Source of the DNA: a virus
Lineage: Duplodnaviria; Heunggongvirae; Uroviricota; Caudoviricetes
IMG/VR virus record: IMGVR_UViG_3300047323_000428
Coordinates: 21,208 to 85,207 of that record
DNA length: 64,000 nt
Reading direction: 5' to 3' (one strand)
The translations under genes and the position numbers were made by a program. Positions 1-64,000 of the stretch are shown here, one piece after another. Position 1 is the stretch's first letter, and each line of letters opens with the position of its first letter. The notes beneath the pieces were generated by a model that was not told the DNA's origin, did not search any database, and worked only from the letters and a program-made list of their open reading frames with translations.

Positions 1-81
1 GCGGTCGATGATTTCGTCGATGACGCCAGCGACCAACTGGTTGTTGCTCAGCAGGTCGGCCGTATCTTTCAAAAGAGGCAT
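1..81 (-). CDS. N-terminal 27 codons of a gene that continues beyond the window start. By synteny (immediately downstream of the scaffold gene) this may be the major capsid protein.
   Basis: ATG at 79-81 on the minus strand, preceded by an AAGGAA ribosome-binding site. The frame stays open to position 1 (MPLLKDTADLLSNNQLVAGVIDEIIDR...). Confidence 0.45.
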   Translation of the reverse strand, partial: MPLLKDTADLLSNNQLVAGVIDEIIDR

Positions 82-180
82 TGCTTTTCCTTTAAGAGAG
101 AGGGAAACAGTTTCGTTTCGGGCCTAGGTCGCTTTAGTCACCGATAGGACGCCACAATACCACAAAATGGCGTCTTTGAA

Positions 181-198
181 CAGTCATCTTTGACTGTT
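181..198 (-). promoter_or_regulatory. Copy of the dispersed phage dyad motif, abbreviated PDM in later entries (CAGTCATCTTTGACTGTT; a perfect AACAGTCA/TGACTGTT palindrome)
   Basis: Matches the PDM consensus TAGTCAGTTTTGACTGTT. Lies between the scaffold stop and the capsid-like gene start. A CCTAGG site is nearby at about 123-128. Confidence 0.7.
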
Positions 199-219
199 CG
201 ACCAGGCCCGGAAACCGGA

Positions 220-1140
220 TCAGTTGAGCTGGATATTCAGCCCCTTCAGACCCGAGGCGATGCGCGAAACGCCCTTCGCTTCCGCGTCGGTCTTCGTCAC
301 ACCTGCCTGCTTGCCGGCGGGCACCGTCGAGGCGGAACCTGCACCAGCCTTCACCTTGCTTTTCAGCAGGAAGTCCTTCTCCGGGTCCGCGTCGATGATC
401 TTCTTGAGCGCTTCGTCAAACGACAGCGTATTGCCCGAGGCGTCGACGATCGGGGTGCGGCTCGCGGCCGACTTCGGCTTGTCGTAGCCGACGACCTTGC
501 CGTCGACCAGTTCGAAGTGCTCGCCGTAGATCACGCGGGCCTTGGCCGGGGTGAGCGCCAGTTCGTTGTTGATGAACTGCGAGGCGGAGAACTGCGTGCC
601 GATCGTGAGTTCGTTGATCTGGCCGTCGCGCGCCGAGAGGGCGCTCTGCAATTCGGCGATGCGGCTTTCGAGCGACTGCTTTTCCGTCGAGTGCTCGGCG
701 GCCATGCGTTCTTTCAGACGGCTCCACTCGCCCTTCGCTTCGAGCGCGGCGGTTTCGGCGTCGGACTTTTCCTTCAGCAGCGCGCGCACCGCTTCCGGGT
801 CGATGCCTTCGAAGCGCTTCAGTTGCTCGCGTGCTTCGGCCAGCGCAGTCTCCGACTCCTGCAGCTTCGCCTTCTTCTGCATCACGTCCTTGAGCAGCTT
901 CGCCTCTTCGTCGGTCGGCTTCTTCTCGCCGGAGGGCTCGCCCTTCTTGGCAGCTTCGGCGGCCGCAGCTTCTTCGGCCTTCTTCGTTTCGGCTTCAGCA
1001 GCGGCAGCCTTGGCTGCAGCGTCTTGCTCAGCCAGTGCGGCTGCGATCTTGTCGGCGCCACCGGACTTCGGGCCATCTTCGGCGGCCGCGTCCATGTAGC
1101 GTTGGGAGATCAGCAGTTTGCGCAGCAGTGCGTTCGGCAT
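220..1140 (-). CDS. Head scaffolding protein (Ala/Glu/Lys-rich coiled coil)
   Basis: 306-aa low-complexity alpha-helical protein located between the portal gene and the capsid-like gene. ATG start with an AAGGAA ribosome-binding site. Confidence 0.6.
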   Translation of the reverse strand: MPNALLRKLLISQRYMDAAAEDGPKSGGADKIAAALAEQDAAAKAAAAEAETKKAEEAAAAEAAKKGEPSGEKKPTDEEAKLLKDVMQKKAKLQESETALAEAREQLKRFEGIDPEAVRALLKEKSDAETAALEAKGEWSRLKERMAAEHSTEKQSLESRIAELQSALSARDGQINELTIGTQFSASQFINNELALTPAKARVIYGEHFELVDGKVVGYDKPKSAASRTPIVDASGNTLSFDEALKKIIDADPEKDFLLKSKVKAGAGSASTVPAGKQAGVTKTDAEAKGVSRIASGLKGLNIQLN

Positions 1141-1218
1141 TTCGTGTGTTCCTTTTCGACCAGTCTCTAGGTCAGTGGGTGTGAAAATGCCGCCCTATTC
1201 TCTTGGGCGGCGGGTTCT

Positions 1219-2856
1219 TTAACCTTCCGATTGGGTCTTGAGCGATTCGGTGCCCACGGCCCGGTCGGAGAGCTTTTGGGTTTGCTGCGCGGCCGTGTTG
1301 TTCGGGTCGAGCAGCGGGTCGATCGGCGGCCAGTCCTTCAAGTCGTTCAGCATCTTCGCCTTGATATCCTTGGCGAGCTGCGGGAAGAGCTTGTCGATGA
1401 CCGCCTTCATCTGTTCCTGACGCATCGAGTCGGGCGCGTCGATGAGCATCAGGCGCGCGGCGATATCGAATTCGTCGTAGAGGCCGCGCACATCGAAGTT
1501 GTCCGGGTAGGAAACAAGCGCGTCGGAACCGTCTGCCACCGTCTCGCCGTTCCAGAGCGCGACGAGCCGGGCAATCCTGTTCTCGATCACCTGCAACGAA
1601 TCAGCCTTGGCTGCCAACAGAGCGTTCACTCGCTCGAAGTCGTAGGCCTTGGCGACACCCGAAGAGTTGTCGATGCCGAGCGAGTTGTCCTGTTTGGTTC
1701 GCTCGCCTGCGAGGCCGCAGGTGTGGTAAATCTCGTTGATGATCTTGTGGATCACGTCGAGAATCATTTGGGCCTGTTTAGGGTCCGGGGAAATGTAGGC
1801 CGGCGCGCTGCCGCCCTCGCCGTCGTAGAGAAAGACTCGCTTGGTGCCCATCTCCAGCATCTTCGTGTAGTTGTCCTCGCCCGGCAGCATGTTCTGTGCG
1901 GGCATCGCCAACTGCGAAAACGTCTGGTCCTGGATGATCGCGTCGAGGTTCGAGAGGTAGTTCGCCACCGCCCGGTCCAGATAGGCAATGTCGTCGATCA
2001 TCGACGGCGCCACATACAGCTCGTCGTTGATGACGTGATCGCCCAGCACCACCGGCACTTCGCCCAGGTTGTGAGCGCCCTGGCCGATGCGCACGACCTT
2101 CTGCTTCTTGCCCTTGCCTTGCAGCTCGAACAATTGCCAGTCCGTCTTCGTCCAGAGCCGGAAGCGCTGCAGGATTTCGCCGGAGGAGTTCAGCGGATCG
2201 GCGTCATCGCGCGCGCTTTCCTGCAGGAGAATCCAGTTCAGGCCGCCCTTGTCGTCGTAGCTGTAGTCGAGCACCTGATCGGGGCCGACGATGTAGGCAT
2301 ACGTCTGCACGCCGAGCGCCTTCTCTTCGGCGCGGTTGGCGGGCAGCGTCTCGGCCGGCGGGTTGTCGACCACGATAGCGACACGGCCGGCGCGGGAGGT
2401 GCGCGAGGCAATCTGACGCGAGAGGTCGTTGATCGACAGACCGTTGCGCGTGGCCTTCGTCCAGAACTGCTTGACCGACTCGGGCGCGTCATCGAGGTTG
2501 CGCGTGATAGCCTGCTTGAAGAGGTATTTCGTCAGCAGGTCGACCACTTCCTTCGTGTGATTGAAGCGGTAGGCGCGCGCAAGCCGGTCGGAGAACTCGC
2601 GGTCGCCTTCCTTGATGTAGCGAAACACGTTCGTTGCAAACCACTCGCGGCCGCCCTCGTAGGTTTCCTCGATGAACTGCCAGTGGTTGATCGTGTTTTC
2701 GTATTCCGGGTGACGGCGCTCCACCAACGCGCGCAGCTTCTTCTGCTCGTCGTCAGCGGGCGTGAGTCCCATCGCGGAGGCGGAATCGACCTGTTTGGGG
2801 TCGAGCGTGGCCTGCTCTCCGGTCTGAAACTGCTTGGTGTTGAGGTTCGTTGGCAT
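1219..2856 (-). CDS. Portal (head-to-tail connector) protein
   Basis: 545 aa, positioned between the terminase large subunit and the scaffold gene. This size and position are typical of a portal protein. Confidence 0.6.
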   Translation of the reverse strand: MPTNLNTKQFQTGEQATLDPKQVDSASAMGLTPADDEQKKLRALVERRHPEYENTINHWQFIEETYEGGREWFATNVFRYIKEGDREFSDRLARAYRFNHTKEVVDLLTKYLFKQAITRNLDDAPESVKQFWTKATRNGLSINDLSRQIASRTSRAGRVAIVVDNPPAETLPANRAEEKALGVQTYAYIVGPDQVLDYSYDDKGGLNWILLQESARDDADPLNSSGEILQRFRLWTKTDWQLFELQGKGKKQKVVRIGQGAHNLGEVPVVLGDHVINDELYVAPSMIDDIAYLDRAVANYLSNLDAIIQDQTFSQLAMPAQNMLPGEDNYTKMLEMGTKRVFLYDGEGGSAPAYISPDPKQAQMILDVIHKIINEIYHTCGLAGERTKQDNSLGIDNSSGVAKAYDFERVNALLAAKADSLQVIENRIARLVALWNGETVADGSDALVSYPDNFDVRGLYDEFDIAARLMLIDAPDSMRQEQMKAVIDKLFPQLAKDIKAKMLNDLKDWPPIDPLLDPNNTAAQQTQKLSDRAVGTESLKTQSEG

Positions 2857-2868
2857 AGTGGCGATTAT

Positions 2869-2886
2869 TAGTCAATATTGACTGTT
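2869..2886 (-). promoter_or_regulatory. PDM copy (TAGTCAATATTGACTGTT)
   Basis: Lies 12 nt upstream of the portal ATG. On the minus strand it reads AACAGTCAATATTGACTA followed by ATAAT. Confidence 0.8.
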
Positions 2887-2893
2887 ATGCAAG

Positions 2894-4162
2894 TTAGACA
2901 GAGAGCCCGCCAAGTTCCAGACGGCGAACCGGGAATTCGAGGTCGATGCAGTAGCCCGCGGCGTCAGCCGAGTGCTCGGTGCCGGCGGCCTTGTCTACAT
3001 CCCGGCTGCCCGGCTTGTAGATGGTCTGCTCCAGCGACTTGATGAAGTGCTTGCACGAGGCGTCGATGCGAAGCCGCACCTGCCCGTCGGCCGAGCGCAG
3101 CATCCGGTTCACCGCATTCACCCGGTCGGCAACGAGCGGGCTCTTCCTGCGGAACTTGATGCGCTTGAAGCCCTTCTCGCGCAGAATGTCCAGATCGGTT
3201 TCGCCACGCGCGTGCTGGCGCTGCCCACCCGCCGGGTCGGGGTAGATCACCATCTGCTTCTGGTGGCGCCAGTATTTCTTCTCCAGCGCGTCGGCCGTCT
3301 CTTCGGTGTTGGATCCGAACTGCACGATTTCGTCGACCGCCCACAGCTCGCCGTTCTCCTGAAGCTGGAAAATGACGGTGGACATGGGATCGATGTTGAA
3401 GTCCATCCCCACCCAGATCGGCAGGCGCGGATTGAAGGCGTAGGTGCCCACGTGCGTCGCCCGATCGAACGGGTAATAGACGCGCCCGCTCATGGTCTCG
3501 AACGATGCTTCGAACTCCTGTTTATATGACTTGTCATCCATGTCCCGCTTTGCCGCTTCCAACTCCTGCAGCGGAATGAAGGGTGACGTGAATGTCGGGA
3601 ACTGCCAGCTCGCCCACTCGTTCATGCGCGGGCGGCCGTTCGCGTCGAGATACTGCTCGCCGCGCTGGCCCATCATGTAGACGGTGTGCAGGTAGTTGTA
3701 GGCCTTGGGCGTGCCGATGAACATCGCGTGGCCGCCGGTGTCGGCAAGCGTCGGTCGCAGCACCTTGGTCCACGTCTCTTCGCTCATGTCCTGGAACTCG
3801 TCCAGCACGAGGAAGTGGATACCCACGCCTCGCAGCGAGTCTGCCTTGTCGGCGCCCTTCAGTTCGATCCGGCTGCCATTACGCAGGTAGATCGTGAGGC
3901 TCGTCTCGTTGACCTTCTTGACCCACTTCTTCGGGATCGCCTCCAGCAGATCGGTCCACATGATCTGCTTAGCCATCTTGTAGGTCGGGGCCACATACCA
4001 AATCTTGCGCCGCTTGATCTGGGCGAACTTGATGAGCAAAACCTTAGACAATTGAGTTTTGCCCCAACGTCGCCCCGCGACGACCACCCGAAAGCGATGC
4101 CGGTCCTGATAGACCATCATCTGCTTCGGGTGCAGCGAGAGGTTCGCGGACTTGGCGGCCAT
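2894..4162 (-). CDS. Terminase large subunit
   Basis: Walker A box VVAGRRWGKT in an N-terminal ATPase domain and a C-terminal nuclease-like domain. Its start overlaps the terminase small subunit stop (ATGA). Confidence 0.8.
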   Translation of the reverse strand: MAAKSANLSLHPKQMMVYQDRHRFRVVVAGRRWGKTQLSKVLLIKFAQIKRRKIWYVAPTYKMAKQIMWTDLLEAIPKKWVKKVNETSLTIYLRNGSRIELKGADKADSLRGVGIHFLVLDEFQDMSEETWTKVLRPTLADTGGHAMFIGTPKAYNYLHTVYMMGQRGEQYLDANGRPRMNEWASWQFPTFTSPFIPLQELEAAKRDMDDKSYKQEFEASFETMSGRVYYPFDRATHVGTYAFNPRLPIWVGMDFNIDPMSTVIFQLQENGELWAVDEIVQFGSNTEETADALEKKYWRHQKQMVIYPDPAGGQRQHARGETDLDILREKGFKRIKFRRKSPLVADRVNAVNRMLRSADGQVRLRIDASCKHFIKSLEQTIYKPGSRDVDKAAGTEHSADAAGYCIDLEFPVRRLELGGLSV

Positions 4163-4818
4163 CAGTCGCCCTCGCCTTCGTCGACGATCTCGTCGTCATC
4201 GAGCGCGGCGAGTTCCGCCTCGAGCTCGGCCTGGTCGGTGCCCGGCAACTTCAGATCGTCGTCCTCGTCGCGCTCCCGCAGCGCCTCAATCTGCTCGGCG
4301 GTGAGTTCGGAAATCACGAGGTCCGGCAGCCCGTCTTCGTCCATCGCGTCGTCGCGGTCCAGACCCAGCACGGCCCAGCGCTCTTCGCGTGCCTTCTTGA
4401 GCACGGTCATTGCCGCATCGAGCGCCTTCAAGTTGTTCAGCGCGGTCGAGACAGCCCGACCCTCGCTCTTTGCCAGCAGAATTTCGTTCCAGGAGAGCTT
4501 CGCGAGGCCGGCGGCCATCTTGTAGTGCTCTTCCTTGGTTTCCTTGATGCGCGCAGCGAGCACGGTCGCGTCGTCGATCGCCGCCTTGGTGACTTCTTCC
4601 TTCACCGCGGCCTTGTGCTCCTCTTTCTTCTTGCCCTTCTCGATGCCTTTGGCCTTGAAGTGCGCGGAGAAGGCCGAGCGGTGCTTGCCAAAGCGCGCGG
4701 CCAGATCCTCGAGGGTGACTTCACCCGACTCCCAAAGCGCTTCAGCCTCGGCCCATTGCTTGGGCGTGAGGCGCGCGTGCTTGGTCTTCGGTGCCGCTAC
4801 AGCAGTTGCTTTCGTCAC
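4162..4818 (-). CDS. Terminase small subunit (helix-turn-helix DNA-binding)
   Basis: Sits immediately upstream of, and is translationally coupled to, the terminase large subunit. Has an N-terminal helix-turn-helix-like segment (LTPKQWAEAEALWESGEVTLEDLAARFG) and an acidic C-terminal tail. GTG start with an AAGGA ribosome-binding site. Confidence 0.55.
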   Translation of the reverse strand: MTKATAVAAPKTKHARLTPKQWAEAEALWESGEVTLEDLAARFGKHRSAFSAHFKAKGIEKGKKKEEHKAAVKEEVTKAAIDDATVLAARIKETKEEHYKMAAGLAKLSWNEILLAKSEGRAVSTALNNLKALDAAMTVLKKAREERWAVLGLDRDDAMDEDGLPDLVISELTAEQIEALRERDEDDDLKLPGTDQAELEAELAALDDDEIVDEGEGD

Positions 4819-4845
4819 TACCAGATCCTTCTCGTTTCAAAATCC

Positions 4846-4874
4846 AAAAAAAAAGGGCGCGTGAGGTGGCGCCC
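4846..4874 (-). terminator. Rho-independent terminator (GGGCGC-N8-GCGCCC followed by a T9 run on the minus strand)
   Basis: Stem-loop at 4855-4874, preceded on the plus strand by a 9-A run (which is the T run on the minus strand). Lies between hypothetical gene 4941-5336 and the terminase small subunit gene. Confidence 0.75.
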
Positions 4875-4937
4875 ATTTCGGAGAGAGAAACTTGCTTCGT
4901 AGGGCTCCACTGTAGCGGCCGCTTTAGCCGTTGTCAA

Positions 4938-4955
4938 CAGTCAATCTTGACTATT
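4938..4955 (-). promoter_or_regulatory. PDM copy (CAGTCAATCTTGACTATT)
   Basis: Overlaps the stop codon of gene 4941-5336. It lies upstream of the terminator and of the terminase small subunit gene. Confidence 0.65.
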
Positions 4956-5336
4956 GGCCTCCGCGAGCAAATGCAGCAGCCCCAGTGCGAGCGCGCAGCC
5001 TTCGTCGTCTTGCTCAAACGTGCGCACAAGCTCGCCATTGAGCTCGAACACGCAAACCCACACCCCGCCCGGTTCGGGGAGCAAGAAGAACGGTTTCCCG
5101 CGCTTCTGAAACGCTTCTGCGGTGAGGGATTGATTGAGCGCGAAATCGACCGCGGGAACCCAGTTCTGTTCGGTGGGCGTGCCGGCTTGTCGGTCCCAGC
5201 ACTTCACGATGCCGTCCTGGATCTCGACGAAGAAGCCGAGGGTCATCGCAATCTGGGCGTTGACCATCTGGGGCGACACCGGACCCGTGCCCAGCACCCG
5301 CGCCGCCGAGCATTGATCTATGTGTTCTTCATTCAT
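4941..5336 (-). CDS. Hypothetical protein (131 aa)
   Basis: ATG at 5334-5336, preceded by an unusually AT-rich approximately 60-bp island (5337-5400). The longer ORF 4941-5771 in the table is rejected as an out-of-frame N-terminal extension. Confidence 0.5.
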   Translation of the reverse strand: MNEEHIDQCSAARVLGTGPVSPQMVNAQIAMTLGFFVEIQDGIVKCWDRQAGTPTEQNWVPAVDFALNQSLTAEAFQKRGKPFFLLPEPGGVWVCVFELNGELVRTFEQDDEGCALALGLLHLLAEANSQD

Positions 5337-5446
5337 TACTTCTTTCTTCTTTGTATAAGTTATATGTTTTATATACGGGAGCGGTATGGGAGCCCAAGTC
5401 ATACCCGTGTGAGGTTGCGGACCCTGAAAACACGCTCCCGTCGTCA

Positions 5447-5758
5447 TTACACCGGCACCAGGAGCGCGTCTTCTTCGACACTGGTGACATACGCCGGCGC
5501 CTTCTTGCCCACGCTCACGTAACCGGCCCCTTCCGAGGTGATGCCGATCAGCACGTGGCGGCGGCCGCGCCGCTTTTCGCTGCCCACCTTCTCGATGAGC
5601 CCATGCTTGATGAGCGCGCGGATCGAAAACTGGATCGACGCCTTGGTCGTCTCGTAGTTGATGCGCTCGATGATCTGGTCGAGGTCGCACGCGGTTCCGT
5701 CCGGGTTGGCGGCGGCAATCACGTGCAAAAGCTCGATCTGCTTGACTGTCAGGTGCAT
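5447..5758 (-). CDS. MarR/winged-helix family transcriptional regulator
   Basis: Winged helix-turn-helix-like segment (LDQIIERINYETTKASIQFSIRALIKHGLIEKV...RRGRRHVLIGITSEG). Its ATG overlaps the stop of the upstream gene. Confidence 0.55.
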   Translation of the reverse strand: MHLTVKQIELLHVIAAANPDGTACDLDQIIERINYETTKASIQFSIRALIKHGLIEKVGSEKRRGRRHVLIGITSEGAGYVSVGKKAPAYVTSVEEDALLVPV

Positions 5759-6666
5759 CAGGCGGCTCCAACCGTGCGGTAGAGGGTCAAGGGTGCATCG
5801 ACCGGCTGGACGTCGAATTCGAGCAGGCTGATGCGCTCCGGCAGCTCACGGCCAAAGTCAGGGTTCTGGTAGACGCCGTAGAGCGGGCTTGCAAACACCA
5901 ACTGCTGGATTTGCTTGAGCAGCCACCCCGTGGCATACCCGTCGATGCGCTCCCGTGCGTCAAAGCGCTTGTTGCCCGACTTCTCGCGGCTGGAATTGCG
6001 GAAATAGAAGTCGCGCATCTCCTTCACGCACTTTTCCCGCACGGACGCCGGCATGGCCTCGAGCTCTTCCATCACGCCCACGTAGTCCGAGGGGATCGAA
6101 TCGAACCAGCGCCGGAAGAACACCAGGCCCGCCTCATACTTCTGCGACGGCTCGGGCTTCACAAAGCGCACGCCGGCCTTCCCTGCGAACGGGTTGAACT
6201 TGCTCATCGAGGACTGGAACTCCACGATGCGCGCGCCGCTCATGCGCATCATGAGGTTCTGCATCCGATACGCGATCCCGGCGCCGCGATACATGGTGTC
6301 GAGCACCAGGCGGCTGTTCGTGGTCGCGTTGTCGTTGATCCAGTTCAGGCGGTATTTGTTGATGAGCTTGGTGTCCATGCCGCCCTGGTTGGGACGTAGG
6401 TGCGTGAACGCCTTGTTGCGCCCGGAGGAGATCGCCGAAGACACCGTCATCACCCCGACGCCGATCGTCTGTCCGCGCAGCACGCAGCGGTAGAACTTGG
6501 GGCCAAACGGCAGGTTCTCCGCCTTGTAGTGGAGCTCGTGCAGCAGATCCCAGTCCGCCTTCGTGCCGCGCTCCACGTAAATCTCGGGCAGAAGCGACAG
6601 TGTGTGGTTGGTGGGCGCCGGCGTGCGCTCGATCAGCACATCGGCGTTGTCAGTGATGATGGTCAT
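5758..6666 (-). CDS. Putative GNAT-family acetyltransferase-like protein with a C-terminal extension
   Basis: GNAT motif-A-like segment LVLDTMYRGAGIAYRM. 302-aa ORF with a clean ATG. Confidence 0.35.
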   Translation of the reverse strand: MTIITDNADVLIERTPAPTNHTLSLLPEIYVERGTKADWDLLHELHYKAENLPFGPKFYRCVLRGQTIGVGVMTVSSAISSGRNKAFTHLRPNQGGMDTKLINKYRLNWINDNATTNSRLVLDTMYRGAGIAYRMQNLMMRMSGARIVEFQSSMSKFNPFAGKAGVRFVKPEPSQKYEAGLVFFRRWFDSIPSDYVGVMEELEAMPASVREKCVKEMRDFYFRNSSREKSGNKRFDARERIDGYATGWLLKQIQQLVFASPLYGVYQNPDFGRELPERISLLEFDVQPVDAPLTLYRTVGAA

Positions 6667-6669
6667 GAC

Positions 6670-7014
6670 TCAGTGCGCCTCCGAGCTCGAGCCGACGTTG
6701 GCCGTGTTGACGCACATGGTCGTCATGGTCGGGTCATAGCCGACGCCGACTGTGCCGCCAAGCGAGACGCCGGCCGGATTGGTGAGAAAGCCGCCCCGTG
6801 CGAGCCCGCCGCTAATGAGCGCATCGACGCTGACGCCGCGAAAGCCGTCATCTCGATCGACCGTCTTCGGCTTGTCGTTCTTCGGCTGAGCCTTGGCTGG
6901 CGCCTGACCGACGGACGCCAGCTTCAACTGCAGCTTTTCCTTGAGGTCGGCATCCATCAGCTCGTTGCCGTCGAGGAAGCCCTCGAGCCACATGCAGAAT
7001 TGTTCGGGCGTCAT
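6670..7014 (-). CDS. Hypothetical protein (114 aa, Gly-rich C-terminal half)
   Basis: ORF with an ATG at 7012-7014. Co-oriented with its neighbours. Confidence 0.45.
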   Translation of the reverse strand: MTPEQFCMWLEGFLDGNELMDADLKEKLQLKLASVGQAPAKAQPKNDKPKTVDRDDGFRGVSVDALISGGLARGGFLTNPAGVSLGGTVGVGYDPTMTTMCVNTANVGSSSEAH

Positions 7015-7157
7015 GCGGCCACCCCTCCCGTCGGCGGAAGGTCGTCGTCATCGAGCCGCTTGTGCCGCTTTTGCCACGAGCGTTCGAACACCGCGGCCGC
7101 CGCCAGCACGATCACGAGGATCGTGGGCAGCGCCACAACAAACGAGAGCGCGTCCAT
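7011..7157 (-). CDS. Small membrane protein (48 aa, one transmembrane helix)
   Basis: ATG at 7155-7157 immediately after the thioredoxin stop. Hydrophobic core FVVALPTILVIVLAAAAVF followed by a basic segment (not separately listed in the ORF table). Confidence 0.4.
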   Translation of the reverse strand: MDALSFVVALPTILVIVLAAAAVFERSWQKRHKRLDDDDLPPTGGVAA

Positions 7158-7158
7158 G

Positions 7159-7509
7159 TCAGAACTCCAGCTTGAGAGCGGATTCGGCCATCCCCAGGTC
7201 GCGGAAATACTCGCGCAGGGCTTCTTCGGTGCGATCGCCGTTGAAGCGCCCCTTGGGCACGCCCGCCTCGATCGTGATGACCGTGGGCACCGCACGCACG
7301 CCGAAAAGCGCTGCCAGCTCGCGCTCCTCGCCTGCGTCGACGATGGCGACCGTGAAGCCGTATTCGTCGGCGATCTTCGAGAGCTTGGGCTTGAGCAGCT
7401 TGCAGGGACCGCACCAGGATGCGGTGAAAGCGACCACGACCGCATCGTCGAGCGACTTCTCGGTCACGGCGATATCGAAGGTGTCGCGGGTCGGGTTAAT
7501 GGTCGGCAT
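7159..7509 (-). CDS. Thioredoxin
   Basis: WCGPCK active-site motif in a 116-aa thioredoxin fold. Confidence 0.85.
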   Translation of the reverse strand: MPTINPTRDTFDIAVTEKSLDDAVVVAFTASWCGPCKLLKPKLSKIADEYGFTVAIVDAGEERELAALFGVRAVPTVITIEAGVPKGRFNGDRTEEALREYFRDLGMAESALKLEF

Positions 7510-8155
7510 TTTTGAATCCTTCAGGTGCGTAGGCGATCTCGATCTTTTCCCGATATCGCTTGTTGATGAAGACGTCCGGCGCCAGGTCGTCGCGCAGATC
7601 GTCGTGTGTGGTTGCCACGATGAGCGTTGCGCCGACCTTTCGGGCGATGCGGCTCATGTTGTAGGCGATGACCTTGGCCGTCGTCCGGTCGACCACCGCC
7701 AGGAATTCGTCCGCAACCCAGACCTGAGCCTTCGACTCGATGAGCTTGGCAAGACGGAAGCGGTAGCGCTGGCCGTCCGACAGTTCACTGGGCTTGCGAA
7801 TGAAGAGGTAGGCGTCGTTCAGGCCGGCGATCGACAGCAGCCGCAGCGCGTCGTTGGTGTCGACACCGATCTGGTCGATGAGCGGGCAGTCGCGGAACTC
7901 GATGGCGTCGATATCGGCGACAACGAATCCGGCGTCAGCCATCATCGGCTTCAGTTCGCGCAGCACGGTTGACTTGCCCGAGCCGGACTGGCCCGTCACG
8001 TAGACGACGTCGCCTTGGTGGATATCGAGCGGCTGGTTGTCGAAGACGACGAACTCCTTGTCGTCCAGACCGAGCCCGAAGGCTTCGGCGACTTCCAGCA
8101 CGCGGTCGGAGCGCTCAACCGAGGCGGTGTAGCGCTTGTTGATGATGTAGGTCAT
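7496..8155 (-). CDS. Standalone ABC-type ATPase (no membrane domain)
   Basis: Walker A GQSGSGKST, signature LSDGQRYRFRLA, Walker B VWVADEF and H-loop TTHD. The true start is the ATG at 8153-8155 (M12 of the listed ORF). Confidence 0.6.
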   Translation of the reverse strand: MTYIINKRYTASVERSDRVLEVAEAFGLGLDDKEFVVFDNQPLDIHQGDVVYVTGQSGSGKSTVLRELKPMMADAGFVVADIDAIEFRDCPLIDQIGVDTNDALRLLSIAGLNDAYLFIRKPSELSDGQRYRFRLAKLIESKAQVWVADEFLAVVDRTTAKVIAYNMSRIARKVGATLIVATTHDDLRDDLAPDVFINKRYREKIEIAYAPEGFKNADH

Positions 8156-8157
8156 GC

Positions 8158-8676
8158 TCAGGCCGCCTGCTTGTTGATGCCGACCCACCAGGCCATCGCA
8201 GCCGGGTTGTCCTGCCAGAGCTGGCAGAGCCCGTGCGCGGTGCGCGTGGTGAAGTCCTCTTCGTCCACGTTCTCGCCCATCAGCTCGAAGTGCCAGTGAA
8301 TGGCGTGCAGCACCTCGTGGATGAAGGTGTCGGCGAGGTTCTGCGCGTTCTGGTCCGGGGCGAGCCGGATCGACTGGGAGATCGGGTTCATGTGGCCGAA
8401 AGCCATCATGGCCTGGCTGTCACCGCTCTCCTGCACCGACACGGAAAAGCGGAAGTTGCCGATCTTGAGCGACTTCGGGATGCCGTGATACGGGTCGAAG
8501 GGCTTGGCCTTCACTCCGCGTCGAGTAGCACCACCAGCAGCGCGAGCGCCAGGAGCTCGTCGTCGTTCAGACACACCAGCCTGTTCGGCTTCGCTGAAAG
8601 CCACGCCGCGAGGGCGATCGACGCTCCCACCAGCATCGCCACGATGATCGTCACTGTGTTCATTTCGCATAGTCAT
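8158..8676 (-). CDS. HExxH zinc-metallopeptidase-like protein
   Basis: FIHEVLHAIHWHFE motif (HExxH followed by an extra His). 172 aa. Confidence 0.4.
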   Translation of the reverse strand: MTMRNEHSDDHRGDAGGSVDRPRGVAFSEAEQAGVSERRRAPGARAAGGATRRGVKAKPFDPYHGIPKSLKIGNFRFSVSVQESGDSQAMMAFGHMNPISQSIRLAPDQNAQNLADTFIHEVLHAIHWHFELMGENVDEEDFTTRTAHGLCQLWQDNPAAMAWWVGINKQAA

Positions 8677-8687
8677 TTTTGAGTGTT
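8670..8687 (-). promoter_or_regulatory. Degenerate PDM copy (TAGTCATTTTTGAGTGTT) overlapping the start codon of 8158-8676
   Basis: Two mismatches to the consensus. The intergenic gap here is only 18 nt. Confidence 0.45.
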
Positions 8688-8694
8688 GGCCTGG

Positions 8695-9336
8695 TTACGC
8701 GCAGACGGCTTTGGCGTGAGCCACAAACGCGTCCGCACCCGTGAGTCCGGTTTGCTCTTCGATCAGCGCCATGAAGCGCGCCAGGTGCTTTTCATCTCGG
8801 CCGGCAACGGCTTTGAAGCCCAGCGCCTTCTCGAGCTTCACCTCACGCGCATCGGTCTTCTCGACGGTTTTGGCCGTCTCTGCCGCCTGCTCGCGCACTT
8901 CTGCGTCCAGATCCTCCACGAACGGAGCGTCGTTGATGATCGACAGGTCCGCGGTCATGAAGTCGAGCTCCTTCGGGTCGAAGATGCCTTCGAGGTCGAA
9001 GTCGAGGCTGGCAAGCTCTTCCTGCAGGATGCGCGCGTCGATCTCCGACAGGGCAACCCGGTTGTCCGCCAGGCGCAGCGCGCGTGCTTCCTCTTTGGAG
9101 AGGTCATCGCGCACGACCACCGGCACGTGGGTTTGTCCGAGCGAGAGTGCAGCCAGGCGCCGGCCGTGACCCGCGATGATGGTGCCGTCGGCTTCGGTGA
9201 CGATCGCCGTGTTCCAGCCGAAGGCCTTGATCGACTCGGCGATCTTCTTCACCTGTGCGTCGTCGTGGGTCTTCGCGTTCAGTTCGTAGGGCTTGAGCCA
9301 CTCGACGGGCTTGAGCACCGGTTTGAATTCGTTCAT
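8695..9336 (-). CDS. ParB-like nuclease domain protein (ParB/Srx fold)
   Basis: IVTEADGTIIAGHGRRLAA matches the ParB N-terminal GxxRxxA motif. ATG at 9334-9336 overlaps the upstream stop (ATGA). Confidence 0.6.
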   Translation of the reverse strand: MNEFKPVLKPVEWLKPYELNAKTHDDAQVKKIAESIKAFGWNTAIVTEADGTIIAGHGRRLAALSLGQTHVPVVVRDDLSKEEARALRLADNRVALSEIDARILQEELASLDFDLEGIFDPKELDFMTADLSIINDAPFVEDLDAEVREQAAETAKTVEKTDAREVKLEKALGFKAVAGRDEKHLARFMALIEEQTGLTGADAFVAHAKAVCA

Positions 9337-9551
9337 GCTTTTTCCTGATTCAGATAGGCGACCCACTGGCCTTTCGTCCAGCGACCCCAGTGCTTGGGCG
9401 TGAAAATCATTGCCTCGTAAGACGGCAGGCGCTTGAATTCGGTCGGCCAGAGCGTGCTGTCGTTGATGAAGGCGACTGACACGGTGTAGGCCATGTGGTT
9501 TCTAGCCAGCATGAGCATCACCAGGCCCATCAAAACCAAGCAGACGGTCAT
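9333..9551 (-). CDS. Small membrane protein (72 aa)
   Basis: N-terminal transmembrane helix MTVCLVLMGLVMLMLA. ATG at 9549-9551; the listed first codon is a GTG. Confidence 0.45.
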   Translation of the reverse strand: MTVCLVLMGLVMLMLARNHMAYTVSVAFINDSTLWPTEFKRLPSYEAMIFTPKHWGRWTKGQWVAYLNQEKA

Positions 9552-9745
9552 CACGCAGCCTCCAGTTCCAGCCAGATCGGTTCGTGTTCGTCGGCGCTCT
9601 TGTCGAGCGCCTGCAGCTTGCGCAGGTCTTCGTCGTAGCCGTCGTCGTCGCCGTTGTGCTCGTATTCCGAGCCCTCGTCACAGGAGCGGCAGGCGAACGG
9701 GTCGTATTCGAGGTTCACGCAGGTGCGGCAGAAGGGGTATTTCAT
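9551..9745 (-). CDS. Small Cys-rich zinc-ribbon protein (64 aa)
   Basis: CRTC...CRSC pairs followed by an acidic C-terminus. Confidence 0.45.
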   Translation of the reverse strand: MKYPFCRTCVNLEYDPFACRSCDEGSEYEHNGDDDGYDEDLRKLQALDKSADEHEPIWLELEAA

Positions 9746-9750
9746 GGCTT

Positions 9751-10161
9751 TCAGCAGGTGATCCAGTCGGTTGCCAGCAATTCCGCGTGCGTCGGCAGGA
9801 ACGTGCGCGGCTCGTCACCGTCGCGGAAGAGCACAAGCATTTCGCGGTGCAAGCTCACAGTGCTGAAGGTCCAGCCCACGCGCTTGATCGTCAGACCGCT
9901 CAGAACCGCGCGCAGCGCCATGCTGAAGTCCATCCCCACCGCAACCCTGTAGGAGCGCTCGAAGACGTCCTTGGGGCTCCACGAGACGTATCCCGCGCGC
10001 CCTTCGACGTTCGGTGCGCCGCCGTCAGCGTATTCAACGAGGTAGCCTTCGGTCGTGGCGGCTTCGTTCTCCGGCAACGCCCAGCCGCGCAGTTGGTTGT
10101 AGGCGCCGAGCGTCATGGGCTCTCCATAGACGACCTTGGTGCCGATGTAGCGTTGATTCAT
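9751..10161 (-). CDS. Hypothetical protein (136 aa)
   Basis: Clean ATG ORF co-oriented with its neighbours. Confidence 0.5.
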   Translation of the reverse strand: MNQRYIGTKVVYGEPMTLGAYNQLRGWALPENEAATTEGYLVEYADGGAPNVEGRAGYVSWSPKDVFERSYRVAVGMDFSMALRAVLSGLTIKRVGWTFSTVSLHREMLVLFRDGDEPRTFLPTHAELLATDWITC

Positions 10162-10163
10162 GG

Positions 10164-10811
10164 TTATTTCGTGAGGAGGTGAACGAGTGCGGCGCCGGCG
10201 TTCGAGAGCGAGTCGTCCTCGGTGAAGCGCTGGGCCTTCATGGTCTTTTCGATGAGGTCCGTGATGGTGCCGACGTCCTCGACGGGCACCTTGAACCGCA
10301 TGATCTGATGGGTCTGCACGACCGCTTCCTTGGGCAACGGGGTTGGGGCCGCGTCGTCATCCGGTATATCTAAATCATCCAGTTCTATATTTACGGATGA
10401 AAAGATTGAAGCGAAGTCCGCGTCCGTGTAGGGCAAGAACGTTGCGAGGTCTTCGGGCGCTCCCAGACCGTCAAGCAGTTCCGCCAGGCGTAGCGTGTCG
10501 TCGTTGCCGTAGCGGGCGTTGTCGACGAGGCCAATCTCCTTCGCTTTCTGGTCGTCGATGGCACCCACGTTCATCACGGGCACGCGGTCGAAGCCCAGAC
10601 GCATCGCAGCGTCGCGCCGATGAGCGCCACCGAGGATCTGATAGCTGCCGTCGGCAAGGGTGCGCACGATGATCGGCTTGAACATGCCGAGGCGCTTCAG
10701 AGACGCCTCGATCTTGGCCTCCTCTTCCGGGCTGCACACGTTGGTGTTCCAGGGATTGGGCTTGAGCGCGGAAGGCGCCAGTTCGAGCGTTTCGATGTGG
10801 GGCTTACCCAT
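10164..10811 (-). CDS. Second ParB-like nuclease domain protein
   Basis: ILGGAHRRDAAMRLG motif. The likely ATG at 10809-10811 is M4 of the listed ORF, which begins with a TTG. Confidence 0.55.
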   Translation of the reverse strand: MGKPHIETLELAPSALKPNPWNTNVCSPEEEAKIEASLKRLGMFKPIIVRTLADGSYQILGGAHRRDAAMRLGFDRVPVMNVGAIDDQKAKEIGLVDNARYGNDDTLRLAELLDGLGAPEDLATFLPYTDADFASIFSSVNIELDDLDIPDDDAAPTPLPKEAVVQTHQIMRFKVPVEDVGTITDLIEKTMKAQRFTEDDSLSNAGAALVHLLTK

Positions 10812-10833
10812 AGGTTTCAATGGCTTAGTTGGA

Positions 10834-10851
10834 TAGTCAGTTTTGACTGTT
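10834..10851 (-). promoter_or_regulatory. PDM consensus copy (TAGTCAGTTTTGACTGTT) in a divergent intergenic region
   Basis: 22 nt upstream of the ParB-like ATG on the minus strand and 30 nt upstream of the plus-strand helicase ATG. Confidence 0.85.
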
Positions 10852-10880
10852 GGCGCTTATACTACGCCTTACACAACAGG

Positions 10881-12452
10881 ATGGCAACTCAGGACATGGC
10901 AACGATCACGCTGGCATACAACGCAACCACCGCGAAGCTCGTGGAAACCGACCGCGCGCTCAAGCTGGAGGTGCAAAAGCTCGTTTCCTACCGGGTGAGC
11001 GGCGCGGAGAACACGCTGCCCTTCAAAACCGGTGGCTGGGACGGCCGCAGCTCCTTCTTCGACTTTCGCAAGGGCACCTTCCCCGCCGGCTTCGTGCATT
11101 TCGTGGCAGCGGGCCTGCGTCGGGCCGGTCACACGGTGCGCTTCGTGGCAAAGGAAGCCCCGGAGCCGCTCGGACCGCTCAACCCCAAGATCGACAGCTT
11201 CCCGGAAGACGCGCGCTACGACTACCAGATGGAGACGGTCAACCGGCTCGTGAAACACCGCCAGATCATCGCCCAGCTCGCCACGGGCGCGGGCAAGAGC
11301 CGGGTCGCACGCCTTGCCTTCGCGCGTATCCGCCGGCCGACGCTTTTTCTCACCACGCGCTCGATCCTCATGTATCAGATGAAGGACGCGTTCGAAGAGT
11401 TGGGCGTGAAGTGCTCGGTGCTGGGCGACGGACAGTTCGGAACGGTCACAGTCGGCGCCGACGGTGAAGAACGACACTCGGTGAAGATGATGAGCGTTGG
11501 CATGGTTCAGACGCTTGTTTCGCGTCTTGCTGAACCGTGTCCGGACGATGACGTCGACAAGCAAAACGAGCAAGTGCGAATCCGCAACAAGACGATCGCG
11601 CTCTTGGAGAAGTTCGAGTTCGTGATCGGTGAGGAGGCGCACGAGGCGTCGGGCAACAGCTACTACGAGATCCTGCGCCACTGCAAGAACGCGCACTACC
11701 GGCTCGCACTGACAGCCACGCCCTTCATGAAGGACGATGAAGAGTCGAACATGCGCTTGATGGCCGCGTTCGGTCCGATCGGCATCAAGGTCAGCGAGAA
11801 GATGCTGATCGAGCGCGGCATCTACGCCCGCCCCTTCTTCAAATACGTGGCGCTCAAGACCAAGCCGCCCAAGCTCTTTCGGGGCACCACGTGGCAGGCC
11901 GCCTACCGCCTGGGGATTGTCGACAATGCCGAGCGCAATGCCCATATCGTCTTCGAGGCCCGCCGCGGCGTCGCATTGAAGCAGCCGGTGATGATCCTCG
12001 TGCAGCAGACACGCCACGGTGAGCTTTTGCGGGAGATGCTGGCTGCGAAGGGCGTGAAGGTGGAGTTCCTGCAGGGCGAGAACAACGCGAAGGAGCGCAA
12101 AGCGGCGCTCGGGCGTCTTCGGGAGCGGGAAACCGAGGTGCTGATCGGCACGACCATCATGGACGTTGGGGTCGACGTGCCGGCCATCGGGCTGGTGATC
12201 CTCGCCGGTGGTGGGAAGGCGCAGGTGGCGCTGCGTCAGCGGATCGGCCGCGGTGCGCGCGAGAAGAAGAAAGGCCCGAACTGCTTTTTCGTGGTCGACT
12301 TCGATGACCCCTGGAACAGCCACACGAAGGAGCACGCTCTGGCTCGCCGTGCGATCGTGGAGTCGACGCCGGGCTTCGTCGAAAACATCCTCCCGCCGGG
12401 CCGCGACTTCGATTTCGTGGGGCTGGGTTTTGCGACTCGCAAGGCAGCGTGA
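10881..12452 (+). CDS. SF2 DEAD/DEAH-box (type III restriction Res-like / UvsW-like) DNA helicase
   Basis: Walker A QLATGAGKS, DEAH-like VIGEEAHE, motif III LTATP and motif VI QRIGRGAR. ATG at 10881; the listed N-terminal extension overlaps the ParB gene. Confidence 0.75.
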   Translation: MATQDMATITLAYNATTAKLVETDRALKLEVQKLVSYRVSGAENTLPFKTGGWDGRSSFFDFRKGTFPAGFVHFVAAGLRRAGHTVRFVAKEAPEPLGPLNPKIDSFPEDARYDYQMETVNRLVKHRQIIAQLATGAGKSRVARLAFARIRRPTLFLTTRSILMYQMKDAFEELGVKCSVLGDGQFGTVTVGADGEERHSVKMMSVGMVQTLVSRLAEPCPDDDVDKQNEQVRIRNKTIALLEKFEFVIGEEAHEASGNSYYEILRHCKNAHYRLALTATPFMKDDEESNMRLMAAFGPIGIKVSEKMLIERGIYARPFFKYVALKTKPPKLFRGTTWQAAYRLGIVDNAERNAHIVFEARRGVALKQPVMILVQQTRHGELLREMLAAKGVKVEFLQGENNAKERKAALGRLRERETEVLIGTTIMDVGVDVPAIGLVILAGGGKAQVALRQRIGRGAREKKKGPNCFFVVDFDDPWNSHTKEHALARRAIVESTPGFVENILPPGRDFDFVGLGFATRKAA

Positions 12453-12493
12453 ATCGTGGTATTTTCACACTCACTATTGACTATGGAGCGCAA

Positions 12494-12679
12494 ATGAAGC
12501 ACGCCCTGTTTCTGAACCTCATGATCCTCGCGCTCATCCTCGCCGCTCTCTGGATCACTGGCCGCGGAGAAGTGCTGATTGCGCTTGTTATGCTGCGCGA
12601 TATGCCTTTCGGGTTGCTCATGCAGCAGCCGCCCGAAGAGGATGGTGATCCGAAGATCGGCTTCACCGCCGAAGTCTGA
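12494..12679 (+). CDS. Small membrane protein (61 aa)
   Basis: ATG with a GGAG ribosome-binding site; the transmembrane segment is LFLNLMILALILAALWITG. Confidence 0.45.
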   Translation: MKHALFLNLMILALILAALWITGRGEVLIALVMLRDMPFGLLMQQPPEEDGDPKIGFTAEV

Positions 12680-12757
12680 TTTCCGACTGAAAAAGCCGAG
12701 ATTGAGGCGTTCCGGTCGCCAACCACACAGGCGCCTCTTCCCGGTTGCGGAACTTTA

Positions 12758-12789
12758 GCCCCGAGCTAACCACTCGGGGCTTTTTCTTT
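12758..12789 (+). terminator. Rho-independent terminator (GCCCCGAG-N7-CTCGGGGC followed by TTTTTCTTT)
   Basis: 8-bp GC-rich stem followed by a T-rich run on the plus strand, immediately after the helicase and small-membrane-protein unit. Confidence 0.8.
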
Positions 12790-12819
12790 GCACGTGAGTC
12801 TCCTGGACACACTATAATG
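12788..12819 (+). promoter_or_regulatory. Sigma70-like promoter (TTGCAC/CACGTG ... TATAAT)
   Basis: Perfect TATAAT at 12814-12819. TTGCAC sits 20 bp upstream; alternatively CACGTG sits 17 bp upstream. An AAGGAA ribosome-binding site precedes the ATG at 12855. The word TTTTTCTTTGCACGTG recurs at 16031-16046. Confidence 0.55.
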
Positions 12820-12854
12820 CGTGCAGTTATTATTTTTCACGTAAGGAATACAAC

Positions 12855-13124
12855 ATGACCACGGAACGGAAACGCTACACCATCATTATCGGTGCGGAGC
12901 ATCAGGAAAAGCTCGCACGCATGGCGACCGACAACACCATCAGCCAGGCCGACGTGATCGAGGTGCTGGTCGAGCAAGCCGACGAGGCGAAGCTCAAGAA
13001 GGTGTTCGCCGCCAAGAAGGAATCGAAGGTCGAGACGCGCGGGCGCAAGAAGGATCTGGTCAAGGCGATCAACGCGCTCACGCCGGAGGAGAAAGCTGCC
13101 ATTCTCGAGCAGTTGCAGGCGTGA
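12855..13124 (+). CDS. Small DNA-binding-like protein (ribbon-helix-helix/CopG-like, 89 aa)
   Basis: N-terminal KRYTIIIGAEHQEKLARMA...ISQADVIEVLV pattern typical of ribbon-helix-helix regulators, with a Lys-rich C-terminus. Confidence 0.4.
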   Translation: MTTERKRYTIIIGAEHQEKLARMATDNTISQADVIEVLVEQADEAKLKKVFAAKKESKVETRGRKKDLVKAINALTPEEKAAILEQLQA

Positions 13125-13501
13125 TGCGGCTGCTCGTCTGTGGTGGGCGAGACTTTGAAGATCAGCAGTTCACGGATTGGGCGCTCGATGCGATACATGC
13201 ACGGCGCCCAATTTCATTGCTGATCGAAGGAGGCGCTCGAGGAGGAGATCGGTGCGCTCGCAACTGGGCGAAAAGCCGCGGTGTGCCGTTTCGAACGTTC
13301 GACGCTGACTGGACGCGCTATCGTCACCGCGCCGGCCCGATCCGAAACCAGCAGATGCTCGATGAAGGGTGCCCGGACCTCGTAGCAGCCCTTCCAGGCG
13401 GCAAGGGCACGACGGATATGGTGATGAAGTCCAGAGCCGCGGGTGTGCGCGTCATCACGCTCTGGAGCCACTACGATCGTTACAGATTGGCACTCAGGTA
13501 G
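13121..13501 (+). CDS. SLOG-fold (DUF2493/DprA-LOG-like Rossmann) protein
   Basis: LLVCGGRDFEDQ...LLIEGGARGGDRCARNWA...PGGKGTTDM pattern. Its start overlaps the upstream stop (ATGA). Confidence 0.4.
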   Translation: MMRLLVCGGRDFEDQQFTDWALDAIHARRPISLLIEGGARGGDRCARNWAKSRGVPFRTFDADWTRYRHRAGPIRNQQMLDEGCPDLVAALPGGKGTTDMVMKSRAAGVRVITLWSHYDRYRLALR

Positions 13502-13932
13502 TCGCGGAATTTGCGCTGCGGGATGCCAATCTTCTTCGCGCATTCGTCATAGACCGGTCCCGGCTGTCCGTTGCTCTGATACATGCCTCGGCACACTCCG
13601 TCGAGCGCAATCACCATCCCACCACCCGCTGCAGGGGTGCGACGCGCATAGAAGCTCACGTATCCGGTGTGGATCGGCGTATAGGTGTCGATCGCTCCCA
13701 CGTCCATCACCCTCACCCGCATGTCGGAATTCGCTTCGACGTAGGCTCGCGTGAGCAACCACATGCGGTCGCACTCCGACTGGCTTGAGCACGACACCTG
13801 TGCGGCCTGTCGGACGGTGGCAAGCGCCTGTTCGATATCTTGGATGTTCTTCGCCTGCTCGGGCGTGTATTGAGTCGCGCAGCCAGTGAGTGCGAGCGCA
13901 GCGAGCCCGAAGGCGATGGTGGTTTTGAGCAT
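13480..13932 (-). CDS. Lipoprotein (150 aa)
   Basis: Signal peptide with lipobox MLKTTIAFGLAALALTGC. ATG at 13930-13932 with a GGGAGG ribosome-binding site. It converges on the plus-strand cassette. Confidence 0.6.
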   Translation of the reverse strand: MLKTTIAFGLAALALTGCATQYTPEQAKNIQDIEQALATVRQAAQVSCSSQSECDRMWLLTRAYVEANSDMRVRVMDVGAIDTYTPIHTGYVSFYARRTPAAGGGMVIALDGVCRGMYQSNGQPGPVYDECAKKIGIPQRKFRDYLSANL

Positions 13933-13963
13933 GTTGTGGGCCTCCCTCGAAATTGTCGGAGGG

Positions 13964-13969
13964 ATTATA
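13964..13969 (-). promoter_or_regulatory. Candidate -10 hexamer TATAAT for the lipoprotein gene
   Basis: On the minus strand, TATAAT lies 20 nt upstream of the GGGAGG ribosome-binding site. No convincing -35 element is present. Confidence 0.3.
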
Positions 13970-14216
13970 GATGCGGCACTCGCCGCCGGACCCAAACTAT
14001 AAGAACCCCGCTTACCCGTCCCCACTCCCAAGTTCCCAAGAACCCAGTCCCAAGGTGGAAGTGTGCGGTGGTGCGGTTGGTGTGTGGAAGTATAAGGAGC
14101 CGAGGCCTAGGCCTACCGGGAAATATAAGGGAGCGCTTTTGGCGGTCTGGAACGAGGAAGGGAGGGCCATCGCACCGCGCGAGATTTTCTAGGACTTCGC
14201 TCTCTCGCGGTTTCGA

Positions 14217-14402
14217 CTACTGCACGCGTCGCACGTTGACGCTTGCAATCGCGCGGTGCGTCGCATTGTCTTCAGCAAGCTTGCGAATCGCTGCGAGACG
14301 CTTTGCATAGTGACGTTCGTTCGATTCGATGAACGCTGCGAGCAAACCGAACATAACGACAGCGCTGATGATTGCGAAGAGTGAGAACGGTTCGAAGTGC
14401 AT
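14217..14402 (-). CDS. Small membrane protein (61 aa) inside the compositional island
   Basis: Transmembrane segment FSLFAIISAVVMFGLLAAFI. ATG with an AAGGGA ribosome-binding site. Codon usage is GCA/GAA/CGT-rich, unlike the rest of the window. Confidence 0.5.
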   Translation of the reverse strand: MHFEPFSLFAIISAVVMFGLLAAFIESNERHYAKRLAAIRKLAEDNATHRAIASVNVRRVQ

Positions 14403-14412
14403 GCTAGTCCCT

Positions 14413-14445
14413 TAGTCAGTTTTGAGTGTTTCACGTGAAACACTC
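14413..14445 (-). promoter_or_regulatory. PDM variant (TAGTCAGTTTTGAGTGTT) fused to a 22-bp perfect palindrome GAGTGTTTCACGTGAAACACTC
   Basis: The palindrome spans 14424-14445 around a CACGTG core, 10 nt upstream of the 14402 start codon. An identical palindrome occurs at 15104-15125. Confidence 0.8.
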
Positions 14446-14604
14446 GTTGCGGTGTGTAGCAACGTGCTACAGAAAGAATACTAACACGCGATTAAATCAG
14501 CGTGCAAGTATTTTGTGTCACGTATGCAAAAACTTTCTGTTCAAACGTGAAACCGGAACCGTGAACCGTGCGAGTAATGACGATATACATAGCTGAGAAG
14601 CGAT

Positions 14605-14619
14605 TAGAGACGTTTTGAG
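14605..14619. repeat. Direct repeat TAGAGACGTTTTGAG (second copy at 18886-18900)
   Basis: Exact 15-mer shared by two non-coding regions. A partial third copy lies near 14671. Confidence 0.6.
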
Positions 14620-14682
14620 ACGTTCGCACGGTGCGCTAGTGTGTTGACTAGCATTGAACCGTGCGAACGCGCTAGAGACGGT

Positions 14683-15075
14683 TTAAACGAGTGTGAGCGC
14701 AAACGGATAAAACGCTTTGAGCGCTTCGTCAAACTCAAGTTCGAGCGCAGACAATTCGACTTGATACGCTGCACGCATGCGCTCTTTCGAGAAAACGACG
14801 TCAGATTCATGCACGATGCACGCGGTATGCTCTGCGTTGTCATACGTGACAACGATCGCGTATTCATACGCACCGTTAGCAACGTAGAGCAATTCGACGC
14901 TCTGCGAGTAGTTGACGATACGAACGCGTTCGCTGAGTTCGTCTGCGTTGTCTAGCAAGTCATTTGCTGCGCTGAGTGCGAGCGGTGCAAAGACAACCGG
15001 TTTAACCGCTTGCGCTTCGTTGCGCGCGTCGCGTGCATCTGCGAGTTCTGCGAGTGCTTTTACGAGAGTGTTCAT
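14683..15075 (-). CDS. Hypothetical protein (130 aa) in the compositional island
   Basis: ATG at 15073-15075. The listed N-terminus MFHVKHS is merely the translation of the upstream palindrome. Codon usage is atypical. Confidence 0.5.
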   Translation of the reverse strand: MNTLVKALAELADARDARNEAQAVKPVVFAPLALSAANDLLDNADELSERVRIVNYSQSVELLYVANGAYEYAIVVTYDNAEHTACIVHESDVVFSKERMRAAYQVELSALELEFDEALKAFYPFALTLV

Positions 15076-15103
15076 TCTGTGCGTCTCTGAGTGTTGAGAA
15101 AAT

Positions 15104-15138
15104 GAGTGTTTCACGTGAAACACTCATCATTGACTGTT
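15104..15138 (-). promoter_or_regulatory. Second copy of the palindrome GAGTGTTTCACGTGAAACACTC plus a half-PDM (CATCATTGACTGTT)
   Basis: Perfect 22-bp palindrome at 15104-15125, about 30 nt upstream of the 15075 start codon. Confidence 0.8.
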
Positions 15139-15143
15139 ACGCG

Positions 15144-15989
15144 TTACGCGTTAAACATCGCTTGCAGCTTTTGCGCTGCTTTCGATTCCGTAAACGTCAT
15201 TGCATCGTCTTTTTTCGACTTCGCAACGTTGCAGACATTCAGAAAGCGCATTGCTTGTCGCGTGCTGCTTGCTTGCGTGCTTGCGGTTGACGGTGCGCAA
15301 TCTTTGTATGCGCGCACCGCTTCGGTTTGCATCGCTTCGTCAAACACGATTGCACGCGAGAGCGCACGTTGTGAACCGCGGTTCGAGAGCGAATGCAGCG
15401 AAACAAGATTCTGCATGATCGAGCGCGTGTAACCGTCAAAAACCGAAGTCATACCGGTTGCGAGTGCGAAAAGCGACTTGCGGATTTTTTGCGCTGCGTA
15501 AATCGCAACGTAATCGTGCGCTTTGTCGTCTGCGATTGCGTAAGCGGTTGCAAGCGATTCAAAATCAACTTCGAGTTCTACGCACTTTTCAATTGCGATC
15601 AGCGCATTGCGACCGCTCAGCGCGTTGAGTTCTGCGAGCATGTTCTTTGCGAAGTTCGCAGACGGTGCGTTGTCAATGCGCACTTGAACCGATTCGAGCA
15701 AGAGCGCTTGCGCTGCTTCTGCTTTTGCGCGCAACTCTTCTGCGCTCAGCACAACCGGTTGCGCTTCGTCTGCTTGCGCTTCGTTCGCTTCGGTTTCGAC
15801 TGCAAGCGTTTCGACTGCTTGCGCTTCGTCTGCGCTGAGCGCTTCGTCTGCTTGCGCTGCGAGTTCAGCGTTTTGCGCTGCGATCATTGCTGCTTCTGCT
15901 TGCGCTGCTTTCTCTGCTTTCGTGAGTCGCTTCGTCATTTTCGTTTCTCGCTTAGTGTGTTGTTTTGTTTTCGTCGCTGCACCGTGCAT
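15144..15989 (-). CDS. Hypothetical protein (about 280 aa; Ala/Glu/Gln-rich coiled-coil N-terminal part and a C-terminal domain) in the compositional island
   Basis: First ATG at 15987-15989; an alternative ATG lies at 15938. Strong GCA/GAA/CAA/AAA codon bias unlike the surrounding genome. Confidence 0.5.
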   Translation of the reverse strand: MHGAATKTKQHTKRETKMTKRLTKAEKAAQAEAAMIAAQNAELAAQADEALSADEAQAVETLAVETEANEAQADEAQPVVLSAEELRAKAEAAQALLLESVQVRIDNAPSANFAKNMLAELNALSGRNALIAIEKCVELEVDFESLATAYAIADDKAHDYVAIYAAQKIRKSLFALATGMTSVFDGYTRSIMQNLVSLHSLSNRGSQRALSRAIVFDEAMQTEAVRAYKDCAPSTASTQASSTRQAMRFLNVCNVAKSKKDDAMTFTESKAAQKLQAMFNA

Positions 15990-16000
15990 CGACAAGACGA

Positions 16001-16029
16001 ATTATGCACGTATCTTTTGCGACGTGCAA
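16001..16029 (-). promoter_or_regulatory. Sigma70-like promoter TTGCAC-N17-CATAAT driving gene 15144-15989
   Basis: On the minus strand the -35 element is TTGCAC (16024-16029), the spacer is 17 bp, and the -10 element is CATAAT (16001-06). This leaves a leader of about 10 nt. Confidence 0.6.
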
Positions 16030-16075
16030 CCTTTTTCTTGCACGTGTTTTAGAGTGCGTTCTCTAAAAATAATTG

Positions 16076-16105
16076 TTGCACGTTAGAAAAACGACGTGCT
16101 ATAGT
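16076..16105 (+). promoter_or_regulatory. Sigma70-like promoter TTGCAC-N18-TATAGT pointing into the T-depleted region
   Basis: The -35 element is at 16076-16081 and the -10 element at 16100-16105. A weaker upstream element (TTGCACGTG ... TAAAAAT, 16038-16070) repeats the TTTTTCTTGCACGTG word seen at the 12788 promoter. Confidence 0.55.
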
Positions 16106-16112
16106 TCTATCA

Positions 16113-16360
16113 CTGCAACGCGAAACGGAGTGACGAACGAAACGAACGAAAGCGAGAATCGACCGAAGACTGAAACCGAGCGACGCGAGACGCGACGCGA
16201 CGAACCGAAAAACGGTGCGCTCGAACCGAGCGACGGAAAAACGGAACGCGCGACGCGACGAAGCGAAAAACGGATCGCACGCAGTGAGACTGCGCGACAC
16301 GTGACGCTCGAACCGCGCGAGATGCGCGACGCACGCGCTGCGCCGGCGGCCGGCGCATGA
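16113..16360 (+). ncRNA. Candidate non-coding transcript with an extreme T-depleted composition
   Basis: About 250 nt with very few T on the plus strand (CGA/ACG/GAA-type repeats), directly downstream of the 16076-16105 promoter. It ends at the GCGCCGGCGGCCGGCGC palindrome (16340-16356). It contains no convincing ORF. Confidence 0.3.
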
Positions 16361-16396
16361 GGGAGACGGCCTAGGAGGTTTGCCTGCCGCCTTGGT

Positions 16397-16469
16397 CAAA
16401 ACTCCCTATCAGTGTCGGGCGAGGCTCCCGTTCAAATTCCCTATCAGTGTCGGCGACGGCTCCCGTTCC
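16397..16469. repeat. Two tandem iteron-like units (U1 16397-16433, U2 16434-16469)
   Basis: CAAAACTCCCTATCAGTGTCGGGCGAGGCTCCCGTTC and AAATTCCCTATCAGTGTCGGCGACGGCTCCCGTTCC. The conserved core is GTGTCGG-N6-GCTCCCGTTYC. Confidence 0.75.
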
Positions 16470-16554
16470 TTTCCATTCCACTCCACACCCCTAGGCCGAT
16501 CCCCTAGGCCGTGAGCAACAGCACCAAAAGGCGCCACACGGGCGCCCTTCTCCC

Positions 16555-16743
16555 TCAATACAGCTCCATCACACCCACACGGCCGTTGGTGCGCACTTGG
16601 CGACGCAGGTGCAGGATCTCCGCCTCTTCCTGCTGCTCCTCGAGCCAGTCGATAAGTTCGTGCGGCTTGGCGGCGCGGTGCTGGTGGTCGATGGGCTCAG
16701 CAGCGGTGATGGTCGATTCGAAGGCGCGGTGCGTGGTGTTCAT
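16555..16743 (-). CDS. Small hypothetical protein (62 aa)
   Basis: ATG at 16741-16743 (M60 of the listed ORF) and an acidic C-terminal half. The support is weak. Confidence 0.3.
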   Translation of the reverse strand: MNTTHRAFESTITAAEPIDHQHRAAKPHELIDWLEEQQEEAEILHLRRQVRTNGRVGVMELY

Positions 16744-16751
16744 GGCAGTAA

Positions 16752-16892
16752 TCAGGTTTGAGTATTGGAGCGGATACGACGGGAAAGAAACAGGATGAGG
16801 TCGACGAACTTCATCCAGGCAAAGGTGATGCCGGCGCCCGTGAGGGCGATCAGCAACACCGCGAGAATCAGTTGGGCGGTGTCTTGGGTCAT
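16752..16892 (-). CDS. Small hydrophobic membrane protein (46 aa), not in the ORF table
   Basis: ATG at 16890-16892. The sequence is MTQDTAQLILAVLLIALTGAGITFAWMKFVDLILFLSRRIRSNTQT. It abuts the stop of 16896-17180. Confidence 0.35.
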   Translation of the reverse strand: MTQDTAQLILAVLLIALTGAGITFAWMKFVDLILFLSRRIRSNTQT

Positions 16893-16895
16893 GGC

Positions 16896-17180
16896 TTATC
16901 CGACGAGCATCGGGGAGCACTCGGGATCGACTTCAGGGTTCAAGTCGAAATACAGGGCGCGCTGACAGGCGCGGTTGCAGGCGTCGATGTGATCGGCTCG
17001 GGCAATCTCGTAGACGGCGAAATCGCAACCGTGGGTTTCTTGTTGGAGCGCGACGAACTCGTCACCGTCGGAGGTGATGAGGAACTGGGAGAACGTCGAG
17101 TCGAGGAACAAGAACACGTCGGTCTTCGTGTTGTAGAAAGCGCGCAAGTCAGTGATCGGCAGCGTCGTCGGTGTTTTCAT
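16896..17180 (-). CDS. Hypothetical protein (94 aa)
   Basis: ATG at 17178-17180 (M23 of the listed ORF), downstream of an approximately 600-bp non-coding repeat region. Confidence 0.4.
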   Translation of the reverse strand: MKTPTTLPITDLRAFYNTKTDVFLFLDSTFSQFLITSDGDEFVALQQETHGCDFAVYEIARADHIDACNRACQRALYFDLNPEVDPECSPMLVG

Positions 17181-17408
17181 CGCGTTTCTCGCGTTGTTTG
17201 AAAGTGATGCTATTGTCTCGACCCGCGAGAGGGACAACTGTGGCAATCGTTCGAGGCGGCTCGGGAGCTGGTCAGGCTCTCTCCCTACCGCGGCCTAGGC
17301 GTTTTCCCAAGGCCTTCCCCTGCTCTCCTCTCTCCTACCGGCCTAGGCCGTCTCCCATAGGCGGCTACCCAAGGGGATCGGCCTAAAAGGGGCCGAGGAC
17401 AATCCAAT

Positions 17409-17446
17409 CAAAACTCCGTAGGGTGTCGGCCGCGGCTCCCGTTTCC
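17409..17446. repeat. Iteron-like unit U3 (CAAAACTCCGTAGGGTGTCGGCCGCGGCTCCCGTTTCC)
   Basis: Same GTGTCGG...GCTCCCGTTTCC core as U1 and U2. Confidence 0.75.
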
Positions 17447-17483
17447 ACGGGGATCGGCCTAGGCCTCGCAGGTGCGCGGGGCG

Positions 17484-17522
17484 AAAAATTTGGAATGGGT
17501 GTCGGCACCGGCTGCCGTTTCC
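17484..17522. repeat. Iteron-like unit U4 (AAAAATTTGGAATGGGTGTCGGCACCGGCTGCCGTTTCC)
   Basis: Core conserved. Its hairpin is CGGCA-N5-TGCCG. Confidence 0.7.
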
Positions 17523-17548
17523 TCGACGCTCTCCCCACGCACGCGCAC

Positions 17549-17590
17549 GGGGTTTGGGTTGGTTTGGTTTTAGGGGTTGGTTTTGGGTTT
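17549..17590 (+). repeat. Telomere-like G/T tract with G-quadruplex potential (GGGGTTTGGGTTGGTTTGGTTTTAGGGGTTGGTTTTGGGTTTT)
   Basis: Runs of GGGG/GGG separated by T-rich loops. It is followed at about 17633-17646 by CCCCCCCTCCCCCC. Confidence 0.6.
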
Positions 17591-17809
17591 TAAACTGCAT
17601 CCGATGAGGAACCCTACGGTGAAGAACCAAGTCCCCCCCTCCCCCCACAGACCTATAATCAGTGAGAGCAGGGGAGAACTCGATCCCACCAAGGGCACAC
17701 ATCGGAGGCTATCCGCGTATGGCAACCCAACAGGCAAGAACCAAGTCCCCCAGAAGAAGAAGCGACTCCCGACGCCAAGTGCTCGTCGGCAAACAATGTG
17801 CGGGAATCA

Positions 17810-17827
17810 TAGTCAATGGTGACTGTT
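17810..17827 (-). promoter_or_regulatory. PDM copy (TAGTCAATGGTGACTGTT) about 600 nt upstream of the nearest minus-strand CDS
   Basis: The motif matches, but the long non-coding stretch downstream of it contains iteron units U3 and U4 and the G-tract. Confidence 0.65.
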
Positions 17828-18010
17828 GGGTCAAGCGGCAATGTTGCGTGCGGGTAACGTGGGAGGGATCGGTTGGCAGGTGGGAAGTGTAAGAGTTGGG
17901 CGGCGCGGAACATTTTTCGTCGCTCCATAGCCATCCCCTCTTCCACCCGCGCTACTCCCCTTCCACGCAGCCCCTCTCCTCTGTTCCCCACACCTACCGC
18001 CCCTCTCTCT

Positions 18011-18253
18011 CTACCAGCTCCCATACTCTCCATACGCCTCCCGTGCGGGATCGTATAGGTCTTCCTCCGTCACTCCCGAGAACGTCGCGTTCATCATCCA
18101 TTCCAGATCCACGTGGTCGAACTCCGAGAGCCTGAATCTCCTACAAAGCGTCTCGTCCAGCACCATCACCTCTCTGCCTGTCTTGGTGTCGTGGGCGGTG
18201 TAGTAGCGGCTGCCGTCCTTTGTGTGCCCGCTGTCGTCGAGCTTGAGCTCCAT
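18011..18253 (-). CDS. Small protein (80 aa), paralog-array member with a C-terminal YGEYGSW
   Basis: The ATG overlaps the upstream stop (TGGTAGATGG junction). The C-terminal tail is ...EAYGEYGSW. Confidence 0.55.
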   Translation of the reverse strand: MELKLDDSGHTKDGSRYYTAHDTKTGREVMVLDETLCRRFRLSEFDHVDLEWMMNATFSGVTEEDLYDPAREAYGEYGSW

Positions 18254-18556
18254 CTACCATACCTCTCCATACCCCTGTGCTCGATCCCCTCTCCCCTTGA
18301 GCACCGTCGTCTTCACCTTCTTCCCGATGTTGTTGAACTGGAACTGTAGGTCGTAGATGTTGAGCTCCATGAAGCCGGGGAACTGCATTCCGACGATGGA
18401 TTCGCCTGCGTCGAGTGCGTCACGAACTGCCGCGTAGACCGTGAGTTGGTTTTCGTAGACCGAGCCGGTGCCTATGTCGCCGGTGCTGTCGCTCACTACG
18501 GTGACAGGGTAACGGCCGGCTGCGCTTTTCTTGTCTGTGATCTTGATGGTTGCCAT
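18254..18556 (-). CDS. Small protein (100 aa), paralog-array member with a C-terminal GYGEVW
   Basis: The ATG overlaps the upstream stop (TGGTAATGG). The C-terminus is ...RAQGYGEVW. Confidence 0.55.
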   Translation of the reverse strand: MATIKITDKKSAAGRYPVTVVSDSTGDIGTGSVYENQLTVYAAVRDALDAGESIVGMQFPGFMELNIYDLQFQFNNIGKKVKTTVLKGRGDRAQGYGEVW

Positions 18557-18798
18557 TACCAGACCTCTCCATACCCGGTTACTTCGTCCTTCTCGGTGTA
18601 GGGCGTGTCGTCCGGGTCGGTCAGGGCAAACCTAAGCCATTTGGTGTCGAAGCTGCCGAGCTTCTGGCCTACCTGGATTGGTGCTGGGTATTTGCTCTGG
18701 AGCAGGGTCGTCGGCATGGTGTAGTCCTCGAACGTCTTGGAGATGTGAATCTCGGTCCAGGTGTCGTTGTGTGCCAGGACGCTCACGTCGATTAGCAT
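18556..18798 (-). CDS. Small protein (80 aa), paralog-array member with a C-terminal GYGEVW
   Basis: The C-terminus is ...VTGYGEVW. It is the first gene after the 18.8-19.2 kb non-coding region. Confidence 0.55.
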   Translation of the reverse strand: MLIDVSVLAHNDTWTEIHISKTFEDYTMPTTLLQSKYPAPIQVGQKLGSFDTKWLRFALTDPDDTPYTEKDEVTGYGEVW

Positions 18799-19146
18799 AG
18801 GCCTTCTCTCTGCGGTTTCATTGCTTGATTGTCTCGTCTGCGGTGTGGGGTTGCTGCGGGAATCGTCGATTGGCTCTGAGCGCTTTAGAGACGTTTTGAG
18901 CGATCGGGGCGCGCGCTGCTGTCTGCGTGCGTCTTGAGCTTGGTGGCGCGCTTGTAGCGCGTTTTGACGCGTCCCTGAAGCGGTTGTGTCGCTCGGTTCG
19001 TCTGCGCTCGGTGCGCTTAGTCGGGTGTCAGAGTTGGCTTATACTTCTGTCGCAGATACGGCCAACTATAAGAGTGGAAATTCCCTTATAGATCAATGGC
19101 TTAGGAGTGATGGCCAAGGATCTCGGCCTAGGGCCGGTAACTCGAC

Positions 19147-19174
19147 AAGAAAAGGGGCTCCGAAGAGCCCTTTT
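19147..19174 (-). terminator. Rho-independent terminator after mazF (GGGGCTC-cgaa-GAGCCC flanked by an A-run and a T-run; bidirectional)
   Basis: Stem-loop at 19154-19170, with AAGAAAA upstream and TTTT downstream. Confidence 0.75.
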
Positions 19175-19177
19175 GCC

Positions 19178-19516
19178 TCACAGTTGGAGAAATGCGCGGA
19201 TCGCATATTTGGCGGCCGCGAGCTCGTCCTCTGTCGCCTGCTCGCCCTTGAAATCCACCTTTCGCTCGGTGTAACTCCAGGTGCTTATCTGATCGACCTG
19301 GGCCACACCTGGGCGAGCCAGGCTGTCGATCGGGATTTCCGTCTCCCACCCTCTCACGGTGGAGGTGATGGGCAGCCCAGTGAAGCGGCTGGTGATCTGA
19401 TTTACAACAAAGCTGGAGATCACCAACACCGCACGATAGCCGTCCTGCTCGTTACCTTTGGACGGGCCGATGTGCAGTCTCACGATATCGCCCGCTTCCG
19501 GAATGCCGTTCTTCAT
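19178..19516 (-). CDS. mazF: MazF/PemK-family endoribonuclease toxin
   Basis: PEAGDIVRL...GNEQDGYRAVLVISS...LPITS profile typical of Kid/PemK/MazF. Lies 3 nt downstream of the antitoxin. Confidence 0.8.
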   Translation of the reverse strand: MKNGIPEAGDIVRLHIGPSKGNEQDGYRAVLVISSFVVNQITSRFTGLPITSTVRGWETEIPIDSLARPGVAQVDQISTWSYTERKVDFKGEQATEDELAAAKYAIRAFLQL

Positions 19517-19519
19517 GTG

Positions 19520-19807
19520 TCACCAATTGTCGTTTCGGTCAGGATCGTCGGGGCCGCCCGTTTCGTTGCCGACGGGATCGCCCCAGTCGATTGTTTCGTG
19601 CGGAACGAGCTTGCCCTCCTCATGCTGCTGAATCAGGCGCTCAAGCGAGAATCGCCTGATCGCGGTGTGCGGCCGCACCTGTAGGCGCCCGTCTTCGACC
19701 ACCACATCCACTTCTTGGCCCTCTTGCAGAGCCACCTCGTCGGCCAAGCTGGCCGGAATACGCACTGCGAGGCTGTTGCCCCAGCGCTTTACTGTCTGAA
19801 TGGCCAT
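19520..19807 (-). CDS. mazE: MazE/AbrB-type (SpoVT/AbrB domain) antitoxin
   Basis: VKRWGNSLAVRIPASLADEVALQEGQEVDVVVEDGRLQVRP is a SpoVT/AbrB swapped-hairpin domain. Sits upstream of mazF. Confidence 0.8.
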   Translation of the reverse strand: MAIQTVKRWGNSLAVRIPASLADEVALQEGQEVDVVVEDGRLQVRPHTAIRRFSLERLIQQHEEGKLVPHETIDWGDPVGNETGGPDDPDRNDNW

Positions 19808-19853
19808 TTCCGCACTCCATTGCGTTGCTGCGTTGAAACACTACTCCGTGAGG

Positions 19854-19919
19854 CGTATAAACACGTTGCTACGTTTCTATCGTAGCGCTCGACTCTTGGA
19901 GTGTCAACGCGTTTATACG
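19854..19919. promoter_or_regulatory. Candidate mazEF operator: a 15-bp inverted repeat CGTATAAACACGTTG / CAACGCGTTTATACG flanking an inner palindrome GCTACGtttctatCGTAGC
   Basis: The inverted-repeat arms lie at 19854-19868 and 19905-19919, with the inner palindrome at 19868-19886, immediately upstream of mazE. Confidence 0.5.
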
Positions 19920-19922
19920 TTC

Positions 19923-20153
19923 CTACCAGGTGCCCATGTCCGCGTAGGCCGGCTCGGGTCTCAGGATGGGCACCTGGTAGTCCGACAACAGGCTATAGGC
20001 CACGTTGTCGACGAACTGGAAGCTCTCGCCGGGCAACAACTGCATCTGGGCGTAGATGCGCGCGGTTTGCATGTTGGGCGTGCGGCAGGTGTTCTCCAAC
20101 CACGCCCGGTAGCCGCCCTTCATGCTTCGGGCGATTTCGTCGCATTCGGTCAT
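19923..20153 (-). CDS. Hypothetical protein (76 aa; C-terminus ...ADMGTW)
   Basis: ORF coupled (ATGA) with the next gene. Confidence 0.45.
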   Translation of the reverse strand: MTECDEIARSMKGGYRAWLENTCRTPNMQTARIYAQMQLLPGESFQFVDNVAYSLLSDYQVPILRPEPAYADMGTW

Positions 20154-20515
20154 CGCGGCATCTCCGGCATTGGGCCGATCCGATGCACGACGCTCGTTGG
20201 CAGCTCGGCCATCGTGGTCGGCGTCTTCTTGGGGCGGCCGCGCTTCTTGGCTGGCTCTGCGGGAGTCTCCACCTGCGGCATCGCAATACTTGCGGCCACC
20301 CGCCTTTCGAGGCCGAGCGCCGTGAAATGCGCCTTCGCCTCGTCCTTGTCGTTCGGGAACAGGGTATAGAGCGTGTTCGGGTCCGGCAGCAAGGCGACGT
20401 CGAGCACCAGGGTCATCGAGCCGTTCTCATTGCACCAAAGTGCGCCGATCTTGCCCGAGCGGTGCTCCGTCACCTTGTTGAGCGCCTTTAGGATGAAGTC
20501 AGGGCTGCGGCTCAT
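20150..20515 (-). CDS. Hypothetical protein with an AT-hook-like KKRGRPKK segment (121 aa)
   Basis: ATG at 20513-20515 (M57 of the listed ORF). Confidence 0.4.
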   Translation of the reverse strand: MSRSPDFILKALNKVTEHRSGKIGALWCNENGSMTLVLDVALLPDPNTLYTLFPNDKDEAKAHFTALGLERRVAASIAMPQVETPAEPAKKRGRPKKTPTTMAELPTSVVHRIGPMPEMPR

Positions 20516-20870
20516 TTTCTCCCTCCGCCCGATCCGCGCAGTTTCCGCACAGGCCGTCAAAGCCATCGCCGTTGTCGTTGGGCTCGCCGCACTCCCGGCA
20601 GGTGTCTTGGTCGTGCGGCAGCCACACCCACGCCTGCACCCACGTTCCCTCGTCGCCTGCCGATGTGAGCGCGCCGTCGTCAATCTCCACGTCGTCGTTG
20701 CTGCCGAGCGCGTATTTGTCGCGGGCGCGGGCGATTTCCTTGTCGTCGGCGAAGGTCGTCTCTTGCCGGGCCTTCCTGAGCAGGTTCAGGGTATGGCCCA
20801 CTTCGCCGTCGGTGCCGTTGTCCAGCTTTTCCAGGTAGGCGTCGAGCGCCTCAATGACTGCCAGCGTCAT
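20499..20870 (-). CDS. Hypothetical acidic protein with a C-terminal CxxC...CxxC zinc ribbon
   Basis: Motif CRECGEPNDNGDGFDGLCGNC. Confidence 0.45.
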   Translation of the reverse strand: MTLAVIEALDAYLEKLDNGTDGEVGHTLNLLRKARQETTFADDKEIARARDKYALGSNDDVEIDDGALTSAGDEGTWVQAWVWLPHDQDTCRECGEPNDNGDGFDGLCGNCADRAEGENEPQP

Positions 20871-21222
20871 CCTTCTTCTCCCGTGCTTGCATCATGGCGT
20901 CGGCGAACTTGTAGGCAAGGCAGGAGGTGTGATCGGCATAGGCCGAGAGGTCGTCGCGTCCGGCCAACAATCCCTCGAGCGCGGCCATTGCGAACTTGTC
21001 GCGCAGCATTTGGCGCGAGTTTTCCCTGTCACGCGCGAGGCGCACCCGGTCGCGCACCACTTCCACCGCCTCCGGCATGGAAAGACCGCCCGCGACCAAG
21101 ACCTCGCGCAGTCGTTCGTTGGTGATTGGCTTTGCCACTTTCTTTCTCCTATAAGAGCCGTTGTTCTCAAGGTTGGCGCCTCCGCGCTTTCCCCCGATTA
21201 CGCGCCCGTCCGATTCAGGCAA
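20851..21222 (-). CDS. Hypothetical protein (123 aa)
   Basis: ORF overlapping the neighbouring gene by 20 nt. Confidence 0.4.
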   Translation of the reverse strand: MPESDGRVIGGKRGGANLENNGSYRRKKVAKPITNERLREVLVAGGLSMPEAVEVVRDRVRLARDRENSRQMLRDKFAMAALEGLLAGRDDLSAYADHTSCLAYKFADAMMQAREKKDDAGSH

Positions 21223-21360
21223 CTCCGACGATTAGGAGCATGGACAACCGCCCATCACAGCGGTCTGCCTTTATTGAGCGCGCCAACCTTGAGAACCCAC
21301 CTATTGGTAGGTCAGCTTTGGCAAGAAATTGCGGGGTTGGCGCAACTTCTTGCAGGGTGT

Positions 21361-21789
21361 TCAGTGGGCGGCGGGCGGCTGCTTGCCGAAGATGCCGCCG
21401 AGAAGCGAAGCGACTTGCGCCTGGATCTCTTCCTGAGAGCCGCGCATCACAAACACGCCTTCGGGCAGACGCGCGGGCTGCTCGCTCATCTCCTTCAGTT
21501 CGGCGATGCCCGCGTGGTCGGGCTTTTCGGTCCAGGACTTGAGGTATTGCTCGCGGCTCATCGAGGGCTTCGGCTGGGCCTTCTTCGGCAGCTCGACGAC
21601 GATGGTGCCGGACGGCAGCAGGTGGGTCATGTCCTGATCGGCGACCTGGCCGAGCGTCTCGGCCACCGCACGGCGGGTGTCCAGGCCCAGCGTGCAGCCG
21701 TCGGCCAGCGCGTTGACGAGTTTATGCACGTGGTGCTGGATGCGATCGAGTGTTTCCATCTTGGCAAGCGTGGTGAGAATCTGATTCAT
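21361..21789 (-). CDS. Hypothetical protein (142 aa)
   Basis: Clean ATG ORF. Confidence 0.45.
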   Translation of the reverse strand: MNQILTTLAKMETLDRIQHHVHKLVNALADGCTLGLDTRRAVAETLGQVADQDMTHLLPSGTIVVELPKKAQPKPSMSREQYLKSWTEKPDHAGIAELKEMSEQPARLPEGVFVMRGSQEEIQAQVASLLGGIFGKQPPAAH

Positions 21790-21894
21790 AGTGTGTTGCT
21801 CCTTGTCTTGTGCGCTTCGTTGTGCGCGTTGTTTCGATGAATGAATTGTCGCAACCGGTGCGCGGGGTTTGTGCGCCGCCGGTGCGGTTCCCGG

Positions 21895-22215
21895 TTAGTT
21901 ACCCGCTTCGGCCGTAAAGACCCACCAGTTGCCCTCTTCCTTCACCGAGCCGTAGGCGACCGCGTCCTGCATGTTGGTGAAGGGGCCGATCACCTCGAAG
22001 CCTTCGAGGATCGGGTCGCCGCGGACCAAGAAGGTGTGGCCGTCGGGATCTTGGATGCCGCCTTCGGGCACCATGACCTCGACGATCTCGGAGGGCTTCA
22101 GGCTCACCTGCGCCATGTAGGCGTCGAGGGCGTCGCCGTGCTCCATCGGCGCGCTGAATCGGAATCCGTCCGTGAAACGGCCCGTCACCACCACAAACAA
22201 TCCGCCTTTACTCAT
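21895..22215 (-). CDS. Hypothetical protein (106 aa)
   Basis: ATG at 22213-22215 with a GAGGAA ribosome-binding site. This choice overlaps the upstream gene by only 8 nt, whereas the longer listed N-terminus overlaps it by about 100 nt. Confidence 0.45.
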   Translation of the reverse strand: MSKGGLFVVVTGRFTDGFRFSAPMEHGDALDAYMAQVSLKPSEIVEVMVPEGGIQDPDGHTFLVRGDPILEGFEVIGPFTNMQDAVAYGSVKEEGNWWVFTAEAGN

Positions 22216-22474
22216 TGCCGTCTTCCTCTTCCTCGTCAACCACCTTGCACTCGGACTGCTTCCAATGATTGCCGCCCTCGTCCGCAACCATGATGGTGTC
22301 GCCACCTTGCACGTCCTCCGCCTGAATGGGGCGCTGGTTGTCCCAATCGACTTTCGTGGTGCCGGCGTAAATGGGCGAGCCGTCGTCCTCGAACCCGTCG
22401 ATGAGAGCGATCGCCGGAAGGACGTCGGCCGTGCCGATGACCTTCAGCCCATTGGGCGCGTAAAGCTGCTTCAT
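22208..22474 (-). CDS. Hypothetical acidic protein (88 aa)
   Basis: ATG at 22472-22474, coupled (ATGA) to the upstream gene. Confidence 0.45.
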   Translation of the reverse strand: MKQLYAPNGLKVIGTADVLPAIALIDGFEDDGSPIYAGTTKVDWDNQRPIQAEDVQGGDTIMVADEGGNHWKQSECKVVDEEEEDGNE

Positions 22475-22719
22475 GACGTCTCTCCTTGATCCAAAAGGTT
22501 GCGTTCGAGGTTGATCCACTCACACAGGTGGAATTCACGAAGCCAGGCGGGGTGCTCCGCCCAATCGTCGCCCGCCGGGCCGCTGAAATAGATCCCGGCG
22601 CCGCCGCCATCGGTAATGCCCGCGATGGTCTGCAAATGCAGGCACGCCGCGTCCAGATCAGCCATCGTTGCGGCCGCGCTGATCGCGTCTTCGGTGATTG
22701 CGCAAAGGTTGGTAGTCAC
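22471..22719 (-). CDS. Hypothetical protein (82 aa, GTG start)
   Basis: The ORF starts at a GTG. A PDM-like word TAGTCACTTGAC overlaps that start. Confidence 0.35.
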   Translation of the reverse strand: MTTNLCAITEDAISAAATMADLDAACLHLQTIAGITDGGGAGIYFSGPAGDDWAEHPAWLREFHLCEWINLERNLLDQGETS

Positions 22720-22789
22720 TTGACCGTCTCTCGGTTCGTTTCGACACAGAAATTGTCGCGTAACGATGCAGGAATGTATGCGGCTATCG

Positions 22790-22807
22790 TAATCAGTTTT
22801 GACTGTT
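22790..22807 (-). promoter_or_regulatory. PDM copy (TAATCAGTTTTGACTGTT)
   Basis: Lies 70 nt upstream of the 22719 start in a 340-bp non-coding gap. Confidence 0.75.
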
Positions 22808-22976
22808 GCCGCAAGCCCAATTTTGCATCGTTGTTCGCACGAAACACGCGCATTTAGGCCGCGCTATGCGAGCGTTTTAGCGCGTTGGTGTGCGATAGGT
22901 ATGCTGCGCACGTATCTCAGCATTGACTAACGCAAGATGCGCACACCTCGCTTCTGGCCTAGGCCGCGAGCAGACG

Positions 22977-23003
22977 AAAAAAGAGGCGCCACTAGGGCGC
23001 CTC
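22977..23003 (-). terminator. Rho-independent terminator (GAGGCGCC-actag-GGCGCCTC with an A6/T6 run)
   Basis: 8-bp GC stem. The A-run at 22977-22982 is the T-run on the minus strand. Located downstream of gene 23062-23439. Confidence 0.75.
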
Positions 23004-23061
23004 GAAGCTACAACACACTATGGAGCAAAGGGTTTGGGCCTGCTCCGCGCCCGTCAAAATT

Positions 23062-23439
23062 CTACCAAGCGGCCCCTGGCGTGACTGGCTTATCCGAGCG
23101 CGAGGCAGGCAGTGCGGGCTTGATGCCCATCGCCTTCACGGTAGCCCGCATCTCCTCGTCCGATCGCAGCAGGCTCGGGGCGACGCGCCAAGTCTTGGGC
23201 AGGCGCTTGCCGCTCACGTCCACCTCCGTGCAGTTGATGCTCTTGGTGTTGATCTTGTCGATCACCACGTTCACGAGGTGGCCGTATTTCGACACGAACA
23301 TCGCCCGCTGGCCGACACGGAACTTCGAGCCCGCCATCACCTGCTTTTGCGTCTGGCGTTGGCGCAAGATGCCGACGATCGCGTTGTTGAGCTCCATCAG
23401 CGTTTCGGTCGAGAGGACGTTGAGCTTGGCGTGATCCAT
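23062..23439 (-). CDS. Hypothetical protein (125 aa; C-terminus ...TPGAAW)
   Basis: ATG at 23437-23439 (M32 of the listed ORF). Confidence 0.45.
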   Translation of the reverse strand: MDHAKLNVLSTETLMELNNAIVGILRQRQTQKQVMAGSKFRVGQRAMFVSKYGHLVNVVIDKINTKSINCTEVDVSGKRLPKTWRVAPSLLRSDEEMRATVKAMGIKPALPASRSDKPVTPGAAW

Positions 23440-23539
23440 GATTCTTTCCTGAAAAATGAATGGTGGTTCAATCGGGGGAGCGCTCGCGCGGTGCGAACGC
23501 TCACCGGATTGGAGGGGCGCGCAGCCCCTCACACCCGAA

Positions 23540-24472
23540 TTACAGGCCGAGCACCGAGTTCACCTTCGCCAAGAGCAGCGAGTCCGGGTTCGGGATCAGC
23601 TTGCCCTTCTCCTTGATTGCGATCTTCAAGGCCGGGAACAGCATGAAAATCTGATTGCCTTGCGACGCTGCGGTGGGTCCGCTGTAAGGCTTCGCAAGGA
23701 GCGTTGCGTGCAGATTCCCCTGCTTGCCCGACGTGAGATAACCGTCCTTCGCCATCTCGACGAACGCCCGACGCATCACTTCGTTGAGGGTGCCGCCGTT
23801 CTTCAACCAACCGAACAACTGACGGGCCTTGTCGCCGACCTTGATCGCGGTGGCGTCGATCGAGGCGAGAATCTGCTCTTGGCGCGCCTTCAGCTCGGCC
23901 TCCTCCAGCTCCGCATCGGAGATTTCGAGCAGCAGGAATTCACCCGCCTTGTCACCGAGCTTGGCGACGAGCTTCTGCGACTTCGTCATCGGCGCAACCG
24001 GTGCGCTCTTGGGCTTACCCTTCGACTTGCCCTTGTCAGCCCCCGCGACCGACTCGTCGGCCGGCTTGTCGGCGTCGCTCACCGCTTCGTCGGCCGCGCC
24101 CGCTTCTGCGTAGGCGGCTTGCGTGGCTTCGACGAGTTCGGCAGCAGCAGCGACTTCTTCCAGCACCGCGTCGTCGTGCGCTTCGGCTTCGACGGCAGCT
24201 TCGTCGGCAGCGTCAGCGGCTTCGACAACCGGCTCGGCAGCTTCGGCTTCGGGTGCGACCGCCGCTTCGACTTCGACTTCGATGGCCGACTCCTCGACGA
24301 TTTCGTCGGGCTCGATCACGGCGTGGGCGGAGGCGATCGACTCTTCGACCGTTTCGACGCCCAGCTCGGCCATCAGATCGTTCAGCACGGCGTTCTCGTC
24401 AACGGTGTTGGCGGAAGCGAGTTCGACTTGGGCGGTCATGTTGATTTTCTTTGCCATGATTTCTTTCTCCAA
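23540..24472 (-). CDS. Protein with a highly acidic Ala/Glu/Val-rich N-terminal low-complexity region and a C-terminal globular domain (310 aa)
   Basis: About 150 aa composed only of A, E, V and D, followed by a Lys-rich linker and a conserved-looking C-terminal domain. Confidence 0.55.
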   Translation of the reverse strand: MEKEIMAKKINMTAQVELASANTVDENAVLNDLMAELGVETVEESIASAHAVIEPDEIVEESAIEVEVEAAVAPEAEAAEPVVEAADAADEAAVEAEAHDDAVLEEVAAAAELVEATQAAYAEAGAADEAVSDADKPADESVAGADKGKSKGKPKSAPVAPMTKSQKLVAKLGDKAGEFLLLEISDAELEEAELKARQEQILASIDATAIKVGDKARQLFGWLKNGGTLNEVMRRAFVEMAKDGYLTSGKQGNLHATLLAKPYSGPTAASQGNQIFMLFPALKIAIKEKGKLIPNPDSLLLAKVNSVLGL

Positions 24473-24907
24473 AGGTTAGTGTGTATCGCAGCAAGTGTTA
24501 GTCTGACGTGCGATTCGAGGACAGTGAACAGTCACCGCTGAGTCCCCCGAACCGCTTCGTTTCTTGCTGTATCGCGTTGTTTGCTGCGATGAGTGAATAT
24601 TAAAGACTGACTGTTGGAGTGTGGTCGGGCACCGGCGAGGAGTTGCCAGGCGGAAAACGCTGTATGAATGTGCATGCCGGCGTGCGCGAATAGCACGTGG
24701 CGCCAGGGGTGTCTGCGGGTATCGGCTAGGCCGGTGGCGGTGGACGTTGGGAGAGATGGAGAGGCCTAGGGGCTCGGCCTAGGCCACTCACCTAGGCCGT
24801 GGCGCCAGGGCGCGCGAGGAAGTGGCGAGGCGTTGGCTTGGGAGTGGCGAGGGACATGGCATGGCAGCGCCGTGGGGTAACGCCAACAGGTAAAGCGCCC
24901 GCACACC

Positions 24908-24948
24908 TTAAAAGTCCCAGTATGTGTCGGGCGCCGCTCCCGTTTCAG
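24908..24948. repeat. Iteron-like unit U5 (TTAAAAGTCCCAGTATGTGTCGGGCGCCGCTCCCGTTTCAG)
   Basis: Same core as U1-U4. It sits at the edge of a 470-bp non-coding gap that also holds three CCTAGG and one GCTAGG site, and two short direct repeats (GTGGCGCCAGGG twice, AGTGGCGAGG twice). Confidence 0.7.
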
Positions 24949-25130
24949 TCACAGGGCTTGTAGAGGCCGTTGATGGCGTTGTCGATCGCCTCGCGCCAGT
25001 CTTTGCCGTAGGCCACGCATCGACCGACTTCGGGCACGTGAAACGTGACCCAGTGCCGGTTTCGGTCGCGGTCGAATTCGGGGAAGCTGTGGAGCACGAA
25101 GTCCAGGCGCGGGGTGTCGTAGAGATTCAT
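24945..25130 (-). CDS. HicB-like (UPF0150) antitoxin-fold small protein
   Basis: HVPEVGRCVAYGKDWREAIDNAINGL resembles the HicB/UPF0150 core. The ATG at 25128-25130 overlaps the upstream stop. Confidence 0.35.
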   Translation of the reverse strand: MNLYDTPRLDFVLHSFPEFDRDRNRHWVTFHVPEVGRCVAYGKDWREAIDNAINGLYKPCD

Positions 25131-25591
25131 CACCACGCCCCGACGTCGTCGTCCACGTCAGTCGTGGGCTTATTCGGATCGGGCGGCTTGGGCGGCTCTA
25201 CCGGCGCGAGAGTGTTGCCTACCTCGTGCAGCACCTCCTCGCCCGTCTCCAGATCCACCTCCAGCTCGCTCTCGGTCCACTTGGCGATGAACGCGGTGTA
25301 GAAGTCGAGGGCATCCTTCTCGTTGGAGAAGGTCTTGCCGTCATCGACCGGGTCCGTGCGCAGCCGGCCATCGCTCGCGTAGTTGCCGACGGTCAAGATG
25401 AAAAGTGGCCACGTGTCCGAAAAGCTGCTGTCGGCGTTGGGCACGCGACCATTCCACTCGAGGATCACCCGGACCTTGCCGTTGTCGAACTGCTTGAGCG
25501 TCGTGTAGGACTCGTCCGCCTGCTTTTCCTTCCAGGCCGCGAGGCTGATCTTCTCGCCGTCGCGGTCGTAAAAACTGATCTTGGGCATCAC
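25130..25591 (-). CDS. Hypothetical protein (153 aa; C-terminus ...DDDVGAW)
   Basis: ORF coupled to its neighbours. Confidence 0.5.
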   Translation of the reverse strand: MMPKISFYDRDGEKISLAAWKEKQADESYTTLKQFDNGKVRVILEWNGRVPNADSSFSDTWPLFILTVGNYASDGRLRTDPVDDGKTFSNEKDALDFYTAFIAKWTESELEVDLETGEEVLHEVGNTLAPVEPPKPPDPNKPTTDVDDDVGAW

Positions 25592-26076
25592 TGCTCCTTC
25601 TTTTCGTAGGCGGCGAGCTTTGCCTGGAGCTCACCGATGAGTTCGTAGGCGTCCACACGCTCATACGGCATATCCAGACGCTCTTTCAGAATCCGCGCAC
25701 GATTGACCTCGTTCGCGTGATTGGCCTTCCAGTGGTCGCGCTCCTTCTCGGCCGCCTTCGCACGGTGAAGAGCCGTGTTCAGCAATTGCGCGTAGCTAGG
25801 CGGCTCGCTGACGTTGGCGGTGCCGTTGGCGATAATGCACGCCATCTCGTTCCAAATGCCGTGCTGCTTGCCCAGATCACGCAGCCGCTCAAACCGCACG
25901 GCATACCACTCCTGAGTGAATGCCATCTGCCGGCGCAGCCGAGTCGCCTCCTTCTGCAAATTCTCGATCTCATCCATCGCCGTTGCCAGCAGCCGGCGAG
26001 AGGTGGCCTCGACGCTGTTACGACCGATATGGCGCTTGATAAGCTGCCGCAAGGCTGCCTGCTCATGCTCGTTCAT
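25588..26076 (-). CDS. Hypothetical protein (162 aa)
   Basis: Clean ATG ORF. Confidence 0.5.
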   Translation of the reverse strand: MNEHEQAALRQLIKRHIGRNSVEATSRRLLATAMDEIENLQKEATRLRRQMAFTQEWYAVRFERLRDLGKQHGIWNEMACIIANGTANVSEPPSYAQLLNTALHRAKAAEKERDHWKANHANEVNRARILKERLDMPYERVDAYELIGELQAKLAAYEKKEQ

Positions 26077-26381
26077 GCCTGCTCCTTAAATCCGGTTGGA
26101 TATCGCTTCGCCAACCACTCGTTGTATTCCTGATTCTCTTTCCAGCCGAGCCACCCTTGCCGATAGCCGCGCTCCTGACACCAATCCCTGAGCGTGTGCG
26201 CATTCCAGGCGATGAAGCCCGCCATCGGCGCGCCTCGATGCTTCTTTCTGTCGCGTGCCATCATTTCAGCCGGACTCTTCGCGCCATGTGCGATGCAGTA
26301 GGCGACGTAGCGTGGCTGTTGATGGCGCCAGGGATTGACGCCGTTGGTGCCGATCTTCATCGGGCGCTCCAACACCTTCAC
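26073..26381 (-). CDS. Hypothetical protein (102 aa, GTG start)
   Basis: ORF overlapping both neighbours. Confidence 0.4.
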   Translation of the reverse strand: MKVLERPMKIGTNGVNPWRHQQPRYVAYCIAHGAKSPAEMMARDRKKHRGAPMAGFIAWNAHTLRDWCQERGYRQGWLGWKENQEYNEWLAKRYPTGFKEQA

Positions 26382-26626
26382 GCCTTGATCTCTGCGGGGC
26401 GCGTGCGCTCGATCACGGCCACACGCAGCGTTTGGCGGTAGTAGCCAAGCGGGAGCTTGCCGATCAGCTCCTCGACCGCGGGGATTGGGGCCGTCTGGGC
26501 GGCCGCGAGCACCGGGTCCATGATCGTGTCCATCTGCGCGTAGAGCGCGGGCTGGACGGCTGCTGATACCTTCAGCGTCTCGGCGGTGAGGTTGTGCAGG
26601 CGCTTAAGCTGCGAGGCGTTCAACAT
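26378..26626 (-). CDS. Hypothetical protein (82 aa)
   Basis: ATG ORF. Confidence 0.45.
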   Translation of the reverse strand: MLNASQLKRLHNLTAETLKVSAAVQPALYAQMDTIMDPVLAAAQTAPIPAVEELIGKLPLGYYRQTLRVAVIERTRPAEIKA

Positions 26627-26840
26627 CGACGATCTCCTTCATCAAGCGCACCGCCTCATCGAACGACGGCGCATCGGTTTTGTGGGGGCCGAGCACGACT
26701 TCGAACGTGCGGCCCTTGCAGGCGTAGCGGATTTGGCGCTCTTCCACCATGTCGGCGAACCAGCGCCAGAGGTCGGCGTCGGCCTTGTTGGCGTTCGCGC
26801 GGGCGTTGAGGCGAATGTTGTCGAAGTGGGCGGCGGTCAC
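26604..26840 (-). CDS. Hypothetical protein (about 78 aa)
   Basis: GTG at 26838-26840 overlapping the upstream stop (GTGA). The Arg-rich N-terminus of the listed ORF is rejected. Confidence 0.4.
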   Translation of the reverse strand: MTAAHFDNIRLNARANANKADADLWRWFADMVEERQIRYACKGRTFEVVLGPHKTDAPSFDEAVRLMKEIVDVERLAA

Positions 26841-27103
26841 CAGATCACCTCCGCGGTTTCGACGGCATCGGCCTCGACGTAGACCTTGCGGTCGGTGGCT
26901 TGAAAGTGTTCGGACGGACCGGCTGACGGGCTCATGCAAGTCACCTTCTCCCAGACCTGAAGAATCACGACCAGGCCGTCGACTTTGACCACCGCCCCGT
27001 GAATCTCCTGACCGGAGCGCGTGACGATGTGAATCGTGTAGGGATTGCCCTCGTCCCGTGAGCCGTGCTCGGCGTCCGCAATGGCGTAACGAAGCGCGCT
27101 CAT
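26837..27103 (-). CDS. Hypothetical protein (88 aa; C-terminus ...AEVIW)
   Basis: ATG at 27101-27103 (M9 of the listed ORF), coupled (ATGA) to the upstream gene. Confidence 0.45.
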   Translation of the reverse strand: MSALRYAIADAEHGSRDEGNPYTIHIVTRSGQEIHGAVVKVDGLVVILQVWEKVTCMSPSAGPSEHFQATDRKVYVEADAVETAEVIW

Positions 27104-27564
27104 TGGCCGCTCACCGGGAAGTGCCACGCGCCGGTGTGAGCGGTGGCGGGGTTGGGGTAGTTGGGCTTCTCATCCAGGTAGCGGAGTAGGCGCACCTCGA
27201 AGGCGGGAAGTGCGTCGTCTTCGGCGTAGCTGTCAAAATTCGCCTGCAGCCAGCAGGAATCCCACGACGTCATGGCCGTCATCGCCTCGATGTTGCGCGC
27301 GCCGAACCAAGTCGCAAGGCGAGAAAGCCCCTTGCCGTTCATTCCCTCATCGAGGATTTCAGCCAACTGTTCCCGCGTCAGCAGCGCGCCGATGGCGCAC
27401 ATGCAGGTGTCGCCTGCGAGGTTGACTTGCTTGACATAGCGGCGCGCGGCTTTTGCCGTGACCTGCCCTTCCTTGATGGCGACGAGGAGCTTTTTGATGG
27501 CGTCATTGCGCGTCGCCGGCACGATGTGGCCGTTGATGTTGATGACGTTGTAGGCGCGCGGCAT
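27100..27564 (-). CDS. Hypothetical protein (154 aa)
   Basis: Clean ATG. Confidence 0.5.
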   Translation of the reverse strand: MPRAYNVININGHIVPATRNDAIKKLLVAIKEGQVTAKAARRYVKQVNLAGDTCMCAIGALLTREQLAEILDEGMNGKGLSRLATWFGARNIEAMTAMTSWDSCWLQANFDSYAEDDALPAFEVRLLRYLDEKPNYPNPATAHTGAWHFPVSGQ

Positions 27565-27595
27565 TTTTCTTCTCTCCGTGTTGTGTGTTGCGAAT

Positions 27596-27613
27596 GAGTC
27601 AATTTTGACTGTT
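27596..27613 (-). promoter_or_regulatory. PDM copy (GAGTCAATTTTGACTGTT)
   Basis: 32 nt upstream of the 27564 start. Confidence 0.8.
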
Positions 27614-27638
27614 TATCGCAGGGAACGTGTTGGGCGTT

Positions 27639-28283
27639 TCAGTGGAGTGCAGCGTGCGCTCGGGCGGCGCGGTCGTATCGGATGGCGGTCAGCGTGTCGC
27701 GCGTGGCGATGTCGGCAAGCGGGTCGGAAATCACCAGCGCGCCATCGGCGGGCCGCACCATCAGGTTCTTGGAGTGCAGATCCAGCCCCCAGCCGTCCTC
27801 GACGTTGCTGGCGAACTTGTGCAGATCGGCAAATGCCTCTTGTAGCGACTCGGGCAGCGCCTCATCCATCGACAGTTCTTGAAGGGCGAGCGTGAGCCCT
27901 TCGCGCCGCTTGTGAAAGCGCAGGTGCGTATTGGCATGGGTCGTCGCCTGCGTGCAGATACGGCGGGCCAGGGCGCGGTTCTCGCCACCCTTCGGCAGCG
28001 GCTCCAGCTTTTCGCACTCGAAGAGGTAGACGGCGTGACCGTCCACCTCGCCCACGTCGCCGTAGTTGTAGGAAACCTCAGTGAAGTGTCGGCCCTGGCA
28101 GCCGATCACCTGATCGGTGCCAAGCATGTAGGCGTATTGGTCGAGCGTGAGCTTCAAAACCGTGTCGCCATTGTCGAATACGGCGGAAAACGCTCCGCGC
28201 GCCATGATCTTCTTGCCGGCGATCGCCGGGTGCATCCTCGCCTTCTTGATTCCTGCGTCGCTCGTGCGCAAAGCCTTCCACAT
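27639..28283 (-). CDS. Protein-kinase-like fold protein (putative Ser/Thr kinase)
   Basis: Gly-rich loop-like segment ARGAFSAVFD, a VLKL segment (VAIK-like), a catalytic-loop-like segment GLDLHSKNLMV (D...N), and ISDP (DFG-like). ATG at 28281-28283 with a GGAGGTG ribosome-binding site (M5 of the listed ORF). Confidence 0.4.
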   Translation of the reverse strand: MWKALRTSDAGIKKARMHPAIAGKKIMARGAFSAVFDNGDTVLKLTLDQYAYMLGTDQVIGCQGRHFTEVSYNYGDVGEVDGHAVYLFECEKLEPLPKGGENRALARRICTQATTHANTHLRFHKRREGLTLALQELSMDEALPESLQEAFADLHKFASNVEDGWGLDLHSKNLMVRPADGALVISDPLADIATRDTLTAIRYDRAARAHAALH

Positions 28284-28310
28284 AAACACCTCCAAAACGT
28301 CTTCTTTCGA

Positions 28311-28361
28311 TAGTCAATTGTGACAAACGAAGCGTGGATGATAAAGTCAGTTTTGACTGTT
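28311..28361 (-). promoter_or_regulatory. Tandem PDM pair: a degenerate copy TAGTCAATTGTGACAAAC (28311-28328) and a consensus-like copy AAGTCAGTTTTGACTGTT (28344-28361)
   Basis: Both lie upstream of the 28283 start. Confidence 0.7.
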
Positions 28362-28498
28362 ATGCAAGGGTTGTTTTGTTGCGTTTTAGCGACCGTCTGA
28401 GCGCGCCATTCGTGTTTCTTGAGCGCTGACACACCGCACGCGCAGTGGTCGTCTCTGATAGCTTGGTATCAAGCTACCAAGATAGCAACGTAGCAGCG

Positions 28499-28525
28499 AA
28501 AAAGCAGCGCATAGCGCTGCCTTTT
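28499..28525 (-). terminator. Rho-independent terminator (GCAGCGC-ata-GCGCTGC flanked by A5 and T4 runs; bidirectional)
   Basis: Perfect 7-bp stem located immediately 3' of gene 28525-28740. Confidence 0.7.
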
Positions 28526-28740
28526 CAGTTTGAGGATTGAGGGAGACAGAGCGCGTGAACGCGCGGCCTGGGGCTGTTTGGCGGGCTGCTGGCGTATATC
28601 TGGTGACGCGCGGCATCTGCCGCTTCAGCGCAGGAACGGAAGTCCGCGAACTGGGCGGTTGCGACTTGCGCACCCACCTGGTCCTGTCCGCGCGCCGGCA
28701 GCAGAAACGTGATGGAGATGAGCAGGACGTAGCCGTTCAT
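28525..28740 (-). CDS. Small protein with an N-terminal signal-peptide-like segment (71 aa)
   Basis: MNGYVLLISITFLLPARG hydrophobic N-terminus and high GC at third codon positions. The support is weak. Confidence 0.3.
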   Translation of the reverse strand: MNGYVLLISITFLLPARGQDQVGAQVATAQFADFRSCAEAADAARHQIYASSPPNSPRPRVHALCLPQSSN

Positions 28741-29072
28741 GCGCCCTTCCCCAATGCCTTTTGCACCTGCGCGACTAGCTTTTCCGCTTCGGATGACAGA
28801 CAGCCAAGCTCGCTGCGTCGCAGGGCGAAAAAGTCATCGACTTCCTTCAAGGCCTTCGCCAACCCCGTGACGTAGTTGCCGTAGCCATCGGTCACGTGCT
28901 GGCACTCGGGGTTCGTGCAAATGAAATCGGCCGTCTCCCACAGCACGCCCTTGAGCTCCACGTCCTTGCGTCGGTAGGCGGCTTTGGGGAGGTTCCGAAA
29001 GAGATCGCCTGGCGCCGTGATGACCGTCTGCACCATCATGCGCGTGTCGGAGCCGCACTTGAGGCACTTCAT
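28737..29072 (-). CDS. Zinc-ribbon protein (CxxC...CxxC, 111 aa)
   Basis: MKCLKCG...CTNPEC. Confidence 0.5.
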   Translation of the reverse strand: MKCLKCGSDTRMMVQTVITAPGDLFRNLPKAAYRRKDVELKGVLWETADFICTNPECQHVTDGYGNYVTGLAKALKEVDDFFALRRSELGCLSSEAEKLVAQVQKALGKGA

Positions 29073-29434
29073 GTGCTCTCCGTTGGCTTCTTGCCGAGCA
29101 CAGCCAACACGTCCTTGAGCGCGTCGTTGTATCCGAGCTTGCGCGCCAATGTCGGATTGTTGGCCGGGTTGCCGAGAAAGTCGCCGGGGATCTTCTTGGA
29201 CATGCCCTTGATTTCTGAGAGCCCTGCCTCGACGCGCGAGCGGTGGAAGCCCTCCGCGTAGTCGCGCATCTGATCCATCGTGTAGAGGGCGTCGCTCGGC
29301 GTGGCGAAGCTCCGCAGGTCATCGACCGTAAGCGTCACTACAGTGCCAGGTCCGTCCTGCACCGTGGCAACCGTCTTGCCGACGCCGTTCATCTCCCAGG
29401 CGTCGAGGAAGTATTTGATCTTGTTCATAGCCAA
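29069..29434 (-). CDS. Hypothetical protein (121 aa)
   Basis: ATG ORF coupled to its neighbours. Confidence 0.5.
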   Translation of the reverse strand: MAMNKIKYFLDAWEMNGVGKTVATVQDGPGTVVTLTVDDLRSFATPSDALYTMDQMRDYAEGFHRSRVEAGLSEIKGMSKKIPGDFLGNPANNPTLARKLGYNDALKDVLAVLGKKPTEST

Positions 29435-29790
29435 TACACCTTGCCTTCGGCCACAAACTCCTTGTAGGCGCGGATCGTTTCCTTGAAGGTGTAGCCGCCG
29501 GTCTGATGCTCGCGCGAGAGCATGGCCTGGTCGACATTCAGCAGATCGCGGCCATATGCCGCCTCGAACTCGCGTTGCGTCGGCGTGCGAGCTGGCAAAC
29601 CCTGGCGCCAGGCCTGCGGATCATCGTGCGGGCATTCCTTCGTGGTCGCTTCGAGCTTGCGCTGCTCCAGATAGCCTGCCGCGAGCAGATCGTCGGCCGC
29701 CGCATAAACGTAGTCCTTGAGGTCGGTCTGCCCTTCCTTCACGGTGAAGCCATTCTTCAGGAAGATGGCGCGAATTTGCTCTTTGTTCAT
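29425..29790 (-). CDS. Hypothetical protein (121 aa; C-terminus ...GKVYWL)
   Basis: ATG at 29788-29790 (M128 of the listed ORF). The listed Arg/Ser-rich N-terminus is an out-of-frame overlap. Confidence 0.45.
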   Translation of the reverse strand: MNKEQIRAIFLKNGFTVKEGQTDLKDYVYAAADDLLAAGYLEQRKLEATTKECPHDDPQAWRQGLPARTPTQREFEAAYGRDLLNVDQAMLSREHQTGGYTFKETIRAYKEFVAEGKVYWL

Positions 29791-29791
29791 T

Positions 29792-30202
29792 TCACTGTTC
29801 CTCGAATCGTTGCCAGTTGGTGATTGCCACTTCCTTGAAGCCCTTCTCGGCGAGCACCAAGTCCCTGATGAACTCCAGGTCGGCCGTGCCGCGGATCGGC
29901 TTCTTGAGATCCACTTCGACCCAGCCGTTGCCGAACGAGCCGTCGCGCCCCGAGTAGCTGTAGGAGACGAAGTAACGGCGCGTCTTGGGCTCGCTCCCGC
30001 CGGCCGGACCAGGCAGAGCGGCGTCCGGCAGCGTGCGCTTGAAAAAGTCCACCGACTCCTGCGTCTTTTGCAGGTCGGTTGCGTCCTTGAACGCCTCATA
30101 GGCGAAGGTTCGCTCGTAATCGGTGCCGCCTGCGCGCAGGTATTGACCCTTCTGTTCCCACCAACGGTCAAAGGCGGGAATGTCAGTCTTGACCCAACTC
30201 AT
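29792..30202 (-). CDS. Hypothetical protein (136 aa)
   Basis: ATG at 30200-30202 (M44 of the listed ORF), coupled (ATGA) with the upstream gene. Confidence 0.45.
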   Translation of the reverse strand: MSWVKTDIPAFDRWWEQKGQYLRAGGTDYERTFAYEAFKDATDLQKTQESVDFFKRTLPDAALPGPAGGSEPKTRRYFVSYSYSGRDGSFGNGWVEVDLKKPIRGTADLEFIRDLVLAEKGFKEVAITNWQRFEEQ

Positions 30203-30417
30203 GCCTGCACCTCGCCTTTCACGAACACGCCCATGTCTTCCACGCGCGCATCGGTCCAATAAACCCGGTTCACGTCGGTGCCGTGAATGTCGCCGGGGTC
30301 CGGGCTGTAATGGGTGCCCCACTCGTGCCACTCGACTTGCAGCACGAGCACGGGCGATCGGAACAGCCTGCGTTGCGCACGGAACCGCGTGCGCCCGGTG
30401 AGCCTGATATTGGTCAT
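30199..30417 (-). CDS. Hypothetical protein (72 aa)
   Basis: ATG ORF overlapping the exonuclease stop. Confidence 0.4.
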   Translation of the reverse strand: MTNIRLTGRTRFRAQRRLFRSPVLVLQVEWHEWGTHYSPDPGDIHGTDVNRVYWTDARVEDMGVFVKGEVQA

Positions 30418-30986
30418 GCCGCCACCTTCAGCTTCTCAGTGAAGTCGGCCGGCAGCACCCACGTGCCGCGCTTCACGCCTTCGAAGAACGCGGCCATCAT
30501 GCGCTCCACGTCGTATTCCGCTGCGTGGGCAGCAGCAGCGTCGAATGGCACGTTCAGGGCGAAGCACAGTTCTTCCAGACGCGGTAGCTTTCCGTCCGGG
30601 CAGGCCCAGCGCGATTCCGAGCACGTGTCCCAGCCATCGACGTCGGGCAGCGTCATGCCGCACGCCTTGAACTCCTCGTAGAGAAAGCTCAGGTCGAAGA
30701 AGATGTTGTGGGCGATTACGAGGTCGCTCTTGGCAAAGCGGTCACGCACCTCGCCTGCGATATCGGCGAACTTCGGGCAGCCCACGAGGTCGCTGTAGGC
30801 GATGCCGTGAACTTCCTGCGCCTTCGCGGTAATCGGCCGCTCGGGATCCATGCGCTGGACGTATTTGTCGACCAGCTTGCGCGTGTGGAAGTCATACGTG
30901 AGCAAGGCGACTTCGATGATCTTGTCGCCCTTCTCGGCGTCGAGGCCGGTGGTTTCGGTGTCGAAACCGGTGACGAGGAGACTCAT
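30414..30986 (-). CDS. DnaQ-like DEDDh 3'-5' exonuclease
   Basis: Exo I GFDTETTG, Exo II AHNIFFDLSFL and Exo III HAAEYDVERM. Confidence 0.8.
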   Translation of the reverse strand: MSLLVTGFDTETTGLDAEKGDKIIEVALLTYDFHTRKLVDKYVQRMDPERPITAKAQEVHGIAYSDLVGCPKFADIAGEVRDRFAKSDLVIAHNIFFDLSFLYEEFKACGMTLPDVDGWDTCSESRWACPDGKLPRLEELCFALNVPFDAAAAHAAEYDVERMMAAFFEGVKRGTWVLPADFTEKLKVAA

Positions 30987-31372
30987 GCCGGCACCGCTCC
31001 CTTCGCCTTCAGTTCGGCTTCGAGGCGCTTGACGTAATCCTTCACGTCGCCCGGCACGAACTCAGGCTTCTTGCCGTAGTTGATGAGGTAATGGGCTTCA
31101 GGCAGCTCGCCGAGATTGACGAGATCCTGCAACCACAGCTCGGCCGTCATGAACGGGGTGATCGCCTTGAGCTCCTCGTTGAATGCGGCACGCACGCTCG
31201 GCTCGAATGCCTTCTTTTCGACGCGGCCCATATCCACGAGCATTTCAGCGCGCGGCAGTTGACGTTGAATGTAGGCTTCGGTCCGGTAGGCCGCCTTCAC
31301 GAGTGCTGCCAGGTCGTCGAATTGCACCACCAGGGCGCGCACTTCTTTGGTTTCGATCAGCAACGTTGCCAT
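30983..31372 (-). CDS. Hypothetical protein (129 aa)
   Basis: ATG ORF. Confidence 0.5.
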   Translation of the reverse strand: MATLLIETKEVRALVVQFDDLAALVKAAYRTEAYIQRQLPRAEMLVDMGRVEKKAFEPSVRAAFNEELKAITPFMTAELWLQDLVNLGELPEAHYLINYGKKPEFVPGDVKDYVKRLEAELKAKGAVPA

Positions 31373-31417
31373 CGATCTCTCCTCTAACGAATTGTTGAAC
31401 GCTTATTCTAGCGTCAG

Positions 31418-31435
31418 ACAGTCAGTTTTGACTGT
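31418..31435 (-). promoter_or_regulatory. PDM copy (CAGTCAGTTTTGACTGTT)
   Basis: 45 nt upstream of the 31372 start. Confidence 0.8.
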
Positions 31436-31474
31436 TGACGCTATGATAAGCACTCAGCTTAGGGGTTGCAACGA

Positions 31475-32311
31475 TCAGCGCGCATTGATGAGCGTGTTGC
31501 CGTTCTGCCCGATAATCATCGTGCAGTGTTCGTTGGTCGCACAGGCTTGCAGCGCTTGGTTGTATTCGTGCTGCAGGAACGCCGGCGTCAACGATTTCTG
31601 GAGCTGGTCGTTGGCGTTGCTCTGCCCTTCCGCACGAATCTTGGCGATCTCAGCATCCTTCTTCGCCACTTCCGCCTGATTGGCCTTTTGCGTCAGTTGT
31701 TGCTGAGCCAAAACAGTCTGTTGGATCGCCTGATCGATGGTCGGATCGGTCTGGATCTTTCGCACGACCACGCGCGTCACCGCGAAGGTGCCCTTTACCG
31801 ACGTGTCGGCATCGAGCAAGGCCTGCGTCTGCGCTTTGATCTTGCCCTCCAGTTCCGAGCGGTTCTGGTTCAGGGCCAGGCTGTCGAACTCGGTCACGCT
31901 GTCATAGACGGCGCCTTTGGCGAGGTTGGCGACGAGGTAGTAGCCGGGACGCAGGAACCCCTCGTGCTCGAACTTGGCGCTCTGGCCGGCGTGAGTCGAG
32001 ACGAACTTGGCGATGGTGCCGGGCATGCCGCGGTAGTAGATCGTGACTTCCAGATCCTTGACCGTGAGCTTGTCTTTGGCGCGCGGGGTGAGGTCGTTCA
32101 GGTCGATCGACGTCTCCTTGACCGTGTATTCGTCCACGTGCGAGAAGAACGCGCCATAGATGCCCTGCCCTTCTTCCTGCTGCGAAATGTCGCCCATCGT
32201 CGTGCGCACGCCGACCGAGCCCGTTTCGATGATGCCGCCACAACCGGACAGGCCGATGCTGAGTGCGAGCGCCGCGAAGGCGCCGAAGATGAAGCGTTTG
32301 GTGCGTTGCAT
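31475..32311 (-). CDS. Lipoprotein with an SPFH/band-7 (prohibitin/HflC-like) domain
   Basis: Signal peptide with lipobox LSGCGG and an SPFH-like core followed by a Gln/Ala-rich coiled-coil tail. Confidence 0.4.
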   Translation of the reverse strand: MQRTKRFIFGAFAALALSIGLSGCGGIIETGSVGVRTTMGDISQQEEGQGIYGAFFSHVDEYTVKETSIDLNDLTPRAKDKLTVKDLEVTIYYRGMPGTIAKFVSTHAGQSAKFEHEGFLRPGYYLVANLAKGAVYDSVTEFDSLALNQNRSELEGKIKAQTQALLDADTSVKGTFAVTRVVVRKIQTDPTIDQAIQQTVLAQQQLTQKANQAEVAKKDAEIAKIRAEGQSNANDQLQKSLTPAFLQHEYNQALQACATNEHCTMIIGQNGNTLINAR

Positions 32312-32325
32312 GAGGGTGTTGCTCC

Positions 32326-32523
32326 TTAGTGTCGTTCGACCGTTATGATCGTCGCCAAAGTCGCTACGGTCACAGCGACAGAGACGGTAATGAGGAAACT
32401 GCGGCGAAGGATGCGGCGCACTCGGGCGCGGTCTTTGAAGTAAGGCGTGGAGCTGGCAAGCCAGAGCACGCCATACAGACCGAACGAGAGCAGCGCCACC
32501 ATCAGGTAGGCGCGTGCGAGCAT
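32326..32523 (-). CDS. Small membrane protein with two transmembrane helices (65 aa)
   Basis: Two hydrophobic helices separated by a basic loop (KDRARVRRILRR). Holin-like topology. Confidence 0.45.
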   Translation of the reverse strand: MLARAYLMVALLSFGLYGVLWLASSTPYFKDRARVRRILRRSFLITVSVAVTVATLATIITVERH

Positions 32524-32524
32524 G

Positions 32525-33115
32525 TCAGGCGTGCTCCTCCAGACTTTTGCGCAGACCGTTCACCCAGTCGGCGCGGCCGGCGTTGCGTTCTGCCTCCTGC
32601 CGTGCGCCTTCCGCCATTTGCTTCAGCCAGCGCTGCCGATATTCGAGTTCTTCGGCCTTGTATTCCTCGACGCTGACGGGCTCCGGGCGCGGCGCGTCCC
32701 AGCAGTCGTGTTGCATCGACTCCACGATCTGCCTGCGCATGAAGTCCTTCAGTTCGACGTGTTCCGCCGACGGCGGCACCCAGGCGCTCACCTGAGCGAG
32801 CATCGCCTGATACTTCTCACGCAGCGCAGCGTGGCGCACGCAGGACTCTTCCCAATACTTCAGGCTGTCCGCGTTGGCCTCCTGCACCTTCGCTTCCAAT
32901 TGCTCGGGTGTGAGCGCGAGGAATTCCGCGAGATTGGCCTCCGCCTTCACGACCTGCTCGGCGTAGTAGGCGTCGACCGGCAACTGCTCGGGGATCGGTG
33001 CGTCGATCGGCAGATCGCGCATGAACATCAGCGGACCAAAGCCGCGCGCACAGAGCAGGGCGAATTGCTTGAAGGAGATGCCGTCGGCAATGTCGGCGGT
33101 GTATCCGTTTGCCAT
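32525..33115 (-). CDS. Hypothetical protein (196 aa)
   Basis: ATG at 33113-33115 with an AAGGAGAA ribosome-binding site (M83 of the listed ORF). The listed extension overlaps the upstream gene. Confidence 0.5.
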   Translation of the reverse strand: MANGYTADIADGISFKQFALLCARGFGPLMFMRDLPIDAPIPEQLPVDAYYAEQVVKAEANLAEFLALTPEQLEAKVQEANADSLKYWEESCVRHAALREKYQAMLAQVSAWVPPSAEHVELKDFMRRQIVESMQHDCWDAPRPEPVSVEEYKAEELEYRQRWLKQMAEGARQEAERNAGRADWVNGLRKSLEEHA

Positions 33116-33125
33116 GTGGTTCTCC

Positions 33126-33494
33126 TTATGCTTCAGCGAGTTCTTCGACCTGGATGCCAGCGCCTTCTTGCGAGGACTGATCGACTTCGCCCGAACCCGG
33201 CAGTGTCGGCTCGTCGGCGATCGTCTTGGCGGCGCGCTGCGGGAGCAATTCGCGGATCGCGTCGGCGTTGTTAGCGATGAAGTAAGCCAACTCGCCGTAT
33301 GTGATTTCGAGGAGGTTCTCGCGGGTGTGCTCGCCGGGACTCGAAAGCGTGCCGTAGACACTCGCCTTGTCGTCGATCAAGGCGATCAGGGATTCGATGC
33401 GGTCCAGCTTCTTTTGATGCGCCTGAGCGTCTTTCTTCTCGGCGAAGGTCAGGCCGTCCGAAGTCTGGTATTGGGCGACGCGCTTGATTTTCAT
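33126..33494 (-). CDS. Hypothetical acidic protein (122 aa)
   Basis: ATG ORF. Confidence 0.5.
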   Translation of the reverse strand: MKIKRVAQYQTSDGLTFAEKKDAQAHQKKLDRIESLIALIDDKASVYGTLSSPGEHTRENLLEITYGELAYFIANNADAIRELLPQRAAKTIADEPTLPGSGEVDQSSQEGAGIQVEELAEA

Positions 33495-33521
33495 GTGTGT
33501 TGTCCTCGTGTTACGGTAAGT

Positions 33522-33539
33522 TAGTCAGTTTTGACTGTT
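33522..33539 (-). promoter_or_regulatory. PDM consensus copy (TAGTCAGTTTTGACTGTT)
   Basis: 27 nt upstream of the 33494 start. Confidence 0.85.
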
Positions 33540-33558
33540 GATATTGTTGCAGCAAAAG

Positions 33559-33972
33559 TCAGGGGTTTTGTTGGGAATCGTCGCTCCCGCTCATGCTTGC
33601 CAGATACTTGCCGTGATCGAACGCCTTCTTCATGGCGCGCAACTGGGCGAGCGTGGGCTTGTCCTTCGAGTCGTGCCAGGAGATGGCCGACAGCCACGAA
33701 CGCAGGCGAGCCTCATCGCGCGAATCCTTCACCTTCTGCGTGATCGGGTCGATACAACCAGAGGCGGCGCCGATAAAGTAGCCCGTCTCCCGGTTGGCGC
33801 GATGTTCGTTTCCCTTCGCATCTTTCAGGACGAACTGCGTGCGCGTCAGGCGATCGATCGTGAACAGCACATAACCGTGGTGGCGCGTTCGGTGCGCGAC
33901 TTCCTGACCGGGTCGAAGCGACTTCAGCCACTCGGCGCGTTCTTCTCTTTCATCCATCACCAGCTCCCCCAT
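33559..33972 (-). CDS. Hypothetical protein (137 aa)
   Basis: The ATG lies 16 nt inside the end of the upstream gene. Confidence 0.5.
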   Translation of the reverse strand: MGELVMDEREERAEWLKSLRPGQEVAHRTRHHGYVLFTIDRLTRTQFVLKDAKGNEHRANRETGYFIGAASGCIDPITQKVKDSRDEARLRSWLSAISWHDSKDKPTLAQLRAMKKAFDHGKYLASMSGSDDSQQNP

Positions 33973-34607
33973 TGTTCGTGTGCGACAGTTGCGCCGCTTC
34001 GCTTGGCGTATTCGTCGGCCGATAGCGACCGTGCCTGTGCCTTCAGGTTCTCACGCAACTGCCGATCACCTTCCGGCTCGTTGAGCACCATGTTCGCGGG
34101 CGTGAAGCAACCAACGAAGCCAGGGTAATAGTCGTCGGTGTTGCACGTGCCGAACTCGATCACAACCTTGCCCGTCTCAACGTCGACCAGCTCCACGACG
34201 TCATGATTTTTATTGGCGCACTTCCGGCCAATCACCTTCACGGGCGCGAAGGTGTTCTTGATCGTGGTGTCGCGCGTCACCCAAACGGCGCTCAACGAGG
34301 ACCGGTAGCCGTCGTTGGGATCTTCCATCGCCGTGTAGCACTGGTTGTTCAGGACGAAGGAGAACGCGGTTGCGTGCTCGGCGCCCCAGCCCTTGCTGCA
34401 AGCGACGTTCTCCGAGCCGACGCCGGTGAGCACAAAGCTCTTGCCGATGAAGAAGTCGAAGTCCACTTCCTTGACGTTGCGGCCCGAGAACTCGCCGGCG
34501 GGCTTGCCATCGTCTTCAGGCAGCTCCTCCGGGAGTTTGACCTCGCTGTTATAGCCGGCAAGCTCCATAAACTCGTCGGCAAGCTCGTCCAGGTTCAGCT
34601 TGGGCAC
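33957..34607 (-). CDS. Hypothetical protein (216 aa; C-terminus ...HEQWGSW)
   Basis: ATG ORF. Confidence 0.5.
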   Translation of the reverse strand: MPKLNLDELADEFMELAGYNSEVKLPEELPEDDGKPAGEFSGRNVKEVDFDFFIGKSFVLTGVGSENVACSKGWGAEHATAFSFVLNNQCYTAMEDPNDGYRSSLSAVWVTRDTTIKNTFAPVKVIGRKCANKNHDVVELVDVETGKVVIEFGTCNTDDYYPGFVGCFTPANMVLNEPEGDRQLRENLKAQARSLSADEYAKRSGATVAHEQWGSW

Positions 34608-34608
34608 C

Positions 34609-35808
34609 TTAGTTCCCCTTCACGCAGAGAATCGCCTTGAGCGTATGCACGACCTCGACCAGATCGGCCTGATTCGCCATCACGACGTCCAAGTTCTTGT
34701 AGGCACCCGGAATCTCGTCGATCACATCGGCGTCCTTGCGGCACTCCACACCCTCGGTCTGAGCCTTGAGGTCGTCGATGTTAAAGAAGCGCTTGGCAGC
34801 GGCCCGGCTCATCTTCCGACCGGCACCGTGCGAGCACGAGCAATAGGACTCGAGATTGCCCTTGCCGCGCACGATGTAAGAGCGCTGACCCATCGAGCCC
34901 GGAATGATGCCGAGATCGCCTTCACGCGCACGGATGGCGCCCTTGCGCGTCACCCACAAGTTCTTGCCGAAGTGGTTCTCACGGGCGATGTAGTTGTGGT
35001 GACAGTTGATTGCCTCCTGCGTAATCGTGAAGTCGAGCGCGATGCGCCGGCGAAGCGCCGCGATCACGACTTCCATCATCAGCTTGCGGTTCTCCAGCGC
35101 GTAGGCTTGCGCCCATTCGACAGCCGCCACATATGAGGCGAAGTCTTCGGTGTCGTCCGGGATATACGCCAGGTCTTCGTCGGGCAGGTTGATGAAGTAG
35201 CCACGCATGGCCTTCTTCGCCTTCTCGATGAAATACGTGCCGATCATGTTGCCGATGCCACGCGAGCCGGAGTGCAGCATCACCCACACGTCCTGGTTTT
35301 CGTCGATGCAAAGCTCGATGAAGTGGTTGCCCGAGCCGAGACTTCCAAGCTGTGGCGCTGCCTTCTCCAACAAAATGCGCGCCCCACCCACCTTGCTCAA
35401 GGCATCCGTCACCTGAAGCGTCATGAACGGTAGGCGATCGAGGTTGGCCTCGCGGTCCTCGTTGCGTCGGTGTGCTCCACCAGCGCCGAGCGGCACGTCA
35501 CGCTCGATCTGGTGGCGAATCTCGGTGAGGCTGTCGGGCAGGTCGCTCGCCTTCAACGAAAGGCGCACCGCGTTCATTCCACAGCCTATGTCAACACCGA
35601 CGGCCGCCGGGATGATCGCCTTCTCGGTAGCGATGACCGAACCTACCGTTGCGCCCTTCCCCGCATGGACGTCGGGCATGAGCGCGACGCCATTGCCTGC
35701 GATGAACGGCAGCCGAGCGATGTTCTTCGCCTGCTGAAGCGCCGCATCCTCGATTTCGTCGGTCCACGCCTTGATCGGGCGCGCGCCGTCTTCCTTGATT
35801 ACCTGCAT
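34609..35808 (-). CDS. rtcB: RtcB-family RNA 3'-phosphate ligase
   Basis: Conserved metal-site and catalytic motifs: MPDVHAGKGATVGSV, DIGCGM, and an NHAGRK-like segment. Confidence 0.85.
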   Translation of the reverse strand: MQVIKEDGARPIKAWTDEIEDAALQQAKNIARLPFIAGNGVALMPDVHAGKGATVGSVIATEKAIIPAAVGVDIGCGMNAVRLSLKASDLPDSLTEIRHQIERDVPLGAGGAHRRNEDREANLDRLPFMTLQVTDALSKVGGARILLEKAAPQLGSLGSGNHFIELCIDENQDVWVMLHSGSRGIGNMIGTYFIEKAKKAMRGYFINLPDEDLAYIPDDTEDFASYVAAVEWAQAYALENRKLMMEVVIAALRRRIALDFTITQEAINCHHNYIARENHFGKNLWVTRKGAIRAREGDLGIIPGSMGQRSYIVRGKGNLESYCSCSHGAGRKMSRAAAKRFFNIDDLKAQTEGVECRKDADVIDEIPGAYKNLDVVMANQADLVEVVHTLKAILCVKGN

Positions 35809-35818
35809 GTTCTTCTCC

Positions 35819-36241
35819 TCAAAACGGAATCAGATCGTCTTCGTCCTTCACGAACCGACTGTTGGCCGCATAGACAACCTTGTATGCACGCTTGGCAGCG
35901 CCACACGCCCGGAAGAATCTGCTTGCGCGCGAGTGGACTGCCACGCGCAGCGCATACCACCGCTGCCGGAACCACTGCACGCTGCCAAAGCACAACAATT
36001 CGTTGTTCACCCACTCGATCGCCGCTTCGTAGTCGTAGCGGTTGATATCGGATGGGAGCCGCCCTTGCCACACAATCTCGACCGGGCGGCTTTCCTTCGT
36101 GTGGTGGCAAGTGAGCACGCCATCCTTGAGCGTGAAGCTCCACTCGCCGTTGATGACCATGCCCTCGATTGCGCCATCTACCGGCGCGCTGCACTCGCAG
36201 AACAGATCCACCTTCCGGTCGCGACCAATGGCAATCAGCAT
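35819..36241 (-). CDS. Hypothetical protein (140 aa)
   Basis: ATG ORF overlapping the upstream gene by 7 nt. Confidence 0.5.
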   Translation of the reverse strand: MLIAIGRDRKVDLFCECSAPVDGAIEGMVINGEWSFTLKDGVLTCHHTKESRPVEIVWQGRLPSDINRYDYEAAIEWVNNELLCFGSVQWFRQRWYALRVAVHSRASRFFRACGAAKRAYKVVYAANSRFVKDEDDLIPF

Positions 36242-36690
36242 GGCGTCACCATTTCAACCTTGTTGACGTCGTCCAACTTGGCCCAGAAGCGCACGCTTTT
36301 CTTCAACTCCCGCTTATTCAGCGTGACGGGCACCTGCTTGCCCTTGAGCCAAAACGAAACGCTGTTAAAGTCCTCGACGCCCTTTCGAATGTAGATTCGG
36401 TCGATCGTGAGGAGCGCGCCGGCCGGAATCGTCAACGGATGAGCCAAGCGCGAATACTGGTAGTCCGTATCCGGTAGCGTCCCGTCAGCCATGCGCCATT
36501 TCGTGCGGCTGACGATGTTGATGCGCTCCTCGCGCGGGCGCTGCCAGAAGCCCTCGACGCCGTCCGAGTAGTGCTTCAGACCGGCCGCCTTGATGAGTCC
36601 GTCGTTGCGGTGCTCGTAGAACAGGCGAAACGACCAGTCTTTGGCGAGGACAATTTCGGTGCCGAGCGTGGGAATGTGCAGGCGGGTCAC
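36235..36690 (-). CDS. Hypothetical protein (about 151 aa, GTG start)
   Basis: GTG at 36688-36690 overlapping the upstream stop (GTGA). The listed Arg-rich extension is rejected. Confidence 0.4.
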   Translation of the reverse strand: MTRLHIPTLGTEIVLAKDWSFRLFYEHRNDGLIKAAGLKHYSDGVEGFWQRPREERINIVSRTKWRMADGTLPDTDYQYSRLAHPLTIPAGALLTIDRIYIRKGVEDFNSVSFWLKGKQVPVTLNKRELKKSVRFWAKLDDVNKVEMVTPC

Positions 36691-37175
36691 GCTTTCCCCC
36701 GCACCTTCAGCATCAGGCCGCGACCAACCTTCGGATCGAACGGCTCGTTGTATTCCTGGAACAGACGCAGCACGCGGCGCTTCCAGAGGCGCTTGCCGGA
36801 CATGCGCTCGATTTGAGCGTCGGCCAGCTCGTGATCCTTGTAGCCGAAGCCATGCGCCTCGAACAGATTGACTTCGCCGCTGCCATGAAGGCCGAAGACC
36901 TCCTGAAGTGCGCCGAAGCCCCAACGCAGCGGCCAGTCGCTAAACGGCTTCGTAGCCGTTGTCACTGGTGTGCCTTCCGCATCGGCTCTGAGGCCCGCCT
37001 GGTTCATCGTCGGATGCATGGCAAGCCAGCCGCCGGCGCATGCAATCGTGCCGCAGGCTGGGCCATCACCATTTTCCCGCCAGGAATCGAGCTTGAACGC
37101 CTTGTTCGGAATGCCGTCGATGATGGCAAACGCATCGCGCAGCAGTTCGAAGTTGGGTCGAGTGGTCGTATTCAT
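36687..37175 (-). CDS. Hypothetical protein; a paralog of 59928-60383 that shares the motif ACGT(I/A)ACA(G/C)G
   Basis: Contains DGPACGTIACAGGWLAMHP. Confidence 0.5.
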   Translation of the reverse strand: MNTTTRPNFELLRDAFAIIDGIPNKAFKLDSWRENGDGPACGTIACAGGWLAMHPTMNQAGLRADAEGTPVTTATKPFSDWPLRWGFGALQEVFGLHGSGEVNLFEAHGFGYKDHELADAQIERMSGKRLWKRRVLRLFQEYNEPFDPKVGRGLMLKVRGKA

Positions 37176-37178
37176 CGT

Positions 37179-37616
37179 TCAAACCTCCTTGTAGCCTTTG
37201 GGCGCCAACTTCTCACCGACGCCGTTGAAAAAATCCCGCGCCTCTCGCGCGGTGTCGAAATTCATGTAACGCGGGGTGCCGTGCGCCTCGCCCATCAACA
37301 CGCGGTCCTCGCCCACAGTCCACGTCACGCGCAGCAAGCTCGCATTCCGAAAACCGGGCGCGCGGCTGAACACCCGCTTCAATTCGAGCGGCGCATCGGG
37401 GCACAACGCCTGCGCCTCCGATATCAATTCGATGAAATCCTTCCTGAGCAGCCCCGACACGGTCATAAACAGCACATCTACGCCCGTCGAGAATTGGTGC
37501 GCGCTAATGCGCCCCTGTGCGACCGAGTGCGTGAGCCATTCGAGCGTCTCGAACGCTTTTCGATCGACTTCTTCCTGCAGTGTTGGCAACTCACTTCTGA
37601 CTGGCGACGAGCCCAT
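37179..37616 (-). CDS. Hypothetical protein (145 aa)
   Basis: ATG ORF. Confidence 0.5.
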   Translation of the reverse strand: MGSSPVRSELPTLQEEVDRKAFETLEWLTHSVAQGRISAHQFSTGVDVLFMTVSGLLRKDFIELISEAQALCPDAPLELKRVFSRAPGFRNASLLRVTWTVGEDRVLMGEAHGTPRYMNFDTAREARDFFNGVGEKLAPKGYKEV

Positions 37617-37677
37617 ATTTTCGTTCTCTCGCTAAATCGCGCAACGTTGCGCACAAACAGAATCTTATAGTTTGCAG

Positions 37678-37711
37678 CTAGGGAACACAATCACTTTTGA
37701 CTGTTCCCTAG
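37678..37711 (-). promoter_or_regulatory. PDM copy (AATCACTTTTGACTGTT) embedded in a 10-bp perfect inverted repeat CTAGGGAACA ... TGTTCCCTAG
   Basis: The inverted-repeat arms are at 37678-37687 and 37702-37711, about 70 nt upstream of the 37616 start. The same architecture occurs at 63162-63198. Confidence 0.8.
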
Positions 37712-37726
37712 CGCAAACCCAACACT

Positions 37727-38365
37727 TCAGTGGATCAGGATCGCCCCGCTCTCGCGCGACTCCTTCACCGTTTGCAGCGTTTTCTCAGCCACCCGACCGA
37801 CCGAGAACTCCAGCGCCTCGACCCGCTGATTGAGCGTCATCAGGCGGCGCGGCAGATAGAAGTGGGCGCACTTCACCCGCTCATCCACCGTCAGGCCCAG
37901 CATGAGGCTATTCAGGTGCTCGATATACGCCCGGTTCGCCGCGGCCTTGCCCTCCTCCGCGACAATCGGGATGCCCGGCTGCACCAGCACCACCACCCCG
38001 AGCCGGCGGTTAGTGACGTCGATGCAGTCTTGCACGTAGCGCGCAAGGCGCTCCTGGTCTTCTTCGGCCACCCGGTCGTTGATCGCTTCTGCCACCGTGT
38101 AGGCGATCAGATCGAGCGGGGTTCGGTCGGTGATGTAGTCCACCCCGACGTGCGCCTCATAGACCGCGTCCAGACGCACGAGGATCTTCTCCTGATGATC
38201 CAGGCGCTCGGCGAAGCTGTGCTCCTTCGTGCAGTCGAAGCCCAACTCGCGGTTGATGGCACTGACCGACGTTTCGAGGAACTTGGCGCCGGTCTTGAGC
38301 GCATAGGCCTTCGCAAGCGAGGTCTTCCCGGTGCGGTGGGCACCCACCAAACCAACTCCCATCAC
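37727..38365 (-). CDS. P-loop NTPase; putative deoxynucleoside monophosphate kinase
   Basis: Walker A GAHRTGKTS in a protein of about 210 aa, within the nucleotide-metabolism cluster. Confidence 0.45.
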   Translation of the reverse strand: MMGVGLVGAHRTGKTSLAKAYALKTGAKFLETSVSAINRELGFDCTKEHSFAERLDHQEKILVRLDAVYEAHVGVDYITDRTPLDLIAYTVAEAINDRVAEEDQERLARYVQDCIDVTNRRLGVVVLVQPGIPIVAEEGKAAANRAYIEHLNSLMLGLTVDERVKCAHFYLPRRLMTLNQRVEALEFSVGRVAEKTLQTVKESRESGAILIH

Positions 38366-39051
38366 GCCGCCTTCGCGTCAGCGTCGTTGGCTGCTGCTTC
38401 CAGCAAGGCGCGCTCGGCATCGACGTCGCGGTTCACTGCGGCGTTCGGGTCGAAGGCGCCCTTGTAGCGGCCGTTCTTCTTGTCGGTGAGCTTCTTGATG
38501 TTGGCAAACTGCGCCTGCTCGCGGGTGTAGCCGAGCGCGTCGAGGCCGATCTCGTCATACCAGCCGCCATCGCCCAGTTCTTCGAGCGCGTTGACCTTGT
38601 CGAAGCCACCGCCGACGAGCATCTTGGCGACCGGAGCGATGAATTCGCCTGCTTCGGTGAAGCGGCCGATCGCCGCGTGCAGGATGCGCAGGTCGAGGTG
38701 AGCGGCGTTCAGGCCTTGTGCGACTTCCGGCGCCAACTGCTGCGTGAAGAAGTCCACGTCGCGCGGATCGCGGTAGCGCTCCGTTGCCACCGGAAAGGCG
38801 AGCGCCTGAGCGATGCCAGCCACGCCCTGCAGCGCGCCGAGCATCTTCTGCTGGTCGATATCCTTGCCGTAGTAGATGGCGCGCTTGACTTGATCGAGCA
38901 CGTCGCTCGCGGCAACGGCCAGATTCAGAGCCATCAGGAGCGTGGCCGGGCCGAAGTTCAGTTCGGTCGGCTTCGATTCGGTCTTGAGGACTTCGGCGCG
39001 GTATTCGGCGTTGTTCAGAGTGGTCATGCTGTGTTTCTCCTTTGTTTGCAA
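38362..39051 (-). CDS. Putative MazG-like all-alpha NTP pyrophosphohydrolase
   Basis: All-helical protein of 229 aa with acidic EExxE/D-type clusters, located between the kinase-like gene and ThyX. The assignment is tentative. Confidence 0.3.
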   Translation of the reverse strand: MQTKEKHSMTTLNNAEYRAEVLKTESKPTELNFGPATLLMALNLAVAASDVLDQVKRAIYYGKDIDQQKMLGALQGVAGIAQALAFPVATERYRDPRDVDFFTQQLAPEVAQGLNAAHLDLRILHAAIGRFTEAGEFIAPVAKMLVGGGFDKVNALEELGDGGWYDEIGLDALGYTREQAQFANIKKLTDKKNGRYKGAFDPNAAVNRDVDAERALLEAAANDADAKAA

Positions 39052-39065
39052 AAATGGATGTGTGG

Positions 39066-39749
39066 TTAAGCGAGGCGGTGCTTGCGATATGCCTTGACTG
39101 CTTCGGGGACGATCGGCTCGATCAGCTCCAGCATGGCTTCGGCATACACGCGGATTTCCTTCTGAGCGTGCGAGTGCATGCGCAGGCCCAGGAAGTGCAT
39201 GAGGTTGTGCAGCGAGACGGTGCAGAACATATGGCTGTAGGTGCCAAGCGGCAGCACCGTGCGCGCGAGTTCACGCGGGCAGCCGTTTTCGATCAGGTAG
39301 TGGTATTGCCTGAAGGCTTGCTCACAGGTTGACCGAATAATGTCGGCAAACTCTTGCGCCATCGGGTGCTGCGTATCCGTGCGCATCTGCTTGTTGGACG
39401 ACGACTGCTCGGTGATATCGGCCAGAATCGGCACGTAGAACTCTTCCGGCAGCTCGGCGTAGCGGCCCGAGATTTCGTTGTAGGCCGCCGTGCGATGGCG
39501 GTGCCACTGGCGGAACACGAAGATCGGCGCCTTCACGTCGAAGGTGAACGTCACGGCCTCGAACGGGCTCGTGTGGCGGTTCTTGACGAGGTAGTCGATC
39601 AGCTTCGCGTCCTTGCCGGCGTCCTCACCCGAGCGCCATTCCGCGTCGTAGGAGACGCGTGCGTTGCGCACGATGGACAGGTCCGAGCCCATCGACTCGA
39701 CCAGGCGGATATGGCCGTGATCGAGCAGCTTGATTGCGTTGTCTTGCAT
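39066..39749 (-). CDS. thyX: Flavin-dependent thymidylate synthase ThyX
   Basis: ThyX signature RHRxxxxxxxSxRY (QWHRHRTAAYNEISGRY). Confidence 0.85.
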   Translation of the reverse strand: MQDNAIKLLDHGHIRLVESMGSDLSIVRNARVSYDAEWRSGEDAGKDAKLIDYLVKNRHTSPFEAVTFTFDVKAPIFVFRQWHRHRTAAYNEISGRYAELPEEFYVPILADITEQSSSNKQMRTDTQHPMAQEFADIIRSTCEQAFRQYHYLIENGCPRELARTVLPLGTYSHMFCTVSLHNLMHFLGLRMHSHAQKEIRVYAEAMLELIEPIVPEAVKAYRKHRLA

Positions 39750-39825
39750 GTATTCCTCAACGTGGAGTCTGAAAAGCCCCGATCTGTGCGACCGGGGCGG
39801 TGCTGCTTAACTGATACGTGAATTA

Positions 39826-39843
39826 TAGTCAGTTTTGACTATT
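39826..39843 (-). promoter_or_regulatory. PDM copy (TAGTCAGTTTTGACTATT), with TATAAT immediately downstream on the minus strand
   Basis: On the minus strand it reads AATAGTCAAAACTGACTATAAT. Lies 77 nt upstream of thyX. Confidence 0.8.
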
Positions 39844-39865
39844 ACTCGACCGGCAAGATGAGAGG

Positions 39866-40858
39866 TTAGTCCCAGTCACCGAGCGTGCCGACGGCATAGT
39901 CCCCGACCTTTGCCTCGAAGAAGTTCGACTCTTCGCCTTCGCTGAACTTCTTGAACCACGGCACCGGGTTCTTTGCACCCGGATAGAGGTCGGACAGGCC
40001 GATTTCCCGCGCGTGTTCGTTCGCCGTGAATTCGAGAAAGCCACGCACGATCGGCTCGGTAATGCCCAGCACGCCCTTGCTGACGATGTAGCCGCCCCAC
40101 TTCGCCTCCAGATCCACCGCGCCGCGCAGGATCGCTTCCGCATCGCTCCAGAACTTGGCGTCGTAAAGCTCCGGGCGCTCCTGAATGTTCGTCTGGTGCA
40201 TCAGCTTGAACAGCTTCAGGTGGTTTCGCTCGTCGCGGTGAATCAATTTCACGCTGTCAGCGCTGCCAGTCATCTTTCCGTTACGTGCGAGCGCGTAGAA
40301 CGTCAGAAAAGCCGAGTAAAAATACAGGCCTTCTAAAGCGATGTTGGCGACGATCGAGCGTGCGAACTGCGCCGGCGTCTTGTCGCCTTCGAGCAAGCGC
40401 ACCTGTTCGAGAATGTGATCGTTCTTGGCCGCCAGCATCCCATCCTGCTCGAAGCGCATGTAGACCGCCATCGGATCGGCCGACACCGTCTCGACCATTT
40501 CGCTGTAGGCGTCCACGTGCAGCGCCTCTTCATACATTTGGCGCTTGATGCACATTTCGACCTCGGGGCTCGTGATGCACGCCTCGACGTTCGACAGACT
40601 GTGGAGCTGGAAGCCATCGAGGTTCGAGGCGAAGGCAAGCGCGCTGTCATAGGCGAAGCGCTCACCTTCCGTCAGGCGGTTGCGATAGCACGGGCCGTCC
40701 TCGGTTAAATCGGTTTCGTGCAAATCCCAGTTCGCGGCCTTCATGGTCTTCCACATATCGCGCGCCCACTTGTGCTTGGCAGGCGAGATCGCCATCAGGT
40801 CCGATTTCGGGCCGAAGGCGAGACGGCGATCATTGATGATTTTGGCGTGGTTGCTCAT
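39866..40858 (-). CDS. nrdB: Ribonucleotide reductase small subunit NrdB (class I)
   Basis: Ferritin-like di-iron motifs (LEGLYFYSAFLTFY, ERNHLKLF). ATG at 40856-40858 (M107 of the listed ORF). Confidence 0.8.
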   Translation of the reverse strand: MSNHAKIINDRRLAFGPKSDLMAISPAKHKWARDMWKTMKAANWDLHETDLTEDGPCYRNRLTEGERFAYDSALAFASNLDGFQLHSLSNVEACITSPEVEMCIKRQMYEEALHVDAYSEMVETVSADPMAVYMRFEQDGMLAAKNDHILEQVRLLEGDKTPAQFARSIVANIALEGLYFYSAFLTFYALARNGKMTGSADSVKLIHRDERNHLKLFKLMHQTNIQERPELYDAKFWSDAEAILRGAVDLEAKWGGYIVSKGVLGITEPIVRGFLEFTANEHAREIGLSDLYPGAKNPVPWFKKFSEGEESNFFEAKVGDYAVGTLGDWD

Positions 40859-41127
40859 GCAACTGCTCCAGGTGTGGGGTTCTGAACGAAGGGAAAGAGC
40901 GCGCGCTGCGCCTTCACCCCATGATCGAAGCCTGCGCGGCTGTAGAAAATGAGCGCGTCGCACATTTCGTCCAGCACGGATATCGGCAGCGTCGCCACGA
41001 GATCGGTCGGATCGCGCACGACAGGCGGCTGCGGCACCGGCATGATCGGCATGGCCGGAATCGGCACCGGCTGAACGGGTGCAGGCGCGCTCGCTTGCTG
41101 GCGCGGCTTGAATTCGAGGACTGTCAT
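40855..41127 (-). CDS. Small proline-rich protein encoded between nrdA and nrdB (90 aa)
   Basis: ATG ORF coupled (ATGA) to nrdB. Pro-rich N-terminal segment APAPVQPVPIPAMPIMPVPQPPV. Confidence 0.45.
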   Translation of the reverse strand: MTVLEFKPRQQASAPAPVQPVPIPAMPIMPVPQPPVVRDPTDLVATLPISVLDEMCDALIFYSRAGFDHGVKAQRALFPFVQNPTPGAVA

Positions 41128-41169
41128 TTCGGGTTCTCCAGGGAAAGCTCCCCGCGCGTGGCGGGGAGG

Positions 41170-41187
41170 TAGTCACTTTTGACTGTT
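41170..41187 (-). promoter_or_regulatory. PDM copy (TAGTCACTTTTGACTGTT)
   Basis: Immediately after the nrdA stop and 42 nt upstream of the 41127 start. Confidence 0.8.
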
Positions 41188-41190
41188 ATA

Positions 41191-43467
41191 TCATTGGCAC
41201 GAGGTGCAATCGGGGTTGTCGATCGAGCACAGGTTGATTTCCTGCTCCATGACGTCCACTGCGGCGGCCGCGGCCGAAGCGGAGACGGCCGGCGTCTCGT
41301 CTTCCTTCGCCTTCACCGACTCGGTGCGCAGGTAGTAGGTCGTCTTCAGACCGAGCTTCCACGCCGTCAGGTAAATGTCCGAAAGCACCTTGCCCTTCGT
41401 GCCGGCCTTGATCCAGATATTGGTGCTCTGGGCCTGGTCGATCCACTTCTGGCGGCGCGCGGCAGCCTTAACGATCCACATCGGGTCGATTTCGAAGGCC
41501 GTCTTCACCTTTTGACCGATGCGCTTGGCGTAGCGCAGGCTCGGCGCGATCACGAGGAACTTGCCGCCCATGTTCTTCTTGCTGTGGAACAGTTCGAAGT
41601 TCGGCTCGATGCAGGGCGACACGCCGATGATGTTGCTGATCGTCGCGGTCGGTGCAATCGCCATCGTGTTGCAGTTGCGCATGCCGTAGGTCATGACCTT
41701 GTGGCGCAGTTCGTCCCAGCCGTAATAGCCCGAGGTCGTCTTGTCGCGTGCCGTGTCGATCGGCAGAATGCCTTGCGACCACTTCGATCCTGCGAAAGTC
41801 GAATACGCACCGCGCTCCTTCGCCAGATTGCACGAGGCGTTGATCGCCTCGAACGACAGCGCTTCGAGCAGGTGGTCGTTGAGGTTCAGGCACTCGTCCG
41901 ACTCCCAATCGACGTCCATCTGCGCCATCAGGTCGGAAAGACCCATCAGGCCCAGACCGACCGGGCGGTGACGCAGGTTCGACGCCTTCGCCCGATCCGA
42001 CGGGTAGAAGTTAATGTCGATCACGTTGTCCAGCATGCGCATAGCCGTCTGCACCACGCGAGCAAAGCGCGCTTCGTCGGAGAAGGGATTGACCCGCGCG
42101 ACGTTCACGCTGCCGAGATTGCACACGAACGTCTCGTCCGGGCCATTGTTCAGGGCGATTTCCGTGCAGAGGTTCGAGTTGTGGATCGTGCCGACGTGCG
42201 ACTGCGGATTGCGCCGGTTCATTTCGTCCTTCCACGTCATCCACGGATTGCCCGTCTCGAACAGCGCGGTGAGCATTTCGCGCCAGAGGGTGACGGCTTC
42301 CGTCTCGCCCACATAGGCGCCCGCGGCCTCGAGCTCCTCATAGCGGGCCTTGAAGGCTTCGCCATGCAGCTCGTGCAGTTCCGGGTAGCTGTGCGGGTCG
42401 AAGAAGTGCCACTTGCCCTTCTGCTCGACGCGCTCCATGAAAAGATCGGGGATCCAGTTCGCCGGGAAGATATCGTGGCAGCGCTCGTGGTCATCGCCCG
42501 TGTTCTTGCGCAGCAACAGGAACGCCGGCAGGTCCGGGTGCCAGGTTTCCAGATACGGCGCGAACGAGCCCTTGCGCTTGCCGCCTTGGTTCACGGCGAC
42601 CGCCGTGTCGTTGTAGACCTTTAGGTAAGGCACGACACCGCTCGACTTGCCGTTGGTGCCCTTGATGTAGCTGTTCTTGCCGCGCACCGGGGTCCAGTCC
42701 GTGCCGATGCCGCCCGCGTATTTCGAGAGCAGCGCGCATTCGGTGATGGCGCCATAGATCGAGTCGTAGGGATGCTGGCCCGGATCGGAGACGATGGAGT
42801 CGCCCACCTGATTGCCGTAGCAGGACGACATTTGCTGGTGCAGCGTCGCGGAGTTGAACAGCGTTGGCGTCGAATTGATGAATTCGAAGCTCGACAGGAC
42901 GTTGTAGAACTCGATGGCGCGCAGCGTCGGATTGTCCTCGCGCAGCGCCAGGCCCATTGCGACGCGCATGAAGAAGTGCTGCGGCAGCTCCATGATGCGG
43001 CCTTCCGGCGTCTCACGGATGAAATACCGGTCGGCCAACGTCTGCATGCCGAGATAGTCGAATTGGTCGTCGCGCTCCGGGCGGATTGCGCCTTCGAGCA
43101 TCGTCAGGTCAAAGCGGCCGTCGAGGAGCTGCGGCGTGAGCTTTTCCGCGGCGACAGCGGCGGTCACATACGCCTGCAGCGGCGGATAGTTGATCGAGCC
43201 GACCGCTTCCTTGAAAATCTGCTGGCGCAACAGGCGCGCGGCGACGAACGTGTAGTCGGGCGCTTCGAGGCTGATGAGGCCACCGGCTGCGAGGATCGTG
43301 GCGCGGTGAATGTCGGTGGTGCTCATGCCGTCAAACAGCATGTCGCCCACGCTTGTCTCCAGTTCCGACTGCGAGACGTCCAGACCCGCGCAGGCCCAGG
43401 CCACGCACTTTTGGATCTTTTCGATGTTCAGGGCTTCGCGCGATCCGTCGCGCTTTTTGACTTCCAT
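41191..43467 (-). CDS. nrdA: Ribonucleotide reductase large subunit NrdA (class Ia, with an ATP-cone)
   Basis: ATP-cone at the N-terminus (VKKRDGSREALNIEKI), a catalytic core, and the C-terminal CxxC tail ...DCTSCQ. Confidence 0.85.
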   Translation of the reverse strand: MEVKKRDGSREALNIEKIQKCVAWACAGLDVSQSELETSVGDMLFDGMSTTDIHRATILAAGGLISLEAPDYTFVAARLLRQQIFKEAVGSINYPPLQAYVTAAVAAEKLTPQLLDGRFDLTMLEGAIRPERDDQFDYLGMQTLADRYFIRETPEGRIMELPQHFFMRVAMGLALREDNPTLRAIEFYNVLSSFEFINSTPTLFNSATLHQQMSSCYGNQVGDSIVSDPGQHPYDSIYGAITECALLSKYAGGIGTDWTPVRGKNSYIKGTNGKSSGVVPYLKVYNDTAVAVNQGGKRKGSFAPYLETWHPDLPAFLLLRKNTGDDHERCHDIFPANWIPDLFMERVEQKGKWHFFDPHSYPELHELHGEAFKARYEELEAAGAYVGETEAVTLWREMLTALFETGNPWMTWKDEMNRRNPQSHVGTIHNSNLCTEIALNNGPDETFVCNLGSVNVARVNPFSDEARFARVVQTAMRMLDNVIDINFYPSDRAKASNLRHRPVGLGLMGLSDLMAQMDVDWESDECLNLNDHLLEALSFEAINASCNLAKERGAYSTFAGSKWSQGILPIDTARDKTTSGYYGWDELRHKVMTYGMRNCNTMAIAPTATISNIIGVSPCIEPNFELFHSKKNMGGKFLVIAPSLRYAKRIGQKVKTAFEIDPMWIVKAAARRQKWIDQAQSTNIWIKAGTKGKVLSDIYLTAWKLGLKTTYYLRTESVKAKEDETPAVSASAAAAAVDVMEQEINLCSIDNPDCTSCQ

Positions 43468-43505
43468 GTCTTACCTTTGCTTTGCGTTGGAGGGGTTGGA
43501 ATAAT

Positions 43506-43523
43506 AAGTCAATTTTGACTGTT
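43506..43523 (-). promoter_or_regulatory. PDM copy (AAGTCAATTTTGACTGTT)
   Basis: 38 nt upstream of nrdA. On the minus strand it continues ...GACTTATTATTCC. Confidence 0.8.
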
Positions 43524-43541
43524 GCTCTATAAGCGCCGAAA

Positions 43542-44045
43542 TCACCATGCGTCGTCTGTGGTCATCGGCACGTCACGGCTTGGCCCCATGACCGAGGCCG
43601 CGTAGGCCGCCGCGTCGACCTGGTGGTATCGCCCAAACTCATCGACGCGACCTTTGGCGCTCAGGTCGAGCATGTATTCCTTCTCGAAGTGGCTTTTCAG
43701 GTCTTTATGCACGCCGGCTCTTATGTCGTAGGGGTCCGAGAATCGCGCCTCGAAAGCGGTCGCCGTCAGCTCCTTTGCACAACGGTTCTCATTGGCATGG
43801 CCGCGGTCGCAGTAAAGGCTCAACTTCGCGCCGTTCAGGCCCGAAGGCGACGGAATGAACTCCTGTTCGGCCACCCGGTGGCTGCACCGAGCGCATTTAG
43901 CAGCAACGTTCTCGCTCAGTCGAAGGAAATTCTCCTGGCAGATTTGCTCGGACGTGCGACCGTTGGAGAAGTGAAGCTCCATTTCGGAAATGCGCAAGCT
44001 GATCGGCTTCTCTGCGAGGTTGGGTTTGGTGGCGACGGCGCCCAT
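43542..44045 (-). CDS. Hypothetical Cys-containing protein (167 aa; C-terminus ...TTDDAW)
   Basis: ATG at 44043-44045 with a GGAGAG ribosome-binding site (M7 of the listed ORF). Confidence 0.5.
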   Translation of the reverse strand: MGAVATKPNLAEKPISLRISEMELHFSNGRTSEQICQENFLRLSENVAAKCARCSHRVAEQEFIPSPSGLNGAKLSLYCDRGHANENRCAKELTATAFEARFSDPYDIRAGVHKDLKSHFEKEYMLDLSAKGRVDEFGRYHQVDAAAYAASVMGPSRDVPMTTDDAW

Positions 44046-44058
44046 ATTGCTCTCCGGG

Positions 44059-44101
44059 GTCAAAACTGACTACGTGCAGATTATAGTCAGTTTTGACTGT
44101 T
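44059..44101. promoter_or_regulatory. Inverted pair of PDM copies: GTCAAAACTGACTA (44059-44072, opposite orientation) and TAGTCAGTTTTGACTGTT (44084-44101)
   Basis: This is the only copy in the window in the reverse orientation. The two copies together form a 43-bp palindromic arrangement between the RuvC-like gene and gene 43542-44045. Confidence 0.75.
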
Positions 44102-44116
44102 ACTCAGCAGGAAACT

Positions 44117-44701
44117 TCAGGCAGCTACCCGAAGACCCCGCATAAACGACAGCACGCTCTTGAGTTGGTCGGTCTTGAGGCCCGCCTCGATCGCCCCAAC
44201 CGCGTCGGCCAGGTGCTCGTTGGCCGCCACCGGCACCATCTGGCCTGCGCGCTTCGTGAGCAGCCAGTTGGCCTCCGGGAACTTCGTCATGGCCCACTCG
44301 ATCATTTCGTCCTTCGTGCCCGACTTGTAGCCGGTGCCGGCGAGCTTCACTTCGGTGGGCGTGACCTGAATGAGCGGAATCGGGCATGCCGCCAGGACGC
44401 CGATACAGACGCCATACGACGCCATTGCGCGCGCAGACTGCGAACCCACGGGAACTTCTGCGAACGCAAAGGAGGCGCCGTGACAAGCCTGAATGAGCCC
44501 TTCGTAGAGCTTCCTCGCGCGCTCCAGGTCTTCCGAGTTCTTGCGCACCACCTTCTTCACCTTCTTGTCCTTCTCGTTCTCGGTTTTCACGAGCACGAGG
44601 TCGTCGACGGTGTAGGCGAGCGTCTCGGGGTCGAGCGTCGCGCGTGCGATGCCGAAGTTGGACAGGCTCGGATCGAGCCCGACGATTTTGATGCCGTGCA
44701 T
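44117..44701 (-). CDS. RuvC-like Holliday-junction resolvase
   Basis: IVGLDPSLSNFGIA N-terminal catalytic-Asp motif and EHLADAVGAIEAGL C-terminal motif, characteristic of the RuvC/RNase H fold. Confidence 0.65.
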   Translation of the reverse strand: MHGIKIVGLDPSLSNFGIARATLDPETLAYTVDDLVLVKTENEKDKKVKKVVRKNSEDLERARKLYEGLIQACHGASFAFAEVPVGSQSARAMASYGVCIGVLAACPIPLIQVTPTEVKLAGTGYKSGTKDEMIEWAMTKFPEANWLLTKRAGQMVPVAANEHLADAVGAIEAGLKTDQLKSVLSFMRGLRVAA

Positions 44702-44702
44702 T

Positions 44703-44897
44703 TCAATATCTCCGCTTTTGCTGCTGGGCGTGTTCGCCTGCGATGGCGCCGGCCCAAATTAATAGGATGGCGGTTGCTGTTGCCGCCAGTGCAGCCGCTC
44801 CGCGCGTGGCGCAAATTGCTGCCGCGATCCACGCAAAGAGAAGGCCGCTGAACAGATAGCGCTGCGCCAGCGTGAGCTTGTTCCAGAGTGTTTTCAT
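44703..44897 (-). CDS. Small membrane protein (64 aa)
   Basis: ATG at 44895-44897 (M19 of the listed ORF). Two hydrophobic segments. Confidence 0.4.
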   Translation of the reverse strand: MKTLWNKLTLAQRYLFSGLLFAWIAAAICATRGAAALAATATAILLIWAGAIAGEHAQQQKRRY

Positions 44898-45154
44898 TCC
44901 ATCGCCTTTTGAAGCGCTGCCACAGCAGCAGTGAACAATTCCGCCTGCCAACCGCGGCCTCGGTAAACGTCAACGCCCAACACCGTGCGGCGCGGACGCA
45001 TCACGCCGAGCACGAAGGAGCGCTCCTTTACATTCACCGTAACCGCGCCATGCGGACTTGTGCCAACAGCCGGCTTGTGGATCGTCACGCAATCCGTGTC
45101 GTAGCGTCGAGCCTCCCACCCTTCCGGCAGGTTGATTGGCAGTTCCATCACCAT
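44894..45154 (-). CDS. Hypothetical protein (86 aa)
   Basis: ATG at 45152-45154 (M65 of the listed ORF), overlapping the upstream gene by 7 nt. Confidence 0.4.
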   Translation of the reverse strand: MVMELPINLPEGWEARRYDTDCVTIHKPAVGTSPHGAVTVNVKERSFVLGVMRPRRTVLGVDVYRGRGWQAELFTAAVAALQKAME

Positions 45155-45579
45155 GATCCGAACTCCGCGTATTGGGTCATCTTCTCGGCGTTGGCCTCGA
45201 GCTCGTCCTGGCGCTTCGCCTGCGCGGCGAGCTCCTCCTTCGCCTCCATCACGTCGGCGAGAATTGTGCGCATGTAGACAGGGAAGCCCGCGCCGAACAC
45301 TTCGCGGCATTGCTTCTCCGGCACTTCGAGGAAGTGGAAGTCGCACGGGTCGCGCGGCTTGAACACGATGATCGTGCCGTGCTTCTTGCCCACATACGCG
45401 CGCACCGGCTCGAATTCCTCGCCACCGATGAAGGGCTTGATGCTGAATTGGTCGTTCGTCTTTGTGGTGAGCTTTTGCGGGGCGCTCACCAAAAATCCGC
45501 TAGGCGCCTCCTTGAACGCGTCCGCGTATTGTTCGACCAGCTTGGCGAGTTCGGTTTGCTCGCCGGTTGCTTCTGCCAT
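45148..45579 (-). CDS. Hypothetical protein (143 aa; C-terminus ...YAEFGSW)
   Basis: ATG at 45577-45579 with a strong GAGGAGG ribosome-binding site. The frame stays open a further 300 nt upstream, so an N-terminal extension (GTG at 45885) cannot be excluded. Confidence 0.5.
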   Translation of the reverse strand: MAEATGEQTELAKLVEQYADAFKEAPSGFLVSAPQKLTTKTNDQFSIKPFIGGEEFEPVRAYVGKKHGTIIVFKPRDPCDFHFLEVPEKQCREVFGAGFPVYMRTILADVMEAKEELAAQAKRQDELEANAEKMTQYAEFGSW

Positions 45580-45838
45580 ATCGACCTCCTCGTCGAGTTT
45601 TGCCTTCGGTCGGGGCCGAGGCTTGGTTCCGTTGCGATAGTGGAGCTCTTCCCGGTAGGCATCGGGCCCGCCGGGGAATGAGTCAGCCTCCCGACTGCTG
45701 AAGCCGGGAATGAGGGCGTCGGAGGCTAGAATCGCCCCCGCGCGCTTCGTGGAGACGGTGCGCTCCGAAGCGCGCGACCGTCCAAGAGGATCAGAGGGTT
45801 CGACCATGCTCAGTGACTTGCCAAAGAACGCGTCGCTG

Positions 45839-47791
45839 TTAAACGGAGCCACGTTCGGTTGCTCCTGAGACGGTCGTGACGCCACCGCTCTTTTCTGCCG
45901 TGATGACCGTGTCGACCCAGTCGGCGAGGCTGTTGTGGGAGATCACCAACACCGTGCCGCGCTCGCGTGCTTTCTTCTCCAGCACCGTCATCAGCCGCTC
46001 GAGGCCCGCCTCGTCGAGTGCGTGATCCACTTCGTCGGCGACATAGAGGTTGATCGGCTTCGTTGCGCGCGTCGCCACCATGTCCTGCAGCGCCATCGAC
46101 GCAGCAAGGCGTGCCTTGCGCTTCTCACCGCCCGACAGACCCGCGAACGACTTCGCACCCTTGTCGTTGGTGACTTCGATGTTGAACTTCTCCTTCAACT
46201 CGCCCTTCGCCGTCTTGGCGAGCGTGTTCCAGGTCGCGTGAATGTTGCCGTCGGCCAAGATGCCGAGATAGTCGCTCGTCTGGTCGTTGAGAATCGGCGT
46301 CACGGTGTCGAGAATGTGGGCGCGCACGCCGGCCGGTCCGTAGACCTTCGCCACCGTCTGCGCGATTTCGTTCTCGGTGACGGCCTTCTCCAGCGCCTTC
46401 TCAGCTTCTTCGAGCCGGCGCTTTATGTTTTCTTCCTTCACGCGCGCGGTGGCTTCGACCTTTTGCCAGGGGTTTTCAGCTTCCAGGTGCGCTTTCGCCG
46501 CATCCTTGATCGTGTTGATCTGCAAGCCGAGCGTCGTGCTATGCCGCGTGAGTGCGCGCACTTCGTTGAGGGTGTCGTTCAGATGCTTGTGCTCGCGCGC
46601 CACTTCGCTCACGTCAGTCATCGACGCTTCGAATTTCGTGGCGACGTCTTGCAGCGCTTTGAGTTCTTCCTGCGCGGTGCGAATGGCTTGTGCGATCGGC
46701 AGCAATCCCGCCTTCTGCTCGCTGATCGTTTTGACGCGCGCAGCCTTCGCAGCCTCCAAGTCGTGCTCGCAGTAGGTCTTGCCGCACTCACCGCACGGTT
46801 TGCCAATCTGCGATTCGATTTCGGCGAGCATCTTTTGCTGCGCTTCCAGCCCCTTCTTGCCACCGGCGAGCGAACCCATCGCGGTCGCAATCTCGCGCTC
46901 CTTCCTCGCCACCGCCGCCTTGTGAGCGTCGAGCGTCTTTTGTTCCGCCTTCTGCCCATCAAGCCGCGACTGACAACCTGCCACGCGCTTTTCGAGCGTG
47001 GCTTCGTCGGGCAGCTCGCCGCGCTTCTTGGTGTTTTCAACGATCTGGGCGTTGATCGGTGGGATCTTGGCAAGCTCGGCGCGCGCACGGTCCTTGCGCT
47101 GCGCTTCGAATAGCGCCTTTTGCTCCTCTGCAGCCTTCACTTCATCGCCCGCCACAGTGAGCGCGGCCACCTCACGGTCACGGTCGGCACGCGCAGCCTT
47201 CTCTGCAGCTTCGGCGGTGAGCGCACGCTTTCGCGCCTCCGCATAGGCTTCGGTCAGCACTTCGACGCCGGCCGCTTCCTCGATGAGCGTCTTGAGCGCC
47301 TTGTCGGTCATTCCAGGCAAATCTGGCATCTTCTCCTGGCCCGCATAGACGGCAGCGGCGAACACTTCTTTGGAGGCGCCGACGATCTTCTCGACCACCT
47401 TCTGCGTCTCCTTGTCGGTGCCCTTGCTCAGATCGACAGTCGGGCTGCCGGCGACAAGTTGCTTGACGATCAAGGCGTTCTTGATTTCCTTGCTCTTGCG
47501 ACCGCGCGAGATTTCGTAGGTGTCGTCACCGTCCTCGATCACAATGCTGACGTGGCAGTCCTTGCCGGCCGTGTCGTTGATAACGTCATCGCCCGAGACG
47601 CCACGCGCAGTTTCGCCGTAGAGCACCCAGAACAGCGCGTCGACGATGGACGATTTGCCCGCACCGTTGGACTTGGCTGACGGATCATCGAGGTTCGAGC
47701 CCTGAATGAGCAGCAGACCGCGGTTGTCCAGCTCCAGCTTGGCGGAGCCGATGGTCAGAAAGTTGCGTATGAAAAGCGATTTGACGTCCAT
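45839..47791 (-). CDS. SbcC/Rad50-like (gp46-like) recombination ATPase
   Basis: Walker A GAGKSS, a central coiled coil with a CxxC zinc hook (CGECGKTYC), ABC signature LSGGEKR and a D-loop ADEVD. Confidence 0.85.
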   Translation of the reverse strand: MDVKSLFIRNFLTIGSAKLELDNRGLLLIQGSNLDDPSAKSNGAGKSSIVDALFWVLYGETARGVSGDDVINDTAGKDCHVSIVIEDGDDTYEISRGRKSKEIKNALIVKQLVAGSPTVDLSKGTDKETQKVVEKIVGASKEVFAAAVYAGQEKMPDLPGMTDKALKTLIEEAAGVEVLTEAYAEARKRALTAEAAEKAARADRDREVAALTVAGDEVKAAEEQKALFEAQRKDRARAELAKIPPINAQIVENTKKRGELPDEATLEKRVAGCQSRLDGQKAEQKTLDAHKAAVARKEREIATAMGSLAGGKKGLEAQQKMLAEIESQIGKPCGECGKTYCEHDLEAAKAARVKTISEQKAGLLPIAQAIRTAQEELKALQDVATKFEASMTDVSEVAREHKHLNDTLNEVRALTRHSTTLGLQINTIKDAAKAHLEAENPWQKVEATARVKEENIKRRLEEAEKALEKAVTENEIAQTVAKVYGPAGVRAHILDTVTPILNDQTSDYLGILADGNIHATWNTLAKTAKGELKEKFNIEVTNDKGAKSFAGLSGGEKRKARLAASMALQDMVATRATKPINLYVADEVDHALDEAGLERLMTVLEKKARERGTVLVISHNSLADWVDTVITAEKSGGVTTVSGATERGSV

Positions 47792-48066
47792 TATTCTTGC
47801 CCCTCGATGTATTCCTTGATGACGTCGCCATGACAGGCGAGCGGTTTGCAGAAGCAGCCCAAGCGCTTACCCTTGAGAGCCATCACACGGTCGTGAAAAC
47901 CGGGGTCGGCACGCAGCCTCTCCCTGAAATGCGAGCGATAGCCCTCGATCACCTCGTCGCGCGTGCCATTCGGTCCGATCTGATACGGGTTGCCGAACTC
48001 GGAGCCGCGCCCGATGTAGACGTCGAAGGCGTCGCGGTGCTTGTTCACAACGACGGTTTGGCTCAT
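47791..48066 (-). CDS. DUF4326 family protein (91 aa)
   Basis: ATG at 48064-48066 with a GGAGG ribosome-binding site (M111 of the listed ORF). Conserved NPY/CxC pattern ...GSEFGNPYQ...LGCFCKPLACHGDV. Confidence 0.55.
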   Translation of the reverse strand: MSQTVVVNKHRDAFDVYIGRGSEFGNPYQIGPNGTRDEVIEGYRSHFRERLRADPGFHDRVMALKGKRLGCFCKPLACHGDVIKEYIEGQE

Positions 48067-48434
48067 TCCGACACCTCCATGCCAAATCTCGAAGCGACGA
48101 AGCAGCGCATTGCGGCGATAAGTGGCGTTGGGCCGTCCGCATAGAGAGCCTCTTTGTCCTGCTCGCCAATCAACAAGCTCGCCTGCCAGCCCGCCTTCGT
48201 TCGGGAATAGCGTTCTGCCGGGCTTACCTCGATTCGCTCCCGCTCGAAGATCGGGCCGCCTTCGTTCCAGCGTGTCGACGGCGCATAGCTGTCGAAGTAA
48301 ACGCGCGGCAGCGGGCCGCCAGTCGTTCGGGAGAGAATCGCCGTGTCGCTCGCGGCGCTCAAACGCACCGTCAGTCCTTCGGCCTTCCCGACCCAATAGT
48401 CGAGCAGCGCGCCGGTCATATCCGCGACCTTCAT
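48063..48434 (-). CDS. DUF2591-like phage protein (123 aa)
   Basis: N-terminus MKVADMTGALLDYWVGKAEG is typical of this family. The ATGA junction overlaps the next gene. Confidence 0.5.
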   Translation of the reverse strand: MKVADMTGALLDYWVGKAEGLTVRLSAASDTAILSRTTGGPLPRVYFDSYAPSTRWNEGGPIFERERIEVSPAERYSRTKAGWQASLLIGEQDKEALYADGPTPLIAAMRCFVASRFGMEVSE

Positions 48435-49504
48435 GCTTCTACCGCGCGAACGGAATCGAGCACGTCTTGGCAGGCCTTTGCGACCGCCGCTTCGTGAGGG
48501 CTGCCGATGCTCTTCACATAGTCGAAAACCGAGCCATCGAGCGTCGTGCTTCGAATGGCCGAGCCTGCGGCGCGCGTCACCGCCGTCGCGCTCTTTTGCA
48601 CGTTCAGCACCACGCCGGCCGCGCCCTTCTCGACGAGGAATGCACGCAGCGCTTCGACTTCTTCCATCTTCGCGGTGTGAATGGTCGCGCGCACGTAGTT
48701 GCCATCGACGATCATCGGCACGTCATCGGGGTCGGTAGAAGCGTCGAGCTCCACGAACTCGGGCGCGTGCGACTTCATCCACGTAACCGCCTTCTCTTCG
48801 ACGATGAGGAAGCCCGACTTGGCGCCGACGTCGCTCCAGGTCTGCGGCGTGAGTGAGCCGATGCTGTAGACGCCTTTGCCCAGGTTCTTGTGAGCGTGGT
48901 AGTGGCCTGCAAAGACGCGACGGAAGCCGAGCGAGCCCAAATAGGCGGGGTCGAGTCCGTGATCCGGGATGCCGGGGATGACGCCATCGACCGGTGCGTG
49001 GATCATCAGGTCACAGGCGGCGCGGTCTGCCGGGTCGATGGACTCGATCTGCTTTTTCAGCCCTTCGATCGACGGATTCCAGGGGATCATGGCGACGTCA
49101 TCGCTCGCAGCGAGCCCGCCGAGATTGAAGCCGTTGACGACCTTGCAGCCGATGCCTTCGAGCGCGGTGATGGCGCTGCTGATGCGCGACGCCTCTTTGT
49201 GCTCTAAATCATGATTCCCTGCGAGAATCACAATTTGCACGCCCATGTCCAAGATGGACTTGTAGGTATCGATCGTCGGATTCAAAACGGACGGAGCAAT
49301 GGAACCCCGAACGTGAAACAAATCACCGGCGTGATACATGACGCTTCCGCCAGCTTTCTTGACCTCCTGAGCGCACCGGACAGTCTCATCCAGGATCATT
49401 TGCAAACGACTGTTCACGCCATTAGGCAGCGTTGTCGAAAACGCGTGCCACGAATGATTGTGCGTGTCAGAAATTACGCCATACGGTTTCATAACCACCC
49501 CCAT
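48431..49504 (-). CDS. SbcD/Mre11-like (gp47-like) nuclease
   Basis: Calcineurin-like phosphoesterase motifs DTHNH, GDLFH and GNHD. Confidence 0.85.
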   Translation of the reverse strand: MGVVMKPYGVISDTHNHSWHAFSTTLPNGVNSRLQMILDETVRCAQEVKKAGGSVMYHAGDLFHVRGSIAPSVLNPTIDTYKSILDMGVQIVILAGNHDLEHKEASRISSAITALEGIGCKVVNGFNLGGLAASDDVAMIPWNPSIEGLKKQIESIDPADRAACDLMIHAPVDGVIPGIPDHGLDPAYLGSLGFRRVFAGHYHAHKNLGKGVYSIGSLTPQTWSDVGAKSGFLIVEEKAVTWMKSHAPEFVELDASTDPDDVPMIVDGNYVRATIHTAKMEEVEALRAFLVEKGAAGVVLNVQKSATAVTRAAGSAIRSTTLDGSVFDYVKSIGSPHEAAVAKACQDVLDSVRAVEA

Positions 49505-50040
49505 GCTCTGCCGCTCTTGATTGCGTTAATCAAGCCGCGCGTTACTCCATAAATTGCAGCGATGGCATCTGACGTCTCGCCCTTCGCTACCCTCTCTCGA
49601 ATCTCTAGCACCTGTGCCGGTGTCAGCTTCACTGCACGATTGCGCTCACCTCGATTGCTCCTGCCGTGCGCGATCTTGTCCTCCTCGTTCCCGCTGCGCG
49701 TGTCCCATCGCAAGTTGCCGAGAACGTTGTTAGTCGGATTCCCGTCGCGGTGGCAGCCGTGCCACTCAAGGCAGTCGCCAGGACGTGGCCCCACAAACGC
49801 TTCCAGCACCAGCGTGTGAACCTGATAGGTCTTACTTCTTCCCTCTTTGGCAAGAGAGACGGTCAAGTGACCGGACTCTGCCGGGCCCGGCGCCAAGATT
49901 CGCTCTGGCTGCTCGCGGTAACGGTCGCCAACCGGATGACGAATCAGCAGCATGCGGCGCAGGCTCTTGACTCGACCGAGATTGGAGACTTGATAAAGCC
50001 CCTCATATCCCGCTATGTCTTTCCACTTTTCGCCACTCAT
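49489..50040 (-). CDS. HNH homing endonuclease (NUMOD4 plus HNH)
   Basis: IAGYEGLYQVSNLGRVKS (NUMOD4) and an HNH core ...WHGCHRDGNPTNN. It stands alone between the SleB-like gene and sbcD. Confidence 0.8.
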   Translation of the reverse strand: MSGEKWKDIAGYEGLYQVSNLGRVKSLRRMLLIRHPVGDRYREQPERILAPGPAESGHLTVSLAKEGRSKTYQVHTLVLEAFVGPRPGDCLEWHGCHRDGNPTNNVLGNLRWDTRSGNEEDKIAHGRSNRGERNRAVKLTPAQVLEIRERVAKGETSDAIAAIYGVTRGLINAIKSGRAWGWL

Positions 50041-50050
50041 TTTTGACTGT
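50034..50050 (-). promoter_or_regulatory. Degenerate PDM-like word (ACTCATTTTTGACTGTC) overlapping the HNH start codon
   Basis: The intergenic gap is 14 nt. The motif appears to be interrupted or abutted by the HNH gene. Confidence 0.4.
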
Positions 50051-50054
50051 CAGT

Positions 50055-50456
50055 TCACTTATAGAAGACGTGGTTTCCGGCCGCGTATACGCGCTCCATC
50101 CCACGATCCCAAACCGGATGCACTTCGCGCGTGTGGTAATACGTCGCTCCGTGCGTGAAATCATGGGCTTTTTTGCTCAACGTCACATACGCCACCGCTC
50201 GCGCTGTGCGCCACGCATTCTCGTCACGAGGCAGCGCGCGATTGGTAATCTTCCAACGCCCTTTTTGCCGAATCACAAGCCTGTTGGCCCACGAAAACTG
50301 CTTGGGCTTAAACACGACCTCGCACACTTTTGCGGGATCGCCCTCTGCTCGATTCATCGTTGTCATTGCGACGGCTAACTGCCCCTGAATGGGTTCCCCG
50401 CGTGCTTCGTGGAAGATATTCAGCGCCAGGCATAGAAAAGCACTCGCCAAGATCAT
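50055..50456 (-). CDS. SleB/CwlJ-family cell-wall hydrolase
   Basis: Signal-anchor-like N-terminus plus a FHEARGE motif and a conserved C-terminal region. Confidence 0.65.
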   Translation of the reverse strand: MILASAFLCLALNIFHEARGEPIQGQLAVAMTTMNRAEGDPAKVCEVVFKPKQFSWANRLVIRQKGRWKITNRALPRDENAWRTARAVAYVTLSKKAHDFTHGATYYHTREVHPVWDRGMERVYAAGNHVFYK

Positions 50457-50498
50457 TCAACTCCTCGCTACTCGACTTAAAATTCATTATACACCGAG

Positions 50499-50516
50499 TA
50501 GTCAGGGTTGACTGTT
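50499..50516 (-). promoter_or_regulatory. PDM copy (TAGTCAGGGTTGACTGTT)
   Basis: 42 nt upstream of the SleB-like start. On the minus strand a TATAAT lies 10 nt further downstream (50486-50491). Confidence 0.75.
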
Positions 50517-50880
50517 ATCGCATCGACATTGCCGACGCGATCCCCTTTGCTGTCTTGCCCGGATGATGACGGAACCGGATCAGCGGCAGCCCTCTTTGCC
50601 GCGTCGTGCCCCAATGGGCGAACGAGTGCGGATCGTCAAAGAAGTCTTCCACGAACGTCAGGTAGAGCTTGCCGGCCTTGCCCCTCGTCTTGATGCCGAT
50701 CACCTTAATGCCGCGCGCACGGCACTCCTCGAGCGTCGCCACGTCAATGCACCAGGCGTTGCGCTTTTGGTAGACCTCGCGGCTCTTCCTTGAAGCGATG
50801 TAGCAGGCGCGGCCGCTGTCGAGATAGTGCCACCACCCGTATTTCTTGCCATGCACGGTGTGTATGTAGCGGTTTGCCAT
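50515..50880 (-). CDS. Hypothetical basic protein (121 aa)
   Basis: ATG ORF. Confidence 0.45.
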   Translation of the reverse strand: MANRYIHTVHGKKYGWWHYLDSGRACYIASRKSREVYQKRNAWCIDVATLEECRARGIKVIGIKTRGKAGKLYLTFVEDFFDDPHSFAHWGTTRQRGLPLIRFRHHPGKTAKGIASAMSMR

Positions 50881-51141
50881 TTAGGCCCACTCCGACTCGC
50901 CGTAGTGCTCTGCGCGCTCCAGCGCCTCAAGTTCGCGGTTAAGCTCCTCCATGCGCCGCTGCACCTTCATCGCGCGACGATGGGCCTTGCCGGTCTTACC
51001 AAGCGCCGGTTGCTTCTGCTCGCCGCTCATGATGACTAGCGGCGCTACCTTGCCCTTCGGCACGTAGTCAGGCACGACGTAGCGCAGCGCTTCCCTCTTA
51101 TTCCACCGCTCCTGCTCTCGATACATCAGAAACCTCCCCAA
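50881..51141 (-). CDS. Hypothetical protein (86 aa)
   Basis: ORF overlapping the upstream gene by 16 nt. Confidence 0.4.
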   Translation of the reverse strand: MGRFLMYREQERWNKREALRYVVPDYVPKGKVAPLVIMSGEQKQPALGKTGKAHRRAMKVQRRMEELNRELEALERAEHYGESEWA

Positions 51142-51506
51142 CCCATTTCGTCATAAACCTTCGCCTGCTCGGCCGCCTCGCGTTCAGCCTTGCGCTTCTC
51201 TTCCCGCTTCTCTGCCGTGTATTCGTCAGGCAGGAGGAACGTGTAATTCACGCACTCGGGGTTGTCGATGATTTGATCCAGCACCGCGGTGAGGAGCTCG
51301 TCGCCGAAGCTGACCTTCATTTCTGCATTCGGGTGCGCATCGACCACAAACTTGTCGACCAGCCAGCACATATAGGTAGGGCGCTCGGCAAGCAACACTC
51401 TTGGCGTCTTGCCCGCATATTTGCCGAACGGCAGCGGCGTGTCGAAATCGAGGCTCACGCGCCAGGTCTTGTTCTTGATGTTGACTTCGCTCACCACGAC
51501 CCCCAA
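51126..51506 (-). CDS. DUF3820-like protein (126 aa, TTG start)
   Basis: FGKYAGKTPRVLLAERPTYMCWL matches the DUF3820 FGK(Y/F)KG...Y..WL motif. Confidence 0.5.
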   Translation of the reverse strand: MGVVVSEVNIKNKTWRVSLDFDTPLPFGKYAGKTPRVLLAERPTYMCWLVDKFVVDAHPNAEMKVSFGDELLTAVLDQIIDNPECVNYTFLLPDEYTAEKREEKRKAEREAAEQAKVYDEMGWGGF

Positions 51507-51880
51507 TCAGCAGAAGGCGTGTAGGCGACGACCGGCTCGGGCATCGGCGTGTGGCCGTTGAGAGGCGTGCGGCCGCTGAGGATATCCGCGATGGCTTGCT
51601 CATCCTCGTCGAGCGCGGCGTCGGTGGTGACTTTCACCAGGAACGTCGGCGGATTCTTCGTCCAGTGCCGGAACCGCGCCGCGTCTTTCTTGTGCAGAGC
51701 GATCCACATGTCCAGCTCGTCGTTGACGTCCTGATCGAAGAACGCCTGGCTGCTGTCCTTTGCAACCTTGTCCCGTAGCCAGCAGCAATACTGCGGGTCA
51801 ATCTTCAGGACGTCGGCGATCTTCCTGCCCTTGAACTTGCCAAAATTGAGCGCGTCGCTTTTGCCGTTTCCAGTGCTCAC
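51491..51880 (-). CDS. DUF3820-like protein, tandem paralog (129 aa; C-terminus ...SADWGSW)
   Basis: FGKFKGRKIADVLKIDPQYCCWL. Confidence 0.5.
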   Translation of the reverse strand: MSTGNGKSDALNFGKFKGRKIADVLKIDPQYCCWLRDKVAKDSSQAFFDQDVNDELDMWIALHKKDAARFRHWTKNPPTFLVKVTTDAALDEDEQAIADILSGRTPLNGHTPMPEPVVAYTPSADWGSW

Positions 51881-52227
51881 TCAAGCCTCCTCAAATACAC
51901 CACCGTCGCCTTCTTGGTCGGGGTGGCAATGTGCGGGCCGTTGATCTTCTGCAACAGCCCCATCAAACGTTGCGCGTGATTGCCATCAGGCGCGTCCAAT
52001 TCGGTGTGATTCATGTGGGCGTGCTGCGCGCACAACTCAGCGAGACGCCCCACCTCCACCTTCTCGACAACTGCTTTGCCAAATACCTCGCGGGCCTTCG
52101 AGTCCATCAGAAAGACTTCCTCGCCCTGCTGTAGATGCTTGGCGTAGAAGCCGCCAATGCGAAACGTGTTGAACTGCCCTTCGGTGCCGACGATCGGCGG
52201 AATAAAATCAACTACGCGTGTTTTCAT
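51877..52227 (-). CDS. Hypothetical protein (116 aa, possibly ASCH/PUA-like)
   Basis: ATG ORF. Confidence 0.45.
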   Translation of the reverse strand: MKTRVVDFIPPIVGTEGQFNTFRIGGFYAKHLQQGEEVFLMDSKAREVFGKAVVEKVEVGRLAELCAQHAHMNHTELDAPDGNHAQRLMGLLQKINGPHIATPTKKATVVYLRRLE

Positions 52228-52235
52228 GGGACGCC

Positions 52236-52270
52236 CCTGACTAAGAAGTGATGCTCTAATCTTAGTCAGG
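52236..52270. promoter_or_regulatory. 11-bp perfect inverted repeat CCTGACTAAGA-N13-TCTTAGTCAGG containing the PDM half-sites TGACTA/TAGTCA
   Basis: Lies between the RecA-like gene stop and the 52227 start. No T-run follows the stem. Confidence 0.6.
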
Positions 52271-52285
52271 AGCGACTAATTGCCG

Positions 52286-53323
52286 TTAGGCGGCCGCCGC
52301 AATGGGTGCTGCGGGCAAGAACTTGAGCAGTTCAGCCTGCTGGCCCGTCGCGCGGATATGCTGCGCGAGCGCCTTAACGTGATACTTCTTGCCGTCGATC
52401 CACGTCACATACGGCTTCGAGTAAGGCAGCGCGCCCTTGTCCTTCAAGAAGTCGATGGTCGAGAACTCGCGGTCAAAGCGCGCCACACCCGCCTCGTCGA
52501 ACGTCATGCGCATGTTCGCTTCCTTGAACGGCTTGGTGAGCTTCGACTTCGTGACCTGCGCCGTGATGTTCTGCCCGACGAACTCCTTGCCACCCGCGAC
52601 CGCTTCCATGATCTTCTGGCGACCCAACGCGATACGCGCCGTCGAGTAATACTCCATCGCCTTACCGCCCGGCGTCGTGCGCGGATCACCGTAGACCACG
52701 CCCGGCTTCAGGCGAATCTGGTTCAGGTAGAGGAACGTCGCGTTCATCTCCTCGCAGTGCTGCGCCATCGCTTTGAGCGTGGTCGACGTCACGCGGGCGA
52801 GCGCCGTCGTGTCGTTCATGGTGTATTCGTCGATCTCCTTTTCCGCCTGCGACTTCGGCAGCGCCGCTGCGATCGAGTCGAACACGAACAGGATCGGCGC
52901 GTCGTCTGCGATGGCGCCGCTCTTGCGGATTGCCTGACAGGCCTTCGCCGCAAAGACGTTGCCCTCTTCCCACGTGCGCGGCTTGCCATAGATCCAGTGC
53001 GGGCGCTTGTCGTTGAGGTCAAAGCCTTGCGTCGCCAGATCCACCGAGAACGAACGCTCCCAGTCGACGAAGCCCGCCACACCGCCCGCTTGCTGTGCGC
53101 GGCTCATCCAGTCGGTAGCGAGCGCCGTCTTACCGGAAGACGATTCGCCGAACATTTCACACATGCGCCCGAACGGCAGGCCGCCGTCATACTTGCCGCT
53201 GATGGCGTAGTTCAGCTCGGGAAAGCCCGTGTCGATGAATTGCGTCACCGCCTGGTTGTCAGCGTTCGCGCCGATGGCGGCGTCGAGTGCATCACAGAGG
53301 TCGTCAAGTTTGCTCATTGTCAT
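52286..53323 (-). CDS. RecA/UvsX-like recombinase
   Basis: Walker A FGESSSGKTALA. The L2-region QIRLKPGVVYGDPRTTPGGKAMEYYSTARIALGRQ aligns with RecA [30 protein letters not shown]. Confidence 0.75.
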   Translation of the reverse strand: MTMSKLDDLCDALDAAIGANADNQAVTQFIDTGFPELNYAISGKYDGGLPFGRMCEMFGESSSGKTALATDWMSRAQQAGGVAGFVDWERSFSVDLATQGFDLNDKRPHWIYGKPRTWEEGNVFAAKACQAIRKSGAIADDAPILFVFDSIAAALPKSQAEKEIDEYTMNDTTALARVTSTTLKAMAQHCEEMNATFLYLNQIRLKPGVVYGDPRTTPGGKAMEYYSTARIALGRQKIMEAVAGGKEFVGQNITAQVTKSKLTKPFKEANMRMTFDEAGVARFDREFSTIDFLKDKGALPYSKPYVTWIDGKKYHVKALAQHIRATGQQAELLKFLPAAPIAAAA

Positions 53324-53341
53324 TACTCAATTTTGACTGTT
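53324..53341 (-). promoter_or_regulatory. PDM copy (TACTCAATTTTGACTGTT) directly abutting the RecA-like ATG
   Basis: Zero spacing to the start codon. It also overlaps the last codon of the FEN gene. Confidence 0.7.
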
Positions 53342-54359
53342 ACAGAGAGGGATTGAAAGCGCGGGCCCAGGCTTTCGCGTCTTTGGTGATCGAGCGGAAG
53401 GCCAACTCCTCGCAGACTGCGGTGAACTTCTCCAGGTCGAACTTGCCCATCACGACCCGCATATCCTCCTTCTGCGGCTTCTCGACCTTCAAAAGCTGCA
53501 TCAGGCGCAGATTGCGCGGGAAGATCAGGCGGCCCTGACCGGGGTAGGCGTCCATGTGCTTCTTGAGCGCCTTGTCGGCCGTCTTTGCGTCGGCTCCGGG
53601 CGGTGCCAGAAAGCGAGCCTTCCATTCGTCCTTCGTGAATTCGCTTCGACCGCAATAAAGCGAGCGCAACGCTTTTGACTTGGGGACGTATTCACCGCTC
53701 TCACAGCGTCGCCAAAACTCGCGCACCGATCCGAACTCAGCGATGAACTCTGGCGCTCCGCCCTCACCGATCCCACCGACGCCGCCAATGACGTCAGAGC
53801 CGTCGCCTTGCAGCGCTTTGCCTTCGAGAAAGGCATACGGAGTCGGGAAGCCCGTCATGTCCATGAAGTTCGCAAGCGTGATGCGCTTGTCCTGATCCCG
53901 ATGGTCTTGCCACGTCACGTTGCGTCGAACGAGTTGCGCCCAATCTTCATCGCCGGTGATAAGCAGGATCTCGTTCTCGGGCTTCTTGGTCAGTTCCGCC
54001 ACGAAGTAACCGGCCATGTCGTCGGCTTCGTGTTTCATCGCCGTGACCTGACGGATGCCCAGATGCTCCAGCGCGCGAGAGATATAAGGGCGCTGCTGCT
54101 TGTAGGACTCGCGCTCGGCTTTCTTCTTGGCGTCGTTGTCGCGGTTCGACTTATACGGCGGGTGCATGTCGAAGCGCCACTGTGCGCGACCGTCCCACAG
54201 CCAGAGCAGCGTCGCGCCCGGATGGGTGCGGCGAATGTCGCGCGCCGTGTGGATCGTGCCGTAGATCGCCTGAGTTTCGAGATCGCCGGAGCGCAGCTTC
54301 GTGCCGCGGTGTGCCGCGTGCCCAACGCTGTTGCCGTCGATGATGATGGTCTTGCTCAA
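53340..54359 (-). CDS. 5'-3' exonuclease / flap endonuclease (PIN-like; RNase H / Pol I 5'-exonuclease family)
   Basis: IIIDGNSVGHAAHR, LITGDEDWAQLV and a helix-3-turn-helix region GDGSDVIGGVGGIG. TTG start at 54357-54359 with a GGAGAA ribosome-binding site. Confidence 0.8.
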   Translation of the reverse strand: MSKTIIIDGNSVGHAAHRGTKLRSGDLETQAIYGTIHTARDIRRTHPGATLLWLWDGRAQWRFDMHPPYKSNRDNDAKKKAERESYKQQRPYISRALEHLGIRQVTAMKHEADDMAGYFVAELTKKPENEILLITGDEDWAQLVRRNVTWQDHRDQDKRITLANFMDMTGFPTPYAFLEGKALQGDGSDVIGGVGGIGEGGAPEFIAEFGSVREFWRRCESGEYVPKSKALRSLYCGRSEFTKDEWKARFLAPPGADAKTADKALKKHMDAYPGQGRLIFPRNLRLMQLLKVEKPQKEDMRVVMGKFDLEKFTAVCEELAFRSITKDAKAWARAFNPSL

Positions 54360-54380
54360 TTCGTTCTCCACGTGGACGAG

Positions 54381-54410
54381 AAAAAGGACTGGCACCCGAA
54401 AGTGCCAGCC
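54381..54410 (-). terminator. Rho-independent terminator (CTGGCAC-ccgaaa-GTGCCAG followed by a T5 run on the minus strand)
   Basis: Perfect 7-bp stem. The A5 run at 54381-54385 is the T run on the minus strand. Lies between the SSB and FEN genes. Confidence 0.75.
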
Positions 54411-54435
54411 CTCTAAGGCTGGGCCGGCTTGAGGC

Positions 54436-55275
54436 TTACGCCGCTGCTTCCAGATCGCCCAGCAGATCGTCCAGCTCGCTGTCGAGCGCAACGCTTGCCG
54501 CCGACGGACCCGCTTCGACCTTCGTGCCGCGCATTTCCAGCTCGCGCAACTCGTCGTCGCCATCGAGCTCGGGTGCTGCCAGCGCCTTCGTCTTCGGCAC
54601 GTCGCGGTTCTCGGCGGCCGGCAGAAGACCTGCGACCGACGAAATTGCCGTCAGTGCGCGGCGCGTCTGCTCTTCGTTTTCCTGCGCGACGTATTCGTCC
54701 AGGTTGTGCAGCTTTGCCTGGATGCCCGCCGGCAGCGTGTGCTTCTTCGGCGAAATCTGAACGGAATACTTGGTGTTCAGACCCTTGCCGTCGCGCTGGA
54801 TCACGACGATTTGCGGGGTGGAGGCGTCGAACATCTGCGGACCCCACTCTTCGATCGTGTCGACCAGTTGCGTGAACGCCGACTTGCCGAGTTCGTAGAT
54901 CACCGGCTCTTCCTTCGTCGGGCCGTCGAGGTCGAGCACGTTCAGGACGAAGCCCTGCTTGCTCTTGGCGCCCTTGAGCGCTTCCACGGTTTCGTCGTCG
55001 GTCGTCACACGCATGGCCTTATTCAGACCGTCGCACGCGGCGCACGGCTTGCCGAAGGTGGCGTCCGCACACGGGATCACTGCCTGGATTTCACCTGCTG
55101 CGTTCTTGATGAAGTGCTGACCCCACTCGTGGAAGAACGTCTCGCGGTCTTCCTCGCGCCAGCCACCGAGAATCACGAGGCGGTTTGCGCCCGGACGGGG
55201 CTTGACGGTCTTTTCCTTCGGCTTGAGCGCGGCCTTCTTTTGCTTCATCAGGGCCATCAGCTTGCTCGTATCCAT
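54436..55275 (-). CDS. gp32-like single-stranded DNA-binding protein
   Basis: Zinc-site pattern H-x14-C-x8-C-x2-C (HFIKNAAGEIQAVIPCADATFGKPCAAC) resembling T4 gp32 His64/Cys77/Cys87/Cys90, plus an acidic C-terminal tail. ATG at 55273-55275 with an AGGAA ribosome-binding site. Confidence 0.6.
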   Translation of the reverse strand: MDTSKLMALMKQKKAALKPKEKTVKPRPGANRLVILGGWREEDRETFFHEWGQHFIKNAAGEIQAVIPCADATFGKPCAACDGLNKAMRVTTDDETVEALKGAKSKQGFVLNVLDLDGPTKEEPVIYELGKSAFTQLVDTIEEWGPQMFDASTPQIVVIQRDGKGLNTKYSVQISPKKHTLPAGIQAKLHNLDEYVAQENEEQTRRALTAISSVAGLLPAAENRDVPKTKALAAPELDGDDELRELEMRGTKVEAGPSAASVALDSELDDLLGDLEAAA

Positions 55276-55365
55276 CTTTGTTCCTTTTTCAGTTTGGTAG
55301 TAGAAAGTTGCCTTTTGGACTTCGCGGTGGAATATCACCGCTTCATCGTTTCAGCATGCTAATTA

Positions 55366-55383
55366 TAGTCAGCTTTGACTATT
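55366..55383 (-). promoter_or_regulatory. PDM copy (TAGTCAGCTTTGACTATT), with TATAAT immediately downstream on the minus strand
   Basis: 87 nt upstream of the SSB gene. Confidence 0.8.
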
Positions 55384-55399
55384 ACCCGTAGGCAATTTG

Positions 55400-56470
55400 T
55401 TACCCGTTTGCGACCCGTGCGGCAGACGTTGCGCGGTCCCGCAGGCTCTCGCGTTCCATGTCGCGCGCCATCGTGCGCACTTGCCCCTTCGAGTCTTCAC
55501 GGCGATCGGCGCCGAGTTGAATCACCATGTCGCGGCGATCCGCGAGCGCACCGACGCAGGCCTTCGCAACGGCCGCAATCGACTCGGCCTCGATGACCAT
55601 GACCTTGAGCGCAATCCACTTCGGATCGAGCTTCACCGCGTTTTCGATGGCCTTCTCGGTCGCCTTCTCGCCCGCTTCGACGAACGCCTTGCGGTGGTTG
55701 GCGTAGAGCTGTGCTTCCTTGACCTCGAAGCGCGCCTTGATCGACGCAGCTTGCGCTTCTGCGCGCGCGGCCATCGCACCATGATAGGCACGCAGCGCGG
55801 CCTGGCTCATCATGCAGTTGTCGAGGTTGGTTTCCGTCACCTGCATTTCGCGCTTGAAGTCGTCCACGTCGATGTAGAAGTCGAGCGAGGCCTTCGCCTT
55901 TTTCTTGACCGCTTCGGCAAGGGCTTCTTCTTCCTCTGCCGAGATCGGCGTCGGTGCGGGCTTTGGGGCGACCTTCATACCTTCCTCGCGCTTGCCAGCG
56001 GGCGGCGTCGGCACGGTGAGGTCAACGGGGTCGGGCGTGTGGACTTGTCCGAGCGTATCGACCGCCTTCTCTTCCTCCCAGGGCGGCGTCTCGGGCGGCG
56101 CAACGGTGCCCGATGCAATCTCAGCTTCGAGCGCGGCGAGGTCGTCGTCGACGCTGGTGTCGGCCGGTGCCGAGAGCGATGCAGGCAGCACGAACGTCGA
56201 GCCGCTTTCGTCTTCCATCACCACCGAGCCTTCGTCGGTCGCTTCGGGCGTCGGCACGGGGGCGACAGGGGTCGGCGCGGCCGGCTCGTCGTCGAGCTCC
56301 AGGCCGTCCAGTTCTTCGTCGCTCACCTCATCTGCGGTGGGCGGCGTGGGCGTTGCAGGTGCTTTCGGTGCGGGCGGTTTGGTGGCGACGGCAGACACGC
56401 CGGTCGACTCTTCCAGTTCGGCCATCAACGCATCCAGTTCCTCGTCCGATGCCGGAATCTCGTTTGCCAT
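55400..56470 (-). CDS. Replisome-associated hypothetical protein: acidic Pro/Ala/Glu-rich disordered N-terminal half and an alpha-helical C-terminal domain
   Basis: 356 aa. Located between the DnaE-like and SSB genes. A GAGGAG ribosome-binding site precedes the ATG. Confidence 0.55.
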   Translation of the reverse strand: MANEIPASDEELDALMAELEESTGVSAVATKPPAPKAPATPTPPTADEVSDEELDGLELDDEPAAPTPVAPVPTPEATDEGSVVMEDESGSTFVLPASLSAPADTSVDDDLAALEAEIASGTVAPPETPPWEEEKAVDTLGQVHTPDPVDLTVPTPPAGKREEGMKVAPKPAPTPISAEEEEALAEAVKKKAKASLDFYIDVDDFKREMQVTETNLDNCMMSQAALRAYHGAMAARAEAQAASIKARFEVKEAQLYANHRKAFVEAGEKATEKAIENAVKLDPKWIALKVMVIEAESIAAVAKACVGALADRRDMVIQLGADRREDSKGQVRTMARDMERESLRDRATSAARVANG

Positions 56471-56505
56471 GTTGTTTGCTCCTCGATTTGTGAGACGTTC
56501 TCTAA

Positions 56506-56534
56506 CTGACGCACATTTTAGCGATGTGCGTCAG
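56506..56534 (-). other. Perfect 11-bp stem hairpin in the 5' leader (CTGACGCACAT-tttagcg-ATGTGCGTCAG)
   Basis: Lies between the PDM copy at 56542 and the ribosome-binding site and ATG of gene 55400-56470. No T-run follows it. Confidence 0.6.
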
Positions 56535-56541
56535 GGTTGCA

Positions 56542-56559
56542 TACTCAATTTTGACTGTT
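56542..56559 (-). promoter_or_regulatory. PDM copy (TACTCAATTTTGACTGTT)
   Basis: Immediately after the DnaE stop and 70 nt upstream of the 56470 start. Confidence 0.75.
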
Positions 56560-56565
56560 GCCTAG

Positions 56566-59500
56566 TTACGACAGAATCTCCGCCGTCTTCTCGAACACCG
56601 CCGCGAGCACGTCAGCCTTCGCCGGGTCAAAGAGGACTTGCTGCGCGTTGATACCGCACACAACGCTGGCGTCCAGCGTCTTGTCGAAGATCACCTTGCC
56701 AGCAAGCTCGGCCGTGCCGCCCTTGATGCCCGGCACAAAGTGCTTGATCGTGGCCGAGCCGAGCGCGACGATCACCGCCGGCTTAATGAGCTCCAACTCG
56801 CGCTGCAGGAAGCCCTTGCAGTTGTTGATCTGGCCGTTGGAGAGGAACTTGTCGTTCTTCTTCGCCTTGACGAGCGACGTGTAGTAGCCCTCTGCCGGAT
56901 TCAGCCCCGCCGCCTTGATCGCTTCCTTGATGAAATCCGCGGCGTCGCCTTCGAGCATCTTGTCGGCCTTCTCCTCCTGCCAGCTTGGGCAGTCGGACAC
57001 CACCATGAACTTCACCGTGTGCTTGGCGCGCACCGTCGGGTGAGGCTGTCCCGCGAGGTCGCAGCTTTCGCAGCCCTTGTATTCCTGCACGAGCGAAATC
57101 ACCTTCGCCCGCAAGAACTTCTCCTTCAGGTCGGTCGTGCGATCGGCCTTCACCGCGTCGATAATCAGCCCGCCCATGAGTTCGGTCTGGTCACGCCGGC
57201 GGTCCAGGTGTCGCGCGGGCAACGATCCGGGTTTAATCGGCACGAGCGCACCGACCTTGTCCAGCACATCACGCACCTTCGAATTGACTTTCGAGCCCTT
57301 CGCCTCTGTGATCTTGAGGAAGTGCTCCTCGTCACGGAAGGCGCCGCCCTCGAGATTGCGCAGCTCCACCATCCGCTTGGCCGTGTTCTCGGAGATCCCC
57401 TTCACTGCCGAGAATGGCGCGAGCAGGTGGTTGTCGTCGGGGATGGTGAAGCGCTCGCGCGAGAGGTTGATATCGGGCGGCAGCACCTCGATCCCGTATT
57501 CACGCGCTTCCTCGACGAGCTTGGGCAACTTGTCCTCGTCCACGATCGACATACAGGCAGCGAAGTATTCCGCCGGGTAGCGCACCCGCACCCAGAGCGA
57601 CCAGTAGCTAATGATCGAATACTCGACCGCGTGGCTCTTGTTAAAACCGTAGCCTGCAAAGGCCTCGATCTTGTCGAAGATGCGACCCGCGACCTCTTCG
57701 TTCATGCCGGACGTGGAGTGACAGCCATCGACCCACTTCTGTCGCATTTCGGCCATCTTGTCCTTGTCCTTCTTGCCCATCGCTTTCCGCAGGTGGTCCG
57801 CTTCCGCCTTCGTGAAACCTGCGAGGTCGACCGCGACCTGCATGACCTGTTCCTGGTAGACGATGACGCCATAGGTGTCCTTGAGCGCCGCCTCCATGTT
57901 CGGGTGGTCGTAGCTGATCGACTTCACGCCCTGCTTGATCTGGATGAAGTCGTCCATCAGGCCCGAGTCCATTGGGCCCGGTCGATAGAGCGCGGTGGCC
58001 GCTGTCACGTCATCGAACGTAAGCGGCCCACCCATCGCCAGATTCCTGAGCAGCGCCTTCATGCCGCCTGAGTCGAACTGGAACACACCCGTCGTGTCGC
58101 CCGCGCCAAATGCCTGCATGACGTCCGATTCACCCAGCGGAATGTCGAGGTAGTTGACCTTCACCCCGTGCCGCTCTTCGATGTAGCTCTTGGCGATCTC
58201 CAGCACATCGAGCGTGGAGAGCCCCAGAATGTCCATCTTGACCAAGCCCCAGTCCTCGACGACCCGCTTGTCCCAGTTCACCACCGGCGACTCGCCACGC
58301 GTTTCAACGACCGCACGGTTCACAAGCGGCTCGCCCGCGACCACGATACCCGCTGCGTGCTGGCCGAAGTTGCGCATGGCGCCTTCGAGCTTCAGGGCGT
58401 GGCCCCACACCTCCGGGTGCTCGTCGCGGAACTTCTCCAGCTCGGGCACGGCTTTGGCCGATTCCGTGAGCGTGAGGGAATTGCCGTGCTCTTTGGGCAC
58501 GAGCTTGGTAGCGGTCAGTTCGAGCGGCTGCATGCCATGCACGCGGCCGGTGTCGCGTAGCGCGGAGGCAGAAGCGAGCGTCGAATAGTTGGAGATGCCG
58601 GCGACGCGATCCTTGCCGTATTTGGCGGTCAGGTATTCGATCACCAGATGGCGCTTGCTTGACATGAAATCGAGGTCGGCGTCGGGCAAGTCCAGACGCT
58701 CGGGGTTGATGAAGCGCTCGAACAGGAGATTGAACCGGATTGGATCCACATCGGTGATGCCAAGCAGGTAAGCGACGAGCGAGCCGCCCACCGATCCGCG
58801 GCCTGGGCCGACGATGATGCCGTTTTCCTTCGCCCACATCACGAGGTCTTCCACGAGCAGGAAGTAGCCCGCGAAGCCCATTTTCTTGAGCACCGACAAC
58901 TCGTATTGGAGTCGCTCCTTGTAGACGGGCATGTCGGCCGCCGTCGGCATGTAACCGAGCACGGCCACCGAGAAGCGCCGCTTCCAGCCTTCGAGACACT
59001 TCTTGCCGAGCGCCATGAACTCGTTTTCGGCCATCTGCGGCAGCGACACCGGCTGCTTCTTGAACTCGTAGCCACAGGCGGCCGCGATCTTCTCGACGTT
59101 CTGCAGGCCGGCGAGCCAGAGCTTCGGTTCGTTCACGCCATAGAACTTGACCGCGCGAGCGTGCGCGGCCTTCATCTTGTCGACCAGGTGCTTCGGTTCG
59201 TGAAAGCCGAAGTCCTTCACGTGCTGAATCGAGCGGAACTTCGTGTCCATCTTGTCGCCGTCGGCGATCACCTTCAGCACCGCGAGCGTGTCAGCGTCCT
59301 CGTTCTCCCGATAGTAGGTCGGGAACGTGATGATCGGCTGAATGTCGAGGATGCGCGCAATCGTCAGCGCCTTTGCGTTGAGCGTGTCGTAGAGCGGCGT
59401 GTCGATCGGCACGAGCTCCACGAAGAAGTCGTCGGCGAAGAAGTCCTTGAGCTTTCGCGCGTGCGCTTCGGCTTGCGGGTGATGGAACAGGCCGTTGTAG

Positions 59501-59931
59501 TCGCCGGTCGTGACGACCACGCCCTCGAGCTCCAGCACGTCGTTCAGGCCCACGCGCGAGACATAGTAGAAATACTCGGGCGAATTGGCCTTCGACAGCA
59601 GCTTGATAAGGCTCGACACCCCGCGCTCGTCCTTCGCGTAGACCTTGAGCGTCACCATCGGGTTCGGCTTGTCTGCGTGCGTGTCGCCCTTCTTGGGCTT
59701 GCGGTGCGTCGGATCGTCGACCACGCGCAACTCGCAGCCGATGATCGCCTTGATGCCGACTTTCTTCGCACGATTGGCGAAGTCGACCATCGCGTGCAGG
59801 CTCATCGCGTCGGTGAGCGCAACCGACTCGTAGCCCAGCTCCTTCGCCTTTGTGACGAGTTGGTCGACCTGAAGCATCGAGCGGCCGATGGAGAAGTCGC
59901 TCCTTACGCCGAGCGCGTGCCCGAGATTCAT
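56566..59931 (-). CDS. dnaE: DnaE-type (Pol III alpha-like, PHP domain) DNA polymerase with a C-terminal UDG-like (family 4/5 fold) domain
   Basis: PHP domain at the N-terminus, polymerase core, and a (HhH)2 motif GISENTAKRMVELR. The last ~200 aa align with the family-4 uracil-DNA glycosylase fold (…CKGFLQRELELIKPAVIVALGSATIKHF…), but the GEAPG and GrPFvG motifs are replaced by SDCPSW and DKMLEG. Confidence 0.8.
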   Translation of the reverse strand: MNLGHALGVRSDFSIGRSMLQVDQLVTKAKELGYESVALTDAMSLHAMVDFANRAKKVGIKAIIGCELRVVDDPTHRKPKKGDTHADKPNPMVTLKVYAKDERGVSSLIKLLSKANSPEYFYYVSRVGLNDVLELEGVVVTTGDYNGLFHHPQAEAHARKLKDFFADDFFVELVPIDTPLYDTLNAKALTIARILDIQPIITFPTYYRENEDADTLAVLKVIADGDKMDTKFRSIQHVKDFGFHEPKHLVDKMKAAHARAVKFYGVNEPKLWLAGLQNVEKIAAACGYEFKKQPVSLPQMAENEFMALGKKCLEGWKRRFSVAVLGYMPTAADMPVYKERLQYELSVLKKMGFAGYFLLVEDLVMWAKENGIIVGPGRGSVGGSLVAYLLGITDVDPIRFNLLFERFINPERLDLPDADLDFMSSKRHLVIEYLTAKYGKDRVAGISNYSTLASASALRDTGRVHGMQPLELTATKLVPKEHGNSLTLTESAKAVPELEKFRDEHPEVWGHALKLEGAMRNFGQHAAGIVVAGEPLVNRAVVETRGESPVVNWDKRVVEDWGLVKMDILGLSTLDVLEIAKSYIEERHGVKVNYLDIPLGESDVMQAFGAGDTTGVFQFDSGGMKALLRNLAMGGPLTFDDVTAATALYRPGPMDSGLMDDFIQIKQGVKSISYDHPNMEAALKDTYGVIVYQEQVMQVAVDLAGFTKAEADHLRKAMGKKDKDKMAEMRQKWVDGCHSTSGMNEEVAGRIFDKIEAFAGYGFNKSHAVEYSIISYWSLWVRVRYPAEYFAACMSIVDEDKLPKLVEEAREYGIEVLPPDINLSRERFTIPDDNHLLAPFSAVKGISENTAKRMVELRNLEGGAFRDEEHFLKITEAKGSKVNSKVRDVLDKVGALVPIKPGSLPARHLDRRRDQTELMGGLIIDAVKADRTTDLKEKFLRAKVISLVQEYKGCESCDLAGQPHPTVRAKHTVKFMVVSDCPSWQEEKADKMLEGDAADFIKEAIKAAGLNPAEGYYTSLVKAKKNDKFLSNGQINNCKGFLQRELELIKPAVIVALGSATIKHFVPGIKGGTAELAGKVIFDKTLDASVVCGINAQQVLFDPAKADVLAAVFEKTAEILS

Positions 59932-60383
59932 GCCTGCTCCTTGATGAAGTCACGGATGCGTTTCGCCACGTCGGCAGCCTCGCCAGCTTGGTCGCTGAAC
60001 ACGTAGGCACTCTTCGTGAACAGTTCAGTCGCTTCGTGGTCTTCCAGGTCGAAAAACTTCTGCACCGCGAGCCAGCCCGTCAAGCCATCGAAATAAGGCA
60101 CGGCCTGGTTGTCGCAGCAGTCGGCGAGGAGCTTGAGGCCTTCGGCCTGAAATTCCGGCATCATCGCTGCGTGTCCGCAGGCGCACGCAGCGGTGCCACA
60201 TGCGATCGAGGTCGGGTCGACCTGCCACATTTCGCCTTCGTTCGTCTCAATGGCTTCGCCGAAGATCTTGAAGTTCTCGTGGCTGTCGGCTTCGAACCAC
60301 TCGTCCAGCTTGAACTCGGCCTTCGCCACGAACTTCTGCGCTTCGAGCACTTCGGCCAGGCGCGTCAAACGCTCCACGTTCAT
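59928..60383 (-). CDS. Hypothetical Cys-rich protein; a paralog of 36687-37175
   Basis: Shares the motif IACGTAACACGHAAMMPEF with 36687-37175. Confidence 0.5.
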   Translation of the reverse strand: MNVERLTRLAEVLEAQKFVAKAEFKLDEWFEADSHENFKIFGEAIETNEGEMWQVDPTSIACGTAACACGHAAMMPEFQAEGLKLLADCCDNQAVPYFDGLTGWLAVQKFFDLEDHEATELFTKSAYVFSDQAGEAADVAKRIRDFIKEQA

Positions 60384-60425
60384 TTCGTTCTCCAGTGTTT
60401 GTGTGTTTCGCGTGCTGCTATTGTT

Positions 60426-61184
60426 TCAAGCGCGCGCAGGGGTTAGTTCGAGGCGACCGTCGTTTTCGACGGCAATGTGAAAGCGCGTCATCAGCGGGAA
60501 CACCTGCGAGACGTGCGACGAGGCGGCCGAGTCGCCCCAACCCAATTCGTCGGTGAATCGCTGCTTTAGAGCGCTTCTCGTCGCGCCACCGCTAATGAGT
60601 GCGTCGCAGACAATGCGCATGAATTCTGGCTTCGCTGTAGCGAACGGATTCGAGCCGGCCGACAAGTCTTTGCGCATTGCATCGATCAATCCGGCTTTGA
60701 TGAAGCGCGCCGCGTGCTCGGCGGCTTTCTTGGGCAACGCGGCGAGAATGGCTGCGTCGTCGTCGGTGACGGGCATCTCCACCTTCTCCACCTTCGTCGT
60801 GCGGGCGACGGGCTTTTTCGGCAGCTCGGCCTGCGTGACCGGCACGGCCGCAACCACTTCGTCCTCTTCCTGCTCCAGCATGGCGCGCGCAACGTCCGAC
60901 ACGACCGGCGCTTGACGCTCGACCTGCATCGCCTGAGCCTGTGCAAGCAGTGCCGGGCCCGGCATCGGTCCCCGCACCTTCTTCCTTGCCGCTTCGTGAC
61001 GCGCCAGCAAGTCGCGCACGTTGACCGTGCTTTGGATGGCCTCCAGCGTTTTCACCGCCTCGCCCGCGCACTGGTCGAACACACCGCACTGGCGGCACAC
61101 CTGCGAGTCGTGGCTGAAAACGCTCGCTGCGGCAAAGCACCCCGGCGCCATCGCAGGTGCCGCAACTTGAATGGACTGCTCCAT
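60426..61184 (-). CDS. Hypothetical protein with an N-terminal Cys4 cluster, encoded immediately downstream of the sigma-factor gene
   Basis: Contains CFAA...CRQCGVFDQC. Confidence 0.5.
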   Translation of the reverse strand: MEQSIQVAAPAMAPGCFAAASVFSHDSQVCRQCGVFDQCAGEAVKTLEAIQSTVNVRDLLARHEAARKKVRGPMPGPALLAQAQAMQVERQAPVVSDVARAMLEQEEDEVVAAVPVTQAELPKKPVARTTKVEKVEMPVTDDDAAILAALPKKAAEHAARFIKAGLIDAMRKDLSAGSNPFATAKPEFMRIVCDALISGGATRSALKQRFTDELGWGDSAASSHVSQVFPLMTRFHIAVENDGRLELTPARA

Positions 61185-61197
61185 GCTGGATATTCCC

Positions 61198-61845
61198 TTA
61201 CAGTGTGTCGATCAATTCACGCACTTCCCTGCCGGCTGCCGTGATCTCTTTGGCGCGTTCGGGCATGGTCATGCGCAAAAACTTGCAGATGAAGGAGACG
61301 TTCACGCCCGCGAAGCTCCTCATGTTCTCGCCGACGCTGCGTGCGTATTCGGCGTGAGCCTGATGCTTGGCGATTTCCTCGAGCAGCGCCTTCGGCGGCT
61401 GTGCGATCCACTCGACGATGAGCCCGGCGATCGGCGACAGGCGCTCGACGACCCGCTCCATTGCGTCGGCGGCCTCGCGCTGCTCCATCCACTGCTCCGG
61501 CGTGATCGCCTGGCAGGCAATGCGCTCGACCGCGTGCATGTCGTCATCGGTGGTCAGCTCCTCGAAGCTGCGCACGCCGTTGGTGATGCGCTCCTCCTCG
61601 ACGTCGCCCGCAACACGGTTCAGCTTGTTGTAGGCGCTGCGCGCGAAGTAGGTATTGAATTCGAACCCTTTTGTCGGGTCGAATTTCTGGTGGGCTTCGA
61701 GAAAGGCGATGCGAACATCGCCAAACACGTCGTCATAGTCCAATGCGGCACCCATCCCCTGGAGTCGTCCGTAGCACTTGCGTGCGATCGTGTGGACGAA
61801 CCCCAGGTTGCCCGCATAGCACTCGGAAACGTCGGCGCTATACAT
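61198..61845 (-). CDS. Phage-encoded sigma-70-family protein (recognisable region 2 only)
   Basis: YDDVFGDVRIAFLEAHQKFDPTKGFEFNTYFARSAYNKL aligns with sigma70 region 2.1-2.3 ([37 protein letters not shown]). No obvious region 4 is present. Confidence 0.6.
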   Translation of the reverse strand: MYSADVSECYAGNLGFVHTIARKCYGRLQGMGAALDYDDVFGDVRIAFLEAHQKFDPTKGFEFNTYFARSAYNKLNRVAGDVEEERITNGVRSFEELTTDDDMHAVERIACQAITPEQWMEQREAADAMERVVERLSPIAGLIVEWIAQPPKALLEEIAKHQAHAEYARSVGENMRSFAGVNVSFICKFLRMTMPERAKEITAAGREVRELIDTL

Positions 61846-61857
61846 TTGGCTCCTCTC

Positions 61858-61875
61858 TAGTCAACTTTGACTGTT
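61858..61875 (-). promoter_or_regulatory. PDM copy (TAGTCAACTTTGACTGTT), 13 nt upstream of the sigma-factor ATG
   Basis: On the minus strand it reads AACAGTCAAAGTTGACTA, followed by GAGAGGAGCCAA and then ATG. Only the ribosome-binding site fits between the motif and the start codon. Confidence 0.8.
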
Positions 61876-61882
61876 ACGCCGA

Positions 61883-63085
61883 TTAGCCGAAGATGCGCTG
61901 AGCCAAGCCGTCGACAACCTCCCGGTCGACTTTGGAGAGCTTGTTGATGAAGGAGAGTTGAATCCCCTGGCGCCACGAACCGCGCTTCACGCCGATCTTT
62001 GCCGCGTAAATCAGCGTGCGAGGCGAAATGACGTCGCTGATCTTGGCGCCGTCATACGATTCACGAACAAGCGCGGCGAAGTCCACGAGCTTGTCGGCGT
62101 CGTCAGCGCGCAGCCCGCAGCGCTTTTGCAGAATCAGGCTCTCGAACTTCTTCGCCATGTATTGCTTGTGAACCACCATGCCGAAGCGGTCGTAGTTGGC
62201 GCTGTTCTGAAGCGACGTGCCCTGATACAGACCGGTTTCGTCGCCCGAGCCGTTCGTGTTGCCCGTTGCGGCGAAGCGGAAGTTCGGGTGCGGCTTGATG
62301 ATGCGGTTTTCGGCGTCCGCTTCCTTGATGACGAGCGGCTTGCCTTCGAGCACGGCCTGATAGACCGACAGCACGCTCGGCAGCGCAAAGTCGTATTCGT
62401 CAGCGGCGTAGACCCAGCCGTTTTTCATGGCGAGCGGCAACGGTCCCAGCTCGAACTCGGTTTGGCCGTTCTTCACAACCCACTGGCCCACGATGTGGCT
62501 TTCTTCCGTGTTGACCGTATGCTGCACGCGGATCATGGCGCGGCCGGTGCGAGCGCAGATTTGCTCGTAAAGCTCCGACTTGCCCGAGCCCTTGTGGCCC
62601 CACACGTAAGTCGGAATGTTGAGCTCCAGCGCCAAGATGACGTTCTTGAGTTCGTCCACGTCGTAGACATAATCGTCCGAGACGGTCGGCACCAGGTCCG
62701 GGTTTTCCGGGTTGGTGATGACGCTGATGGGGATCGCTTCGCCCTTAGCCGAGAGCGCAGCCTTAATCTTGCCCAGGTTGAAGGTTTCGTGGAAGGCGGC
62801 GCGGGTTGGCGTGCCCTTCGGAATCAGTGCCGACACGCTTGCGAGCGCAGCACCCGTGCCCGCCATCTCGACGGCGGCCGGCGCAGGCGCTTCGGCTTCA
62901 GCGGCCTTTGCCGCGCGCTTCTTGTCCAGTTGCTCTTGCGCCAGCGCCGAGAGAATCGACGCACCGGGGAACTTCGTCTGATACTCGCTGATGGACAGTT
63001 CCGGGTGGTCTTGCTTGAGGTGCGACTGGATCACGTGGACTTGCGCGCCGCAGATTTTGCATTCGATCTTGTTCGTGTCGGCCAT
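61883..63085 (-). CDS. MoxR-family AAA+ ATPase (CobS/CbbQ/NorQ-like) with an N-terminal zinc-finger-like segment
   Basis: Walker A WGHKGSGKSE and Walker B AADEYDF. The N-terminus carries CKICGAQVHVIQSHLKQDH. Confidence 0.75.
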   Translation of the reverse strand: MADTNKIECKICGAQVHVIQSHLKQDHPELSISEYQTKFPGASILSALAQEQLDKKRAAKAAEAEAPAPAAVEMAGTGAALASVSALIPKGTPTRAAFHETFNLGKIKAALSAKGEAIPISVITNPENPDLVPTVSDDYVYDVDELKNVILALELNIPTYVWGHKGSGKSELYEQICARTGRAMIRVQHTVNTEESHIVGQWVVKNGQTEFELGPLPLAMKNGWVYAADEYDFALPSVLSVYQAVLEGKPLVIKEADAENRIIKPHPNFRFAATGNTNGSGDETGLYQGTSLQNSANYDRFGMVVHKQYMAKKFESLILQKRCGLRADDADKLVDFAALVRESYDGAKISDVISPRTLIYAAKIGVKRGSWRQGIQLSFINKLSKVDREVVDGLAQRIFG

Positions 63086-63161
63086 TTTTCTTCTCCAAGA
63101 GTGTGTGAGTCGTTACTGATTGCAGCAACGTTGCTGCGATAAGTGAATGATAAAGATGAGC

Positions 63162-63198
63162 GGTAGGGAACGCTAGTCACTTTTGACTGTTCCCTACC
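63162..63198 (-). promoter_or_regulatory. PDM copy (TAGTCACTTTTGACTGTT) embedded in a 10-bp perfect inverted repeat GGTAGGGAAC ... GTTCCCTACC
   Basis: Same architecture as 37678-37711. Lies between the vWA gene and the MoxR gene start. Confidence 0.8.
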
Positions 63199-63209
63199 GA
63201 AAACAACAA

Positions 63210-64000
63210 TCACCCGATCAACAGGTGGCGCAGCTCCTTCATCACGCGCGCTGGCAGTTCGGTCACGTCATTGAGGACCATGTTGCGCTTGTAGAAGTGG
63301 GTCACTTCGCTGGACTCGATGCCGATGCCTACGACGCGCACACCCGCCTTCTCGATCTGCTCCACCGTCTTTTTAAGGTGGTGGCGAAGCGCGGAACCGC
63401 CGTAGTAGGCAGCGGGTGCGCCATCGGACAGGACGATCATGATCTTGCCCGCTTCACGCCGAGCCAAGAGGCGGCGCGCGGCCACTTCGATCGACTCGCC
63501 ATCGACGTTGTTGGCGAGCGACGACGAATGCGGCAGCCAGGCGAAGCGGTTGCGCGTTTCCGTGCTGGTCATGCGGTCGTTGAAGCCTTTCAGAATCGGC
63601 ATGTAGAGGCTTTCCACCCGCGAGAAGCTCTTGCCCTTGCCAAGCAAGGCGAGCTCCTTCTCCATGCGCTCCCGATCTTCGATCGGACCAGTGGTGAAGC
63701 ACACCACTTCGCACTTGATGTTGAGGCGATCGAGCACCGATGCGAGCGCATACGCTGCCTTCGCTGCAGTGTGGATCTTCGAGCCGGACATTGAGCCCGA
63801 CATATCGACCACGAGTTCGACGGCCACGTCCTTGCTCGTCGATTCGTGCTTTTTACGGAACACGCGCGAGTCGCCCACCGCCAGGCGCGAGAGATTGCCC
63901 GCATGCAGCCGACCGGAGCGACGGCCGTTCTCCCACACCGACAGCGATCGGGCGGAAATGGCGCGCTCCAGATCCTTTTGCAGCGGCCCGACCATGTGGT
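63210..64000 (-). CDS. von Willebrand factor A domain protein (CobT-like partner of the MoxR ATPase); probably 5'-truncated by the window end
   Basis: MIDAS motif VVDMSGSMSG and IMIVLSDGAP. The ORF reaches the window edge. Confidence 0.7.
   Translation of the reverse strand, partial: HMVGPLQKDLERAISARSLSVWENGRRSGRLHAGNLSRLAVGDSRVFRKKHESTSKDVAVELVVDMSGSMSGSKIHTAAKAAYALASVLDRLNIKCEVVCFTTGPIEDRERMEKELALLGKGKSFSRVESLYMPILKGFNDRMTSTETRNRFAWLPHSSSLANNVDGESIEVAARRLLARREAGKIMIVLSDGAPAAYYGGSALRHHLKKTVEQIEKAGVRVVGIGIESSEVTHFYKRNMVLNDVTELPARVMKELRHLLIG

Follow-up and report, generated by a model that had tools for sequence, protein, structure and literature searches.

INTRODUCTION

What is a stretch of phage DNA that almost lacks one base on one strand, encodes no recognizable protein and lies behind what looks like a promoter? 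The question is raised by a region of some 230 nt in the window, by which we mean the whole 64-kb stretch of DNA that was analysed. The DNA comes from an uncultivated phage (genome about 110 kb) that shares synteny with the SSU5 and Acinetobacter phage-plasmids. An initial annotation proposed that the region, which we call the T-poor element, specifies an unusual non-coding RNA, and suggested a decoy for a host RNA-binding protein, a structured leader or a DNA-level element. Judged by its sequence, the T-poor stretch is a real, conserved, non-coding unit behind an early promoter. Below, we describe its setting, composition, promoter, ancestry and conservation, and then consider what it might do.

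THE PHAGE, THE LOCUS AND ITS RELATIVES

The window is ~61% G+C and belongs to a large tailed phage with genes for portal, terminase, a DnaE-type polymerase, ribonucleotide reductase, SbcCD and RtcB. No close relative was found among GenBank phages. The portal protein shares 52-57% identity with its counterparts in Rhizobium phages and SSU5-like elements, and 61.6% with that of the ~110-kb Acinetobacter phage-plasmids, with which the window has a common gene order: capsid, portal, terminase, ParB-like genes, DEAD helicase and the homologue of a 264-aa gene that adjoins the T-poor element. In these Acinetobacter relatives, the plasmid replicon (Rep_3-type repM, DnaB and primase) lies ~45 kb from the corresponding region; the window contains no RepM homologue. 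The element itself occupies the right edge of a stretch of ~52% G+C (14190-16340) that carries three minus-strand genes. The landmarks of this neighbourhood are:

10164-10820: ParB_N open reading frame
14427-14442 and 15107-15122: two perfect canonical parS sites, 1-1.7 kb from the element and conserved in relatives
15147-15938, minus strand: early gene of 264 aa, with a variable, low-complexity N-terminus and a conserved C-terminal winged helix-turn-helix fold

Just downstream of the element are repeated intergenic motifs (16412-16467), possibly terminators or promoters for a phage sigma factor. The word TCCCTATCAGTG, at 16403 and 16438, is similar to tetO and, when reversed, to a promoter of the T7/SP6 type; the TCCCTATCAGTG part is not conserved in relatives, in which only GTGTCGGCG-N4-CTCCCGTT is kept.

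The 264-aa protein has 22 relatives in metagenomes, and the contigs that encode them were compared. The non-coding region upstream of its gene exists in at least three forms. The T-poor element (type A) occurs in three lineages: the window, the record IMGVR_UViG_3300046500_000231 (L004, L005, L006, L022) and L013. Arrays of GGATGAGGA-containing units (type B), the commonest alternative, occur at L003, L007, L009, L010, L012, L015/L016, L017, L020 and L040. L060 has an AT-rich repeat region (type C), and L001 has none of these arrays. The T-poor element is an accessory of the locus, absent from most relatives. Across the type A lineages, the 264-aa protein is 69-70% identical and its gene 60-90% identical in DNA.

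Further copies were sought widely. Near and distant DNA searches and tblastn found no match among GenBank phages, and none came from metagenomes scanned with a 22-mer taken from the invariant block (described below). Scans of IMG/VR with the two conserved blocks returned only the L004 contig, and protein-guided scans of IMG/VR, genomes and metagenomes covered at least 40 loci with no further type A copy. One Logan contig, L061, is identical to positions 11727-20655 of the window.

COMPOSITION OF THE T-POOR ELEMENT

16112-16340, plus strand: T-poor non-coding body, the candidate transcript of the promoter P_R, with a putative start near 16112; 13 T in 229 nt

The plus strand of this body contains 75 A, 66 C, 75 G and 13 T (5.7% T). 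Among all 229-nt segments of the 64 kb, the T count averages 50.8 (sd 8.1) and reaches its minimum, 12, at the element, which also contains runs of 53 and 44 nt without any T, the longest two in the window. The T-depleted stretch reported initially is therefore where it was placed, and no 229-nt segment elsewhere in the 64 kb has fewer T. Its homologues are similar, with 13 T in 199 nt (L004) and 12 in 200 nt (L013). G+C is 57-66%, and there is no AT-rich segment.

The strand asymmetry was also described as very unusual for this genome. It is extreme, but it is not unique. Next in rank among single-base depletions in the window comes the 5' coding region of the adjacent 264-aa gene, whose sense strand is just as T-poor (13 A on the plus strand in the 229 nt at 15756), and both arms of the divergent region are thus T-poor in the sense direction.

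In pairwise comparisons among the type A homologues, T is involved in 14 of 93 differences inside the element versus 99 of 204 in the flanks, and by these counts the T-poverty has been retained during divergence. The counts are weak evidence for selection on T, because each comparison is between two sequences that have few T to begin with, and because the variable middle changes through the duplication of units that lack T; the T-poverty may persist without selection.

PROMOTER, OPERATOR AND DIVERGENT PROMOTER

16076-16105, plus strand: rightward early promoter P_R; -35 hexamer TTGCAC at 16076-16081, 18-nt spacer, -10 hexamer TATAGT at 16100-16105
16001-16029, minus strand: divergent early promoter P_L of the winged-helix gene, TTGCAC-N17-CATAAT; operator GCACGT-N10-ACGTGC at 16006-16027

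The sigma70-like promoter of the initial annotation, TTGCAC-N18-TATAGT, has the sequence and position given for it and is conserved, but its -35 hexamer is weak, matching TTGACA at only 3 of 6 positions, and a consensus promoter scanner did not call it. A TG at 16097-16098 provides an extended -10. In the alignment of the window, L004 and L013, the hexamers, the TG, an inverted repeat and the flanking words are invariant, and the spacer varies. We regard P_R as a promoter because of this conservation and its paralogy with P_L, described in the next section, rather than its consensus strength. P_R points against every neighbouring gene, and no plus-strand gene lies downstream of it.

The inverted repeat is operator-like. 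It spans 22 bp (GCACGT-N10-ACGTGC; 16078-16099 in P_R) and occurs at exactly two places in the 64 kb, P_L and P_R, in the -35 to -10 region of each. A homologous promoter, TTGCAT-N17-TAATAT, precedes the homologous winged-helix gene of the Acinetobacter plasmid pA52-1. The identity of the operators suggests that both units are probably switched on together, early, and that a single DNA-binding protein, acting as a dimer, later silences the two. The simplest candidate is the winged-helix protein itself, as a putative binder of the shared operator.

INVERTED PARALOGY WITH THE WINGED-HELIX UNIT

16106-16165, plus strand: leader segment; together with P_R, an inverted paralogue of the neighbour's promoter, 5' UTR and start-codon region

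The resemblance between the two arms extends beyond their promoters. The paralogous part comprises P_R and the first ~90 nt, and in L004 the alignment continues through the ATG into the coding region. There, the local alignment of the leader with the divergent unit scores 53, compared with 19.9 +/- 2.7 for shuffles (z about 12), and an nhmmer profile of the element matches the opposite-strand unit in the window, L004 and L013 (E = 1.5e-4 to 8e-4). The ATG is retained in L004 and L013 and is AAG in the window (16166-16168). P_R and its leader are a copy, inverted and since diverged, of the corresponding start of the winged-helix unit, from its promoter through the leader to the beginning of the gene. 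Much of the T-poverty of the element was therefore inherited, since the parent is also poor in T, both in its leader and in its 5' coding region. The invariant 3' block of the element has no counterpart in the parental unit.

CONSERVED BLOCKS, 29-NT UNITS AND HAIRPINS

16151-16180, plus strand: conserved 5' block AGCGAGAATCGACCGA[A/T]GACTGAAACCGAG; 29 of 30 columns invariant in three lineages
16191-16335, plus strand: five degenerate 29-nt units in register, starting at 16191, 16220, 16249, 16278 and 16307
16218-16246, plus strand: extra unit of the window genome only, a 29-column gap in the L004 and L013 alignment
16276-16339, plus strand: invariant 3' module; 63 of 64 nt identical in three lineages
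16340-16356: 17-bp G+C palindrome GCGCCGGCGGCCGGCGC, immediately following the invariant module; may form a hairpin at the 3' end, but has no U tract

A repeat search detects copies spaced 29 and 29 nt apart that are 69-71% alike, and only two to three copies are well recognizable. In the window, the autocorrelation peaks at lag 29 (0.48) and lag 58 (0.51), above the 95% value of shuffles (0.41). L013 also peaks at 29; in L004 the 29-nt period is not significant. The insertion specific to the window is exactly one unit long. Elsewhere, the middle of the element differs among lineages by substitutions and by indels, including some of 2 and 3 nt, and directly to the right of the element the flanks are only 28-52% identical. 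This mosaic, in which invariant blocks stand beside diverged segments, points to constraint on the blocks themselves rather than to one recent transfer of the whole cassette.

No other copy of the invariant 3' module was found in the window, the compared loci, IMG/VR or plasmids. The hairpins predicted for it have 5-nt loops on G-C stems of 5 bp. One is CGCAG-UGAGA-CUGCG; two others, CGCGC-GAGAU-GCGCG and GCGCG-ACGCA-CGCGC, are mutually exclusive. It also contains the word TGCGCGAC twice, 32 nt apart, and a CACGTG core, and with these features the block could equally be a binding site in DNA.

The palindrome reported at the end of the stretch is present, but its sequence is not conserved: L004 and L013 each have a different G+C hairpin at this position. 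In the window it is followed by ATGAGGGAG and is not a canonical intrinsic terminator, and no plus-strand terminator-like site was found at the end of the element.

Strong RNA structure is not supported. Fold prediction, one of the checks that had been suggested, gave z-scores of -1.9 (plus strand) and -2.3 (minus strand), no clear advantage over shuffled sequence, and of ~0 for the 3' module alone; the three near-identical sequences gave no covariation. A structured leader, one of the roles proposed at the outset, accords poorly with the plus-strand value, and there is no plus-strand gene for it to lead.

CODING POTENTIAL

The initial judgement that neither strand has a credible open reading frame holds: no frame is conserved among the three homologues, and so the relatives do not encode the conserved peptide that would have spoken against a non-coding element. 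ATG-initiated frames of 29 codons (L004) and 30 codons (L013) end at the same TGA, inside the invariant block, and the window has a 76-codon frame that begins with a GTG lacking any spacing to its GGAG. The invariant block is read in different frames because the 29-nt insertion shifts the frame. Between L004 and L013, the short peptides have diverged much further than the DNA that encodes them. Minus-strand frames are shifted too, and one has no start. The long frames of the element have no Pfam or PHROG match. Open frames are in any case uninformative here, since a T-free strand has stop codons in none of the six frames; a T-free plus strand also has no ATG, GTG or TTG. The template of a diversity-generating retroelement was another idea; no reverse transcriptase appeared among the profiled open reading frames.

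THE CASSETTE SLOT

What else occupies this position in related phages bears on the nature of the element. Type B arrays are hairpin arrays in which neighbouring units are spaced by exactly 29 nt throughout, in the eight loci examined, each unit consisting of a 21-nt hairpin and an 8-nt linker. Pairing in the outer stem is maintained on the rightward strand through 26 G.U wobbles and a single double change (U-A to C-G); read on the other strand, the wobbles would be C.A mismatches. Such a strand-specific pattern is the signature of an RNA helix, and the slot therefore appears to encode rightward RNAs. Type B arrays are confined, within IMG/VR, to this group of phages. They have a common 29-nt register with the type A element even though the cassettes are unrelated. 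The type of cassette does not co-vary with the neighbouring winged-helix protein.

WHAT THE T-POOR ELEMENT MIGHT BE

The element is probably made as RNA. Our preferred reading, to which we assign a probability of about 0.4, is that it specifies an early non-coding RNA under operator/repressor control, acting through the invariant hairpin module, and that it is one of several interchangeable RNA cassettes that alternate at this slot. The host-type promoter, TTGCAC-N18-TGcTATAGT, would start transcription near 16112, against all surrounding genes. The product would be an RNA of ~230-250 nt, with ~6% U and degenerate 29-nt units, its 3' part formed by the 64-nt module of short G-C hairpins and then by the lineage-specific G+C hairpin. 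Such an RNA may act as a decoy or regulator, the module binding a host or phage factor; small decoy RNAs close to a promoter have a precedent among phages in Racr (PMC10651486). Searches for a partner, target or complementary site gave, within the window, only matches of 12-17 nt, the level expected by chance. By kind, the element would be a phage early non-coding RNA; it belongs to no described RNA family.

The strongest competing explanation, which we think unlikely without dismissing it, locates the function in the DNA. The repeats and the invariant block would be protein-binding sites—iteron-like, partition-related or an auxiliary operator—or else a plasmid-like prophage would have its transcription-activated or RNA-primed origin here, and the promoter would only open or prime the site. 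The synteny of the genome with true Acinetobacter phage-plasmids is in keeping with this, as are the two conserved parS sites nearby, the direct repeat of TGCGCGAC at 32-bp spacing among units of 29 bp, and the resemblance of other cassettes at the slot to iteron arrays or an AT-rich repeat region. An origin is also kept in view by extrachromosomal mycobacteriophage prophages, in which a reverse-oriented non-coding RNA beside parABS is required for replication (PMC7157519); P_R, too, runs opposite to the neighbouring genes and lies near parS sites and a ParB_N frame. Yet the energies are ordinary. With approximate nearest-neighbour parameters, hybrid-minus-duplex energy has a z-score of -0.87, and the element is outside the ten most R-loop-prone places of the window. 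It has no AT-rich unwinding element, the repM, DnaB and primase genes of the Acinetobacter relatives are far away, and the window lacks a RepM homologue. Nor does a DNA site account for the independence of cassette type and winged-helix protein, or for the G.U pattern of the sister cassette, which is typical of RNA.

Particular kinds of origin were also considered. A plasmid origin at the slot is weakened by the distant repM of the Acinetobacter relatives. An iteron-type origin is disfavoured by repeats that are only 69-71% alike and by a neighbour that is a single winged-helix protein with no Rep Pfam match, in a window with no RepM homologue. For an RNA-primed origin, a persistent RNA-DNA hybrid or an unwinding segment was looked for, and neither was found (z = -0.87; no AT-rich segment).

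Rather less probable is that the element is a decaying relic, the functionless T-poor remnant of an inverted duplication of early promoter, leader and low-complexity 5' coding region. The paralogy with the divergent unit is clear, the T-poverty equals that of the parental 5' coding region, and the element is absent from most relatives; the ATG, which the window has lost, survives in L004 and L013, but the peptides of 29-30 aa that follow it there show little conservation. What a relic does not predict is the mosaic conservation across three lineages whose neighbouring protein is only 69-70% identical, which is unexpected for neutral decay or for one recent transfer, or an invariant 3' block that the parental unit lacks.

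It is more doubtful still that transcription alone matters. P_R would then fire towards the 3' end of the upstream leftward operon and block, or pair with, read-through transcripts heading into the early operon, and the sequence of the RNA would matter little. The orientation of P_R, opposed to every neighbouring gene and followed by no plus-strand gene, suits such an antisense or interference unit, and the possible phage-sigma promoter or terminator motifs just downstream (16412-16467) are compatible with it. Two near-perfect stretches of 64 and 30 nt inside the transcribed part, where flanking non-coding DNA has diverged, would go unexplained, however, as would the 29-nt units held in common with the hairpin arrays.

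We give very little credence to the sponge proposed initially, in which exposed GGA or A-rich motifs would titrate CsrA/RsmA or Hfq. The GGA words noted at the outset exist: there are four, each within ACGGA, in an A-rich, weakly structured context, and in the window copy ANGGA exceeds dinucleotide shuffles (4 versus 1.1 +/- 1.0). GGA itself is not enriched, however, its count lying below that of mononucleotide shuffles (8.1 +/- 2.2), that is, fewer than base composition predicts, and not significantly above that of dinucleotide shuffles (2.6 +/- 1.1). The relatives have only three GGA and two ANGGA, two GGA sites being GGU in one or other lineage, and in the sister type B cassette the GGA words are base-paired in the stem. 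A search of Rfam 15 on both strands (13500-18500, E <= 1), also among the checks suggested, found no match, including to the CsrB/CsrC/Rsm families, which tells against a CsrA-type decoy; the lack of a terminator hairpin with a U tail tells against an Hfq-type small RNA.

Least credible is a small protein gene, encoding an E/R/T-rich peptide (plus strand) or an Arg/Ser-rich protein (minus strand), since the ATG frames of 29 and 30 codons with their common TGA in L004 and L013, and the 76-codon GTG frame of the window, are offset by the change of ATG to AAG in the window, the frame shift of the 29-nt insertion, peptides that have diverged more than their DNA, minus-strand frames that are shifted and in one case startless, and the lack of Pfam or PHROG matches.

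If the preferred reading, an early decoy or regulatory RNA, is right, the element represents a new family of phage non-coding RNAs acting when infection begins, of which few are known. Its position would, in addition, be a slot for cassette exchange and an easy place to seek RNA-based functions in the widespread and little-studied group related to SSU5 and the Acinetobacter phage-plasmids. A bolder version, which we consider improbable, makes this an RNA-based counter-defence slot. Interchangeable, spacer-less 29-nt arrays, of the U-poor type or the GGAUGAGGA hairpin type, would be expressed in an early burst by the operator-controlled promoter and shut off, Aca-like, by the winged-helix protein; they would mimic a host RNA (CRISPR repeats or antitoxin RNA, for example) and titrate a processing or effector protein, and low U would avoid start and stop codons, intrinsic terminators and U-dependent RNase sites. 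Should it turn out to be no more than a relic or an antisense promoter, the element would be nothing out of the ordinary for a divergent early control region.

COMPARISON WITH KNOWN SYSTEMS

Several known systems resemble the element in part. CsrB/RsmY/RsmZ-type sponge RNAs are, like the proposed transcript, promoter-driven, repeat-containing non-coding RNAs of a few hundred nt, but the element has no GGA enrichment, GGA conservation, GGA hairpin loops, terminator or Rfam match. In type III antitoxin RNA arrays (ToxI-like) and phage pseudo-ToxI, too, a promoter precedes RNA units in tandem, each a few tens of nt long and differing in number between phages. The units of the element, in contrast, are 29 nt long, only ~70% alike and present in two to three clear copies, and no toxin gene follows. 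An identity as a type III antitoxin array is not supported, the units not being near-identical (~70%) and no plus-strand gene following.

The non-coding RNA origins of mycobacteriophages (PMC7157519) and ColE1 RNA II are likewise promoter-driven non-coding RNAs, and the opposite orientation to neighbours, the closeness to parS and a phage with plasmid-like relatives complete the likeness. The element differs from them in that its energies give no hybrid signal, repM is elsewhere in the closest cultured relatives, and there is no sequence similarity.

Racr (PMC10651486) denotes solitary CRISPR-repeat units behind a strong phage promoter, and its likeness to the element is architectural only. 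No acr gene adjoins the element, and a search of PLSDB plasmids for CRISPR-like repeats resembling either the invariant block or the type B hairpin unit found none. In both, a small non-coding RNA, certain in one case and probable in the other, comes directly behind a phage promoter and is accessory, differing between related phages; a hairpin module (5-bp stems, 5-nt loops) ends a weakly structured RNA; and the 29-nt unit is within the range of CRISPR repeat lengths. Racr promoters are sought no more than 250 bp upstream of a repeat-like hairpin (PMC10651486), and P_R lies 170-230 nt upstream of 16276-16339.

Finally, the locus can be compared with divergent, autoregulated control regions of the Aca or Cro/CI type, in which the operator of the repressor lies in a strong early promoter. 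The second arm here makes no protein, and operator binding by the winged-helix protein is putative. What the locus has in common with them is its plan: back-to-back early promoters, the same inverted-repeat operator in each, and a winged-helix gene standing first in one arm.

Composition and genes of the early region

The early region of the phage (window 14190-16340) has about 52% G+C vs 61% for the genome, and contains sigma-70-type early promoters together with three small genes. Relatives show the same contrast in composition, and so this low-G+C stretch is of long standing rather than newly inserted. The 264-aa protein encoded within it (15147-15938, minus strand) belongs to an unannotated phage family (PHROG 4202/9272) that is also carried by 153 Acinetobacter phage-plasmids. 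Members have a hypervariable N-terminus, rich in Ala, Glu and Gln, and a conserved C-terminal winged-helix domain, part of which is the invariant motif CxPSTASTQASSTR.

Amid the minus-strand early genes, the canonical chromosomal parS site occurs twice in perfect form, each time within an identical 23-nt palindrome, and two ORFs with matches to the ParB_N domain occur elsewhere in the window:

8695-9366: ORF with a weaker ParB_N-domain match
10164-10820: ORF with a ParB_N-domain match
14427-14442: parS, TGTTTCACGTGAAACA, perfect
15107-15122: parS, TGTTTCACGTGAAACA, perfect, second copy

A perfect parS is found at the same position, directly after the homologue of the 264-aa gene, in seven related loci (L004, L007, L009, L010, L013, L017 and L060). 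The early region may be a place where ParB, the phage's own or that of the host, is recruited.

Cassettes upstream of the winged-helix gene

The T-poor element includes, on its opposite strand, a hairpin of terminator-like form:

16218-16232, minus strand: terminator-like hairpin, CGCTCGGTTCGAGCG then CACCGTTTTT

This hairpin falls within a 29-nt unit specific to the window, and is missing in L004 and L013, which share the element. Elsewhere (L003, L007, L010, L012, L015, L017, L020 and L040), the same slot upstream of the 264-aa gene homologue is occupied by tandem arrays of two to six units, spaced at exactly 29 nt and preceded by a conserved TTGACG/TTGCAG-N17-TAGACG motif. Each unit comprises a hairpin, GGAUGAGGA-YGN-UYCnCRUYC, and an 8-nt linker. 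The wobble pairs of these hairpins are strand-specific, which suggests that they form in RNA. A third cassette, in L060 (Logan SRR26541656), lies ~200-420 nt upstream of the 272-aa gene of that phage; it is ~220 nt long and 75% A+T in an otherwise G+C-rich phage, and contains ACTGTAT/ATTATCAT repeats with a period of 16/32/48, plus a large inverted repeat.

Intergenic motif and toxin-antitoxin genes

A bipartite motif, GTGTCGGCG-N3/4-GCTCCCGTT, recurs between genes of the window:

16412-16432, 16447-16467, 17423-17443, 17499-17519 and 24924-24944: intergenic motif

It occurs six times, vs 0.06 expected, always in the same orientation and in spacers rich in CCTAGG, and is kept in all relatives. 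The motif may represent a set of promoters, or of terminators, for the phage-encoded sigma factor, the homologue of which lies at window 61210-61788.

The phage genome also carries a MazE/PemK-type toxin-antitoxin pair (window ~19180-19800, as placed by the genes tabulated for L061, a contig identical to window 11727-20655), as do L003 and L012.

Comparison with distant relatives

Non-coding stretches that are A-rich (43-50% A) and T-poor (6-9% T) occur in the more distant relatives L027 (1120-1470), L033 (100-450) and L032 (600-830). Every frame of these stretches contains stops, and the homologous gene follows on the same strand, 1-2 kb downstream. Only the L033 stretch is enriched in GGA (15 vs 9.1 +/- 1.8). 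The Acinetobacter plasmid pA52-1 (L062) has a 1.3-kb non-coding region (3620-4945), purine-rich, C-poor and dense in ATGTAGAAA/GATAGAGATA repeats, with a homologue of the winged-helix gene ~2 kb downstream.

What the first reader, a model, noticed from the sequence alone, without database searches (positions are those of the whole stretch)
16397..17522. Iteron-like 36-39-bp units (five copies) and clustered GGCCTAGGCC palindromes in large non-coding gaps: a candidate origin or protein-binding array
Units U1 and U2 (16397-16469, tandem), U3 (17409-17446), U4 (17484-17522) and U5 (24908-24948) share the core (C)AAAA-N-TCC-N6-GTGTCGG-N6-GCTCCCGTTYC. Each contains a short GC hairpin followed by TTTCC.
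- The same gaps hold CCTAGG palindromes (near 16370, 16490, 16503, 17294, 17342, 17458; also 14106, 19127, 22958, 24765, 24779, 24791 and 123).
- They also hold a telomere-like G/T tract and long polypyrimidine tracts.
- Direct repeats plus an easily distorted element is the classic layout of replication-origin iterons.
- Alternatively the units may be partition or packaging sites, or weak terminators.
- They are not CRISPR-like, since there are no regular spacers.
Basis: partly seen in the sequence, partly recalled or inferred. Interest (0 to 1): 0.65.

Follow-up and report, generated by a model that had tools for sequence, protein, structure and literature searches.

The report
Conserved boundary repeats in a phage-plasmid
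The five 38-bp repeats and the CCTAGG palindromes are real and are conserved in related phage-plasmids, but they look like protein-recognised signals at operon boundaries rather than the iterons of a replication origin, and the factor that reads them is unknown.

Summary
Five same-strand copies of a ~39-nt unit lie at 16396-16469, 17407-17521 and 24908-24946. All 13 CCTAGG sites in the window are non-coding.

The window is an SSU5/RHEph10-like phage-plasmid. Orthologous units sit at syntenic positions in related viral and metagenome contigs and in a Paraburkholderia prophage. Their core, GTGTCGGC-NN-C-N-GCTCCCGTT, is nearly invariant. A shorter analogue occurs in an Acinetobacter phage-plasmid. 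RHEph10 lacks the units, the CCTAGG sites and the surrounding genes.

The units show no covarying structure and fold no better than shuffled sequence. Each lies at a fixed ~23-nt distance from a GGCCTAGG-type palindrome. Each sits at the upstream edge of a long gap, just after the preceding transcription unit. Separate conserved sigma70-type promoters serve the downstream genes.

Iteron hallmarks were not met: spacing is irregular, no Rep signature was found, and the skew signal is uninformative.

My best reading (confidence 0.4) is a duplex-DNA recognition module for an element-encoded protein that acts on transcription at operon boundaries. Rivals are copy-control or origin sites for the adjacent winged-helix protein, promoters for the phage ECF-like sigma, and an RNA signal. 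Function is inferred, not shown.

The parts
16396..16434 (+). Unit U1. The motif is written on the + strand and local genes are on the - strand.
   Evidence: PWM score 48.9 bits. Exact core match. Orthologue at L020:18697-18735.
16431..16469 (+). Unit U2, in tandem with U1 (35-nt period).
   Evidence: PWM score 52.0 bits. TRF finds 2 copies at period 35. The orthologous pair in L020 is 85 nt apart.
17407..17445 (+). Unit U3.
   Evidence: PWM score 47.9 bits. Orthologues in L020, L012, L005, L038 and L045.
17483..17521 (+). Unit U4, a variant type with AAAYTTGG and GCTGCCG.
   Evidence: PWM score 43.0 bits. The same variant occupies the syntenic position in L020:17265, L012:7789, L005:582 and L045:8023.
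24908..24946 (+). Unit U5. It overlaps by 2 nt the stop codon of the minus-strand 63-aa gene 24945-25136.
   Evidence: PWM score 50.7 bits. Orthologues in L020:9508, L002, L033 and L034. The extended stretch 24885-24950(-) folds to -29.5 kcal/mol, z = -4.5, followed by UUUAC.
16368..16377 (.). GGCCTAGG palindrome phased with U1.
16488..16512 (.). Two CCTAGGCCG motifs (16490 and 16503), lying between the minus-strand terminator and U2.
17292..17301 (.). GGCCTAGGCG palindrome.
   Evidence: Conserved in L020, L012 and L038.
17340..17349 (.). GGCCTAGGCC palindrome.
17456..17465 (.). GGCCTAGGCC palindrome between U3 and U4.
24763..24798 (.). Cluster of three CCTAGG palindromes (24765, 24778 and 24791).
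   Evidence: A triple cluster is conserved at L020:9647-9678.
14104..14113 (.). GGCCTAGGCC inside 'module A'.
19125..19134 (.). GGCCTAGGG, about 20 nt beyond a bidirectional terminator.
22956..22965 (.). GGCCTAGGCC, about 20 nt beyond the minus-strand terminator at 23003-22983.
121..128 (.). Isolated GGCCTAGG in a non-coding gap.
16524..16546 (-). Intrinsic terminator of the preceding operon (GGCGCCC-GTGT-GGCGCC followed by TTTTGG). It lies upstream of U2 and U1 in gene sense.
   Evidence: Read from the sequence. A twin terminator at 22983-23003 was found by the scan (family D19).
17806..17834 (-). Sigma70-type promoter CTTGAC-N17-TATGAT with a CAGTCAccatTGACT operator. U4 and U3 lie in its transcribed leader.
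   Evidence: Conserved in L020, L012, L038 and L045.
17560..17795 (-). Conserved structured leader RNA.
   Evidence: Alifold energy -67.6 kcal/mol, with 5 pairs showing compensatory changes among 3 sequences.
16001..16033 (-). Conserved sigma70-type promoter TTGCAC-N17-CATAAT for the 264-aa winged-helix gene. It is the actual proximal promoter, 370-430 nt downstream of U2 and U1 in gene sense.
   Evidence: Conserved in 4 relatives.
24597..24602 (-). The -10 element TAATAT of the conserved promoter block for the 310-aa gene, about 310 nt downstream of U5 in gene sense.
   Evidence: Footprint between the window and L020.

Best explanation
**What it is**
- The units are copies of an asymmetric ~38-40-bp cis element.
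- Read on the gene-sense (minus) strand, the consensus is RRAACGGGAGC-yGys-GCCGACAC-N3-TA-N-GRA-N-TTTT.
- The element is followed at a fixed distance by a GGCCTAGGCC-type palindrome.
- The composite belongs to a lineage-specific maintenance/accessory module (about 12.5-26 kb in the window) of an SSU5/RHEph10-like phage-plasmid.

**What is shown**
- The sequence is conserved over large evolutionary distances, while base-pairing is not.
- The element always sits at the upstream edge of a long inter-operon gap: at a stop codon, after an intrinsic terminator, or after a leader-RNA hairpin.
- The downstream genes have their own conserved sigma70-type promoters.

**What is inferred**
- The unit is read as duplex DNA by a sequence-specific protein encoded by the element. 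Candidates are the co-occurring 264-aa winged-helix protein and the two ParB-like proteins.
- The palindrome is read by a dimeric regulator.
- Together they control what passes or starts at operon boundaries. This could be a polar barrier or insulator, as with mycobacteriophage 'stoperators', or a regulated secondary start point.
- They are not the iterons of a replication origin.
For: - **Selection in relatives.** Units are found at syntenic positions in relatives whose neighbouring proteins are about 40-70% identical to the window's (best matches per gene). The 24-nt core is invariant and the flanks are free.
- **Same layout in a beta-proteobacterial host.** A Paraburkholderia prophage has the same order: promoter, leader, U4-type unit, U3-type unit, then 3 CCTAGG.
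- **Partial analogue in a gamma-proteobacterial plasmid.** Acinetobacter plasmid pA52-1 carries a GGCCGACAT-containing repeat followed by CCTAG(G) motifs.
- **No RNA structure.** Alifold finds only 3 invariant pairs on either strand. Cognate and non-cognate flank pairing do not differ (p ~0.2). Units fold like shuffles or worse. There are no Rfam hits.
- **Fixed phasing with the palindrome**.
- **Boundary position.**
  - U5 overlaps a stop codon. In four orthologues the stop codon differs but still abuts the unit.
  - U2 and U1 follow a terminator.
  - U4 follows the leader hairpin.
- **Separate promoters.** Conserved proximal promoters lie elsewhere in each gap.
- **Co-occurrence.** RHEph10 lacks the units, the CCTAGG sites and essentially all genes of 12.5-30 kb, including the winged-helix protein. 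Every unit-bearing relative seen has that protein.
Against: - No binding or transcription data exist, so the partner protein and the effect are inferred.
- About 50 bits of information is far more than a normal operator needs.
- The orientation 'lock' rests on only about 4-5 independent site positions, because the other copies are syntenic orthologues.
- U2 and U1 follow an intrinsic terminator, where an extra barrier would seem redundant.
- The 36-39-bp span and the (T/G)GAAAC start also fit a promoter.
- The AT-richest 100 nt of the window (16011-16110), a 29-nt x3 tandem repeat and a DNA-binding-protein gene lie within 400 nt of U1. An origin in that neighbourhood is therefore not excluded.
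Confidence: 0.4

Rival explanations
1. The units are iteron-like or copy-control (incompatibility) sites for the adjacent 264-aa winged-helix protein acting as a plasmid initiator. The origin would lie around 16.0-16.4 kb, and the distal units (17.4 and 24.9 kb) would serve as handcuffing sites.
For: - U1 and U2 lie about 460-530 nt upstream of the start (15938) of the gene for a DNA-binding winged-helix protein.
- That protein co-occurs with the units across relatives and is absent, with the units, from RHEph10.
- The AT-richest 100 nt of the window is 16011-16110, and a 29-nt x3 repeat lies at 16191-16278.
- parS sites and a MazEF pair are nearby, which marks a plasmid-maintenance neighbourhood.
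- The cumulative skew maximum falls at 17.6 kb.
- The Acinetobacter phage-plasmid has a unit-like repeat in the same position upstream of its homologue.
Against: - Spacing is not conserved or helically phased: 35 nt in the window against 85 nt in the orthologue. The other copies are 1 and 7.4 kb away.
- The AT-rich segment is fully accounted for by two conserved divergent promoters.
- The skew maximum is shallow, sits on a plateau to about 34 kb, and has terminus-type rather than origin-type polarity.
- The family's RepC-like initiator in RHEph10 maps next to CobT, a position that falls outside this window.
Confidence: 0.2
2. The units are leftward (gene-sense) promoters for RNA polymerase carrying the phage-encoded ECF-like sigma (61198-61845). 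They would give the three downstream operons a second, phase-specific promoter, and the CCTAGG palindrome at about +20 to +30 would act as an operator.
For: - The phage encodes a sigma-70 region 2 / ECF-like protein that is conserved across this phage-plasmid family.
- The unit length of 36-39 bp equals a promoter span.
- The gene-sense 5' end is (T/G)GAAAC, the classic ECF -35 'AAC' motif (established knowledge). A conserved TA lies about 18-20 nt downstream of it.
- Units are intergenic, co-oriented with the genes and sometimes tandem.
- High copy-to-copy conservation is typical of phage-specific promoters.
Against: - The invariant bases fill what would be the spacer, while the would-be -10 is variable.
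- No standard geometry fits by inspection of the consensus. CGAC lies 12 nt after AAC, not 16-17. Sigma54, sigma28 and sigma32 spacings all fail by 3-5 nt.
- Units lie 230-430 nt from the next start codon, while conserved sigma70-type promoters sit close to the genes.
- No units lie upstream of the structural or replication genes.
- RHEph10 has the sigma but no units. Its sigma is only 27% identical.
Confidence: 0.2
3. The units act at the RNA level, either in the gene-sense transcript (a processing, antitermination or 3'-end signal read as sequence) or in antisense/plus-strand RNAs whose CUCCC boxes pair with GGAG-type sequences such as module A.
For: - U4 and U3 lie in a transcribed leader downstream of a conserved promoter and a structured RNA.
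- U5 lies within a strong terminator-like hairpin.
- A conserved plus-strand promoter at 16078-16107 fires towards U1 and U2.
- In the 207-nt blocks of L027, L039 and L033, alifold pairs GGAACGAGGA of module A with UCCCGUUCC of the unit.
Against: - No covariation supports any structure.
- The module A-unit pairing involves only invariant bases.
- U2 and U1 lie behind an intrinsic terminator in gene sense.
- There is no Rfam family and no complementarity to the rRNA/tRNA operon.
Confidence: 0.12
4. The units are neutral or selfish repeats: MITE-like elements, recombination scars, or solitary CRISPR-repeat mimics.
For: They are dispersed short repeats in non-coding DNA. Their length of 36-39 nt resembles CRISPR repeats.
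Against: - Syntenic copies keep an invariant 24-nt core while their flanks diverge freely, which indicates purifying selection.
- There are no terminal inverted repeats and no target duplications.
- No arrays were found in 185,579 genomes or in metagenomes. Every hit locus had 1-2 copies and no regular spacing.
Confidence: 0.03

Closest known systems
Mycobacteriophage L5 / Cluster A 'stoperators' (asymmetric repressor sites that stop elongating RNA polymerase). From my own knowledge: Brown et al. 1997, EMBO J.
   Same: - They are asymmetric sites dispersed through a temperate phage genome.
- They lie in short intergenic regions or at gene ends.
- They have one orientation relative to transcription.
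- Copies are highly similar to each other.
   Different: - Stoperators are 13 bp long and number 24-30 per genome. Here the sites are about 38 bp and number 5 per window.
- Stoperators share their sequence with the immunity operator. Here the likely immunity-type operator is a different, palindromic motif, CAGTCA-N4-TGACT, at about 28 sites.
- Binding and polarity are untested here.
Plasmid iterons (P1 incC/incA, RK2 oriV, pPS10, F) bound by winged-helix Rep initiators. From my own knowledge.
   Same: - They are direct repeats in one orientation near the gene of a winged-helix DNA-binding protein.
- They sit in a plasmid-maintenance neighbourhood.
- Extra copies at a distance could act as control loci.
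   Different: - Iterons are 17-22 bp long, occur in arrays of 3-9 with helical phasing, and sit next to an AT-rich unwinding element.
- Here the repeats are 38 bp, at most 2 in tandem, with 35 or 85 nt spacing. The others are kilobases away.
- No Rep signature was found.
KorB operators (OB) of IncP plasmid RK2 and other ParB-family sites (parS, Noc NBS). From my own knowledge.
   Same: This comparison applies to the GGCCTAGGCC palindromes.
- They are short perfect palindromes dispersed in promoter and intergenic regions of a plasmid-like element.
- The element encodes ParB-family proteins, two in the window.
   Different: - The palindrome is 10-12 bp rather than 13-16 bp.
- A canonical parS is present separately.
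- It is not known which protein, if any, binds CCTAGG.
- RHEph10 has ParB-like genes but no CCTAGG at all.
Phage-specific promoters (T7/SP6 class; SPO1 and phiEco32 sigma-dependent promoters). From my own knowledge.
   Same: - They are long, nearly invariant, orientation-locked intergenic motifs, sometimes tandem.
- U1 and U2 read CCGACACTGATAGGGAG, which is reminiscent of the SP6/T7 sequence GACACTATAG / CACTATAGGGAG.
   Different: - No single-subunit RNA polymerase gene was seen in the window or in RHEph10.
- The TATA-GGGAG-like part is not conserved among the units.
- The geometry does not fit sigma70-family promoters.

Membership tests
Iteron-type replication origin | Array of three or more direct repeats with regular, helically phased spacing | tested here: not met
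   At most 2 units are in tandem. Spacing is 35 nt in the window against 85 nt in orthologue L020. The other intervals are 976, 76 and 7425 nt.
Iteron-type replication origin | Adjacent gene for a Rep initiator | tested here: inconclusive
Iteron-type replication origin | AT-rich unwinding element next to the repeats | tested here: inconclusive
   The AT-richest 100 nt of the window (16011-16110) lies 290 nt from U1. It coincides with two conserved divergent promoters.
Iteron-type replication origin | Compositional-skew inflection at the site | tested here: inconclusive
   The cumulative G-C maximum at 17.6 kb is shallow and sits on a plateau to about 34 kb. It has terminus-type polarity and is influenced by G-rich non-coding tracts and by gene strand. 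Only 64 kb of about 110 kb is visible.
Intrinsic terminator | Stable GC-rich hairpin directly followed by a U-run | tested here: not met
   The units fold like shuffles, with z between -1.3 and +1.4 on both strands. Only U5 with its flanks forms such a hairpin (z = -4.5). Genuine terminators nearby have a different sequence.
Structured non-coding RNA / Rfam family | Conserved secondary structure with compensatory changes, or a match to a curated model | tested here: not met
   There are 3 invariant pairs and 0 compensatory changes on either strand among 14 sequences. The cognate-pairing test gives p ~0.2. There are no Rfam hits.
CRISPR array / solitary repeat unit | Identical repeats with regular spacers, or identity to a host CRISPR repeat | tested here: not met
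   Spacing is irregular and internal positions vary. Genome and metagenome scans found no arrays.
Sigma70-family promoter (including ECF type) | Conserved -35 and -10 elements separated by a non-conserved spacer of 16-18 bp | tested here: not met
   An ECF-like AAC lies at the 5' end, but the invariant bases occupy the spacer and the -10 position is variable. The consensus scan found no sigma70-type site in the units. Recognition by the divergent phage sigma cannot be tested here.
parS / ParB centromere | 16-bp palindrome TGTTNCACGTGAAACA or similar | tested here: not met
   The units are asymmetric. Perfect parS sites lie elsewhere, at 14427-14442 and 15107-15122.
Stoperator-like polar repressor sites | Asymmetric site, one orientation relative to transcription, at gene ends or in intergenic regions | tested here: met
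   All resolvable copies are antisense as written and lie at the upstream edge of the gaps. Only about 4-5 positions are independent.
Stoperator-like polar repressor sites | Bound by the phage repressor and blocks elongation in one orientation | not testable with these tools
   This needs ChIP or EMSA and orientation-swap reporter assays.
KorB/ParB-type dispersed operator (for the CCTAGG palindromes) | Short palindrome confined to regulatory regions of an element that encodes a ParB-family protein | tested here: met
   All 13 sites are non-coding. The half-site consensus is AGG-C-C-G. Two ParB-like genes lie at 8695-9366 and 10164-10820. Binding is untested.

The most novel reading that the evidence does not exclude
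The unit plus palindrome would be a new kind of polar protein-DNA barrier, or part of a transcription-primed plasmid origin, in SSU5-like phage-plasmids. The repressor-controlled promoter at 17834 makes a structured, G-run-rich leader RNA carrying a G6AG7 run like the mitochondrial CSB II element. In this reading, the units just downstream are where the transcript is stopped or processed. They would hand it over to the replisome as a primer, or block RNA polymerase and replication forks in one direction in the manner of Ter/mTERF sites.
Probability: 0.08. Interest if true: 0.75.

Novelty: new variant of a known kind. Interest (0 to 1): 0.45.

Why it matters
SSU5-like phage-plasmids are widespread, including in Acinetobacter, Klebsiella and Salmonella, and they spread resistance genes. 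Their plasmid-state control circuits are largely unmapped.

This analysis defines a set of conserved non-coding signals for one clade:
- the 38-bp unit;
- the phased CCTAGG palindrome;
- a CAGTCA-N4-TGACT operator at about 28 promoters;
- parS sites;
- a structured leader RNA;
- 'module A'.

It also names testable candidate binding proteins. If the units prove to be polar barriers or copy-control sites, they would explain how lytic and maintenance operons are insulated in the plasmid state. They would also provide compact, orientation-dependent parts for engineering.

Tried and rejected
- **Structured RNA.** No covariation, no cognate pairing and no Rfam match.
- **Terminator.** The units are not more stable than shuffles.
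- **Solitary CRISPR-repeat mimic.** No arrays anywhere.
- **rRNA or tRNA mimic or complement.** An apparent likeness to 16S helix 44 did not survive alignment against an E. coli rrn operon with shuffle controls.
- **Small ORF in module A.** A 17-codon frame is interrupted by TAG in half the homologues.
- **Standard promoter geometries.** By inspection of the consensus, sigma54, sigma28, sigma32 and sigmaE spacings are each off by 3-5 nt.
- **Master-repressor operator.** That role fits the palindrome CAGTCA-N4-TGACT better, because it overlaps promoters throughout the window.
- **Partition site.** Canonical parS lies elsewhere.
- **Sequence-string literature searches.** Nothing relevant was found. 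Keyword searches gave no description of these motifs.
- **DNA similarity searches.**
  - DNA-level searches of the region found nothing in the phage collection or the plasmid collection.
  - A 44-nt unit query against plasmids gave only chance-level coding hits.
- **RHEph10 as a comparator.** It has no units and no analogous repeat family.
- **Identity of the 264-aa and 310-aa proteins.** There are no PDB sequence hits. The fold search gives only a generic winged helix.
- **afdb50 fold library.** It was unavailable.
Full report
**What the window is.** Protein-family scans identify a large siphophage with plasmid features. It encodes:
- a portal protein and a large terminase;
- a DnaE-type polymerase with a fused UDG domain;
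- ribonucleotide reductase, RtcB, an SbcC-like ATPase and CobS/CobT-like proteins;
- two ParB-like proteins;
- an ECF-like sigma factor;
- a MazEF pair.

The terminase is 62% identical to that of Rhizobium phage RHEph10. It is about 60% identical to Pseudomonas 'nickie'-type phages and to Salmonella phage SSU5. Gene order matches RHEph10. From about 13.5 kb to 64 kb nearly all genes are on the minus strand.

**Checking the observation.** Repeat finding, pattern search and a position-weight scan all recover exactly five strong copies. They lie at 16396-16434, 16431-16469, 17407-17445, 17483-17521 and 24908-24946, all on the + strand. The core pattern has 6 matches at up to 3 mismatches against 1.1 expected, and no shuffle out of 100 reached that. 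The sixth match is a weak coding-region hit.

CCTAGG occurs 13 times against 4.4 expected. GGCCTAGG gives 18 strand matches against 0.76 expected. All 13 sites lie in the ~16% of the window that a crude gene model calls non-coding (P ~5e-11). This gene model has known errors, but every site sits in an obvious gap.

Three details of the description needed correction:
- The claimed GC hairpin is an invariant 3-bp pairing without covariation, and the units fold no better than shuffled sequence.
- The five bases between the two core blocks are constrained, with consensus C-S-R-C-R.
- The palindromes and the units are phased. A GGCCTAGG-type motif lies about 23 nt from the AAA block of most units, and often another follows the unit.

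**Relatives.** An exact-pattern scan of viral contigs, followed by genome and metagenome scans, found the motif in several places:
- a 113-kb IMG/VR contig with five copies at positions syntenic with U1 to U5, including the U4-type variant;
- a 110-kb contig, a 74-kb contig and a 41-kb contig;
- beta-proteobacterial material, namely a MAG contig, Paraburkholderia ginsengisoli and large metagenome contigs.

Some single hits in coding DNA of unrelated contigs are chance-level. About 40 chance hits are expected for 16 specified bases in a collection of that size (my estimate).

A Paraburkholderia sp. genome carries a syntenic prophage-like region with the same order of elements:
- a sigma70-type promoter with a CAGTCAAAACTGACT operator;
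- a leader;
- a U4-type and a U3-type unit;
- three CCTAGG;
- then a gene;
- further on, the winged-helix gene followed by a parS.

The 'beta' copies therefore come from the same phage family, not from unrelated elements.

Across 31 non-redundant copies the invariant positions are AAA, GTGTCGG and GC(T)(C)CCGTT, with strong C at two inner positions and a TA five bases before the core. Part of this invariance was imposed by the search patterns. The first scan, however, specified only the core, and every family member it found had the AAA block.

RHEph10 has no unit, no analogous repeat family and no CCTAGG at all in 115 kb. It also lacks homologues of almost every window gene between 12.5 and 30 kb.

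An Acinetobacter phage-plasmid (pA52-1) has the same gene neighbourhood. It carries two copies of a 32-nt repeat containing GGCCGACAT-CC-TA-T-run. Each copy is followed by CCTAG(G) motifs, and one lies just after a stop codon and about 400 nt upstream of the winged-helix homologue. This looks like a shortened analogue of the right half of the unit.

**Anatomy of the three gaps.** Alignments with orthologous gaps give clear footprints.

- **Gap 1, the U5 gap (gene sense, read from 24946 down to 24473).**
  - The unit overlaps the TGA of a 63-aa gene. In orthologues the stop codon differs (TGA or TAA) but still abuts the unit.
  - In U5 and its closest orthologue, the core forms the 5' arm of a strong hairpin followed by a U-run (z = -4.5).
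  - A triple CCTAGG cluster follows, then a conserved block.
  - Next comes a conserved promoter-like block (CAGTCAG... TAATAT) about 130 nt before the 310-aa gene.
- **Gap 2, the U4/U3 gap.**
  - A conserved CTTGAC-N17-TATGAT promoter at 17834-17806 carries a CAGTCA-N4-TGACT palindrome in its spacer.
  - A ~235-nt conserved leader follows. It folds to -67.6 kcal/mol in a three-sequence alignment, with some compensatory pairs.
  - Then come a conserved hairpin (17552-17533), U4, GGCCTAGGCC, U3, two more palindromes and the small gene starting near 17182.
- **Gap 3, the U2/U1 gap.**
  - The order is the intrinsic terminator of the preceding operon (16546-16524), two CCTAGG, U2, U1 and one CCTAGG.
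  - A segment of ~300 nt follows that is more conserved between the window and L020 than the flanking proteins are.
  - Then comes a pair of divergent sigma70-type promoters with TTGCACGT repeats.
  - The leftward one, TTGCAC-N17-CATAAT, is conserved in four relatives and serves the 264-aa gene.

In every gap the downstream gene therefore has its own conserved promoter. The unit sits at the far upstream edge, just after the end of the previous transcription unit.

**What the units are not.**
- **Not a structured RNA.** See the covariation, pairing and Rfam results above.
- **Not terminators in themselves.** See the folding result above.
- **Not CRISPR-like.** There are no arrays in 185,579 genomes or in the metagenome set.
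- **Not parS.** Two perfect TGTTTCACGTGAAACA sites lie at 14427 and 15107.
- **Probably not the immunity-type operator.** CAGTCA-N4-TGACT occupies about 28 promoter-overlapping sites across the window (48 strand matches against 0.75 expected).
- **Not rRNA mimics**.
- **Not described in the searched literature**.

**Origin hypothesis.**
- *Against it:*
  - Spacing of the tandem pair is 35 nt here and 85 nt in the orthologue.
  - The other copies are 1 kb and 7.4 kb away.
  - No Rep signature was found.
  - The family's RepC-like initiator in RHEph10 lies next to CobT, a position that falls beyond this window's right end.
- *Not excluded:*
  - The AT-richest 100 nt of the window (16011-16110), a 29-nt x3 tandem repeat (16191-16278) and the gene of a winged-helix DNA-binding protein lie within 400 nt of U1.
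  - The cumulative G-C curve has its maximum at 17.6 kb.
- *Caveats on the skew:*
  - The maximum is shallow: 194 against 177-179 at 28-29 kb.
  - It has the polarity usually associated with a terminus.
  - It is partly produced by the purine-rich and G/T-rich non-coding tracts.
  - Only 64 of about 110 kb is visible.

I therefore rate the origin reading at about 0.2.

**Promoter hypothesis.** The gene-sense unit starts with (T/G)GAAAC, the classic ECF -35 motif. It spans a promoter-sized 36-39 bp, and the phage family encodes an ECF-like sigma. Against this, the invariant bases fill the would-be spacer and the would-be -10 is variable. No standard spacing fits, and the units are far from the genes they would serve. 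No units precede the structural or replication modules. I rate this reading at about 0.2.

**Best-supported reading (0.4).** The evidence combines as follows:
- the sequence is invariant without any structure;
- the element is asymmetric;
- it is phased with a palindrome;
- it sits at operon boundaries;
- it co-occurs with a lineage-specific gene set that includes a winged-helix protein.

Together these point to a duplex-DNA recognition module for element-encoded proteins acting on transcription at operon boundaries. The closest functional precedent I know is the mycobacteriophage stoperator. For the palindromes it is the dispersed KorB/ParB-type operator. Both comparisons are analogies from my own knowledge, not tested memberships. 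The steps from 'conserved site' to 'protein-bound' and to 'polar barrier' are inferences.

**Verdict.** The finding is real and is conserved beyond this genome. The origin interpretation is not supported as stated, and the mechanism remains open. It is a moderately interesting, apparently undescribed cis-element family in an under-studied phage-plasmid clade.

Noticed in passing
14427-14442 and 15107-15122: Two perfect chromosomal-type parS sites (TGTTTCACGTGAAACA), each inside a longer inverted repeat, flank a small minus-strand gene (~14683-15123). A syntenic parS lies in the Paraburkholderia prophage at L045:10702. This is the likely partition site of the plasmid state.
   Followed up: partly
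about 28 sites across the window, e.g. 181-196, 17811-17825, 28345-28359, 33523-33537, 44085-44099, 63175-63189: The palindrome CAGTCA-N4-TGACT gives 48 strand matches against 0.75 expected. It sits in the spacer and -10 region of sigma70-like promoters before most operons. It is probably the operator of a global (immunity-type) repressor, or a core promoter element of this phage family. It is also present in L045, L010 and L020.
   Followed up: partly
17560-17795 (minus strand), plus hairpin 17533-17552: A conserved, strongly structured leader or non-coding RNA lies downstream of the promoter at 17834. Alifold gives -67.6 kcal/mol. The RNA contains two copies of a ~40-nt repeat (GGGGGACTTGGTTCTT...) and a G6AG7 run. 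Its CA-rich 3' tract pairs with the 5' G-rich segment. There is no Rfam match.
   Followed up: partly
14088-14195 (+): 'Module A' is a conserved non-coding block made of TATAAGG boxes, GGTCTGGAACGAGGAAGGGA and TTCTAGGACT. It is shared with Paraburkholderia ginsengisoli, several metagenome contigs and an IMG/VR contig. In three of those sequences it is followed about 95 nt later by a unit, which makes a 207-nt conserved block. A 17-codon frame in it is not conserved.
   Followed up: partly
16001-16110 and 16191-16278: This is the AT-richest segment of the window. It holds divergent sigma70-type promoters and TTGCACGT/ACGTGCAA repeats, which are likely autoregulatory operators of the 264-aa winged-helix gene. 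Next to it lie a 29-nt x3 purine-rich tandem repeat and a ~60-nt stretch that is nearly identical in L020. A plus-strand non-coding transcript running towards U1 and U2 is plausible.
   Followed up: partly
15144-15938 (-): A 264-aa protein of unknown family (phrog_4202) has a confident AF2 model (pLDDT 84): a helical body plus a C-terminal winged helix. Homologues occur in this phage clade, in Paraburkholderia and in ~100-130-kb Acinetobacter phage-plasmids. They are absent from RHEph10.
   Followed up: yes
28070-28108 (+): A weak unit-like stretch (PWM score 14 bits) lies inside a minus-strand coding region. A similar stretch sits at the syntenic place in L020 (6545-6583). It could be a decayed copy or a coding constraint.
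   Followed up: no
13998, 14091, 14124, 19067, 19084(-), 21150, 37663(-), 54083: TATAAGR / CTATAAG boxes are enriched, at 7-8 against about 1 expected. They cluster in module A and just beyond the MazEF pair. In some relatives a TATAAG lies directly upstream (gene sense) of a U4-type unit (L045, L012, L005).
   Followed up: no
L040-L042 (RHEph10, whole genome): There is complete avoidance of CCTAGG, with 0 sites in 115 kb at 60% GC. In the window, CCTAGG survives only in non-coding DNA. This suggests restriction-type avoidance with functional retention at regulatory sites.
   Followed up: no
56566-59931 (-) and 61198-61845 (-): The DnaE-type polymerase carries a C-terminal uracil-DNA-glycosylase domain. 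Nearby is an ECF-like sigma factor that is conserved across Rhizobium, Cupriavidus, Methylobacterium and Acinetobacter phage-plasmids.
   Followed up: partly
L047 4226-4500, 4816-4857, 1479-1530, 1952-2008 (Acinetobacter pA52-1): Dense arrays of 8-bp-period TAGA/TATAG-type repeats lie in the long gaps upstream of the winged-helix homologue. They may be the AT-rich counterpart of the CCTAGG clusters, or a centromere or iteron array.
   Followed up: no
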